Positions 1 through 64,000 of a DNA stretch of 64,000 bases are shown here, piece by piece. Below the pieces are notes generated by a model, which was not told where the DNA came from, made no database searches, and saw only the letters and a list, made by a program, of their open reading frames with translations. This DNA comes from Owenia fusiformis (taxonomy: Eukaryota). The stretch covers positions 6,076,001-6,140,000 of the forward strand of contig CAIIXF020000001.1 of NCBI GenBank assembly GCA_903813345.2. Reading direction: 5' to 3'. Position numbers and translations under genes: made by a program. Every line of letters begins with the position of its first letter. Position 1 is the first letter of the stretch.

Positions 1-226
1 CCATGCCCCCCCCTTAGGGTAGGACCAAAAAAGTTTTAGGCCCCAGAAATTTTGTAGGGCCTCAATAAATGAACCTTTTCGGACATAACTTGGCCTTTTT
101 ATGCCAAATTATCAAAAATGGGGCTTTTCAAAATGTGGGCCCAATTTTGGTTAAAGGGGCCCAGATGTTTTTCCCTTTCTGACTTGAAATGTGCCTCCCC
201 CTTGTTAGCTTCTGGATCTGCCAGTG
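1..226. mobile_element. MITE right end, same family as 29089-29317
   Basis: Ends TCTGGATCTGCCAGTG; internal sequence similar to 29116-29250; truncated by the window start. Confidence 0.7.
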
Positions 227-656
227 ATAATAGCTATTATTGAGGGTTCAGGCAACAAATAACAATTTTTGCAACTAATTAGAAAGAAAAAACAGGTGGA
301 TATGAAAACCCTGACATAGAGCACATTATAAAGATAGTCTACATCTGTGATATGTATTTTAAAGATTTAACTCCTTCCACTTTTGAGGTTTTCCTTCCTT
401 GTATGAAATTGTGTTAAATATATATTTATACCCTTGCATCTTTACTCTACATGAAGGATTACTCCAATGCCCTATGGCTTAGTGTCCACCATGCTCAATT
501 CCTCCCCCCCACGAATTACATTCATGCTCTATTGTTTCTCGAATTCACTGATTAATTATTACAAAAAAACATAATTCAAGCAAAGTTGTATCATATGAAT
601 ATAAAATCTATCTAGTGTGAACATCTGTTTTGCATTTGAAATTTTAGTTTGAATTA

Positions 657-1003
657 ATATTCGAACATGACTGTATTCACCTCTTCTATAAACTGTAAAC
701 AAAGTCAACATTTCACCCGGGGTATATTCGCGAACAATACCCCTGGTAATACAAGTAATGTGTGCGCCATAACAGTGGGCTGTAGTAAGGGCGGACAATA
801 ATGAATATTCTAAACATTTTGGTGAGTTTTCATGTTCGAATCTTAATACAGACCTCAGAGCAGGGGTAATATAGTCAAATACACCCCTTAGGGCTAGGCA
901 CAAAAGCTTTCGAACTTCTCACTCCCTTCGGTCATTCAGGGTACACATTTGTGCCTAGCCCTGCGGGGTGTATTACCCCTGCTCTTCGGTCTATATTTCT
1001 TAA
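657..1003 (-). mobile_element. Non-autonomous repeat with a terminal foldback; inverted copy at 14676-15038
   Basis: Reverse-complement match to 14676-15038; internal inverted arms at ~842-904 and ~948-1003. Confidence 0.8.
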
Positions 1004-1725
1004 ATAACCTACATGAATCAAAATAACCTTTTAGATCCCTCTAGTTGACCAAAACATTCATGGCAAAGATGACAATGAAAAAAACTTGGTCATGGACCCT
1101 CTATAAGCTAATGTCACAATGATGTTAGTTTATTTACAAAAAATAAAGACCAGCCTTGTATATATTAGGAATCAGTCACCATAAAGTAACTATATGATCC
1201 TTATAACTGATGCATGTAAGTTAAATCAAACCCCCATGATTCACCATGGGGTCTTCTAAATGGTCATGGTTTTACTTTCAACAAAATATTTAATATTTGA
1301 ATGAATCCTGAAGTAAAGAGTACATAGCAGAATGCAGTCTGAGTACATGGTATTGTAATGACCTTTTCAGTAGTATTTGCATGTGTTAAGCAACACAAGA
1401 ATTTGTTTAAAGCAGGACTGCTCATTATAACACTGGCCATTTCAAATGCTGCTGGAGTAATTCAAAGTAAATTTTAATTGTTCTGATCTCCACTTGAAGG
1501 AAGTGTTAGTTGTCACTCGTTATTTTTTTGTGACTGAAATTCCCGTCATAATTTTCCTGCTCATCACCCTACATTTAATTTCCTGATTTTGAGAGAGTAT
1601 GTTTCAAAAAATAAAATGAGGCAAATTCGAAGGTAGTATCAAATTACTTTAAAGAAGTTGATTTTGAATTATGAAGTACAGACATGACTTCAAGATCACC
1701 AAAAAGTCAAGGTACATATTTATTA

Positions 1726-2291
1726 CTCCCGTCGAGAGCTACCATGTTAGATTTTGAAAGTATAGTTCTCTATCGCTAGAATCAACAGCTTAAGAATCCT
1801 GACTTCAAAGAAAATTCCGGGGAATTCAGCTGACTCATGTTGCACATTATATACCTGAAAATGTATCCTACATCGCCATCTTTCATTCAGCTCAACTATA
1901 GAACGTCTCACTGCCCTATGTATCGATCAGGACTTCATTTTATTGGTCGTGTCAAACGTTTTGGCCAGGTATATTCAATATGGCGGCTTGACGTTTCCCA
2001 AGTTGCGCATGCGTCCATAATATTTCCGTTTAACCGCCATATTGGAAATGGGTATCAAACAATGAATTCAAAAAACGATTAGAACTCCTGATCGCCATAG
2101 AAGCACATCAGCGATCCTACATGCACGGGGAAAGTAGACACATATGAGCCCATATGTAGGCTACAGTTTGAGACAAACAGTAAGCCGCTGAATGGCGCTG
2201 ATCAAATTTAGATGTCACAATTCTTCAGCTGGAGATCCTCACGATGGAGAGCTATACTTTCAAAATCTAACATGGTAGCTCTCGACGTGAA
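1726..2291. mobile_element. MITE with ~50-bp TIRs and TA flanks (Tc1/mariner-type)
   Basis: GTCGAGAGCTACCATGTTAGATTTTGAAAGTATAG at 1731 has its reverse complement ending at 2286; TA on both sides. Confidence 0.75.
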
Positions 2292-4158
2292 TAACATATT
2301 TACATTTCCTTCGGGCAAGGACGTCTATCTTGAGATAGACATCCTTGCTTCAGGCTTTGAAACTATTCTGAACTGAGAAATCAGATGGCCAGCCCGTGTG
2401 AGAAATCGAAGGATCAATCCTGATAACATCTTTATCGTGAATTTGTACACAAGATTTCAGCCTTTATACCAAATGGTCCCACTTTAAAAGACCAGCCAGA
2501 GTTTTATGAATGAATGGACCTAGTCCCACTCTCGTCAAGACCACAATCCGATTTCAACAAATCCCTGTGTGCTCTGTATCAAACCCATGTGTAAAAGTAT
2601 TACAATCAACATTTTGTTTTCTCTCAAACAGATCAAAATAAGGAAATTTACACTTTTAGAAGCTCTTTCGTTTAATTTTGCTGACTCAATCATCTTGATG
2701 ATTCACATTGGAAAAACATGACAATGAAAATGAAATTGAAATTTTTTGACATTTTCACATGTTCAATCGGTGACTTCAAATCTGAATTTCAACAATAATT
2801 GAGGATGAATTTACACAAAAAGTAGTTAAAACCAATGATATTTAAACCTTTTATAATATCAATCAAATTGGAAAATGATGTGATACAAATTATGGGTGTA
2901 AACATCGGAAATATACGTACCAGACTTTCTTTGTCTTCTGCTCTGTCTTTCGATTCTAAATTATCCTACACTGTACGAAATGTTTCTTGTTGAAACGCAT
3001 ATCATTTTCAATTCAAACTTTGAATACAATAATTTTCAAATCTTTCCTTTCTAGAATTTAGATTTGATTCAATAAATGATATAGATACCTGAAATTATAT
3101 TTTAAGTAATTTTAGATATTGTAAGTTTTATATAAGAAGGGAAACATAAAGCATATTTTTACACAGAATGATCGGTGAATCTAGACTGGGCGAGTCATGG
3201 ATAGGTGGCACCACAAGTCTTAGCATTCCTAAACAAATCCTCGAAATGCTAAATTTCATATTTTAAAACAGAAATAACTACAAGTCAAGATGAATTTGAA
3301 ACATTTGAAGACACTGCTGCCACCCCAGGTATGTAGTCCACATTTAGAACTATACTTGTTGACTCTGAACTCCTGAGATAATTGTCAAATGGATGATGAA
3401 AACTCTGAACATCCAGTTCATTTTTCATCATTCAATTTTCTTATAATTTTTGAATTTGTCTTTTGAAATTAAAATTTTTTCAAACTCAGGTTTGTTTGTA
3501 TGAAGTTCTTCCACGAAGTGGGCAGAGCTCTCCGTACATAAGATCGGGTGAAACTTGTTCAAGTGGCCTTACCCCGGGGGTGCACTGTGTATAAACATTG
3601 ACTGGGATCCTAGGCGCATAGGGTAGATCTACCTTTTGACAATCGGTATGGCAATGGACCCAAATTTTAGGATCTGGTATGAAAATGCCCTCCAAAATTA
3701 TGTGGTGTGGCTTTCGTCTCGTAGCTGCACATATCCTAATTTAAGGTTGTTTTGGATCATTTTCCTCAAAGATCTGCCTTCTGCTTGGGGCCTTCAGTTT
3801 GAATTTAACTTTTCTTACATGTGTGGTTTGGCATCTCTAATTGAAAGCCCGTGTCCTATATTTGGACATTTGGTATGGCATTGGTCCTATATTTGGACAT
3901 TTGGTATGGCAATGGTCTTATATTTGGATATTTGTTATGGTTTTTGAGCATTAGTCTATTTTGGTTGGTATGGGAACACGTCATAGAAATTTGACAGATT
4001 GGTATGGGAATATATTGATATCTGAGGGTTCAGCCTAGGAACCCCGCTGAATTTTGAATAAACACATAATGTGGGGTTGAATATTCAAATCACCCCATAA
4101 TTACTTGTGTATTGAAATATTATGGTGTTGAAAATAAGCTGAATTATTGGTATAATTA

Positions 4159-4367
4159 TGTAATGACCTTCGATAGCAAGTCGCTACTACAGTCTCAGCT
4201 GTAGTGGCTAGCCCTTATGGCTCAGGGGTAGAGCGTCTGACTCGAGAGCGGGAGGTCCTGGGTTCGATTCCCGTACGGGGCATTGAATTTAGCACATTCT
4301 CTTTCGAGTCTAGTATCTGGCTCGTTACACCACAGCTCCCCGACGAGCGTGCCCAAGGGTCGTTACA
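4159..4367 (+). mobile_element. Solo LTR-like element containing a tRNA-derived sequence (Helenus-like TRIM)
   Basis: Starts TGTAATGACC and ends GGTCGTTACA (10-bp inverted ends, 1 mismatch, TG...CA). Flanked by ATTA on both sides. Internal tRNA-like segment at 4211-4282. Confidence 0.7.
4211..4282 (+). pseudogene. tRNA-like sequence with Pol III A and B boxes; not a functional tRNA
   Basis: A box TGGCTCAGGGGTAGAGC, B box GGTTCGATTCC, intact D arm. Acceptor, anticodon and T stems contain mismatches. Confidence 0.75.
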
Positions 4368-4975
4368 ATTAGATAAAATTCAGCTTTCTGTCAGCTACTG
4401 ATAACGACTCACACTTTTTGTCTTCAACCAGTCATGAAAAGATTCTGAAAAAGGACACATCGTCAATGTTATGTTTTGAATGGTGTCAATTTAAATTGAA
4501 AGTATAGATATAAATTGTTTTAGAAAACACATGAGACACTGTCTTTTTCTCCTTGGTACCATATCTTTGGAATGCAATGAAATATATCTATCCAAACCTC
4601 TTTGGAAAAAATGACATCTTCACAACTCATTTAGGTCTCACAATATTATAAAAACAACGTTTGGATAGATATTTTATTTCAATCTCAAGAATTGGTAGAA
4701 AAGAACAAAATACAATTGTCTATAAATCTATAAAACAAAAACTGTTTATTAAAACAAATATATAAAATATATATAAATAATTTTCATATTAAATTATTTT
4801 CACCCGGTGACCATTAGTTGTAATTGACAATTTTCATTCTATCATGAATCATCAAATTTTATAACCAAATCAAAAAAGTTATAACAGGATGGGATAATAA
4901 TTTGTCTAATCAAGATGTGAGATTCAGGAAGGGAGAGTATATTATAATATCTTGAACCTTTTCCATTTACTTCAG

Positions 4976-7900
4976 GAGGGGGCAGCTAAGATTATGGCAG
5001 CAGTATTCTCACCAAATAACCAGAAACTGGCAATATGTACATCAGACAGAGTTATTGTTTTATTTGATGAAAATGGTGAGAAGAGAGACAAGTTTTCAAC
5101 CAAGCCAGCAGATGCCAAGGTAAATAAACATTTAAATATAGGTTTCAATTCTTGTTCAGCCAATACCATAACACTGTCATCTTCACTACAATGCACTTTA
5201 AAATCAACATATAGACTAATAGGGGAAATATAAACCAACCATACAAAATAAATAAATCACCTGTATTTTAAACTAAATTGCACGGTTTGAAAGGTTGAAG
5301 ATATATAGCCAGATAATGTATTATACTCTGCCTACCTCAATTCATACTTACTTTCAGTATGGAAAGAAGAGCTACATGGTAAAGGGACTGGCATTTTCTC
5401 CTGACTCAACTAAAATTGCTATTGGACAAACAGACAACATCATTTTTGTATACAAGATAGGTGAAGGGTGGTAAGTAACATTATCTTAAATGCATAGATT
5501 TGATTGCTTGTAAGAGTGAGTGTATAAATGCCATACTGTACAAAATAATATATAACGGTAACAAATAATGCTCATAAAACCCGTAGAGTGGAATGGCTCC
5601 ATAAGTTGAACACCTTTCAAAATCCTGCTACCCATAATATAAAGACACAGATCATGGAACACCTCCCAAATAGAACACTATTTTGAGGTTCCAAAGTAAT
5701 TTTTCAATGTTTCTGTACATTGTAAAATCTACATTTCTGGTTAAAGTCTTAAGTTTCCTCTCAACTGTACAATATACCAAGCTGTGCTTCATTTCAGGGG
5801 AGAGAAGAAGAGTATATGTAACAAGTTTGTCCAGCAGAGTGCAGTGACAACTCTAATTTGGCCACCTGATAACCAGATAGTATTTGGCACAGCAGATGGA
5901 AAGGTACATAAGAGAAAAGTTACTATTTTGCAGCATTTGACTCTTGTGTACAACTTCATGCATTAACATTTTTTACACAACAAAATGATATACTTTGATG
6001 CAATTTTCAACTATGATACAGCTTTTGCTACATAAAAACAGAAAGTTCACTCAATAATAGAACAAAAATTGTTTGAAGGTTTTGTCAATTTTAAAAATTT
6101 CAATCAGAGTAATATGTCTTTCTAATTCCAACCCTGAATTTATCTTTGAAGACTTATATCAGTGATAATGTATGAATTTGACATTAGAGTTTGACTCTAT
6201 TACTGTTCATCCTCATCAGTTTGAGTGAACATTATCATGATAGTCACATGTTTGTTCCTTGTAGATCCGATTGGCCAATGTGAAATCCAACAAGTCATCG
6301 ACACTCTACAACACTGACATCTATGTTGTTTCTCTCACAATGAAGTAAGTGACTGTCAATATATATGCTTTATATAAAAGAAATTGTTATTGCCAGATAT
6401 TTTTCTTGCCCTATTAATTTTTGAGCTTTGGTACAAATGTTTATGCTTCATGTGATGCATGAGTTAAGAAGTATCCACTCTTGTTATCAATCTTATTGTT
6501 TTTATCACTAAAACAGTTATTAAGATTTTGTTACTTATTTGATGCACAAGTAATATAAAACCAGATCACTGATTTTGCATCTATTACAGTCCCTCTGGCA
6601 AAGTAATTCTATCTCACCATGCTGATGGTGCAATTGTAAAATAAAACACCAAATCACTGAATTTCCATCTATTCCAGTCCCTCTGGCAAAGGTATCCTAT
6701 CTGGCCATGCTGACGGTGCAATTGTGCGCTATTTCTTTGATGATGAAGGAACTGGTGATTCTGTGGGTAAACTTTGCACCCATTCTTGTCCACCTTATGC
6801 TTTGGCATGGGCCAATAATTCTATCGTAGCAGCAGGGTGTGATAAACGTGTTGTGGCATATGGGAGAGAGGGTAGGGTGCTTCAACAGTTTGACTACAGC
6901 AGAGAGGAGGATGAACATGAGTTTACTACTGCTATTAGTAGCCCCAGTGGGCAGGCTGTTGTTCTTGGCAGTTATGATAGGTATTTACTTATTTCCCAAC
7001 CTCTACTCTTAAGCATTTATTTCAGTCTTCAATTTTAATCTTTGCTTCACCCAATCACTTGGAATAACACACAAACATGACACAAACATATTTACAATTG
7101 CTTCCAAGCCTAGCATAAACACTTAAATAATGACTTTATCAATCTCAAAGTATTCAGATAAAAACCTCATTTCATTATGTAATATACATGTAGATGAATG
7201 TACAGCGTATTTTTTTTATGGATGTGCACACATATTGGAATGTACAGTTTAGGTATTTTGAACTAAGGGCCACTTAACATTTTCCTTTATTCATACACTA
7301 GCAAATCAAAAGTAATACTGTTTCATAAGTCTCCATATATTTTGGATATAAACCATGATATGTTTGACTTTCCAGGTTACGAATGATCACATGGAGTCCC
7401 AGGAAAGGTATGTGGGAAGAAGGCAAATGCAAAGACATTTCTAATCTCTACACAATCACTGCACTGGCATGGAAGAAAGAAGGATCAAAAATTGTTGCTG
7501 TAAGTTTTGAAACTTTGATTTATTTATCATTTCCATCCGCATCTTGGTAACATATGTCATTCATTCAACAATTTAGAATAATCAACACATTTGTGTCTCA
7601 CACTTATTTTGCCTTCTTAGTAGGCTTTCTTTGTATCTGTATCAGCACTTGGGCCAACCCCTCCTAAGCGTCTTTTTCAGGACTTTCATCGTTATGAGGC
7701 CTATATGCTGTTGTGTTTGTTTTTCTTTTGCATCTTGAATTTTGGATTTTTGCTTGTAATTTATTTTTTGGTTTATTTGTCTTTTAGTGAGTGATATTGA
7801 GACTTAAATGTTATCATGTTATGACTTCAATATGTCAATAAAATGTTTATACAAGTATATGACACACAAGCAAGATGAAGGGATGTTTAGCATATTAAGT

Positions 7901-10900
7901 GAATACAAAATATGAAAATTAAAATCAATTGATATCTCCATAAAAATGAATTGAAAGGGTATATGCTAACCTTTTGTGAACCTTTTCTTCGTGCAGGGTA
8001 CATTATGTGGAGGCTTGGAGCTGTTTGATTGTGCCAGTAAGAAACAGATCTACAAGAACAAGTATGAGATGACTCATGTTGGACCAAGTCAGGTAATTGA
8101 TTTCAGAAATTGAAACACTTTGTAAAACATGTACACATTACATTCAGTTGTGTATGATATATTTTAAGGGCACTAGAAGGGTGGAGATGAGTTGAGACTG
8201 TAAGTTCATTAAAAAATTAGCCCAAATTCGAAATACTTTTTTCTCTCATGATTCCATGTCGTGCCCATTTTTTAAAAGTCTAACAGTTCTGACTTTATTT
8301 CAGAATAATTCTTTTGAACAATATCTGGAAAAAATTGAAAAGAGATGTCCCTTTTCAATTCTAATTGGACATTTCTGCATCTCAAATCTTATCTTCGAAA
8401 AATCAGATATCATTAATTCTTTTTTCAGAAAATGACATAAGAATTGTAAGGGAAACATTGGCAAAATTTTTGAAAAGGTTGCTTATAGCATTTTACATCC
8501 TCTTACAGTTCTTTATTATTCCTTGTGAATAGTCATTAACTATATTGCCAGCAGTTATGCTAAACATAAGAATCATATTTCCAAAGATGAGTTAGATATT
8601 TAATTGGACATCTTATTAAGTGGGAGGAGATACAGAAGAATGTTTACGAAATTAGAAAAACATTTTTCCCACAATGTTCTTTTAAGAGACCTAAACATAT
8701 TTATTATTTGATTCCTTCCTTTGCATTTCTGTTTATTGCCAAAGTCATTATGCCATTTTATGTCACTTGGGCATTTATTGTAATTTTTTAGCATCCACCC
8801 CTTTGGAAAGGATGCAACAAACAAAGAGTTATCATTTCACTTATAAATGTGGTGACATTATTATGAATATAATCAGGTAACCTTGTTTCATTTGTGTTTC
8901 AGGTGATAGTTCGTGAAATGTCATCAGGAAGTAAAATCAATCTGCGTTCGAATTATGGCTATGAAATAGATGAAGTGAAGATCATGGGTAAAGATCGCTA
9001 CCTTGTGGCTCATACATCGGATACGTTGTTGCTAGGAGACATGCAAACAAGGGCATTAAGTGAGGTACGGTAACAGAAAGCTTTAAGTTAAGTCCCTATT
9101 TATTCAATATCCACAGCAAACTCATAATGAAATTAATAAAAAAAGGTGACTAGTGAAATTGTTATTATACATTAACTGATGCTTTCAGGTTCCATGGCAA
9201 GGTTCTGGTGGAAATGAGAAGTACTATTTTGACAATGAGAATGTTTGCATGATCTTCAATGCAGGAGAGCTCTCATTGGTTGAATATGGAAGCAATGAGA
9301 TTCTTGGATCAGTGAGGACAGAATTCATGAACCCACATTTGATTAGGTAAGTGTTTCATGCTTATTTGCGCATAGTGCTTGTACCAGTTGGATTTGTTTT
9401 ACATGCAGATTAAAAATAAAACAGTTATACTGTATTTTGATGCTGTTTTGTTCCAGTGTTCGACTGAATGAGAGAAAACAACGAGGTGTTGATGATAACA
9501 AAAAGATGGCGTATCTGATTGATTTAAAAACAATCGCAATCAGTAAGTTTTTTGAATTGCTTACCCTTGAATCAAAAAACAATGTTATGCATAACTTTTA
9601 CATTGTTTTAACCGTCGTTTCGTATCTTCTTTATTGGTTGTCCTAACTTTAGAAATACATAAATATATTAGCTTTTGCACTATGAATTATGCTTATTGTA
9701 CTATTATGCTTATTATAACAGTGGAAATGACAATGGGCCTTAATCTTGGGCAAGTCTCTCACGACTCTAAACTAGACTGGCTAGAACTGAATGAGACTGG
9801 ACGATACCTGTTGTTCCGTGACAAGCAACTTAAGCTCCATCTATATGACATTGAGTCCCAACACCGCACAACAATTCTCAACTATTGCTCGTATGTGCAA
9901 TGGGTTCCTGGAAGTGATGTGGTGGTTGCACAGAACAGAGGCAACCTGTGTATTTGGTATAACATTGATGCCCCTGAAAGAGTTACCATGTTTCCAATTA
10001 AGGTACAAATTTCTGTTTTATCTGTTCATTTTATAGATTTAATCACAAACATGCTAACAAACACAATCACTGACTGTTTTTTGACTTGAATTTCCTATTT
10101 TTTTTACATGTCATATGAAACAAAATAATGGTGAAGTGTACCTATTTACAGGGAGACATAGTTGACCTTGAAAGAACAGATAACAAGACAGAGGTTCTTG
10201 TGAAGGAGGGAGTAACCACCATCTCTTACACACTTGATGAGGGCCTCATTGAATTTGGAACAGCTATAGATGATGGTGATTTTGGAAGGTATTTTATATA
10301 ATAGAACAGAAATCTTAAAATGTGAGATTGACTCTAATCCATGATAGAAGATTATTTCTGATTTAAAAAGAATGTTGAAATGTACAATGTTTGAAAAAGG
10401 ATCATTTTCAAGATCAATCATCTTTAATTATTCTTCTATAAATTTTAATGCTTGATGTACTGTATTCATTTAGCCACACTGCTATATATACAGTTTTTAT
10501 GTCACCACCAAAAAGGGGTGACATATTGTAAAGGTCTCTGTTTTTTTTTTAGGGCAGTTGACGATCGGCGTCTGTAAAAAATTCTTACAACTTCCAATAA
10601 CTTAACAAATACTGTTTAGCCTGACTTCAATTTTTTTCAAAACCATCTACACGTTTTCAGAAGTTCAAATCTGACTTTATACTAAGATTTGACCTTCAAT
10701 GAGCTTTTCAAGGTCAAAAAAGTTAAAAAGGTCAAAAAGGTCTTTTTTCAACTCGCTTCAAATTAACCAATTTTTTTTCAAAATCATCTACAAGTTATCA
10801 GAAGTTCAAATCTGACTTTAGATATTTGAGATTTCACCTTCAATGACCTTCTCAGGGTCAAAAAGGTCTTTTTATGTTCATGTAGAGTATAGATATGGCC

Positions 10901-13900
10901 GTGAGAGTCGTACATGTAAAATTATTAATATAAAATTAATATAAATAAATATTGAGCCAATTAACACAAAACACAATACCTTGGAAAATAATGGCTAATT
11001 TAAGTTAATTAGCTACAAGAGTTTACAATTTGACATAACTGTTAATTAGCTCAATTGGATATATTAAAATACCATCTCCAACTCATCTTCTTGGGCGAAA
11101 ATAAATCTCCAACTGGTGGTGTAAGCTGGGGAAGGAGGTGAGGGAAAAGAATCGAAATGTATAACTTACATTGATGTTAATGGATTTTGTACGCACCTAG
11201 GGAGAAAACCCTCCAACTACAATCCTATCGATATCTCGTCTAAAGTCTCATCTCGTACTCTCGAGATCTGAAGCTTGATGTTTCGTTCAGTGTAACTTAC
11301 CAGAAACATTTACCTGGGATAACCGGGGAATGGTCTTCTTAGGGCTTGTTCAAACCTAAACCTTAACCGACTCTCACATTGCCATAAATGAAATTATTGT
11401 CAATAATTTGAATTTTCAACTTTCTTCAAATCGACCAATTTATTTTTTCAAAATCATCTACAGTTCTCAGAAATTCAAATCTGACTTACGATTGAACTAA
11501 TAATATTGAGAGCAACTAGGTGGTGACATTTTGTCATGTTAATGCCTTGTTATGTATTGATATTACAATTATTTCTCTCTCATAAAGGGCAGTGACATTC
11601 CTGGAGACACTAGAGATGTCCTCTGAAACTGAAGCCATGTGGAAAACACTGAGTAAACTCTCACTTGAGGCCAAACAGATCCACATAGCTGAGAGGTAGG
11701 TTTTTTTCTGTATTTTATTATAACTGGGGGCCTTTAGTGGATTATATAAATGTCTTTAAATTCATCAGATGCCACTAGGATAATTATTATAATTAAATGA
11801 TGATTATTTGATAAATCTGCATCCCTACATTGAATTTAACACTACCCTAAACTGATTAGATACTCTATACCAGCCAGCAGGGTGATGTATGCATGTTATT
11901 GATGTATAATATATAAAATATATATGTGGCAATGTGTAATGGACTGTATTTAACCCCCTAGGTGTTATGCTGCTTTGGGGGATGTATCTAAAGCTCGATA
12001 TCTTAGAGAAACAAACAAAATTGCTGCTGATGCTGCAAAGAATATTGGAGGAGATGGAATGAATCATTACAAAGTATGAATCCTCAATTAGAAATTTAAA
12101 TACGATTATTAATAATCTTTATATAATCTTTATTTAAAGAGGCAAATAAATTATACATACATACAATGTTATCCTTGTGATATTATGAAATGTTGATAAA
12201 AGTTTTGATTTTTTGGCAATAATTTTTGTCAGTTTTGAACCACCTTGATAAATGGAGCTAAGACCTACTTTGAGCAGCTGTGAAAGGACCCAAGTGGAAA
12301 TTGAAGACATTACTGATGTGTTGATTAATTTATTGTATTGTAGGTCAGAGCAAGAATGGCTATCATAGAAAAACAATACAAAGAGGCTGAGAGTGTTTAC
12401 TTGGAGCAGAATAACATTGATGAGGCCATGGAGATGTACCAGGAACTACACAAGTGGGATGAAGCTATAGAAGTAGCAGAGGCAAAGGTATTGCCAATTG
12501 CAAAAATCATAATCAAAGGAGTCGTAGCATGTTATTTTTCTTTGTTATCAAAGTGAGTTCAATGATCTAAAGCTGTGTCAGTCCATTGTGTTGACTTGAC
12601 CATATGTTTACTTGACGATGTTACCTGGAGTTGAGTTTCGCAAAGGTAGAGTTGCCCTGGGTTGATTTCTTCGAGGGAACACTTAAAACGTATGTCAGAT
12701 TTTAGTTGATATAGTGTTAAAGGAGATGAGCAATCCTTTTATCAAGAGTATGTACATCATAGACATTAATCGATTAATTTATTGTAGGGTCACCCAGAAC
12801 TTGAGAACCTGAAGAAGAACTATTACCAGTGGCTAATGGAGACAAACCAGGAGGAGGCTGCAGGGGAAATGAAGGAGAAGGAGGGAGATTACATGGCAGC
12901 ACTGGCCCTTTATATGAAAGCAGGGCTGCCTGCTAGGGCTGCAAGGCTGGCAACTAGTAGAGATGAACTCATATCAAACAAAGACATCGTCAGCAGGATT
13001 GCCAATGCTCTCATCAAGGGAGAGTTCTTTGAAAGGGTAAGACAGGAATTACCTCAAAAATGAATGCTTGCCAAGAACAGTATCTCCCTTCCGAACCCCT
13101 TGACTATATCGACGGGTGCTGTAGTTCTTGTACTGTTATTCTGTAGAAATTTATTGATGTTTGATAATAACCTGTAGAGACAGACTAAAATTATTTTAGC
13201 AAGTTCCTGGAACATTATTTGTATTGAGTATGTTACATTCCTAGCCTATCATCTAACATATAGAAAATGTAATCTTTGCATATTTCCCTTGTTCTCACAG
13301 GCTGGTGATCTATTTGAGAAGATACGTGATCACAAATATGCCCTGGATTGCTACAGGAAGGGCCAGGCTTATAGGAGGGCTGTGGAGCTGGCCAGGTATG
13401 CCTTCCCTGAGGATGTAGTGAAATTAGAAGAGGAGTGGGGAGATCATCTTGTGGCACAGAAACAATTGGATGCAGCTATTAACCATTACATTGAGGCAGG
13501 GTAAGATAATAAAGTTAGAATTAATCTTCCTTGAAATAATGGAGAGCTTATGCGATGTATCCTGTATTCCTTGCATGAAAATCAGTTCACCAATAACTTG
13601 TCAATGTTGATATAATTTTCAACTGATGATGTAGGGCCATTAAATGGACATCTTGTTTCTATGATTAAGGGCTACCATGAAAGCAGTGGAAGCAGCTATC
13701 AACTCCAGACAATGGCATAAAGCTGTCCAGATCCTAGAGGTGGTTGGTGATGCCAGTATTGCCTCACGTTACTACATCAAGATTGCTAAGCATTATGCCT
13801 CTATTGGAGAATATGAGGTAAGATTTTACTATAGATGGTATCCACTTAATTTATGGATGTAGGTGAGAAAACTGTATAAACCTCATTCGCTATTATAATC

Positions 13901-16900
13901 AAAATCTGTAAAGCAAACTACATGTGTAAACAATTAGCAGGTATGAGATAAGAATACATATATTAAGTTAGGTGATTAGTGAAACTTCTGTTAATATTGG
14001 CTTCAACTTTAAGTCTTACTATCTCTGTAGAAATCTCCCTATCTGCTCCCACAACCATCTTATCACATTATCAGTGCCTCACACTGTATGGTGGGGGGTA
14101 TTTGAGAGTACTTTTACCTTATACCTTTTTTACCTTATACAGACTGCAGAGAGGTTCTTTGTGGAGGCTGACTACACTAAGGAGGCAATAGAGATGTACA
14201 ATGCTGCAGGCAAATGGGAGGATGCACACAGACTGGCTGCTACATGTATGAAACAGGAAGATGTGGCTGCTCTATATATCCAACAGGCACAGGAATTAGA
14301 GACACAGGGACGATACAAGGAGGCTGAGAGGTAGGGGTTCACATGGAATCTACTACTATATATCAACTTTATAAGTCTATTTAATAAGAAATTCCACAAC
14401 CTCTGAACACATGGGTTCAGACATCATCTTTGGGAATATGTATACACCTATTTTGTTGATAAAAAGGAAGGAACAGAGTGGATCCAGGGGAGTGGATTTT
14501 GTCTACATCCTGCCATTTGGAAGATGAAATATCTGAATTATTTTAAATATATTCTTAAATATACTCATTCCCTATACTCATTTCCCAAATCATTGTTTTG
14601 GTATTACAGATTACCTGGATTTCATGCTCAGGCACAGACCATCTACCCTGTTCATTGTCTTCACATAGGCTATAATTAAGAAATATAGACCCAAGAGCAG
14701 GGGTAATATTGTTGAATACACCCTGCAGGGCTAGGCACAAACGTTTTCTGTACCCCAAACGACCAAAGGGAGTGAGGAGTTCGAAAGCTTTTGTGCCTAG
14801 CCCTAAGGCGTGTATTCGACGATATTATACCTGCTCTGAGGTCTATATTACGATTCGAACATGAAAACTCACCAAAATGTTTCGAATATTCATTATGGTC
14901 TGCTATAACTACGGCCCGCCGTTATGACGTCACACATTACACGTATTACCAGGGGTTTTGTTCGCGAATATACCCCGGGTGAAATGTTGACTTTGTTTAC
15001 AGTATGTAGAAGGCGTGAATACAGTCATGTTCGAATATCCTTCAATATATAATATATCTATATCCTATAGATATATTATACTTATAGGTTGTATGTGACA
15101 GTTGAAGAGCCTGACCTGGCTATTACAATGTACAAGAAGGTGCGCATGTACAATGACATGGTGCGCCTTGTGAAAACATACCACAAGGAACTCCTACAAG
15201 ACACTCACATGCATCTTGCTGCGGTAAACACTCTTTTATTTGAAATTTATTGAAATGTTACCATTAAAGGGTATATGAAATCATCACAAGAAAGCCACAA
15301 TTAAATTAAATTTATTATTTGCTTAAATATTGTCAGTTCGTTTTTTTTGTTCATCAAATGAAATATTAAGGATATGGTAAAAAAGTAACAAATGAATTGA
15401 TGTTACTTTGCATCGGTTTAAAGAATGTTACCAAGATTGCAATTAGTCTAAATAATGTATTTATTTAGTTTACTTTCCTAAGTTTTTGAATATTATAAAC
15501 CACTCTCCTATACAGGGAACAGTTGCATATATGTAAAAAGGTACCATATTTGGCATTGGGAAAGTCAGAGGATTTTGTCCAAGCTGATACACTCAGAGGA
15601 GTAATTACTAATCATGTTATAAATACTGCTTATAACATTTGAATAACGTCTTATTTCCTCACTGTAGGAGCTTCAAAATGAGAACAATCTCCGGCAGGCT
15701 GAACATCACTACATTGAGGCCAAGAACTGGAAGGAAGCAGTTAATATGTACAGAAACAATGACAGCTGGGATGAGTCATATAGGGTAACAGATATCTCAC
15801 CCCCTCCCTATGTACTGCTTGTAAACGTGTCACCCCCTGCTTATGTACTGCTTATAACCCCAATTCTTTTCACTCCCATGAACTGCTTCTAAAGCTCATG
15901 TTTCAACCTCCCATGATCTGTTTGTAATCCCATTCTTTTCAATCCCCATGCTTCTAAAACTCATGTGTCACCCTCCCATGATCTGTTTGTAATCCCATTC
16001 TTTTCATTCCCCATGCTTCTAACACTCATGTGTCAACCTCCCATGAACTGCTTGTAATCCCATTCTTTTCATTCCCCATGCTTCTAACACTCATGTGTCA
16101 CTCTCCGATGAACTGCTTGTAATCCCATTCTTTTCACTCCCCATGTACACCTTTCATCTCAGAATGCCTCCTTGTCCTTCTGCCTGTCTCATCTCTTCTT
16201 TCTTTTATACTTTTATACTTATAACAGGATTTCTGCAACCAGGGATGCACCTACATTGTGTATTACTACTAACCTAATCATTCTTAATGCCACTATGGTC
16301 ATGCTTGTTCCTTTCTATTACTATGTTTTGTCATATCTATAAAATATGATGAAAAGCACAGGATTACTGATAAAAATCACAGAAACAGAAAATGTTTCCC
16401 ATTATCCAAACGTGTTTCATATATCTGAAAAACAATTTATTCCATGTGCCCCAGATATTATTTTATTCGATGCTTTTCAATCTTTTCCTCTCTTATATGC
16501 AAGCATGGTCACCGTGACATTGCACCTCACAATACCCTCTAGCTCAAGCCAATGCTTCTATTGGTTAAAAACTACAGTGTATATAGCTGTTCTAGGAATA
16601 TCAAAGGGTAGGCATGTATCGCAAGGCTGAGGAAAGTCATCTATTGGCTGAACGTTTGGGTAGCTGTATAGCTATGTATCATGAAGCAGATATGTGGGAG
16701 GATGCATATAGGGTATACATTGAATATAGCACACACAGGTTGAGACATGTCAGCCTAAGAACTGACCCTCCCACGTTATATAGTGGAGGCATGTCTTCAA
16801 TGTGGAGTGATCCTTTAGCTAATCCACTATAATTATTTTAATTCTTTTATTGTTGTAAATCTTACAAAAATTGTGTTTGTGGGAATATATTCCATTGTTT

Positions 16901-19900
16901 GACCTTATGGGTTGGGGTTACACCTAATATTTGCCCACATATCATTAATTACATTGTTCATTTTATTTAAAATGTTGATTTTTTTATTTAGTCTCACATC
17001 AAATATCTGGTTTCCTCTCCATCATATATTTTTCCGACCTTGTAAGAATGAGGGAAAATACAGTAGCCTTATGCAAGACTCAGTATTCATTCTATTTCTA
17101 TATAATTAGAACAGTAATTCTTTTATAAATGCAAACAAATAAACAGAAAGGAATTTAAATAAATTAATGCATAATATGTGAAAAATTCATTACAAATTTG
17201 TAAGGGTAAAATTAATTTTATTTTTTATTCTTTTATGTGATTTTATAATGTGTATTCAGTTGATATGATATATCGGCATGGAAATGCTAAAATTCTCTTT
17301 GTTGTAGGTGGCTAAGGCCCATGGGGGACCCAATGCTGCCAAGCAGGTGGCCTACCTTTGGGCAAAGAGTCTTGGAGGGGACTCAGCTGTGAAACTTCTC
17401 ACAAAGTTTGGTCTTTTGGAGGCAGCTATAGATTATGCATCAGAGAACTGGTAAAGTATTTAAAATTGACAACATTGATTTGAAAATAAATTTGATTGCC
17501 TATTATTGCAAATTATTACAGCTTAATCCAGATGTGTTTTACAGGTCACCCTATCAAAATGATTGTGATATTTTATTATTGATGTGGTCTGTTTCAGTGC
17601 ATTTGACTTTGCATTTGAGCTGTCAAGGACTGCCATGAAGAACAAGATGCCAGACATCCATCTGAAGTATGCCATGTTTCTTGAGGATGATGGCAAATTC
17701 CCTGAGGCTGAGCAACAGTTCATCAAAGCAAATAAACCCAAGGAGGCAGTTCTCATGTAAGATATATTGAACAATATATGGTTAGGGTTGATGATGTTGT
17801 TTATTTTAGAATTCAAGTTTGTTTACATGATTATCAGAGAGAATATGCAAACAAAACACTTCGATGAAATATTCATCTGATAAGTTTTAACCCCATTTCA
17901 ATGAAATAAACCTATTGATTAAAATATTCATCTGTAGGTATGTCCATAACCAAGACTGGGACTCTGCTGGGAGGGTGGCAGAGGAGCATGATCCTGACTC
18001 TATTAAGGATGTACTAGTAGGTCAGGCCAGAGTGGCATTTGAGGCTAAGGAATATCAGAAGGCAGAGTCTTACCTACTAAGAGCTCAGAGACCTGATGCT
18101 GCTGTAAAATATTATAAGGTATGGAATATAGTACTATTGATAGGGCTTAAATTGTAATCATATTAATTTTGATTAAAAATATTTTCTTCTATTCAAGGTT
18201 CAGAAAACTTTTAATATTTCTTAATTTTGGACCCTAATCTATCATTGAATCTGCAATTGATGAAATTAATGTCTACGTTATGTAGCAAATAACATTCAAG
18301 ATACTAGGAGACTGAACACAATAGCACCCCTTAGCAAATCGCTCCCATAATCTGTATCTAGTGATTTCAATTCTGGGCTTTTGGACCAAATATCTGTTTT
18401 GTGTTGGTCAGGAAGCAGACATGTGGCAGGATGCCCTTCGTGTTTGCAAGGAATATCTTCCCCACAAACTTCAGCAGCTGCAGGATGACTATGACAGAGA
18501 GATGATGGATAAAACTACAAGGTTAGTTTATTCTACATTTTGTAGGTAATTCTGCTGTATAGATAGTAGTTGTGGTTGCCATGGTGATCACACTACTTGT
18601 TGAATGAAAAGGAGAGTATGAAAATATGAAATATGTTCATTTTGAAAGATTTCCTTGTGATATTTACGTGAAATGTTTATTGAAAAAATCACATAGTTTA
18701 ACAAGCAGAATTTGTGATTCCATAGTGCTGCAGATTATATGAAAAGAGTAAATTGTAACATTTTGTTTTCTTATAATTATAGAGGGGCTGACAGTTTGGT
18801 ACAACAAGCCAGAGAGTGGGAGTCTTCTGGAGAGTATGCCAGAGCAGTGGACTGTTATGTAAAAGTTACACCTAAACACACATCTGACAACAACCTACTG
18901 CAGAAATGTTGGGTGAAGGTAAGCGGAACTGATCCAGATTTGTGAATCTATTTGTCCAAAAGCACAGTCTATAATATAATTATCTCATAATGTGGATCTG
19001 CAAAATGTCTGCATTATAAATTCAAAAGAATTTTCACCTCATCAACTGATTGCATCAACTGTTGCCTTACCCTGCCTGTATATACATTCAGTTTCCAAAC
19101 CAAGCTCAGTTGGGTGTAATGTTATCTGATCATTCTGTTTTAGGCTGGTGAGCTATCTCTCAAGTTCCTGACTCATGACAAAGGAGAGGCTGTGGTACAG
19201 ATTGTGGGACCAAGACTTGTTGAGATAGGAAAATATACAGCTGTATGTATTTATTAACCATTGCATATAAATAAATAGTGGCATTTTGTCATATAGCACC
19301 AAGGGGATTTTAGTTACTAAAACCTTCATCCAATGTTTTAGTTAGATTTTATGTGACTAACCATCATAGAAGAATTTACTGCATTTTAGGCAGCAGAGCT
19401 TTACCTCAGAGTTGACATGATAAAAGAAGCTATTGATGCCTTTATTGATGGGGAAGAATGGAATAAAGCAAAGAAAGTTGCCAAAGAATTGGAACCAAGG
19501 TAACTTTTTAAGAAAATATGTCTGTTCTAGTGTACGTATGAAATGGCTTTATGAGTATTGGTGTACCATTATTGGATGTAGCATTTTACTGTGCTATTTA
19601 TTTAAGTTAAGGTTGATGGAGTAGAATGATGTCTAATTTATGATTTATCCTTTCATGGCCACTTATATTTTTAACTCGGTAACTTGACATTGGGCTGTTT
19701 ATGTGTCTCTGGCAGTTTATTCAGAAATAAACTTGGATTCCTTGACTTAATGTTATAGATGGCATGGCTATATATGTGTAACCTTGCATATTCATTAGGG
19801 TCTCAAGTTATTGCATTGAAAGGCCACCATGGAAATATTTCACATATAAATATAAATATTGTATATTGTATTTCAGATATGAGGCATATGTTGATGAAAA

Positions 19901-22900
19901 GCACACAAGGCATCTGAAACAACAGGGAAATGTAGATGGGGTGAGTCATGGTTGCCTAGTACACAATCAGTACTTCAGTTTATTGAAATGGTTAAATACT
20001 GTCACTATTATTGAAAATAAAGAAATATGTATAAGTTCTAGGATTGGACTCCAAATGATAGTAAAAGACCTGTATTACTGGCAATTCACACACCAAAATT
20101 AAGGTGCTGCATCAGCGCAAATGTAAATAAAAGTTTCACTATGAAAGCAAGCAGAGTTCTAGTTTGCACTGTGTGCATATATAACAAGAGAAGCCCTTGA
20201 GGAGGTTTCTTACCATTTTGGAGACATCTTTCATCTGTACTTCACCTTCACCGTTTTTACATATATTTCAGATTATTGCCAAGGATGTTGTTGCTGGGCT
20301 TGATATCTATGTGGAGAAGGGAGAATGGGAGAAATGTATTGAAATTGCTGAACAACAAAGCTCTAAAGTTCTCGACAAATATGTTGCCTTGTATTCAACA
20401 CATCTCATTAAAGAAAACAAGGTTATTAAGGCGATGGATCTGTTTGTTAAACACGGGGCTCCTGCCCATCCACAGGTATGCACTAGAAATCTGATTGATA
20501 CATCAACACTTTAGACTCCATCTATTATCCATCTGAAGAACAGCTCATAGAACAACTCATACTGTAGATATATGTAGCATTTATACACAAAATTGGCAAT
20601 CATTAGATATACAAGAAGTCTGTCTGTAACAAGTAAACAAAAAATACAAGTAATACATGAATACAAACACAAAATTATGAAGTATAAAATGAATAATATT
20701 TGTGAACATTTTCTTTCAGAACTTCAACATCTACAAGCGTATAGTCCATGACATACTAAACATGCGTAATCTTAATGTGGCAGAGTCCTATAGAACTTGG
20801 GCAGACCTCAGAGAGATGTTGTTTGACCTGGTAAGGTTCAAAACCTTAAAAACATAATTTTTGTGCATCAAACCATTTTTACCTTAATTGCTATCAATGT
20901 TTTATGAATCTGGCAATTGGTTAAGTATGCCACCTGCTTATATATTATTACATGTATACATTTTGAGATCATAAAGCCTGGTCTATGTAATCAGCTTATT
21001 TAGGATCTATTTTAACATGAATGCCGATCCTGTAATTTAATCTTAAAATGTTTTATCTAAAATACAGTTCTTGCCACTTTGCCTTCTGACCTTTCACTAG
21101 GTTTGCCTTTTACACATTGACACTCTACAGTACAATTTATGAGTGTCTCCACCTATATATTTCCAGTATGAGAATCTTGCTAAGTCTAGTGAGGCTAACA
21201 GTCCCCAATCTGAAGAGTTCGAGACCATGTTAATTATTGTGCACTACTACGCTGCCAAGTGTGCCTCCTTGTCTCATAGTAGCCTGGATACCATTGCATG
21301 TAAACTGGCAGTCTCCTTACTCAGACACACTGAGATTATCCCAGCAGATAAGGCCTTCTATGAGGCTGGTATGCTATGTAAGGTGAGAAAATGTGAATAC
21401 TCAATTTTTTATCTTATTTATATTAATTTAACTATGGACTTCACCGACAATTCATGTTTGGTCGATGCAAAAAACCTTCTCCTCTTCCTTTTGAAAATCA
21501 TGTACAACTGTAACTGTATAGAATTTTACCTATCCATTATTTGTACCAATATTTATTGCTTTAACTTTACATCATCAAAACAGCAAAACAGCTATTTAAC
21601 TGTCAGATATTACCATGTTTGGGTTTCTTTGTAACTCTGTAAGTACATTCATCTCTGCTTAAACTCACTAACCAGTGATACATGTTATTGTAGGCCACAG
21701 GTCAGGAGAATGCTGCATTTGTATTCCTGAATCGCTACCTTGATCTGGTGGAGGCTATTGAAGAGGGCTCTCTAGATATGATGGACAACAGTGATTTCCA
21801 GGAGACTGACATACCTTTTGAGATACCACTCCCAGAAAAGGCCCACCTCCCTGTAAGCTTTTCATTTCATAATAAATGTGTTTCAGTACATCTTATAATA
21901 TAAAGTGTTATGGGCAGGTTATGGCACATTTGTGAGATTGTATATGCCAAGACTAATAAGGAGTGTAATGTTACACATTTGATTTGTCTTATGGTCATTT
22001 GATTGTTGTAAAAAATGATTGTTGTTACTTGAAACTGATTTGCTTGCTTTTATAGGTTGTAATTATTTCAGTCCTAAGCAAGAGAGGGGCTCTTTTTGGG
22101 GTACCCTGTAATATTGCAGGTTTTTACCTCCCCAAATTATTATTTTCAACTTGATACTTTTTACAGATGTAAGAGCAGACTATTGCAAAGGTCTGCTTAG
22201 GTTTTGGGCATATTAGATTAATTACATGGCAGCCATTTTACTCTTCAAAATGCAATATTTGATGTCACTGTATGTCTTATTTTATTTTTAAATCATGATT
22301 TGCAGGGTTTATTTCATGACCAAGCTCATCCAAGATAAAGGCTTATTCAAATCTTACAAACCCTTTTCTTTATAGGATGATCAACATGAGGAAGTTAAGG
22401 AGTGGGTGTTGGCAGTCTCCATGGACCAGAGGGTTGAGCAGGTCCTACCCATGGATGATGAGAGGGGATGTTATGAGGCTTCCCTTATAGCACCAGACAC
22501 AGGAATCAGATCACATCCTTGTGTGTTAACAGGTAGGCTGATATGGAAAAAATCATGTGTTCAGTCCATCAATGTAGTCTACCACTTTTATTTGCAAAAA
22601 TCATGCGTTTAGTCCATCAATGTAGTCTCAGTCCATCAATGTAGTCTACCACTTTTATTTGCAAAAATCATGCGTTTAGTCCATCAATGTAGTCTCAGTC
22701 CATCAATGTAGTCCAACACATTTATTGGCAAAAATCATGGGTTCAGTCCATCAATGTAATCCACTACATTTATTGGCAAAAATCATGTGTTCAGTCCATC
22801 AATGTAATCCACTACTTTTATTGGCAAAAATCATGTGTTCAGTCCATCAATGTAGTCTACCACTTTTATTGGCAAAAATCATGTGTTCAGTCCATCAATG

Positions 22901-25825
22901 TAATCCACTACATTTATTGGCAGAAATCATGTGTTCAGTCCATCAATGTAATCCACTACATTTATTGCCAAAAATCATGTGTTCAGTCCATTAATGTAGT
23001 CTACCACTTTTATTGGCGGAAAGGAGGAGGGAAATTAGCGCAACAGATTTTGGACAGTCATGTGTTGGATTTTGGCCATTTTCTGAGGATTTAAAAAATT
23101 GCATATGTTAGGCCAATGCATTACCTCAAGGAAAAGCACTTCTAGAAAAGATAAAATAATTTCGACTTTGAGACAGGCTAGATGCAAACAACCCAACCAC
23201 ATGTTTTTTCTGAAATGTTTAACTGATTTTCAACCCCTTCCATCCCTGCTTTTTAATTTTAATTTTTCTTGCATCAATATGTTGCGTTTTGACACACAGT
23301 TAACCACTTTAAAGATTCTCGCAATCTTTATCCAATCAGCGTTTGCGATGTGTACCGGCTCACGTATAAAAGGCGAATCCAACTCAAATCCATGCAGGGG
23401 TGTATGAGGTACTCGAATAGAAAAGAGCTCGTGAAATCTGAATTTATATGCACATGGTCAATGTTTACACATGTTTGGAGTTATTGAAGAAAATGTGATA
23501 TGGGGGTGGTTCCGAATTTGAAGTCATTGCTGGAAAATATGATTTTAATACGTGAAATTATATCTATAAATACAGCACTAAAAATAACAGAACACATGAA
23601 TAATCATTTATGTTCGGTTGAGAGTAATGAATTAGAACATAAATATTTTCTATTGTGTACTTGTAAACTCGGTTACCAATCAGATTGGCGTGTAGTTTCA
23701 TGCATGTGTTTGTTTCTGAGTCAGTGAGTTGTATTGTTATTGTGGTAGATTGCTGGATATTTAGGATCATTCTGGCTTTGGTCGCCTATGCATGAACACT
23801 TCACAGAATAAAACTGTTAACAAATGCCGATAGGTGGAGGGGTAATTCCATACCTTTCCTAATTGTTAGGTTTTAATGGTGTGAAGGACCCCAAAATCAA
23901 TCGGTATTTTCATTTTTCATAAACTATGTAAGAAGATTCACACCCTTTTTGGTAAATATAAATCTGATGCAACAATCTGTGTTATATAAAAATTGTACAA
24001 CACTTTTCTCAAATAAACTTAACTGTTTTGTGCATTCCATTTATACATATATTGTACTTAGTACCGTATATGCATTCCATGTGTACTTATATTGTAGTTA
24101 TCCTTCCCATTCATTTACATACGAATAAAGCGACCGCAAGCCATTTGCTTATTCTTAAGATGATGTCATGTTATTTTGTAACGAGGTGTAAAGTATGGTA
24201 TAGAAGTACATGTATGATTGTGTCCAGAAATGTTTGAAACCCTTACGGAAAATTCGGTCTGCATTTTGTCACCATTGCTCTTTCTTCCCGCATTCTAGTG
24301 CTGATTGAATGAATATATTTATTAATGTATTTCCAACTAAAATATATCACATTTTTTTATAAACCACAAACATTTAGATCATAAAAAAATCATTCAATAC
24401 TTGAGTGAGCACGATATGCAAGGGTTACTAAGTTGACACAGTAAATGACCACTGACATTGTGTTACTCCATGCACACAGCGTATAATACACATTTGCCTT
24501 GAACACCCCTAACTTTCATAGTGAAGTGATCGTCTGACTAATTGGTTTATGTTTACGTTTTAATGTGTTTAGTGTTCCTTGTTACAGCAAGGGGGGCCAG
24601 TAAAGTAGACTAACATGTTTGCATGGCAAATTTTGATCGAATATGTGAGACACTTTAAAGGAATAAGTGATTCCTTCAGGGGTTTTAAAGATATCCATTC
24701 TGGGTGACCAAAATTGGCTGAAAGCAATGGATCGCATGAGTTTTCCCTATGGGAAATATTGTTTTCCACTTTATCTAAAAGGTATCACTTATACCTTTTA
24801 AGGGATTAAATGTTTGTCAAAATGCAACGTATTGATGCAAGAAAAATTAAAAAAGCAGGGATGGAAGGAGTTGAAAATCAGGAAAACATTTCAGAAAAAC
24901 ATGTGGGTGGGTTGTTTGCATCTACCCTGTCTCAAAGTCGAAATTGTTTTATCATCTCTATCCCTGGAGGTAATGCATTGGCCTAACATATGTACCTGTA
25001 CAAAATAGCCATCACTTTTATTCTAAAAATCATGTTTTCTGGTCCTTTTTGATCATAAGTCCAAATTATCTAACTTTCAAGTTGGCCACCATTTAAGTTG
25101 TTGTATTTATCACACTTTTGACAGTCTTACAGTTTAAAAATAAAAAATTTAAAAAAGTAGAAATCGGCTACAACAATGGCTGAAAATACTTCACCATGTT
25201 AGATAAAGAAAAAGACGTGATGTGACGCTTTAATTTGATTTATATCTGTACATTTACTATATGTACTATTAGTTTGAGTGATAATTTCTTTTTAGGCTAC
25301 CCTGTTATTCGCCAGAGGACTGAATTTAAGAAACCTGGCAGGTTGGCCAATAAGGAAGACTGGAACAAATTCATAATGGCAACTAAGGTAAGATTGTTTT
25401 CAGAACACAATCGAACAATTGGTATATTGACCTGAAATAAAGTACTTTTCCATTAGAGAAGTTTACTCAGATTAATTATCAAACTCAGGTCTCCCAAGTG
25501 AATAACGGTAATCAATTCCAAACTATCTTACCGACCTTCCAATACTTTTATATTCAAATTTCAAATTAAATATTAACATGGTATACAATTACGTAAATAC
25601 AGTAAGCAATAAACACCATAATCTATAAGGGAAAGTGTTTAAACTAGAGGGTTCATGACTTTCTAACTCTAATGAAATATCACAGGATGTTGATAAAAAA
25701 TCCTATTTTTGACAAAAGCAGTTTTTTATTTACAGGTTTCACACAGTGTAGAATGCCAAGATGTCTTGAGATTTATCCACGAGTGGTGTGGACCTGCCAC
25801 TAGTGCTGGATTCAACTTTCAGTAA
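4976..25825 (+). CDS. IFT172: Intraflagellar transport protein 172 (WD40 + TPR/clathrin-like repeats); 5'-partial, 36 coding exons
   Basis: Exons, all GT-AG: 4976-5119, 5358-5470, 5798-5903, 6265-6344, 6678-6980, 7376-7499, 7997-8092, 8903-9064, 9189-9346, 9457-9542, 9722-10002, 10152-10288, 11588-11695, 11962-12073, 12344-12487, 12788-13036, 13301-13500, 13670-13817, 14143-14330, 15088-15223, 15668-15784, 17308-17450, 17598-17756, 17938-18118, 18412-18521, 18783-18918, 19144-19242, 19390-19499, 19877-19940, 20272-20475, 20720-20830, 21167-21382, 21694-21852, 22376-22532, 25296-25387, 25736-25825. They sum to 5223 nt in one frame (1740 aa + stop). Peptides [49 protein letters not shown] and DIPFEIPLP match IFT172 as I recall it. 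The first ~13-codon exon was not found. Confidence 0.97.
10495..11551 (+). mobile_element. HINE/DINE-1-like (Helentron-associated) element
   Basis: 5' TTTTTATGTCACCACC with a nearby inverted GGGTGACAT, internal degenerate tandem units, and 3' subterminal GGTGGTGACAT followed by a short tail ending in TT. The same 5' hairpin occurs inverted at ~63846-63880. Confidence 0.55.
14676..15038 (+). mobile_element. Second copy of the 657-1003 foldback repeat, in an IFT172 intron
   Basis: Reverse-complement match to 657-1003; produces the similar spurious ORFs at 559-903 and 14791-14982. Confidence 0.8.
15797..16146. repeat. 65-bp tandem minisatellite (~5 units) in an IFT172 intron
   Basis: GTAATCCCATTCTTTT recurs at 15924, 15989, 16054 and 16119. 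Confidence 0.9.
16596..16712 (+). CDS. IFT172: Candidate alternative (mutually exclusive) IFT172 exon, paralogous to exon 15668-15784
   Basis: ttctag|...TATAGG|gtatac. 117 nt, phase 0/0, open frame [39 protein letters not shown]. Aligns without gaps to [39 protein letters not shown]. Confidence 0.75.
22546..23017. repeat. 48-bp tandem minisatellite (~9-10 units) in an IFT172 intron
   Basis: GGCAAAAATCATG recurs at 22727, 22775, 22823 and 22871, with a one-mismatch copy at 22919. Confidence 0.95.
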
Positions 25826-26207
25826 ATCATACAACATACTTTACATGACACACTCCATACGTGTAATGACATTGAATATGTTCCATCCCAGGGCATCAAT
25901 ACTTGTATCATATGTAACATGTCCTACATGGCTTGACATTGAATATGTTCCATTTGGGTTGGAAATGGTGAATTGTATAGTGTTACGTCTCTGATAGTAC
26001 AATCTCATGAAGTGTCTACATAGTTTAGCCATTCATTAAAGAGACTTGTATATAGATATGATACTTTCCGTATTTTGCTAAGCCACTGATGAATATTTTA
26101 GTTGTATGGTGTACATCCGTCCTTTGTAGTCTTGCTTAAAATTGCATTTCATTTAAGCATCATAACAAATAATCATAATTGTAGGACTAATTATAATTTC
26201 ATTTCAA

Positions 26208-26223
26208 AATAAAAGAGAATAAA
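26208..26223 (+). terminator. Candidate polyadenylation signals of IFT172
   Basis: Two AATAAA hexamers about 380 nt downstream of the stop; weak evidence in AT-rich DNA. Confidence 0.35.
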
Positions 26224-26614
26224 ATTTAGAATTTCATGTTATGAGAATGTAAGCATTCTTCTGTCTTTACTAAGTAAAAAGCATGAACCATCAACAAGAC
26301 ATATCAGTGACAAATATTGTTGATTAATAATATATCAACGATTGAAGGACAACCCACACCCACCAGAATTGCCCAAAAGTGTTATATTTATATGTATTAT
26401 AATTTATTTTATATCTGTGCAATTAACTTTATTCTATAGATACAGATAATACAATCAGTTGATGACAATATTACATGAAATATTCATTTTGCCATGGGCA
26501 AAATAGAAATGTGTCTACTTAGGACCTAAAATGTTAATGGCGAATATAAATTAAATAAAAACGTAAATAGCTGAGGATAAATTGAATCAGTGATAAATGC
26601 TTATCCCATGAATA

Positions 26615-26744
26615 CAGGGTGGTCCAAAAATATAAATTCATTAAAGATAAGTAAATTCCCTATCCATTGGTATATAATATGACATATTTTCATAAATAAA
26701 ATCAGTATTTATTTCTGAGTGTCCCATTTTTTTGGACCACCCTG
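26615..26744. mobile_element. Tc1/mariner-type MITE
   Basis: TA|CAGGGTGGTCCAAAAA ... TTTTTGGACCACCCTG|TA. Confidence 0.85.
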
Positions 26745-28290
26745 TACTAATACACAATGAAACCTGTTTATCCAGACACCTGGCTTATCCGAACATATTG
26801 CACTCCATATTAACTTTTTCTTGGCCCATTTTTTCCTGTTTCCTATCCTGCTGTTAAAAAAATGTTGAAATATGAACAGCTCGAACAGTGAACACTAATT
26901 GATATTTTGAAAAATTAACCTATCTAATCTGATTACTTATCACAAATATATTATATTTCTTACAAAACTGCTCCAATAGTTTCAATTTAACACTACTTTG
27001 TTATGAAATCAAAACATTTGAAAAAGACATCAAATGGTCTCAATCATAGTCTCTCTAGCATGACTTAATTCATTTGACACATGTGATCAACAGACATTTT
27101 TGTATTCATTGAAAATGCATTCATATTTGTTCAAAATCTAGAATCTTGTTGCAAAAACGTCGAAATCCGAACACCTCCCAATCCTAATGGTTTTAGCCGG
27201 TCGCAGATAACCCAAAGGTATTCCGATTAGACAATAGACAGGTTTTATTCTTTATTTATAAATGACATATGTCATAACTGAACAAACACAAAACTGACAT
27301 TTTTCAATTAGACAAATCAATAAGATATGATTATAAGTTATTATTCAACAATCTTGAAATTATGTACCGGTGTATATTGTACTAAGTATGTAGGCTGAGC
27401 TTATTCAATTACTTTAGACTGCAAACGCAAACCTATATCCTACGTGTGTCCACAAATACACCGTTGCTTTGTAATTAACGTCACTTAAACTATTTCAAAT
27501 ATGTGATTAAGGAGTTTATATTTCACTGGAATCTCTATAATTACACCATGTTGATTAATAATGTATCGGATCCACATTTGGATATCATTGATTTTCGAAT
27601 ACAGGATGACCAAAAAACAGAAATGCTTAGAGGTTATAATTTATAATTTATTTGATATCTTTGCAATCAACTTTAAAAATAAACAAAAAAACGTTTTTCT
27701 ATAGAAACAGATTTAGATACTTCAATCAATCGATGACAATATGACTGTGACATTACATTAAATATTCATTCTTCCGTGGCCAATCTGAAAATGTATACTT
27801 CAGAAAATTAGATTATTTTCAATTTCGTGTATCAACAAAAGCGAAATATCTAACGTAATTTACGACGTCTTATAAGTGATATTTTTTAGGGGCAAGAATT
27901 CGCTTTTTTCTTTTTTAAATCTGGCCCCCACCCTTGTTAGATTCCTGATCCGCCAGTTTTTCACATAGTGTTTTGGAGTGTTATCTACTGGCCTCTGGTA
28001 ATACCATATATTTTGAGAATTCTTTTTCAAATTATGAAGTAATGAAAGTATTTTTTCTTCATGATGTTATATGCACTGTAAAATAATATATATCTGCTCA
28101 GTTGACCATAAACTTGAACTCACATGCAGGCTAGACAAGGTGTGTCCACTTCCACCCAATCAGAACACGCTATTAAACGTAAATGCATTCCGTTAAACAC
28201 TGTAAATTGCTTTAATTTGACAGCCGTTTTAATTTGGCGGATTGATTCAAACCGTCAACTGAGGTCTCTATCAATTTTTGAAACAGCCAA

Positions 28291-29002
28291 AGGAGCACGT
28301 AGGTTATCGCAAACAATTTCAAACGATTCTAACTTGAATTATGAATATTTTCTGATCATGAACATGGGTGTATATTTTAGATCCATTCACTATCTTCAAG
28401 AAAAGTATATAAAATGATAATTTAGTTAATCAGACCTAAGTGATATTGAAGGGGCAATGGACCAATCAACATACTTTTTCAAAAATGTTGATCTAATTTT
28501 CACCAAAAATGCAATCTTTTATTATATTGTTGAATGCATAATTAGAATGTGCTTTGAGACATGTTCGATTTCCTAGAAGGAAAAGTTGATTGCTCCAGGG
28601 ACTTTAAAGATACTGAATTTGGATGACCAAATGAACTGAAACCAATGGATAGCATGAGATTTTTCAATGGAGAAATAACATGGGGAACACTTATCTTAAA
28701 GCAATTAAGTTTTTCTTTCAAGAACTATTTGATACATCAAAATAAAGAATAGTAATGCATTAAACTTTGTAAAAAATGATTGCATTTTTGGTGAAAATGG
28801 GGTCAACATCTTTGAAAAAGTGTGTTGATGGGTTGATTGCTAGTTAAATATCTCCGAGTTTGTTTGACTTTATTATTACTGTATATAATTTTCTTTGAGA
28901 TAATGAATTGATCTAAAAGATAAACCTGTCTTTATTGTCAGAAAATAGTCATACTCCAAGATATAACCTTCTGAAATTGTTTGCGATAACCTACGTGCTC
29001 CT
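28291..29002. mobile_element. Long-TIR foldback non-autonomous DNA transposon (Kolobok-like ends)
   Basis: AGGAGCACGTAGGTTATCGCAAACAATTTCA and its exact reverse complement; imperfect inverted similarity continues for ~230 bp; the core resembles 24670-24780. Confidence 0.75.
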
Positions 29003-29088
29003 TTTAAAAATTTGTGCAATCCCCAAATGAAATATCCAATGTACAGTAACTAATAACGAATTCAAGTTCACTAAATAAACAGATGTCA

Positions 29089-29317
29089 CACTGGCGGATC
29101 CAGAAGGGAGGGGGTATGCCCCCCCCTTTTGTGGGTCCAGAAAAAAAAATTTGACCTAAACATTTTGTTGGGCCTCAAAAATGGGCCCTTTGGGCATAAT
29201 TTGGCGTTTTAAGGCCTTTTTAGACCAGATTATTAAAAATGGGCCTTTATATTTTAATTTTTTGGCTGACTCAGAATTCCGCCCCCCCCCCCTTATTAGG
29301 TTCTGGATCTGCCAGTG
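29089..29317. mobile_element. MITE with 5-bp TSD (TGTCA), hAT5-like
   Basis: TGTCA|CACTGGCGGATCCAGAA ... TTCTGGATCTGCCAGTG|TGTCA. Confidence 0.8.
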
Positions 29318-30068
29318 TGTCAATACAAATTCAGTGTGTGGTGACGCGACGTCAGAACTGATGTTCGCGTTGGTGGAAGTCTAGCACAAAGTTTCATTGA
29401 AAATATGTTCTACTTTTAGTGATTTCATGTCTTATAGACGATTTTGTAGAAAACATTTTGCAATGTGTGAAAAGAATTTAGTCCAAGACTTAATGCATTG
29501 CGTAATTGTCCACTCCGTTCAAGCGTTGTTTCATAAATGATCACTCGATGCTTCGCATCTCGTGCAAATGTTGGAAAGCAACACATTCAAGGAATGGTCA
29601 TTTTACAGTGCACTGAGTCCAGGGCTTAAATCCTTAATTAAAGAATTGAATTATTGATAATCCTTCGTACACAACCAACACTGTTCCATCAGCAATGATG
29701 AACATATATTTGAAATTAAATGTTGCTCAAATTCATGAAGTTTTGATATACATTTCTACTTTTAATATCCTATGTGGTTTACTATTCGACCAATATGGTA
29801 CCTAGTTATTTGAATAATTTGAAAGCATACTTCAACTTAATAGTCACTCTGTATTCATTAGACATCACACATCTTGCGTTATAACATTAAACATCTTGCG
29901 CTATAAGTGACACTTGTAATGGAAATCAATGTAGAAAATTCAGGATTAACTAGATTCATCCCGTACTTTTAATGCTGACACTAAACTCGAAGAAACTGGG
30001 AGCGTAAAATACCAAGCTAAGTTGGTTAGGATCCAAACTTGGACCATACCAGGCACAGGTTAAATATA

Positions 30069-31736
30069 ATGCCTGCAGATGACGAGAATGAAGAAAAACC
30101 AAAAGAGAATAATTCTGGAAACGCTCGGAGCATTTTATCTAACTTTGCCTCCTCGACAACTGCGCATGGCTGTTCTCAGATCAATCAGTCCCAATCCTCC
30201 GTCGCTAAATGTGTGTGGCTCCTCATCTTCATTGGATGCACCATCGGGGCGATCATTTGTATCACTGCTCTCCTTCAGAAGTATTTTGCGTTTCCAACAA
30301 AGGATGTAATTGTTTTAAAAACAGGGGCCATCGCGGCACCCTCAATCAGTGTATGTAGCCTTAATCCGATTCCATCATCATTCAGGACGAGATTGAGTGG
30401 AATTGCACCAGACAACAAAGTTAATACAGTTCTGCGAGCATTGGATCTAGCGTCGGAGCGTGTCGCGAACACATCTTTCGGTTTACATGAGAAGCTGTCA
30501 GAATCATACCTAAGATTGAACTCTTACATATGGATCTATGAAAACGCACCGGGTGAAAACGAAACGTTGCAGTTTGCACATGAATTGGACGACCTCGTCG
30601 TGTCGTGTATGTACCAGGGCATCCCCTGTGACAAGTCAACAGTAAAGATTTTCACCAACCCTTACTTTTATAAATGCTACACATTCAACGCAATGGATTA
30701 CAATGATACATACAATGGACCCTTTATCCATTCTACCGGTACTAAAAGTGGGATCAGTATGTTATTTTTTCTAGACACACACGACTCAGGGGAGACACTT
30801 TATAACCCGTATTGTCCCCTTGGAGGCAACACGGGTGTACGTGTGGTAATACATCAGCCTGGTACAATACCAGATCCCTTCAATGACGGTTTTGATGTTG
30901 CTCCGGGTTATTCAACCAATGTCGGAATAACGAAAAGGAAACGGGAGCTACTTGGGCGACCCTGGGGAGACTGTGAGAGACGAGAGAAACTCGATGATGG
31001 GTTGCCGTTCTTATATGACAGGCGGTCTTGTAAGCTCCTTTGTCTACAGGCATTTGTCGCTGAAAGATGCGGATGTGTCACATCTTATCTACCCATATCA
31101 GAAAATATGAAAAACATTACTCGATGCGGCCAAATGGATTTGGAAAATTTTAATTCTGCGTCTCCTAACTTGACGACTCTAGAACATGAGTTGGACAGGT
31201 TAAGTTGTGAATTGAAATCGGTTTACGTCATACTTGACGATCAAGATGATGTTGACTGTGATTGCCCACAAAGCTGCGAACGTGATATTTATGACTACAC
31301 ACTGTCCCAGTCCGAGTGGCCCTCCGGAGGTGTTCAATTACATTTTTACCGACATATTGCCCACCTAAAAGGAGAGGCCTATTTCAACTCTTCTATGTAT
31401 CACCTTTTGGATGACAAAGTAAACACAAACGACAGCATGGTTAACATGAAGAACCAGAGAATGATCCAACAGAACTTTTTACGCGTCAATACATTTTTCA
31501 CTTCAATGGACACAGAAATTGTTAAACAGGTTGAGGAATATCCATTTACTGATATGATATCAGGTGTGGGTGGAGGGTTTGGTGTCTACGTAGGTTTCTC
31601 CATTGTCACTATGTGTGAGTTTTGTGTGCTGTTTGTGCATCTCCTACGAGCGATGATAATGGACAGAGAGAAGCGCAAAGTTAAGTCAGCTGAATTACAT
31701 TCGAGTAAGGTAATTCCAACAAAAACGGCATGGTGA
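30069..31736 (+). CDS. DEG/ENaC (amiloride-sensitive sodium channel) family subunit; single exon, 555 aa; possibly FaNaC-related
   Basis: First ATG at 30069. Pre-TM1 HG motif (FASSTTAHG), TM1 (VWLLIFIGCTIGAIICITALLQKYF), PSISVCSLNP, GVRVVIHQPG, Cys-rich thumb, TM2 with GxS belt (SGVGGGFGVYVGFSIVTMCEF). Confidence 0.95.
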   Translation: MPADDENEEKPKENNSGNARSILSNFASSTTAHGCSQINQSQSSVAKCVWLLIFIGCTIGAIICITALLQKYFAFPTKDVIVLKTGAIAAPSISVCSLNPIPSSFRTRLSGIAPDNKVNTVLRALDLASERVANTSFGLHEKLSESYLRLNSYIWIYENAPGENETLQFAHELDDLVVSCMYQGIPCDKSTVKIFTNPYFYKCYTFNAMDYNDTYNGPFIHSTGTKSGISMLFFLDTHDSGETLYNPYCPLGGNTGVRVVIHQPGTIPDPFNDGFDVAPGYSTNVGITKRKRELLGRPWGDCERREKLDDGLPFLYDRRSCKLLCLQAFVAERCGCVTSYLPISENMKNITRCGQMDLENFNSASPNLTTLEHELDRLSCELKSVYVILDDQDDVDCDCPQSCERDIYDYTLSQSEWPSGGVQLHFYRHIAHLKGEAYFNSSMYHLLDDKVNTNDSMVNMKNQRMIQQNFLRVNTFFTSMDTEIVKQVEEYPFTDMISGVGGGFGVYVGFSIVTMCEFCVLFVHLLRAMIMDREKRKVKSAELHSSKVIPTKTAW

Positions 31737-32589
31737 AACAATAAATGTCGCTGATTATATACCCCTAAAAATCAGTGTGTAGCAATGGTTGGAAAAGGCA
31801 TTCACATAGCCTTTATAAGATATAAGCATTGGTTCAGACCTAGAAAGAGAGATTTGGTTTGTCAAAAAATGCAGACGAACGGAAGGATGGAAGAAATAGA
31901 TGGACAGACGGACAGATATTCCACAAGCTGACCTTTCCATAATTGAGCATTTTGTTGATTTTGAGGCACCATTAAGTAATCTACAAAAAAAGAAAATATC
32001 TGAGTTCATGATGATATTGGAGGATTACTTTTGTCTTACCATGTTCTATGACCAGCTGTATTTACTGCATTGACAGTAGGACGGCACATTGAAAAAACCC
32101 ATTGTTGTTTACCAAACTTTATATCAAAGTGGTGTAGCGATATATGACGTCATCGCACTACTTGTTTCTGGTCCGTTGGCTACCATCTTTATGAGGTCCA
32201 TTGAAATGGTAAACATTTAAACATTTGAAAATGAAAGTGACGGATAGAATTCTACTGATCTCTTCTTTCGAACTATCTCATTTTAATGTTAGAGAAATGC
32301 ACATGAATGGGAGTAAAATGCAATCAAACACGTGAGACTTTCACTCATATTGTACCCTATATTCCTGCGAAATTAACATTGATTAAACATCATTTTTTTA
32401 AATGTCTGAATCGCTTAAAAGTTAGAGTAAATACGATATTTAATAAGTACCAAATATCAATCAGTTCCGATAAAATGCCTTCATTTGTTACATTTTCTGC
32501 GAAAACGGTTGGGCATAATTTCGGTAGAAATGTGTATTTTACGACGTTATATGCATGGTTGAATCCAAAAAGTAGCGTCATTCAGTAAA

Positions 32590-33850
32590 ATTATCATGTG
32601 TGCGTAAAAGTATGTGGATATTTCATTTTGAGTAACTGAATTATCAAATTGACATATATATTGTCTTTGGAACATCACCTTTACACAGAATTATTTTCAT
32701 AATGATTGCTCGTTTTCTTCCATGATAAAATGCAATTTTAGACCTGCAGCTGACTCATATCAAAAAAATATTTAGCAATGAGTTCAGGCTCACTGATTTT
32801 TAAGATAGATGAAATGAACAAAGGGGAAAGGGTTATGTGTGAGGTAAAGCATGTGGATATTAAACTTTCAATAAATGAATTACAATTTTGATGTTTATAT
32901 GATCTGAAGAACATCACCTTTTCACATAATTATTTTCATAATAATTGTTCAATTTCTTTCATGATAAACTGCAATTTTAGACCCGACATGTATTAAAGAA
33001 GTATCGGACAATGTATTAAGGCTCACTGATTTTTAGGATAAAAAATGAGCAAAAGGAGAAAAGGTCACGTGTGCGTAAAAGCGTGTCAGTATTTGGATTT
33101 GAAGAAATGAATTAAAGTTTTGACATTAATATTATTTGTGAAGCATCACCTTAACATAGAATTATTTTTATAATTTTTGCTTGGTTCCTTCCAAGAGAAA
33201 ATGCAATTATAGACCTGGCACGCGTATCAAAGAAGTATTTGGCAATTGCGTCCAGTCTCTTTGGTTTTCAAGGTAAATGAAATAAGCAAAACTGGAAAAG
33301 GTCATGTGTGCGTAAATGCGTGTCAGTATTTAATTTTGAAGAAATGAATCAATTTTTTGACATTAATATTATTTGTGAAGCATCACCTCTACGCAGAATT
33401 ATTTTCATAATTTTTGCTTGGTTCCTTCCATGAGAAAATGCAATTATAGACCTGGTACACGTATCAAGGTTGTATAGCAATTGCGTTCGGTCTCCTTGGT
33501 TTTCAAGGTAAATGAAATGAGCAAAACTGGAAAAGGTCATGTGTGCTAAAAGCGTGTGAGTATTTAATTTTTGATATTTTTTGACATTTTTGACATTTAT
33601 TATATCTACTGGAAATCATCTTTACACAGAACTATTTTTTGATTCAAATTTAGTTCCTTCTATTAGAAAGGCATGGCTAAGATTGGTTCATATGTATAAC
33701 TGTAATGAGATTTTTATGTTTGAATCGCACAAAAAGAGATAATGTCACATGTGCGTGAATGCATGTCAATATCTTATTTTAAAACTGAATTATGATTTTG
33801 ACATTTTCATAAGCTTTAAACCATTGCCTTTCCACATATTTATTTTCTTA
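32590..33850. repeat. Degenerate ~235-bp tandem satellite (5-6 units)
   Basis: A GTCATGTGTGCGTAAA-like motif recurs at ~32594, 32831, 33063, 33301, 33536 and 33743. Confidence 0.85.
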
Positions 33851-36333
33851 ACATGAGAACTTAAAACACGTTCTAAATAAGAAAGGTCAATGTGAGTTGA
33901 ATTAAAATTTAAAAAAAATCAATTATCTGCGCATTTTCGTTATATTACGTCATACGGGATTTCGTGCTTTAAATGGGCTGAAGGTGAAGAATGGCACGTG
34001 TACGAAAACGTTTGTATCTTTCAAAACACATTTTTATTTTTTACATATCTATGATCTATGATATATAACCTATGTAAAGAATTATTTTCAGATTAATTGC
34101 TAGGTTAATTCAATAAGCAATTCTGAGGTATATTTGAACTTTAATTCCATAGCAGATGTAATTCGGACAAAAGTTTTAAAATTCAAGAAGAGATTAAATC
34201 AATCAAAATAAATCTTATGATTCAACCCAGTCGACAATACTTGGTTCAGTTCTTTCATTTTCAATCATACCATGGTCATAGATTAACATAAGTGACCGTT
34301 CGAATACATACCATTTTTTTGTAGAAAATTAAAGAAAATCGCGTTATAACATGTATCGAGTAATTGCCAAGTTTACGTCTTAAGTTTGATCTGGTAAACA
34401 GCATTCTTCATTAAGTCACACATATAAGTTAAGGGAAGCAAAAGATCATTTTAAAAATGAAGCATATCAATAGATATTTTTAACATTAAAATACTTTAAG
34501 AAAGTAAGCTTATACTAGTAGATTTGCTAGAACTAGCTGTTTGGAATTCATCAACTTTTCTCCACAGGATCATGTCGTAGTACAAATGCAGGTCATTCAA
34601 AGGAAATATAGGTTTCAACAACCCCGTCTATGAATATTGATCTTTTACAGACAGCAAAGGTAAGTTTAAAACAGAAATACTTCTTACGAATCCAAATTAC
34701 ATTTTAAACTTAGAATTGTGATCTACGATCTTATGGGTATGTGACAAATTTGATTAGATACATTCACTCAGCACGCCGTTAAACATATAATTAACTTTAC
34801 AAGCGTAACTATAGGTAACTTCGATTTTAATATGTTCAAGTTCAAGTTCTGTAGTCTCGAGAGTCAAACGATTATCATAGTTCATTTGGCCTGCTTTTAG
34901 AATTGGGAAAACAAAGGCAAGGTTTATGTTTTATGAACATTCTGATTTGATAGCAAACTTTATTTTTGAGTGTATTAAATCAAATAAAGCTTTTTGCGTC
35001 GGGGCCTGTACGTTCGCCCAATTAAAGGCAAATGTGCCGTCAATTAAAGAAACATGCACAGTGGTACACCGTTTTTGGAAAACATAACACTGATAATAAA
35101 AATTCATCAATTGTTATGAAATTTGCACCATCATTAAAAGGAATCTCGAATTTCATGATGACAAAATATCGGATATATATAACAAGAAATAAAAATTTGT
35201 TACATTTTTCCCAAAAAGTTTTAAAATAAAAATAAACTAAAAAAATAATATTTTCACGACAAAAAATAAATAGTTCAACTGTTTTGATTCTACATGACGT
35301 TTTCAAAGAGTAGAGAGCTAGATTCAAAGCACCGTTCCTGCAAGTTTCAAATGAAAATATTAAAAACTGCGCGAGTAAGAGGACCGCAACTTTTTATGTC
35401 TACACTGACAAAAACTTGAAATTCCCGTTGTAAAGATATAGTCCCACGCGGAAGTGCACGTCATAAAGCTGATGGGTTAAGGCAATGTGCCGTCCAACTG
35501 TGAATAGGCTATAGACTCGAGTAACTTTGGTCCGCCATAGTGATTGACGTCACAATTTTTTCAATTATCTGTTCTGTTATATTTTCTACACTCCTTTGTG
35601 TACATAGATTGTAAAATAAAAACCGGCAATTAGTATCATCATGCACAGGCCTATATTTATACAATAACAAAATTGTCGTCTGCGCAATTTAAATAATTAT
35701 GATCTAAAATGAACCCAATTTAGCGAATATTTCTATTAGAAATTGAAGTGACATCGATTTGATCATCATTAGCTGGATTGATAACATATCGAGTATCTGA
35801 CCCATAGCCAAGATTGTCTATGGGGTTAATGCCCGTTGCCAGAATTTTCCAAGGGGGGTTGCTCACTTCAGTATTCAGAACATTGTATACTATTTTTCAG
35901 TTTTCAATTGGTTATCGCCCTGTTTTGAAATCATGATCTGTTTAGTGTTAAGAAACAACCTATGTATTTCATCTAAAACTAAAATGTTGAGACACGACCC
36001 CCCTCAAGAAATGAAATACCATTCTATCGTGAAAGTTAAGAAGGGTTGTATCCTTTCTTCAACTTATTTTCACTTCAATATGCGATTTTTGAAAATACTA
36101 TTTGGGGAGGTACAAAGGGCGCCCCCTATTCAGATAAAACCAATTTCAAGATGCAGGTTGGTAACTTCTCTGACTTTGTATTGATACTGTGATACGATAA
36201 CGGCAATTGCACCATATCTTATCGGCATCTATCTTTTCATTATCTCTACAGCACACTCCCATTCTATAAGAAAGGATAACGTTCATTTAAATACCCGTGC
36301 CTATCGTCACCAGCGATTACTAACAGATTCGTC

Positions 36334-39300
36334 ATGTTGTTATTCACTTTACTTGCGGCTTGTTTGGTGTCGTATGCAAGCTGCGATCAAGCCACAGATG
36401 AGCTTGTCGCCGAATTCGAGAGCGCTCTTCTTGCTGTTCCCGAGTACAAATGGCCCGCTGAGTTCAGACAGAAGTTTAACTCAATTTCCAACTATGGAGG
36501 AAACGCAGAGTATGTATCACGTTGGATCCTTAATAATTTCACCAATTTGTAACATATCGCGGATGTTTTTGGGAGATATTGTATTTGAGATTGTAAGGAA
36601 TGGATTGGTACACTCACCTCCATAAGTTTACCAACCTTAGCTCCCTCATTGAACTACGTACGTGCCTCTTAATGTTTGAATTTTTATTTACATAACCTGT
36701 AAAGGAAATACTTATAATATTGATGGGAATGTAACTTGACTTCATTTCCAATGCCGCCTCCAAATTTTCCCATTTTTTCCTCAATTACAATAGGTAGGTC
36801 GAGAATTGATGATAAAGATGTAGCAATTAAAAGTGACATGCCGTCGGAGTTCGACGTTGCTGGTCAGCATCTGTAACAAATTGCACACATTTTGTCTCGC
36901 CATATCTTACACTATCATTTAACATTTCCTATTCAGACATTGGTGCTGCAAAAACCCCGATAATGGAGGCATGGTTCCCCCCAAGACACTTAGGGTGAAG
37001 AAAGTGGCAACTGTATACCAATCACAGGAGCGAAAAGTAAAGACCGGTTACACAAAGTGTGGTTGGATGTCTACAAACACATGTTCTATTTACGCCTTGA
37101 GATACTTGTAAGTACATATAAACTACATTATTGGCCATTCCTTAATAAAAGGAAAAGGCTAAATATACAAATATTGCGATGAGTTCTTGTTGAATCGGAC
37201 AGGAAGCACATCATATTAAATATGATTTCGTGAGCAGTCCATTATCTCAGAGAAAAGATTAAATTATGAAGGTTATTTTAAAGGACTCTGTGATGATACA
37301 CGGACAATACTTTTCCATGACTTTGACTTGGTTTTCACCATAAAGGTAACGTGTACAGTGCTTTACACAATTACACCACTCCGGGACACCGCTACTTTGC
37401 TGCTACTTATAGTCAAAGTATTACAACATGAATGTCCTTCCGGTTTATGGATGTTTTCGGAAATTTTCGTAATACAAAATACAATGAGTACAAAATCATG
37501 TCAGATTCATTGCAAAAGTGAGGGACTAAATATTAGAATTGCTGCTTCATTTGTCAAATATTTAGCCGCCAGTATCCTTAAATTGATTTTTCTACAACTT
37601 TGAGTCAAATGTCTGACCTTTCGGTAGGTGTAAATCGAAAAAATACAAAATCTAAAAACCGAAATGTGCACCCATGTTGTTAGTTTGTCGGTACGTCCAA
37701 GGAACTATAACAAATTCAAGGAACTCTGCGTAGTTCCAACACAGATGAACACCCTGGTCCCTTCATACACAGTGTCTCGATGGTAACACGACAACTCATC
37801 CCTAAGACAACTCATGCCAAGATAACTCATCCCTAAGACAACTCATGATCCAAAGACATCTGATCCCAAAAAAATTCTTCCCAAGACAACTCATCCCAAT
37901 ACAACTCTTCCCAACTTAAAATATACCCCGGTCCCTTCATACACAGTGCCTCACAGTGTATGAAGTGACATCTCATCCCAAGACAACTCATCTCATCCCA
38001 AGACAACTCATCATGAGATGTCTTGGGATGAGTTGTCTAGAAACCGTCTCGATTCAAGGAGAGTCAAAAGTATTTCGAATGTACTGAAACCAAACTTTTG
38101 ATAATATTTAAAAGCAGGAGAATAAACCCCGATCTTCATACCTTCAAATAAATGGCGGTTTTAACATTTCCTGATATTCAATAGGAATCGCTACAATGGA
38201 AGCATTCCTCAATTTTTGCAAATATAATTTCAGTACATCCTCACAAATCTTGCTTCAAATACCGGGGCATTTTGGAATTTCATTACATTCAATGGAAATC
38301 ATTACAACTATTGGAATAGCATTCTTTGAATCTTAAACAAAATGTTTTCTGAGTCGATTTCATTACAAATCTTGGTCGGCGGCGTGCGTTTACGCGGTAG
38401 CTAGGCGTCGTCGTCAGTCAAAAATATTGTTTGTTTGTAAATAGTGATTATTTTCAATTTAACATTTACACAATTTATATACATGTATCTCCTTTATATA
38501 AAGGGCAATAAATATATACGTACATACACATATTACAACTAAATAACCACCTGACTTCAGATAAAAGGGGTATTTGAGAATTCCAATATTTGTTTCAGTT
38601 CACAAGCAAAATACATGTACAGGGAAGAGTTGGTACTCGCCCCCCAAGCCTGCGGTAGAGCAAAAGGAACTGAACTTGTGTGCTGCGTTGGTTACGTCGA
38701 GATCTTGAAGAATTGCATGGGTATGTTAAAGACTCTATCATGTAAAAGAGACATTAGGCAGAATGCAGAGGTCGATTTTCAAAAATTCCAAAAATATAAA
38801 AAGTACAGCTCACCATTAAAATGGGAGATGTATTTATCAAAATGAGTTGCTGATATTATTTTTATGGAATTCTGCGGAATAATATGTCTAAAGGGTGGAA
38901 CAAATTTACACCAATTCAGTATTTGTAAAATGAACTCAATAACTCGGTAAGAAACTGGATGTTACATCTCTAGAGAGTGAGAAATGGTGAGATAGATCTG
39001 TAACATCCAGATTCTTCGAGTGTAATGAGTTCATTTTTTCAAATACATGAATTCGTCTGAATTTGTTCCATATTATCCCCCTTCATCCACCCCCTCCGTC
39101 CCATTTTAATTTTCGATTATTTTTTATACGTATGGAAATTTATTTTATAAATCAGCGTTGTAATTAATTTTGTGATGATAACGTCACTTACAATACATTT
39201 ATTTATTACAGGTCGCGTAGACCATTCTGATTGTAGCTTGATTTATAGAAAAAAACATTGACTTGCGTACGTTGGCGGCGATGTGATTTTTAAAATAGCG

Positions 39301-39532
39301 CGTGGGTTCAAAAATACACGTTCTCTTGAAAAGATAAATTTTCCCGATTGATTGAATTTTCTAGCAGAAATTGCGTCCCGTTTTCTGATCACTGGGCGTG
39401 AGACTAGCCTGTGTTCAATAAAATATATTTTTCATAAAATTTTATTTCTTTCCAGACCAATACTGGGTGGTGGACAACATTGACCTTATTAAAAGACTCC
39501 AAGATTTGCAGAAGAGGGAGAAAAGCGGCTAA
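36334..39532 (+). CDS. Small secreted cysteine-rich protein, 181 aa, EMI-domain-like
   Basis: Exons 36334-36509, 36937-37107, 38599-38720, 39456-39532 (546 nt, phases compatible, GT-AG). Signal peptide MLLFTLLAACLVSYASC; motifs HWCC...KCGW...TCSIY..RY...Y...C...CCVGY...C; AATAAA at ~39566. Confidence 0.8.
37782..38045. mobile_element. Small TIR element with internal GACAACTCATCCC repeats and an 8-bp TSD
   Basis: GTCTCGAT|GGTAACACGACAACTCATCCC ... GGGATGAGTTGTCTAGAAACC|GTCTCGAT. Confidence 0.75.
38896..39070. repeat. Imperfect palindrome / foldback element
   Basis: TGGAACAAATT...AAATGAACTCA...CTGGATGTTACA is mirrored by TGTAACATCCAG...TGAGTTCATTT...AATTTGTTCCA. Confidence 0.7.
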
Positions 39533-41135
39533 CTTTGCAATGCAGTTGTCATCTAAATTGATAAGAATAAAATGTTAAAACAATTTCTATAGTTTTACAC
39601 CAAAATAGGTTTTCGAATTTTTAGGAATAAACGTGTTGTGTAGTTTAAAGGACATCTAGAACGAGCTAGAGTAAAATATTAAAAGCAGTTTTTTAAAATT
39701 AGTGCTGATATTTCCCTTACAGTACGTTATAATACCATTTTGTCAAAAAATTGAGACATTTAAATTGAGACAATTTAAAGTTGTATCCTGGAACTGTTTT
39801 ACAGTTTAGAATATACATCTTGTCATTGAATGACAAAAACTATTGCAAAATTGTGAAAATGCGTATTCTTTCCAACCTCTCAACTCGAGACTCGTTTCAC
39901 TAAAAACAGTTTTATACCGTATCAGATTAAAAAAGAATTTCACTCTTCGATTATTCTAACCGAGCGGTTGGTAAAGTGATCGATTTCGTTTATAGCAGAT
40001 CTTTCTCACACACTAAATGCAAAAAAAGAATGGGTAGTATTTTTGACTCAACTAGTGGGGCCCCACTAGTATTCCAATATTGTTGGAAAAGCTAATGTGA
40101 ATTGTGGATGCCTGTCACATGCTGACATCTAACATCCATCAAGTAATTAGAAAATAACAAATGTATTTATATAGATGGAATAAAAATACATTTGGTTTTG
40201 CGATTGTTAGATCAAGAGATATCAATGCTGAAAGATCTGGCATTTAGATTTCATTAGCACTGGTCAGTGTCAAGCGAAGGTTACGACCGTCACCAAAAAA
40301 TCAAAAGATTCTGTTGGTTGACCTTTCCTGAGCACCTACTATTTTTCATTCACATTTTCAGAGGGCTAAAAAAGTTATTTCATCATGTTAATGGTCATTA
40401 TGACAATTTCCATTGTGTTCCCGGTCATGTAAATGATATGTGGAACTAGTTAAACTGACTGGAGGTCCAAACAAAAATCTGTTATCTTGGTTCAAAATAA
40501 TGTCAAAATCGAGCATGGTTTTGTCGCTTTTTGTTTTGTCATTTCCTGTTAACTTCCATGGCACCTTAAGATGTCGGACGGGAAGTGTCGATTTCTATAT
40601 TTTTTGCATCGAAATAAAATAAACTCTGGATTATTGTCATTTATTCATATATCGTGCGTGGGCGCCACAGTTCAACGATATCCTCTAACTCTATGGTCAC
40701 TTATTAAGTCACAGATGATCTTGATCACTTCTTGTGTGTTTCCAATTTTGTTTGGTAATTAGACCAAAACTTGCCATTCAAATTTTGAAATATCGATGTT
40801 GCATTCTGGCTGCCAATCCTCCTTGAGTGATTACCAGGCTAAGAAACGCATGATCTTCAACAATAGTGTCATGGGAATTCGACCAGCCGATGATCGAGTA
40901 CTGAGACATGTCAGAGTAGCATTAATTATTTTGCAGTTAATCACATCTACACAGAAGTATCAAATAAAATAAATGTAAAAAATGGTACTTGACTTCTAGA
41001 GTTATTATCAATACATACGTTCTCATCAGAAAAATTAATTATAGAAAAAGATAAATTAAGATTAAAAAATAAACCTTAGACTTTCACCATAAGATTAGGC
41101 GGCCTATATCCCGGGGTCAATATCGAGTTGCAAAT

Positions 41136-44100
41136 ATGTGGTCTTGGACGACAGGGGCCATCATTGTCATCGCAAATTTAGCTATATTAACGGAATCAAG
41201 GCTTGCTACAATAGATTCCGGACGTATCAACGGCTCAAGTATAAAACTAGACGATGGGACGGTGATAGATACGTGGTTCAATATACCATTTGCAAAACCG
41301 CCACTCGGCAACCTTCGATGGCGAGTAAGTTTTTTTTATTTATTTCATAGTTGTAATTCAATGTTCGATATCCATTGCATGTATGGTAAATTATTTGATA
41401 ATTATGGCATTTTACATCAATATGAAATATTAAGTAGGCCAGGCAAGTGATTTATTTGAACAGACTTGCGCACGGACGTCAAGCTGCTTAAAGCACATTT
41501 AAACTTATTTTTGATCCCAAGTTCATTTTCTCTCGTTTCTAGAAACTTATACGTAATACTCGTACTATATATCTTTTCATGTTACGTACAGTTGCCACAA
41601 CAACCAGATAATTGGACAGATGTACGAGATGCGACAAAGTTTGGGAACTGCTGCCCTCAGCTAAGTCTTCTTATCGACATAACAAATCCAGACTTTCACA
41701 ACTTTGAAGAGGACTGTCTCAATCTTAACGTATTCTCACCTGCGGTAAGATCCCATACTACACTACTACATTGTGTTCACGTGTTATCACGGGTTGTCAT
41801 CGAAAAATTTGTCCAGCTTGGGGGAGCATGTTATTTTTCATAAAAACACTAAAAAACTTCACAAATCATGTATGTTTCGTTACCAGCTTCCCCATGCATG
41901 AGTATTTAATTTGCAGATAACTTTCACTTCTATTTGAAGTCCAATAATGCTATAAGGAGTAAAAGGTATTGAAAACAGCACCAGAGTATCATACTCGAAA
42001 ATGTCCTTTTGTCAAGGAATATAAATGTCCATCTAATTTTTGTATATAAACAAAATATTTAAGAATTATAGACGGAGATCAATTAACAAAAGGGGTATAT
42101 TCAGGGCTGAAGATCATAGTCTTAACATCTATGGAGAGAGACAACTCATGTAACCCAATCCCGTTCTCTCGATCCCTCGAAACCATGGACCCATTGTGTG
42201 TAGAGTGCATAACACATTGTAATGGTTGATAAATTGTAGTCGGATGGCCTTTATCCTGTTATGGTGTGGCTCCACGGTGGTGCCTATACTGCCAGTGGCA
42301 ATGTTCAATACAATGGGCACTTTCTGGCCAGGAAGGGAGTCGTTGTCGTGTCAATCAACTACAGAGTTGGCATCCTAGGTAAAGCTTGTTATACATTATG
42401 TGCCTCTTATGATTTAAATGTTTCTTCGTCGGGAATTAACACGAAAAACTTACGCATACGTATCTATCTTTAATCACTGTCGGTAAGTACATGCATTCAT
42501 TTAATAGTAATTGTCAATTTACAATATTTCAGGATTCTTGACAACAGAGGACAGTGCGGCAACTGGAAATTATGGGATGCACGACCAGGTGAGAAATCTT
42601 CACTACACCATTTTAAATATTAAGTGTCATGTTAATTATGGTATTTCATGGAGTATACTGTAGATCAGTAGTGTTGAACTTGATCATATGTCTGTTGTAG
42701 GTTATGGCATTGCAATGGGTTCAGAAAAACATACGGAAAATGAAAGGTGACCCAAATAGAGTAACAATATTTGGTCAAAGTGCCGGAGCAAGTAGTTCAG
42801 GCTTGATGATTCTCTCCAAGAAAGCCCGTGGTAAGTATAATACTAATATGTTAAAGACACTGTTAAGATTTGGAACTCATTTGCACTTGTTAGCAGATGT
42901 TGAGGAGATGATGAACTAACTTTCCCATGGCAATGTTTCTTTATTCCTTTTTGTTTTGAATGTTTAATATCATATGATAACATTAGATAACATATTTAAG
43001 CAGGTTTTGATATATTCTGACCAATTCGTATCTTCATTTGGCGTTGATGTAATACTGACTTCAATTTTAGTTCACCATCTCTTTAAATTACGCCTATAAA
43101 CTTGATTGTGACGATCCGATTATGTACTCTGCCTACATTAGTGAATAAATCTAGCATCAAATGCATCTTGTTGCCTAGGTCTCTTCCATCAAGCCATCTG
43201 TCAAAGTGGGTCGGATATGGCGCCATGGGCTATCAACTACCCAGAGATGGGGCCGGCTTATTACACCAAAGAGCTGGTGAAACGTATCAATGAAAATCGT
43301 GGTGAAGATGATCCTATCATACCCACAAATAACAACACAGAGATGGTCGAAGCACTGAGGAAGGTGGATATATGGGACATGATGCTCGTAGATGATGTTC
43401 CAAGAAAGGCAAGAGTCATGAGCGTGCCATATAGTTATGGCTCTAATTGCTCACAATATTAACAATGAAAAGCATTACACAATCGCCAGATTCAATTTCT
43501 ATAAACGCGTGCATGAGCATGTATGACTATACACTGTCATCATGTCATTATAATTTTTAGAAAGGTTGGATCAGTCTTGGTTTTGTCCCTGTTGTTGATG
43601 GTCTTTATGGCATTCCCGAAAAGGATGCATTTCTGCACGACACACCTCCAAACCTGCGAGAGAAAAATGAGTTCGCGAAAGTCAACATTATGTCAGGATT
43701 AACAACTGAAGATGGTTCTCTATACGTACCCGCTGGTGAGTATACTAGAAACGTACGGATATATTTTTGGTAAATGAAATACAGATTCAACAAATCTATT
43801 TTAACTAATACCGTGTCGACCTACACCATATCATGAAATAATTCTTTCCAGTAATTCCTGATATATGGGATTTTCCTGATGGATACAGCAGAACTGAGTT
43901 TCTGGAACGATTAAAAAACATGTCTTATGAATTCTCTGATCCGAGCATCTCGGAAGTTATATATCAAGCCATGTCCTTTGAGTACTCTACGTATCCCCAC
44001 GTGGACGATGCAAAAGGCAACAGAGATAGACTTGTTGAGGTATGTACGCGAAACAAAACGACACTTGAAGATAATCAATAAATTAATATCACTTGTCGTG

Positions 44101-46605
44101 TTCAATGGCTTGCGGGCTCTTATTTCACGTGTAATTTTAAAAATTAATTATTTTTTATAATAAATGAAATTTTCGTTATTCATCGAACCTCTATTCAAGA
44201 TGGCATTGGGTTATAGTAGGGGATTTTCTGTTAGCAACTTCGTCTCTGGTGCTGCAGAGCATCATATAATGAAAATGAAACATAAACTAAAAAAACAAGG
44301 GGTATTATAATGGATGCTATCCGCGTCATTTGCATTTTCAGCTGTTTACCGATGTTGGATTTACCCATGGAATTGACCTTCAATTGTTGAACCACAACCA
44401 ATTCAACAGTACATATGAATATGTTATTGGTATGGTCACCTCAAATGTTACTGGAGCGGAAGGGATAGACGATCTTCATTGGATTGGTGAGTAAGCGCCT
44501 TGAGGTTTGTTTCTTCTGGGACGTAGACGCGTTTTGTCATAATGTTAATAATTGTATCATAATCGGCGCAAGATTGTTCTAAACAATTGTGCGTAGTAGT
44601 TTGATACATTCAGCATTGCATTTCAACCTGTTTTTAATCTCTGCAAATGTAACATAGATGAATTAGCGTGTTTGGACAATTAATATGAAGTTATATGAAG
44701 AAGTTAAGAAACGTATCATTCGTGTATTTTTGCTAATAAAGAGAACGGGGCCAAGAATAGAACCCTTTGGAACTCTACAATACACGCATGAATTGTGTAC
44801 ATTGCCCACTTTATTGAATGAACCGGTTGGGTCGGGCCATTGAAATGAGTTTTTAATATAGATTTAGCATAAATTAGACATATGGTGTTATGTGAAAGTT
44901 TGCACTAGAATTTAAGTCACATTAGGAACATACGATATCTATCACGTGGTACTAACTTCGACCGTTCATTTGAATTTTTGACCTACCAAGTGTTTGAAAA
45001 TCAAGGATTGCGAGTCTCATACTGCACCGTTTTTCTTCAAACTTGTTCCATTCAAAGTATAACAAAAATGCCTTTCTGTTGATACATTATTCTGCTATAC
45101 AGAGTCCCTACTTTCAGCGGCATTTGGGTCCCCAGCTGCGAGAAGGGCTTCTCACAACTGAGGACCAAAAACGCGGCTAAAACGAGGAACTCTTTACAAT
45201 AAAGCAATGTACCAACAGAAAGGCAATTTTGTTTTGCTTTGAATGGAACAAGTTTGAAGGAAAACGGTGCAGTATGAGACTCGCAGTCCTTGATTTTCAA
45301 ACACTTGGTAGGTCAAAAATTCAAATTAATCGTCGAAGTTAGTACCGCATGTACTTTATTTACAAACAATTGCTGCGCCAAAATGGAGTTGTTTAAAAAT
45401 CCATGCATGTTTAGGTAATCCCCATAGTGGCGATCTACCGTATGTATGGGGATGGCCGATGTTACAGGATAACCAAGCTGTCATGGATCAAACGGGTCAA
45501 TCGTCTCTTCTAGCAGGGGTTGTAGGATGGAACGAGCAAGACAAAAATGTGTCTGATTTCGTCATGACTCTCTGGACAAACTTTGCCAAGCATGGGTATG
45601 TTTGCAAATGCTATTTTTAGATAAGAAATTTTGTTATGTACGTCTCACTTTAAAAGGGTACTTAAGAGGCAAATATATCCCTTACTTGCCGTGTGATCCC
45701 ATTCATAGAAAACATGACCCCTTAAAATACAATTGTATTATTTGATTTACAGCAATCCTACCCCAACACCTGTAAATAATGTGACTTGGAAACAGTTCAC
45801 TCCTGCGGAGAGGAACTTCTTGTATATAGATCGTCCCGGGGAACATGAACCAAGGAAGGATTATCGGGTCCATCAACTTGCTTTTTGGCAAAGATTTGTC
45901 CCTTGGATTCTTAACCAAACTAGCGATGCCACGACTCCTGGTAAGTGGTGATAGACGTTTGAGGTCCTGCAAACTGCTACTGAATAAGGAGGAACAAAAA
46001 GGCCAATTTTGCATGAAACGTTTAAAATGTCGTGTTTAAAATTAATTACTTACTCATTTCTCATAAAGCAATTTTATTGGTGGTGTAATTCACGCTTGGT
46101 ACGACAATAAGATAGGAAAACATATGGGCAGTACTTGTAACAGATACAGATTGGTCAAACATTGCCATTCTTTGGAATGTCATAGAAAGTGAACTCTAAT
46201 ATAGCGAGATAAATAGTGCAAAAATAGTTCATTCATGGAACGAAGCGTGAAACTTTCCATGTATCATAAGAACATCATTCCATTTGATTTTTCAGTCAAT
46301 CTAGGGGACCATAAAAATGGCTCTGGCTCTTAAATCAAAGAGAATGGTGTTCTGATGATATGTGGAAAGTTTCACGCTTCATTCCGTGAATGAACTATTT
46401 GCAAAAACTCTGATCTGTTTATTTTTACAATTTTAAATAAGTATACGGCGGGTTAACCTCACTTCTTGCTTTAAAACTTGTAGCATCACCGCCCACCCCA
46501 ACTACCACAACAGTGAAAAGTAGCAGTGAATCATTGGGACTACGGAACAACGAGCTGCGATTTTGCTGGATGCTACTCAGCCTTGTATTGTTAGTGTTTG
46601 TGTAA
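41136..46605 (+). CDS. Type-B carboxylesterase / cholinesterase-like alpha/beta hydrolase, 631 aa, with signal peptide and putative GPI-anchor signal
   Basis: Exons 41136-41324, 41592-41744, 42240-42378, 42533-42588, 42701-42830, 43179-43408 (GC donor), 43561-43735, 43852-44039, 44342-44486, 45415-45595, 45753-45940, 46484-46605 (1896 nt). Motifs IPFAKPPLGNLRW, EDCLNLNVF, VMVWLHGGAY, GNYGMHDQ, FGQSAG, GLFHQAICQSG, GLTTEDG, HSGDLPYVWG, WTNFAKHGNP; hydrophobic C-terminus. Confidence 0.93.
44943..45351. mobile_element. Foldback MITE with long (~110-130 bp) near-perfect TIRs in an esterase intron
   Basis: 44948-45057 is the reverse complement of ~45237-45346 with few mismatches. Confidence 0.85.
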
Positions 46606-46655
46606 CCAGCACAACATGGAGCTGGAGAAAAATATGGACGAACAACGGGCTATTA

Positions 46656-47205
46656 ACACCCTAGTCACATTTGTCGCACGGCGGCCGCAAGTCGACTGCA
46701 GAACAATTAAATCGGTGAATTTCTGCGGCGAGCGTAGAAAAACTACGCTAGAAGGCGTTCATTTTACTATATCGACCTGAGAAATGTGTGACGTCATAGT
46801 GGTGGTCCATATGGACCGGTCTAGAATATATTCTGGACCGGCAATTTTCCCCGGGATATTAGATATCGTTCAATGCGTAAGATTTTCTTGCTGTTTCAGT
46901 CCTGGTCGTTAACGGTGGTAATAATACTAATAACGTCATTTCTGCGAGCAATATAGTGAAATTTTGGACCTTGGGCCTTTGGCCCTCGGTCCAATATTTC
47001 ACTATATTGCCCTTAGAAATGACGTTATTGTACTATAAATTGTCAATAATTTATCAATAGAAATTTAAAATTCACCGTGCGGCTGCCGTGGGAAATGTGA
47101 CTGCAAAAGTATGAGAGCGCAGAAATTCTGCGGCGAGCGTAGAAAAGCTACTGGCCGCAGAAATGATAGACCGCAAGGTCGCCGTAGGAAATGTAACTGG
47201 GGTGT
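46656..47205. mobile_element. PIF/Harbinger-like MITE with a nested hairpin element (46930-47030)
   Basis: TTA|ACACCCTAGTCACATTT ... AAATGTAACTGGGGTGT|TAG; internal ~45-bp inverted arms around GGCCTTTGGCC. Confidence 0.6.
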
Positions 47206-47853
47206 TAGGAACCAATTATATTTTTTATTTTTAATATCAATATCCATGCATTAAAGTCAAAGATTAGTATACACAACTGCTCGATAAAAATATTTTACAA
47301 CATTATATATACGAATTGATTATATAAAGCTAAACTCAACGCAAAACCAAAACTAGTCATTTCTTGTTGGTATAGCGCTTATGGATATTTTGCATTCATC
47401 TAGTTTCTGTAGACATAAAAGTTATTGGATCACTTATGTGTATGTCGTATTTCGTCCGACCAGTTCAAGGCGACAATTATAAATTGTCACATTTTCATTC
47501 TGTGTCCCCAAAACATCTAATCAAATGGGGTCGACCTGAACGAATCTACCACAATAGTTACATAATGGCTAATACGATATACACTAATGTTTGTTTTCGT
47601 GTTTCTTTATGTCACTCTTTCAAACTTATCCTAATTTCAAATACGTTATACTCGATGACGATATCTTGAATCCAAGATAGGTTGGAATCAACCAGTCACC
47701 ATTGGCTCACATCATGGTCGGATACTTTAATTCCTCACCCACACCATTGTTCTATTGATGTTTATTTTATGAGCTCCTTCTTGATATCATTGTCCAAAAC
47801 GCTATATTGTGCGCGTTGGCCTATTAGTTGACCAGGATATATCCTGAGGGACT

Positions 47854-50800
47854 TCACATATTATGGACTGCGAGTGAAGCAATCAACAGAAATATTGAGA
47901 AACCAACAGTCACTGACCCCGACTGACCTGGAAAGTCGAAATATTCAATTTTACATTTCAGTGACATTTTTTCACTCAATCGTAAACGATTCTTGTATTG
48001 TAATGTACATGTCGTATAGTGTACTTTTGGTGTTTCCAAATTACCTTACATGACAAGCTAAAATTAACCATGCATACATATTTCTATCTTTAACATTTTC
48101 ACAAATAATCATTTTACCATTATCTGAATTTTTGTGGACTGAACTGCAATAATAAAGAAAATTGAATAAATAGAAAAATGTTCCAATTTCTATTGGCCCA
48201 CCCTGTAATCTAGTGTGACGTTGACCTCTGAAAGTGCAAAATATTTCAACCGGACCGTACGCTAAAATTTCCAAGACATTAGAGGTTGAAAGTGTACATT
48301 AAGTGTCAGGGAAACAGTTATATTATTACTATTATCATTTTCTGTAAAAAGGTTTTGAGATAATTATATATTATTTTATATAAATTAATGAGGGGGATTA
48401 AAGATTGAGTAAATATGTGTAGAGAATTAGGGCCTACATTTATTTTATGTGAACATTGCATGTAGCATTTACTTCAAGAAGGTAAATAACCACGTTTGCT
48501 GTACTTACCACCAAAAAGGTTGAATAGAAATCCACTGTTACTCTGGGAATTATCACCGCAATCTTCTTCATCATCTGCATCAGGACAGTTTGCAACATCA
48601 TCGCATACCTAAATATTGACAAAGAGGCAATTGAGTTAGTTTGATTCGGAATATATACAGAAATCGGTCAAATTGGTATGGCTTGTGTGATTTGTTTGTT
48701 CTCAGCTAGACAGAATATTGTAAATGGTTAAAGTCACCTCGGTTTCCTCAATACAGGATGATGTGTCCAAGCAGGAATATTGGGCAAACTGACAAATAGA
48801 TGTATTGGAAGAATTAGTTGATAGAGTATCTTCATCTGTTGCAGTCGCAGTACCTTCATTTGTAGTTGTCAAACTACCTCCATTTGTTGATGTCACTGTA
48901 CCTTCATTTGTAGCAGTCGAAGTACGTTCATTTGTAGACGTCGCAGAACCATTATCCGTAGCTGTCAAACCACTTATTTCTGTTGATGTTATAGCACTAC
49001 CATCTGTAGTTGTGGTAGTACCTTCATTTGTAGTTATTTTAGTTCCTTCATCTGTTGTCGTCATTGTAACGTCATCTGTCGTAACACCATCATTTGTAGC
49101 TGTTAATGTTATTTTATTTGGAGCTGTCGTAGTAGCTTCTTCTGTTGTCAATATTGTACTTTCATCTGTTGTCGTCGTTACACCATCATTTGTAGTCATA
49201 GGTATAGTATCATTTTTAGTTGTCATAGTACCTTCATATGAAGATGTTGTTGATAAAAAGCCGCCATCTAGAGTAGTACTAGTACCATCAATTGTTGTCA
49301 CAATGGTGCTTACAACTGGAAGTAACTCAACTGTCATAATTATATAACATTAACACAGCATTGATAAATTAGCAATTATTACACTGAATATGATATTTTG
49401 GCACAGCAAAATATTACATCGATTAATGAATCTATGTATCAATTGTAATTATTTCTAGTGAAATGAGAAATATATAGTTGTAATATAGTTTCTTCATTGT
49501 TGTTCTCATAGAACCTTCATTGTACTTGTACATTTATCATCAGTTTACATGAATATCATCCTACCATACAATGATGTTCATCAACGTGATTGTTCGTTTT
49601 TTCTTATTGCCTATTTATACAATATGAAGACATTGACATATTCAAGGAAACGATATTTACATATTGTGTAAAATCATGTTATGGATAATTGTAAATATAT
49701 GTTTATTAAAATCGCTTACTCGGACATACATCTGTGTTGCAGTCATCACTTTCTGTTTCACTTAACTGACGAGTTTCTCCATCAGCAGCCAAACAAGCAT
49801 CTCCACCATGATCAGGTGCTGGATTGTCACATGACCTAGAACGTGTCTTTGTACCTCCGCCGCACGTGCTAGAGCAGGAACCGAATTCTGACCATTCACT
49901 CCATCCTCCATTGACTGTTTTGAAAACAAACATCATAAATGAATGGCATTGATAATATTTTTAATTATATAAATTATATTTACATGCATCTCGCTTTTGA
50001 AAACCTCTTATGGTTAATTTTGAATATATGTTAATCGCTTACTCGGACATTCATCTGTGTTGCAGTCATCACTTTCTGTTTCACTTGACTGACGAGTTTC
50101 CCCATCAGCAGCCAAACAAGCATCTCCACCATGATCAGGTGCTGGAGTGTCGCATGACCTAGAACGTGTCTTTGTACCTCCACCGCAAGTGGTAGAGCAG
50201 GAACCAAATGCTGACCAGTCACTCCATGCTCCATCGACTGTTTTGAAAACAAACATCATAAATGAATGGCATTGATAATATTTTTAATTATATAAATTAT
50301 ATTTACATGCATCTCGCTTTTGAAAACCTCTTATGGTTAATTTTGAATATATGTTAATCGCTTACTCGGACATTCATCTGTGTTGCAGTCATCACTTTCT
50401 GTTTCACTTAACTGATGAGTTTCCCCATCAGCAGCCAAACAAGCATCTCCACCATGATCAGGTGCTGGATTGTCACATGACCTAGAACGTGTCTTTGTAC
50501 CTCCGCCGCACGTGCTAGAGCAGGAACCGAATTCTGACCATTCATTCCATCCTCCGTTGACTGTTTTGAAAATAAATATCATATATGACCAGTATTGATC
50601 ATATTTAAAAGAGATATCCTCCCAACCGCCGTTAACTGGACATAGCCAATAATCATGATAGTCAGTCTACAGGGTGGGCCAATAAAAATTGGAACATTTT
50701 TCTATTTGTTTAATAGTCTCTATTTTTGCAGTTAAATCCGCATTTAACATTTTCACAAATAATTATTTTACCATTATCTGAATATTTGTGGGCTGAACTG

Positions 50801-53800
50801 CAATAATAAAGAAAAGTGAATGATTAGAAAAATGTTCCAATTTCTATTGGCCCACCCTGTAATGAAGAAAAATGCGATATTTAGTAAAGATTCAAAGAAC
50901 ATCAAATTTCCTACGATCTTTGTACATATGATACAACTATTTCGACAGTTTATCAACACCGGAATTTAATCGAAAAATATGGAAATGTTTGACCAATCTG
51001 TATCTAGAAATTTTACAGGCATCAAGAAGACGCCAACCGATTATTCAATTCTGATATTCAGATATCCTTCTTTCTTGCAACATTGTGTTCGGAGGGACCG
51101 ATGGAAACCCGTTATATCTTAGGACTGGGGTTATTCAAGCTCAGACATTACAGGGGCGTAGCTGGGGATTTAGGCAACTAGACGCCAATAACATATGAAT
51201 GAAAATTTGGTTTGAATTTGCTCTAAAACACTTCCTTATTACCTCCCCTCCCCCATATTAATCCTTGTTTCTCATGACTCCGTACCCGTAACTCTTTATT
51301 TTTACGAGTACATCTGTTTTCATCATTTTCATCATATTATTGATAGAATTCAATAAAATTGTCAAACTCATTATTACTAACTTGTAAGCTTTTAAAATGT
51401 ATGCAAATGAACTGACACTTTTTATACCTGGCATAGTTTTCCAATTACATCTAGTTGTTATGAACTAACATGATGGTTGATACTCATGGGTTTATTTCTC
51501 GAAATTTTGTAAATTTATTAGTTAGTCTATTGTTGTTTGTTTAAAACTTGTATTTCTTGAAAGTTAGTAACTGCGAAAATTAGTAACTTTTTCGCATAGT
51601 TACTAAAATGACGTCATGTGCAATTTTTGGCGTAACTTTATGTACACCTCTGGAGGTCTTGTAAGTCTTTCTAACTATAGTCTAGGGTATTAAATGTTCA
51701 GAAGACACAGAGCAGTCAGTCTCTCTTCTTTCATTGTTGAACGCATTCCCGGGAGATTAAAGAATATGAGAAATTAGTGGCGAGGACAATTCAAGTGTTT
51801 TTAAACCTGAAAAATTGATACTTGAAATGCATAGGTGTATGCTAATTTTATGAGAATGGATGCTATTGGAAGGTCCTGATAAAAACAAATTGGAACTTTA
51901 TGAGCTTCTCATGTATTTTATGGTGAATAAGTGATAGGTAAAATAAAAAAATCCCCACTTAGGATTTTCATCTAGACGCCATGACGTATTGCCGTACATT
52001 ACAGCTACGCCGCTGCATTATAACATATTGACAACTACTTATCTTTATGATATCTTAAAAAGGACAACTGTATTATCCTACTACTGTACAAAGTACATGG
52101 TGCATACTTGGGCATTCGTTAGTATTACAGGACTGATCTGTAAATGAATCCCCCGTGCATGCCGCGCCTGTGCCACTTGGAGGTGGATTGTCACATGCTC
52201 GTGTTCCACTCTGTGTTCCCCCACCACACGTCACGGAGCAATCATCAAAGCTCCAATCACTCCAAACTCCATGCACTAAAATAAGTAAATACAAAATAGT
52301 CTTACATTTTGATGCTTTTAGGATGTCCCCCGAACAAAGTTGAAAATGATGAACACCAGTCCCTTATTTTTCTTTTCAAAATGTAAAGTGCGTACCATAA
52401 CTATATTTAAGAAAAAGTTGACAAAAGGGTGACAATTTTTACATTGGATTCAATGAGGAAATGCGTCGCTGACTTTTGTCAAAATCGACACTTTAGGGAC
52501 TACTTGGTTAGAACAAACCATCAAACTAGCATATGGTTTTTAAAGATTAAAAAAAGATTTAATACGATTTAAAAAATGTACATCTCCAAGGAACATCCCT
52601 AAAGGCTGTAAAATAAATAAACTTAATTTTCAATGCCTCAATTTAAATCTCTATTTTGAATTATTTTTGATAATTCCTTGGTTAAACAATGCGACCTGTC
52701 ACAGTGTACATTTACATGGAAATCATAATTTCAAAAAGTCCACACTAGTCGTCTTTCCGCCTTCTTGTATTTAAAGAATATTTTTGAGAATTCGGAACTA
52801 ATGTATATGTTCAGTATTTCTAATGCTGTTTTGATTGCATATTGTGGAGACACTTTCAAACATTGAAACATCCTAGTATAGAACACAGGTCCTAAGGAGT
52901 CCAATTGGGAGAAGGTTGAAAAACGTGTAGTCGAAGGTGTACCTTGAAAAGCTAGAGTTTCTACATAATAGGGGGAGCTGTCCACCCAGCAATCACAAGT
53001 AAACGTTGTCACTGTTCCACTTTGTCGGTCAGTAACCTGGGCCTACAATTAAAGATATGAAATCAAACAGTTTTCTCCATTTCCACTTTATTAACTAGCT
53101 GAAAAACAGTAGCACCAGGGAGTAGGAAATCTCAAAAAACATATTTTGATAATTAGTGGCCATCTTGAAAATTCCTCTGGAACTGAGCAAATCGGGAAAT
53201 AAAATCCAAATCCATCCACTAGTATTTCAGTCATCAAAGATTACGTTTTTCCGAAAAATAGCGGCTATTTTGAAACATGAACATTTTTTCTTGAGCAGAG
53301 CTCCTTTTCCCCTTTCCCCTTGGTAGCAATGCATAATACGCCGATTGGTATTTGAGTTATCAAAGATCATGTTTTTTGTCCGAAAAATGGAGGCCATTTT
53401 GAAATTCAGCTGCCATCTAAAATTCCTTGTTGAGCAGAGCTATTTTGTCCCTAGGCATCAACATACAAAATTTGAACGTACCATATCCATCCACTGGTAT
53501 ATTCATAGAGTAGGTTTTTAATGGAAAATGGTAGCTATTTGGAAATTTAGTGGCCATTTTGAAAATGTTTGTTTTAGCAAAGCTCCTTTGTCCCTTGGCA
53601 ACAACATGTAAAAATTTGAACCAAATCTCTCATTTTGAAATTCAACCGCCATCTTGAAAATTCCTCCTCAAACAGAGCTACCGAGTCCTTAGGCATCAGC
53701 ATATGAAATTTGATCCAAATCCGTTTACTGCTATTTGAGTTATCAACGATTAGTACGTTTTTTACAAAAATGGCGGCCATTTTGAAATTCAGCGGTAAGC

Positions 53801-55165
53801 TATAAAACCTCTTCTTAAGCTCCCTTGTCCCGAGGAATGAGCATGTAAAATTTGAACCAAATCCGTCAACTAGTATTTCGGTCGGACAGACGGACGGACG
53901 GCTTTTTTATATTTCTCTCGTTCAGTGGGCTATTAATTACTAATTCTTGGCGAAACCTACCATTTCAAACTTCCAACCTGCTCTAGCGCCAGCGTTATCA
54001 TGTCCTATGCGTATTTTAGTTATCACACCGTAATCAACGCCCGTGTCCAACGCGTAGGATCCCACACTGAAATAAGAATCACCTTGACAACAGCAGTACT
54101 TCTATATTGTCATTACATGAAAGTGGCCTGAAGTCTTAAATATAAGGGCCGATCCAGAAGTTCTGATAAAAATGCTTAAAAGTTTATCATTCGTTTTCCA
54201 CAAAATTTTTAGAGTAACTGGGTCATTTATTCCCTCATAAGATATAAAATATTTAGATACTGGTAATGAATATTTCTGAAGTATGTAAAAGAAAGTACGA
54301 GGTTTTACTGTGTAATCACTATCATTAGGGATTTATGAAGTGAATTAGCTGGGTCTCCACAAACCAACTTTGGAAAAATTTAATATGCAAATGAAGGCGG
54401 ACATACAAGATGGTATCCCGATGCTAAGTCAAAAGTCAACCTCATGTTCAGTCAATGCACCCTTGCTGAAATCATTATTTTCTCAGAAGAACTCAAGTTG
54501 ATGGAGTCTCAACAGGTAGATTCATGTTGGATAGTATTGTTAGATTACAGTTTTAATAGTAAGAATAGAGGGTCTTAAATAGGACATCGTGCTTGCTTTT
54601 TAGAACTTTGTGTGTTGTTGGTCCTAAATATTTCAATAATGGTCTCCCTAATTAGCCAATATATTTTTTTCCCCAAAAAACATCTTTGGCGACCAGGTTA
54701 AATCACTTCTGAAAACCCTTATTATCATTAATTGACAATAAAGTATCGTACTTTTAAGAATTCAAAGGTTCACTGTAGGATGTATGGGTGTAACATATGG
54801 AGTAAAAGGGCTATGTTGGAAAGTAGAACTTGGAATAAATACAAGTAATAATGATTTCATTAATAATGCAAGCAAACACAGCATGGATGATGGATATTTG
54901 CCAATATAGACCTGAGATAGAACCAGAATGGATGGACTGTATAAAAAATACTACCTTCTTTTGACCACATGTGTAAGTTAGTAAAGTTTTATTTCGAGTC
55001 AATTCTAGAAACGTAATCATTACCTCCCTCTTTCAAAGTCATCAATAGCTGAGTCCATTATCATACTACTCGACGTGCCCTTGTGTCCGTAAAGAATTAC
55101 AAAGACTGTGGCATCGGTACCAGCCCTCCAAGCATCCATTGTCCACACCGAAATATCATAGCCAA
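47854..55165 (-). CDS. PLAT/LH2 - 4x thrombospondin type 1 - Thr-rich mucin - LDLa - GPI-signal protein (copy A; 5' end unresolved)
   Basis: Minus-strand exons: 55165-55024, 54066-53961 and 53042-52943 ([28 protein letters not shown] / [18 protein letters not shown] / [15 protein letters not shown]); 52275-52108, 50560-50366, 50237-50043 and 49914-49720 (TSR); 49330-48738 (mucin + first half of LDLa); 48608-48509 ([17 protein letters not shown]); 47927-47854 ([24 protein letters not shown]). Phases are compatible. Confidence 0.85.
50670..50859. mobile_element. Tc1/mariner-type MITE; partial copy at ~48090-48205
   Basis: TA|CAGGGTGGGCCAATA ... TATTGGCCCACCCTG|TA. Confidence 0.85.
51151..52015. 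mobile_element. Non-autonomous DNA transposon with 5-bp TSD (CATTA), hAT5-like
   Basis: CATTA|CAGGGGCGTAGCTG ... CAGCTACGCCGCTG|CATTA. Confidence 0.75.
53140..53935. repeat. Degenerate tandem repeat with (GACG/GACA)n microsatellite; probably a HINE/pearl-like element
   Basis: Recurring GCCAT(C/T)TTGAAA and GAGCAGAGCT motifs; CGGACAGACGGACGGACGG at 53883. Confidence 0.5.
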
Positions 55166-55380
55166 CTTACATGCAACGAAATGAAAAATGCAATTACGAC
55201 ACTCTTGATAGCGGGAATGACTTCATGGGGCTTATGTGATGGGAACTGTAAATTGTAGTTTGAATGTTCCCAAAACACGGAATGTTCCACGACACAAGTT
55301 GCTTATTGTAAACGTTTTAGAGCGCACGCAAGAACAATTGACGCAGCACAGTTGACACAGGATTGTAAAACTATATATAG

Positions 55381-55912
55381 CACCCTTGGTATACGCAGCT
55401 AACGAAAATTGACCGGTACGGGTCAAAAGGCTATTGCCCCGAACCGGTCCGTCTTCTCGCTGCAAGCAGATTGCCCCGAACCGGTCCGTCTTCTCGCTGC
55501 AAGCAGGATGAAATTCTTTGTCATAAAGTTTGGCATTTTTTATAAAATCAAACGCGCGTCATTGAAACTCACAAGATGTAAATAGCATGTCATTTACATC
55601 ATACCTTGATGGGGAAAAATAGATCTTATATGTTAGAAGTACTAAATAAAAGTTATCGTGAAAATGAGACAGTCGTTCTCGAGAGAAAAGAGCATAAATG
55701 CGCATTTAGAGAGTTTTGGTCCGTTTAAAAATCTGTAAAAAATTGGGGTACTTAAAAGCATCGGGAGGCATCATATATTTCAAATTAGACACGAGGAAGT
55801 CAATATTGAGCAAGTTATGGCTATTTTAAATTCAAATAAAACCGTTAACCCGTACCGGTCCAGCTTTTGACCCGTACCGGTCAATTTTCGTTAGCTGCGT
55901 ATACCAAGGGTG
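55381..55912. mobile_element. MITE with 49-bp perfect TIRs and an internal 37-bp direct duplication (55433-55506)
   Basis: CACCCTTGGTATACGCAGCTAACGAAAATTGACCGGTACGGGTCAAAAG and its exact reverse complement. Confidence 0.85.
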
Positions 55913-58300
55913 ATATAGGCTATTGTAAATTCGAATACCTATGGACTATGGAGGTGTAATGCTGTATTTCATGTTGAGTTACATGTAGTCGTTTTCAGAT
56001 TCCGATTCAGATATTTATTACTATTTTGAAAAACATACATGACATTCAATACAACATGACGCTCTCAAGAGCATATATGTTGGTTTTAACTGGACAGAAA
56101 TTGGTCAGTGACTCCAAAAGGTAAGACAAATAAAAATATAATGACACTGGCCCAAGTCTGTTGGAAATCATTTCAAAAATGTAAAAAATATTAAAACTCG
56201 GGGACAGAGTTATTTTAATCTAGCTACAATGTTACAATAGAGTATAACTATAAAAATGTTGGCAAAGAAATAGTCAATTAACATCTTAAAATAAATCTTG
56301 AATTCTAAAGTGTTTTAAGGTAATTAAGGTGCTGGTAAAATTGTAGAATACATTTTTCTAACTATATGTACGTTAAATTCATTTGATGCTGCGTATACAG
56401 ACATAACATAAAATGCATCAATTATGTAGTATAATATAAAGAAAGATAAATCGATGATGTCAAATAACATAACATACCAGTTGCAGATGAGCCTCGCACA
56501 AATATGGCAATACATACAGCCAGAGTTGTTACAAGAACTTTTGGAAACCTAGCAAAAAAGGAATTTATAATGATTGATATCTTAGGTGCCAGACGAGGAC
56601 TATACATAAGTTTAAAAAATTATACTCGACTTCACAATTTTACTAACTATACTATGCATAAGTTAAAAAAACAATTCTATGTGGCTTTAAAATCCTACTT
56701 GGAATTGTTTTAACACTGTTTTCGCAAACAATATAGAAAATATAACTTCTCAACAAATCATTGATTTAACCATTCCTTGTGTTTAAACCATTAACATAAA
56801 GGTGAAAGATTAAATTTAAATTTAAGTCACTCCATTTTACAAACACCTTTACTTACATGAGGAGGGACAGTTTTTCCTGAGAAAACGATCTTTTGGAAAC
56901 TTTATCTGTCAGAATCTACAACTGCTTCATAAGCGCCTTACTTTGCTTGATGAAACCATCTTCCGTACAATATACACACAAAACTTGACCAAAATACATT
57001 CGTGTATCTGTTGGTCTCTAAATATTCACTTCTAAAATTAATGTACACACAAATCTATTGCTGAATAGAAATGTTTCTATTTAGTATGAGCTATTATATT
57101 TATGTAGTTGTCATTGGTCTTGGTCAAAAACTAGAGATCATCGTATTAACAAAATCCTACAATATAAAAGATTGGACATATTAGAAACTGTTGAGAAGTA
57201 AACCAAATAGGATTGTCGGATTTTATTATTAGCCGATTGTTTGCTGGAAATGTGACCAGTATTTTGAGGTAATGAAAATCCTTACCATAAATCAAAAACT
57301 TAGAATTATTACATAACTAGACAGTTATGTATAAATATACTGAATGCACTTTTAAAATCTTTGATCGTTGTTATTTATTCACAAAACAATAGTAAAATGC
57401 ATGATACTCTCCAAAGGAAATCAAGTATCAACTTTGCTATGATGATTTTTACAATTAGATGAGTAAATAATAGAAATACAGGATGGCCAAAAAACAGAAC
57501 CCTTCAAAAATGAAATAACTTCTTTTTTATATATGTAATCAAATTCAGTTTCCATGTACAGAAACTACAATCTATGAATGACAATCTGAGACTAAAATCT
57601 TTACATAAAATTCAATATCAATATCTTGTTGTGACCAATTAAAAATGTGCCCACTTTTGACAGAAAAGGAATGGTAAATTTTAAGTGTCAACCAAAGGGT
57701 TACATATTATTGTTTGTTTAAGGCAGTAATTGCTAACTAGGCCTTGAAAAATACTTTACATAAAAGTGTTTATTTTTCTATTAAAATCTTCCTAACATCA
57801 TTCTCCTTCATAATCAGGTATAAAAAATGGTTGTCACCGACTTTGTTTTTCACTTAAGCCTAAAAAACATTTTGGTCGCCCATGTAGGGGTATAGGCGAC
57901 AAGGGGATTTAGATGATGGAATATCTCTCGCCGCCGACACCGCCGCCGCCTGGCGGTGGGAGTGGGGGCATATTTGCAATTATCTGATGTGACGATCTAC
58001 TGTTATATTATGGCCCACGCGACACGCATAGTTAGTAATGGGTATGTTTCCAGAAGCTGTCATTTTCAACCTTTGCAGCTTGTCCACATCATCTAGGTTT
58101 TACTTGATGACGTTATTCTAATAAATGCAAGATGAGTTGGAATCAACAAGACTGTTCCTTGGTTCACATCATCGTTTGATACTTTAATCCTTTGCCATAC
58201 CATTGTTACAGTCTTGTTGTTCTATCAGCTCCCTCTTCATACCATTGTTTATCATCTATGATTAAGCGTATAACTCAACAAGGAAATACACCGACGGACT

Positions 58301-61300
58301 TCACATATTATGGACTGTGAGCGAAGCAAGCAACAGAAATATTGAGAAACCAACAGTCACTGACCCCGACTGACCTGGAAAGTCGAAATATTCAATTATA
58401 CATTTCAGTGACATTTTTTCACTCAATCGTAAACGTAAACGATTCTTGTATTGTAATATTCAATTATTAATTTTACATGCATTCTGCCGAGTCTAGTTAT
58501 GAACTACCCGAAGACGAAGTTCTCTTTTAAGAAGCGAAGTCGAACGAATGCAAAGAGTACATACATTCCAGTGACATATTATTGATTACTGTCAAATCTA
58601 GGGTTTAAAACTATTCCACATAACACAATTAATATAAAAGATGTGTTTAGTGTCTCTAAATCACCTTTAATTCTATCTCTTTGAACCCAGAGATTGCACA
58701 ATAAGAGTTTGCGAGAGCACTTTAGAAGTGTCCGACAAACATTCATATTATTACCATAATTGTTATTTACAGAAAAGGGGTTTTACGGTTTTAACATATT
58801 ATTCTATTTATTTTGTATACATTATTGAATGGGAATAAAAATTGAGTGAAACGTGAAGACAATTAGGGCCTTCATTTATTTTATGTGATAATTGTTTCTT
58901 CAAGAAGGTAGCTGGCCAGGTTAGCTGTACTTACCGCCAAAAAGGGAACCAGCCGAACCCAAGTTCAAGTTGAATAAAAATGCAGTGTTACTCTGTGAAT
59001 TATCACCGCAATCTTCTTCATCATCTGCATCAGGACAGTTTGCAACATCATCGCATACCTAAATATTGACAAAGAGGCAAATTGAGTTAGTTGATTTGGA
59101 ATACAGCTGAAATTCTAAATCTCTTTGCATACTGATATATAACCTGGAAATGGAGATACTTCATTGCGTATACGTCCAATAGTTCCAATTATCTTTAAAC
59201 ATAAAGAATGCAAATCCACAGTTAAGAAATGGGTTAGTCACCTCGGTTTCCTCAATACAGGACGATGTGTCCAAACAGGAATATTGGCCAAACTGACAAG
59301 TAGATGTATTGGTTGTTGCAACAGTATCATCTGTCGCCGTCGTAGTGCCTTCATTTGTAGCTGCAACAGAACCTTTATCTGTTGACGGCACAATAAGTTC
59401 ATATGTAGATGTCGACGTACCTTTATATGTAGACGTCGCAGAACTATTATTTGTAGCTATCAGAATACCTGTATGTGTCGACGTCACAGTATCTTCATCT
59501 GTAGGTTTTATAATACCGCCATCTGTAGTTGTAATAGTACCTTCATTTGTAGTTATTTGAGTTCCTTCATCTGTCATCATTGTAACTTCGTCTGTCGTCA
59601 TCATAACGTCATCATTTGTAGCTGTCATAGTATATTCATTGGTAGTTGTCAATGTTTCTTCATTTGAAGCTGTTATAGTGACTTCTTCTGTTGTCAAGAT
59701 TGTACTTTCATCACGTGTAGCTGTCATAGTATTGGTAGTTGTCAATGTTTCTTCATTTGAAGCTGTTATAGTGACTTCTTCTGTTGTCAACATTGTACTT
59801 TCATCACGTGTAGCTGTCATAGTATTGGTAGTTGTCAATGTTTCTTCATTTGAAGCTGTTATAGTGACTTCTTCTGTTGTCAACATTGTACTTTCATCAC
59901 GTGTAGCTGTCATAGTATTGGTAGTTGTCAATGTTTCTTCGTTTCGAGCTGTTATACTGACTTCTGTCGTCAACATTGCACTTTCATCCGTCGTTGTCAT
60001 AACACCATCATCTGTATTTGTCATTGTAACTTCATTTGAAGGCGTAAGTGCACCCTCTGATGTTGTTGACACAACGCCAACATATAGAGTCGTTGTTGTA
60101 TCCTCAATTGTGGTCGCCATAGTGCCCCCATCTGGAAGTTGTTCAACTGTCTTAATTGCATAATATTAACACAGCACTGTTAAGAAACCAATTGTGACAC
60201 TGAATATGATCTTTTGTCAAAGCAAAATGCTTTGAATCTACAGGGTCTCAAAAATGAACTCAGTATCAACAGCACAGATAAACCAGTCAATATGGTCAGA
60301 CATTTTACGTGATCATGTATAAAGCATGTACGCTTTCTCCCCAATACAACGTTTCTAGTCCAGCCTTGCCTTTTAATTGATATAACCCTTTTTACACCAC
60401 ATGATCAATGTAACCTCCTCTTATTTCGATGACAGCCTGGATTCTTACTGCCACATTGTTCATCACATTTGTTAATGTCTCCGGTGCAGTGTTTTGAATT
60501 TCTCTTCACATGTTTGCCTTAAGTTGTTCTATGTCTCTTAGCTTGGGATGAGCATAAACATGGTTCTTCAAGAAGTTCCAGATAAAACGTCCTGAGTGTC
60601 AAATCTTTTGAATAGGAACTTAGGAAGGTCCTCACAATGTATTTATACTGAGAGATCAGACGTTCAAGAACATGCGTTCATAGGAATTCTCGTGTGGCCA
60701 TTGCTGTGATTAGAGGGGTTCAATCTTTTCGAACCCTGTGTTCTCATTTGAATATTATTCGGTGTTCGAGCTAGCCTGTGTAACTCCGGAATCATTTGAA
60801 GATAATTGACCTGATTCTCTGTGATTGTTCCGCCGCCGTCATCTTTGAACGGCTATTTGACGGAGCAAAAAGTCCAACATCCGAAAAGAACTTTGAAGCA
60901 TTCCACCAGAAACATTATCAAATGTGACAAACAATTTAACAGAAAGGATGTAGGCTATCCTCGAAATATTAAATAAAAACTTAACTTTATATTGGGGAGA
61001 AAACGTACGTGCTACAGCTATATGCCATAACATATTGAGTGTTTTTTCTCAAATGACTAACAAAGATACAACCATGTTCAAAAAGCACAGTCTTTGACTC
61101 GATAAAGAAGAATTATTAAAGCTCATCAAGAATGGACGATCTTGCACATGTACTCAAACAAGAAACTGTCTATATATGCTGTTGCTCATTGTGGTAGTTA
61201 ATGTTAACTGAAACATTCACATTGATGTTGGAATGTAATTCATTATTTGGACATTTCAAACATGCATCATTGAATGATAGCCACATTGCTCAAATAGTTA

Positions 61301-62360
61301 CATTCTTTGCCGGTCGAATAATCATTTTATATCTTTAGACTAATTATGATCTTTGAATTATAATTAAGCCGGTGTAAAAGGGTGGGAGGTCCTATCAAAT
61401 TGTGGTCCTACTCTCCATTGATTTATCTGGTGACCTCAATACAACTCTTTTCCTCATTATCTTATAAGAAAGTGGACCATTATCCCTGGGGGACCATCAT
61501 TTCTTTCACATCGGCGACACTGCACTTTTTCCGATACCTTTAACGCAATTTAAAAATGTATCATTGATTTTGAACGATGGCCAAACGATTTGTGCTTTTC
61601 TCACCCGGACATTCATCTGTGTTGCACTCATCATTTTCTGTTTCACTTAGCTGACGAGTTTCCCCATCAGCAGCCAAACAAGCATCTCCACCATGGTCAG
61701 GTGCAGGAGTGTCACATGACCTAGAACGTGTCTTTGTACCTCCACCGCACGTGGTAGAGCAGGAACCAAAGGCTGACCATTCACTCCATCCTCCATTGAC
61801 TGTTTTGAAAACATCATGAGCAAAATATGTTGATCTTCAGGCCCGTGGCCAGAATTTTCCAAAGGGGGGGGGGTTCACTTTTCCAAAAATTCTAAGGGGG
61901 GTTCACTTTGGCAAATTTGGCCAAAAATCACTCAAAAAATAGTAAGAATGGTGAAAAACTGCATGATTTTGAAAAAAAATTTGGCCAGGGGGGGGGGGTT
62001 CACCAGAACCCCCCTTGGCTACGGGCCTGTTCTTTGTGATTGTTAGGTTTTCATTATTACCTATTCACAATGCGAAAACATTTGCATATTCAAGGAAACG
62101 ATACATGCATTTCGTTTTCAAGATCATGTTATGGATAACTGAAAATAGAAATAAAAGTTGCTTACTTGGACATTCGTCTGTGTTGCAGTCATCACTTTCT
62201 GTTTCACTTAACTGACGAGTTTCCCCATCAGCAGCCAAACAAGCATCTCCACCATGATCAGGTGCTGGATTGTCACATAACCTAGAACGTGTCTTTGTAC
62301 CTCCACCACACGTGTTAGTGCAAGAGCCAAATGCTGACCAGTCACTCCATGCTCCATCGA
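58301..62360 (-). CDS. TSR - mucin - LDLa - GPI-signal protein (copy B; 5' part not in window or unresolved)
   Basis: Minus-strand exons: 62360-62166 and 61799-61605 (TSR, 195 nt each); 60146-59242 (mucin + first half of LDLa); 59058-58935; 58374-58301 ([24 protein letters not shown]). TSR, LDLa and terminal exons are nearly identical to copy A. Confidence 0.85.
59641..59940 (-). repeat. 93-bp (31-aa) coding tandem repeat, ~3 units, in the copy B mucin exon
   Basis: [31 protein letters not shown] repeated; unit starts at 59641, 59734, 59827 and 59920. Confidence 0.95.
60241..61100 (-). mobile_element. Decayed Tc1/mariner-superfamily transposon
   Basis: TA|CAGGGT TIR-like end at 60241. The minus strand encodes a broken transposase C-terminus, [36 protein letters not shown]...[17 protein letters not shown]. 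The far boundary is approximate. Confidence 0.7.
61838..62029. mobile_element. MITE, hAT5-like (imperfect 5-bp TSD)
   Basis: ATCTT|CAGGCCCGTGGCCA ... TGGCTACGGGCCTG|TTCTT; a related left end lies at ~35831. Confidence 0.7.
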
Positions 62361-63070
62361 CTGTTTTGAAAACAAACATCATAAATGAATGGCATTGATA
62401 ATATTTTGTTATATAAATTATATTTACAAAAATGCTGAACAATCAACCGATCCTTTGTTGACTGTTTTGGAAAGAAACTTCAGAAATGAATAGAGTAAAT
62501 CATCTTTTTAATTGCTTCGTTCTATTATTTAATCTATTTAAAACTATTCGAGGGGTGATCAATAAGTAATGGACGTTTTTTACACATATACTTCTATAGA
62601 CCAATCCCTTTGATTTTCCTACCAGTGATACATTATTCAATTATCTATCAATTACTCAGATGCGAGTATGTAGTTACCAGTTTCGCCACCAGGTGGCTGA
62701 TTCGGGGGAATTAACATAGCAGGGTATTACAAAAGTCCCTTAAACTTGAATATGCATCAGTTTTAGTGGTTCACTTTTCATATTACCATTATGTATCTAA
62801 TAGTTATACAAATTAAAGAAAATATTATCTGCTCTACATAAGAAAAAATAGTTCACTTTTTGTGGTTTTACAACATGGGGTCTATGGGGAATCTCCCCGA
62901 CCTAGAAGTCACATTTTCAAAGAAAATTAAATTTTCAGAGTTGATTAGCTCTTTTCAAAACCACATTTCTAAATGTAATTTTACATGTACATTCCAAATA
63001 TGACATCAGTTTGACTGAATTGTGAATTTTTATGACGTAAATCAAGATTATTTCTACTCGCATCTGGGAC

Positions 63071-64000
63071 ATTCTGAAATTTTGAAGACAAAATATATAA
63101 TACATGTTGATATATCCTTATTTCCGTGAAGGAGGTACAGGTACCCCGGGGCCGACATTTACGTCACATATTCAGATTTTAGCCAGTTTGGTAAATTTCA
63201 GTTAGATTTGAACTTTTTATATGCAACAAGTGTTGTGTTGTTTGAATTTTTTTGCTGACTGGTAACACATAAACAGAAAGTATTGTGATGTCAGAGTGTT
63301 GTATGGAAGGGGTTTGCAGGTCAATTTGAGAAAGCATTTTGGAAGAAAGGGGTGGTGAGAAAAGGAAACACTCTACTCCATATGGACAATGCACCTGCCC
63401 ACAGATCTCAAAATGTTCAGAAAACAATATCCCTGGACCTCAAAATTGAGCCCTTGGCCAATGCACCATATTGTCCATATCTGCTCACATGTGACTTGTT
63501 TATTTCTATACTACTTATTTCTATAGAGAAAGGACGCAGGTTTATTGCTATTGATGAAATAAAACAACCTGTGCAACTGCATCTTGCTACCATGTCAGAG
63601 AATGGCTTCAGCCTTGTCTCACAATCTTGAGTTAAGAGGATGAGGAATTGTGTACATGTAGCACTTGATGGAACCTATTTAGAGGGCCCTGTGAAATGAA
63701 TGTGGCATGAATACCACATAGTGATGATAAAATATTCAAAATCAACTATGGCATAACAAAATGGGGTAATTCATGACCATAATGGTTTGTTTTGTTCAGC
63801 CTGTATTCAACTGCATTGCATGTTAAACAAAAAACGGAGACCATAACAATATGTCACCACTTTTGGTGGTGACATAATAAGCTAAAATAGCTTCAGAATA
63901 TGTGACGTAAATGTCGGTCCCGGGGTACCAGTACCTCCTTCACGGAAATAAGGATATATCAACATGTATTATATATTTTGTTTCCAAATCTTCAGAGTTG
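63071..64000. mobile_element. Long inverted repeat (arms 63071-63173 and 63896 to window end) enclosing the mariner relic
   Basis: CAAAATATATAATACATGTTGATATATCCTTATTTCCGTGAAGGAGGTAC...ACGTCACATATTC is mirrored at 63896-63990. Confidence 0.8.
63300..63700 (+). pseudogene. Degenerate mariner transposase fragment
   Basis: LLHMDNAPAHRS...LANAPYCPYLLTCDLF resembles mariner HDNAPAH...HPPYSPDLAPSDF; C-terminal ..CVHVALDGTYLEG; mariner-like TIR CGAGGGGTGATCAATAAGT at ~62549. Confidence 0.75.

Follow-up and report, generated by a model that had tools for sequence, protein, structure and literature searches.

The IFT172 gene of Owenia fusiformis harbours, in one of its introns, a segment of 117 nt (segment B, 16596..16712, + strand) that is open, would be in phase 0/0 if spliced, and encodes a diverged IFT172 repeat unit. 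Judged by sequence comparison, segment B is certainly a genuine homologue of an IFT172 helical repeat. It could well be a maintained alternative-exon candidate of IFT172, a reading that we put forward with some reserve. It lies in the window, a stretch of 64,000 nucleotides.

If this reading is right, selection would have retained B as an additional and highly diverged copy of the helical, TPR-like unit of 39 residues that recurs in IFT172. Splicing from the donor at 15223 would make B replace the canonical exon of this region (exon A), and splicing from the donor at 15784 would add one repeat. B would then join the acceptor at 17308; in both cases the reading frame would be preserved, and the TPR solenoid would have one unit exchanged or gain one. 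B is skipped in the sampled RNA, so that any use of it would have to be rare or restricted to a stage or cell type. Both the splicing of B as such and an exclusive choice between A and B, with no joint inclusion, are inferences. The fuller proposal, that Owenia retains a second, very old version of one IFT172 helical unit and restricts its splicing to certain ciliated cell types or stages, where it would replace exon A or come as an additional, 40th-odd repeat, is possible but more tentative.

The IFT172 gene and the layout of segment B

As a core subunit of ciliary transport, present in single copy, IFT172 has repeat units whose conservation extends from placozoans to vertebrates. The host gene was identified as that of Owenia fusiformis IFT172, the protein P0003 (1753 aa) containing a 100% match to exon A. 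Exact GT..AG junctions were reconstructed for 35 IFT172 introns against P0003; the junctions 15223|15668 and 15784|17308 were confirmed, both in phase 0. The upstream constitutive exon (15088..15223, + strand; residues 993-1038) has junctions (14330,15088) and (15223,15668) that reproduce P0003 exactly, and from its donor at 15223 splicing would lead to either exon A or segment B. Exon A, the canonical form (15668..15784, + strand), consists of 117 nt in phase 0/0 and encodes residues 1039-1077 (ELQNENNL...SYR), which form one 39-residue TPR-like unit. The downstream constitutive exon (17308..17450, + strand; residues 1078-1125) has junctions (15784,17308) and (17450,17598), and its last codon is split by the next intron. 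The acceptor of this exon would be common to exon A and any B isoform. Spliced contigs of the sequencing runs X2 and X5 connect 15222>15667, and the joint 17449>17597 is likewise present in contigs of both runs.

Segment B lies 811 nt downstream of exon A, within the intron between exon A and the 17308 exon, and its translation is EYQRVGMY...AYR. The preliminary description had given exon A and segment B as 117 nt each, open, in phase 0/0 and flanked by AG and GT, and these coordinates and frames were confirmed. The gap-free alignment of the two, also described there, was reproduced by BLASTP with 12/39 identities and 20/39 positives (pairwise E 2e-7); the common residues are E1, Q3, R9, AE11-12, A18, MY27-28, D32, W34, and YR38-39. 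Exon A was indeed the closer match to canonical IFT172, its mean identity to 84 orthologues being 24.2/39 against 13.8/39 for segment B. The open frame of B extends from stop to stop over 16596-16832 (78 codons), and the proposed donor is no frame boundary; the continuation beyond this donor (16713..16832, + strand) comprises 39 codons and the stop.

Splice sites were scored with a position weight matrix (PWM) trained on the 35 introns of IFT172 itself. The B donor scored 5.4 (exon A donor, 5.1); 6/35 real donors scored lower, and 4.8% of 815 decoy GTs scored at least as high. The B acceptor scored 3.5, with lower scores in 7/35 real acceptors and scores as high in 9.9% of 659 decoy AGs. It is 53% pyrimidine, compared with 66% on average and no less than 47% in real acceptors. 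The splice sites of B are usable but weak, at the low end of the real range. Two alternative donors further along the frame, 16738|16739 (exon of 143 nt, out of frame, PWM 2.0) and 16748|16749 (exon of 153 nt, in frame, PWM 1.2), both scored below the real-donor minimum of 3.6. The second of these would end 5 nt short of the end of the invariant block described below.

The intron between exon A and B carries a 65-nt tandem repeat (15843..16145, no strand assigned) of 4.6 copies (Tandem Repeats Finder, 89% matches, score 428). AT-rich inverted repeats pair 16308-16328 with 17133-17153 and 15459-15477 with 17146-17164. Their geometry would loop out B or both exons rather than provide a switch between them. 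Of these candidates for competing docking and selector structures, our own scan recovered one inverted repeat, and 9/100 dinucleotide shuffles did likewise.

Homology of segment B to the IFT172 repeat

When the 78-aa ORF of B was searched with phmmer against 1.84 billion proteins, 31 matches were obtained at E<=1e-3, the best at 2.2e-9. IFT140/IFT172-type TPR domains (Pfam) were carried by 27 of the 31, and the other four were unrelated bacterial repeat proteins aligned to the tail of the ORF. Profiles built from 82-84 orthologues matched B with E values of 5e-12 (unit A) and 5e-14 (unit 1210) in a single-sequence search. The profile alignments ran without indel and in matching coordinates (6-40 for unit A, 2-44 for unit 922, and 7-52 for unit 1210). 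Furthermore, among about 3,725 stop-free 39-residue peptides from the non-exonic DNA of the window, none equalled B on any of five unit profiles. Pfam at E<=0.01 returned no family for B alone or for the 78-aa frame, and exon A alone also gave none.

Where at least three of the five Owenia units agree on a residue (17 positions), B has the shared residue at 11, namely Y8, A11, E12, A18, M27, Y28, W34, D36, A37, R39, and V40. At loop positions 20-24 the unit-shared residues are lost, including Ala24, which is invariant in 5/5 units. At the base level B is identical to exon A at 54/117 positions and to unit 1210 at 56/117; third codon positions match exon A in 13/39 cases and unit 1210 in 17/39.

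Origin, use and maintenance of segment B

The preliminary description took B to be a tandem copy of exon A, a claim that the comparisons left unsupported. Among the Owenia units, B is identical to exon A at 12/39, to unit 922 at 15/39, and to unit 1210 at 16/39 positions. Exon A shows 7-15/39 identities with the remaining old repeats of this protein; because the identity of B to A falls within this inter-unit range, a tandem copy of exon A lacks support. The scores of B on the orthologue profiles lay close together, at 28.1 bits for unit A, 27.0 for unit 922, and 24.8 for unit 1210. When the unit-1210 profile was extended past the donor, its score rose by 14 bits, from 24.8 to 38.6 (B 7-52). 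Codons 40-52 of the open frame, the 13 residues beyond the proposed donor, resemble the residues that come after unit 1210. This likeness of the tail is to unit 1210 only, and a fraction of 3e-4 of about 20,300 null peptides reach B's tail-profile score. It would be unexpected if B had been born as a copy of exon A, and comparison of the sequences suggests that the stretch after the GT was once coding. In a unit tree of 39 columns (16 species x 5 units, plus B), built by a quick method, B formed a long branch adjoining unit 922 (support 29), outside all five unit clades. In AU tests neither the grouping of B with A (p 0.95) nor that with unit 1210 (p 0.91) was rejected. On these sequence comparisons, the parent of B is not demonstrably exon A.

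By tblastn, 16617..16751 matched residues 1217-1261 of P0003 with 46.7% identity over 45 aa (E 3e-6), the best match in Owenia's own protein. This match crosses the exon junction 18118|18412 without an intron and runs through the proposed donor of B. Together with the tail, which resembles unit 1210 alone, it speaks for a dead relic or pseudo-exon, that is, a leftover IFT172 coding fragment that is never spliced and whose frame, AG/GT flanks and low variation would partly be coincidence. Such a relic might derive, for instance, from spliced RNA of the unit-1210 region, or be a duplicated exon that later fell out of use. The intron at 18118|18412 is probably old, as suggested by a metagenome locus (L001) with an intron at or near the corresponding junction, and this also favours a relic. 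So do the flanking dinucleotides, the AG acceptor consisting of the final two nucleotides of the TAG stop just ahead of the frame and the GT donor belonging to the Val codon of the repeat's conserved R-V motif. Owenia exon A, moreover, showed no relaxed constraint after duplication (identity of Owenia to others 0.70, among others 0.73, ratio 0.96). Against a relic, the bases have diverged by about 50% and indels are frequent, yet 46 codons have stayed in register and 78 codons are open. Furthermore, no poly(A) tract flanks B, whole-protein tblastn at E<=1e-3 finds no other extra IFT172 piece in the window, and the donor of B scores as well as the real donor of exon A. We consider a relic rather unlikely, while giving it serious weight.

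The transcript evidence comes from sequencing runs, with 12 candidates tentatively taken to be of RNA origin, in the form of assembled contigs, which drop rare variants and cannot show absence. A contig of X2 joins exon A directly to the next exon (15783>17307), skipping B; X2 has no contig on 16276-17227, yet one contig joins across that stretch. All contigs over B were unspliced (X5 16360-16824, X1 16409-16896, and X6 16519-16720) and continue across at least one of the proposed splice sites. Among the listed 15 of 29 joints, none involved 16596 or 16712, which again is in keeping with a relic. The mutually exclusive use of A and B that had been proposed thus found no support in the contigs, in which only the A form was seen, and the same applies to splicing into or out of B, the joint of A to the next exon being observed and none with B among those 15. 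Since both exons are multiples of 3, the frame does not enforce exclusivity. The annotation yielded a single Owenia IFT172 protein; it uses exon A and is the sole member of its 90% cluster. A word-index search of longer proteins with B plus one codon gave no candidate sharing three 5-residue words, a weak result as isoforms hide in 90% clusters.

In other species, 184 IFT172 proteins were examined. A B-type unit was present in none of the 183 of at least 900 aa that match over unit A, a set that includes mollusc isoform sets and has Owenia as its one named annelid; the highest identity to B among them was 17/39. This absence, too, counts towards a relic. A metagenome scan with B recovered five IFT172 loci from distant eukaryotes, with canonical unit A exons, and no second unit was found in the corresponding intron of these five loci (best E 0.69). 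Where papers pair IFT172 with 'mutually exclusive', the titles and abstract openings consulted use the phrase for protein binding and other matters, not for splicing.

Variation between haplotypes bears on whether B is maintained. The contigs of X1, X5, and X6 share a block of 212 nt (16542..16753, + strand; B with flanks of 54 nt on its upstream and 41 nt on its downstream side) without a listed haplotype difference; this invariance counts listed differences, one of the 14 in the X5 contig being unlisted and without known place, and it rests on about three haplotypes. The block is preceded by 9 variable sites (16412-16541) in 133 nt and followed by 9 sites and 4 indel rows in 22 nt (16754-16775). 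The same intron has further stretches of low variation, with one difference in 16776-16896 and no substitution in 17053-17155. Codons 54-60 of the B frame, worked by hand, vary non-synonymously between haplotypes. For comparison, the IFT172 exons show 6 differences in about 930 nt, all 6 at third codon positions, and the IFT172 introns in the contigs show 10 indel rows against 34 listed substitutions, indels making up about a quarter of the listed variants. With the register kept at high divergence in introns so rich in indels, neutral decay should have broken the frame many times; this, like the invariant block, argues against a relic. Hence, the earlier proposal of a selected alternative exon survives in its first half, as the register without indels and the 212-nt block are signs of selection, and use as an exon is the half that the contigs left unsupported.

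Selection might instead act on a conserved block with a role other than that of an exon, such as regulation from within the intron or inclusion in a transcript that retains the intron or is polyadenylated inside it; the IFT172-like frame would then be evolutionary raw material only. The X5 contig of exon A runs into the intron, to 15875. X5 has unspliced contigs at 16226-16389, 16360-16824, and 17053-17155 in this intron, while spliced contigs of that run bridge the two neighbouring introns. Near 17137 there is an AATAAA, and the invariant block exceeds B on both sides. X1 and X6, which also both assembled a contig over B, are DNA-like libraries whose contigs are unspliced; some loose ends of these contigs are, we presume, tagmentation adapter. 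Contig depths, however, are unsuited to ranking parts of a gene, and for an unrelated element it would be coincidence that the block sits squarely on an IFT172-like frame. Structured RNA at the block was rejected, the folds being unremarkable on either strand (z +1.2 and +0.7) and Rfam giving no match at E<=1 over 14300-17400. No other ORF of at least 30 aa spans the block in a rival frame. Flanking intronic conservation of such size is also typical of regulated alternative exons. Such a role is improbable in our view.

Finally, that B is an ordinary intronic open frame which resembles a low-complexity helical repeat by chance, as its mere 31% identity to exon A, the lack of a Pfam family for B alone and the four bacterial phmmer matches might suggest, is, on the sequence searches, close to refuted by the best phmmer E value, the 27 matches of IFT type, the null peptides and the profile E values given above.

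Comparison with known exons and repeats

In trains of Chlamydomonas, the TPR arm of IFT172 makes up the roof of IFT-B2 and contributes to the site that binds dynein-2 (PMC10191852). If the fuller proposal above is true, B would alter the surface of the TPR arm, and alternative splicing of a core IFT-B subunit would yield IFT trains specific to a cilium type. Were B used, it would be a simple genetic route to distinct IFT trains in an animal that bears many kinds of cilia both as larva and as adult. Were it unused, a fragment that resembles an exon and satisfies all tests for mutually exclusive exons based on sequence alone would show the need for junction reads before exons are so classified.

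The criteria of WebScipio for mutually exclusive exons are similar length, conserved splice sites and frame, and homology above a 15% threshold (PMC3228551). Measured against these criteria, B agrees with such exons on all sequence points, with identical length and no in-frame stop. It differs from them in being no closer to the neighbouring exon than to two other units and in a likeness that runs past the donor. In addition, A and B are both multiples of 3, so that a transcript including both would remain in frame. Sequence search has also revealed unannotated exons duplicated in tandem, with statistical RNA-seq support for their expression (PMC9013439). Those exons and B are alike as unannotated exon-like duplicates in an intron of a conserved gene, but the former have RNA-seq support whereas the contigs over B are unspliced only.

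With a processed pseudogene fragment, B shares a parental match that crosses an exon junction without an intron. It differs in having no poly(A), no flanking parental sequence, no stop over 78 codons and no indel, the frame being intact despite saturation of silent sites. From the TPR-like units of IFT172 (Pfam TPR_IF140-IFT172, PF24762, and related families), B differs in lacking the invariant residues peculiar to each of them (in unit A, L2, E3, H14, W21, K22, N26, and R29) as well as the loop residues 21-24, and it is too short alone for the Pfam thresholds. With these same units, however, it shares the repeat signature and the exact 39-residue register.

Structure of IFT172 and position of segment B

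IFT172 of the annelid Owenia fusiformis was located at approximately 4950 to 25820 on the plus strand, using tblastn with a 1753-aa protein whose name identifies it as the IFT172 homologue of this species. We rebuilt 35 GT..AG junctions, and the joined translation was exactly the 1753-aa protein, which showed 100% identity to exon A plus one codon. Exon A (15668-15784, +) encodes residues 1039-1077, and the two introns flanking it, 15223|15668 and 15784|17308, are of phase 0. Segment B (16596-16712, +), hereafter B, lies in the intron 3' of exon A, is 117 nt long like exon A, and has an open frame. The two aligned without gaps with 12/39 identities (pairwise BLASTP E 2e-7); on these points the preliminary description was correct in every detail. 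A 65-nt tandem repeat (4.6 copies, 89% identity) was observed between them at 15843-16145.

Elsewhere in IFT172, in the intron between the exon borders 14330 and 15088, contigs of four sequencing runs piled up at 14644-15051 with summed word depths of 10^4 to 10^5, many internal joints and loose ends. The minus-strand ORFs 14555-14824 and 559-918 have a motif in common (...LCLAL.GVF..ITPAL...), and 14644-15051, with the similar frame at 559-918 (-), seems to be a repeat or mobile element of very high abundance. Other genes taken from the ORF list were at 30030-31736 (+), 41073-46035 (+), and 48702-50666 and 59161-62442 (-). By motif, a 568-aa single open frame in that list is presumably DEG/ENaC-type channel-like, a multi-exon gene with FGQSAGA is one that we take to be esterase-like, and two stretches beside Thr-rich mucin-like repeats are assumed to be thrombospondin type-1-like repeats (WSEWS..CS.TCGGG).

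Relationship of B to the IFT172 repeat units

When the 78-aa open frame around B was compared with 1.84 billion representative proteins using phmmer, 31 matches were obtained at E<=1e-3 (best, 2.2e-9). A Pfam scan found IFT140/IFT172-type TPR domains in 27 of them; the remaining four were bacterial NHL or FG-GAP repeat proteins aligned to the tail of the frame. Five repeat units of IFT172 were then represented by position-specific profiles drawn from 82-84 orthologues, and none of approximately 3,725 stop-free 39-residue peptides from the non-exonic DNA of the window reached the score of B on any of the five. By these scores, the likeness of B to IFT172 exceeds chance.

The repeat units of IFT172 are old, resemble one another and span about 39 residues each; they are numbered here by residue. 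In gapless comparisons within the Owenia protein, B showed 15/39 identity to unit 922, 16/39 to unit 1210, and 12/39 to unit 981, as to exon A (unit 1039). Exon A itself showed 7-15/39 to the other units, so the resemblance of B to the adjacent exon is no greater than that seen between ancient paralogous units. HMMER profiles made from orthologues, Owenia omitted, gave 39-residue B scores of 28.1 bits (unit A), 27.0 (unit 922) and 24.8 (unit 1210), in effect a tie. In a tree of five units from 16 species, each unit formed its own clade (SH-aLRT 90-99) and B was a long branch outside all five; constraining B to join either unit A or unit 1210 was not rejected. The metazoan unit A consensus was closer to B (up to 17/39; B ends ...DMWEDAYR) than Owenia's own exon A was. 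Given the identities of 12/39 versus 15/39 and 16/39, the tied profiles, and the position outside the clades, the proposal that B is a tandem copy of exon A was not established.

The frame of B runs stop-to-stop from 16596 to 16832, beyond the proposed donor. An additional intronic tblastn match was observed between 16617..16751 and residues 1217-1261 (46.7% identity over 45 aa, E 3e-6), covering unit 1210 and the residues after it, where ten-residue stretches of B and of the protein correspond. When the profiles were extended to 59 residues, the score for unit 1210, previously 24.8 bits, reached 38.6 bits and the alignment took in B 7-52, whereas the alignment to unit A ended at residue 40. 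On the tail profile of unit 1210, the score of B was reached by a fraction of 3e-4 of approximately 20,300 null peptides, and the tail profiles of the other four units gave no match to the tail of B. The matching stretch of unit 1210 is interrupted in the gene by the intron 18118|18412, and an intron at or near this place is also present in the metagenome locus L001. Straightforward tandem duplication of exon A would not predict this tail likeness, which may be either an accident (about 1-in-100 to 1-in-1000) or a mark of descent from an intron-less piece of the unit-1210 region, with exon-like borders acquired later. Such borders come cheaply: the AG of B is the end of the TAG opening the frame, and its GT is supplied by the Val codon in the conserved R-V of the repeat. 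Further along the tail, MWSDPL (16797-16814, ORF residues 68-73) resembles MWSDAL of the unit-1210 consensus; it is worth -0.2 to 1.7 bits on the profiles and is probably a chance likeness.

Transcripts and IFT172 of other species

Contigs from the sequencing runs X1, X2, X5 and X6 were compared with the window. None of the runs listed is on record as RNA, and X2 and X5 were judged by contig structure; because their contigs join exons across GT..AG introns, both contain spliced RNA. X1 and X6 look like DNA libraries. One X2 contig joined 15783>17307, exon A straight to the next exon, no joint at 16596 or 16712 was found among the 15 of 29 joints listed, and every contig on B passed its borders unspliced. 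Splicing of B was not established, nor was the mutually exclusive choice between A and B that had been suggested.

In X5, the exon A contig continued 91 nt into the 3' intron, and unspliced contigs were present at 16226-16389, 16360-16824 and 17053-17155, while two neighbouring introns were spliced out in the same run. This pattern suggests retention of, or another transcript in, this particular intron rather than inclusion of B. AATAAA occurs near 17137, and the stretch 15785-17227 may reflect a retained intron or intronic polyadenylation; the frame of exon A, read through into the intron, stops at 15890-15892.

The only Owenia IFT172 protein found contains exon A. We collected 184 IFT172 proteins of at least 900 aa, including sets of isoforms from ten mollusc and other clusters and with Owenia as the sole named annelid. 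Among the 183 that matched over unit A, no B-type unit was found; identity to B was at most 17/39, and all were A-type save one garbled annotation. Annotated isoforms differed by a few residues in length, not by a same-length swap. That garbled record had a partly doubled unit A, and query residues 1000-1300 matched twice in the fish records P0035 and P0036; these look like assembly or annotation artefacts, not biology. Five metagenome loci, L001-L005, are genomic IFT172 genes of unknown eukaryotes (e.g. L001 2914-3102 and 3413-3556). Their unit A exon ends at or near the same place as in Owenia (...AYR | V...), and the intron that follows has no second unit inside. A short intron lies at or near the 1238|1239 junction in L001, too, and from these shared positions both introns look old.

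Conservation of B and its possible function

Identical bases numbered 54/117 between B and exon A and 56/117 between B and unit 1210, more than half differing from every unit, and third codon positions matched at 13/39 and 17/39, respectively. Nevertheless, B could be aligned to three profiles position for position, for as many as 46 residues free of indels, and no stop interrupts its frame for 78 codons. Among the intronic variants listed for contigs on IFT172, 34 are substitutions and 10 are indel rows; indels are thus common here, and a neutral fragment at the distance of B should have lost register. Of the 17 positions shared by three or more of five Owenia units, B retains 11, and the loop residues 21-24 are lost.

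Approximately three haplotypes were compared over B, from contigs of X1 (16409-16896), X5 (16360-16824) and X6 (16519-16720). Nine variable sites were found in 16412-16541, and nine plus four indel rows in 16754-16775, whereas no haplotype difference was listed within 16542-16753. For the X1 contig, each of 15 differences was placed outside this block, as was the sole difference of the X6 contig; the X5 contig has 14, of which one was unlisted, so that at most one could fall inside. About 9 differences would be expected in the block at the average intronic rate and about 4 at the rate of the quietest other stretch, giving a chance of zero of roughly 1e-4 to 0.02 for about three haplotypes. Real exons in the same contigs had 6 differences in about 930 nt, 6/6 at third codon positions. 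Past codon 53, nothing coding is conserved, since haplotype substitutions there are mostly amino-acid-changing. The hypervariable 22-nt patch at 16754-16775, adjoining the 3' edge of the block, had three different haplotypes with paired 1-nt insertions and deletions restoring length.

The splice signals of B (donor 5.4, versus 5.1 for exon A; acceptor 3.5) are usable and score toward the low end of real sites. Taken together, these findings show that B genuinely belongs to the repeat family of IFT172, is placed like an exon and bears marks of maintenance, and we tentatively favour a maintained alternative exon. A dead or recently abandoned relic is a less likely but serious alternative. Another function of the block 16542-16753 is improbable: no Rfam family matched, and no stable RNA fold, no other ORF across it and no convincing pair of competing RNA helices were found. 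Chance resemblance is very improbable in view of the profile scores.

In Chlamydomonas trains, the TPR arm of IFT172 is the roof over IFT-B2 and helps to make up the dynein-2 site (PMC10191852). If B is used as a maintained alternative exon, one unit of this arm would alter. B has the sequence features given for tandem-duplicated exon candidates in PMC3228551, and by sequence it fits this known class of alternative exon candidates.
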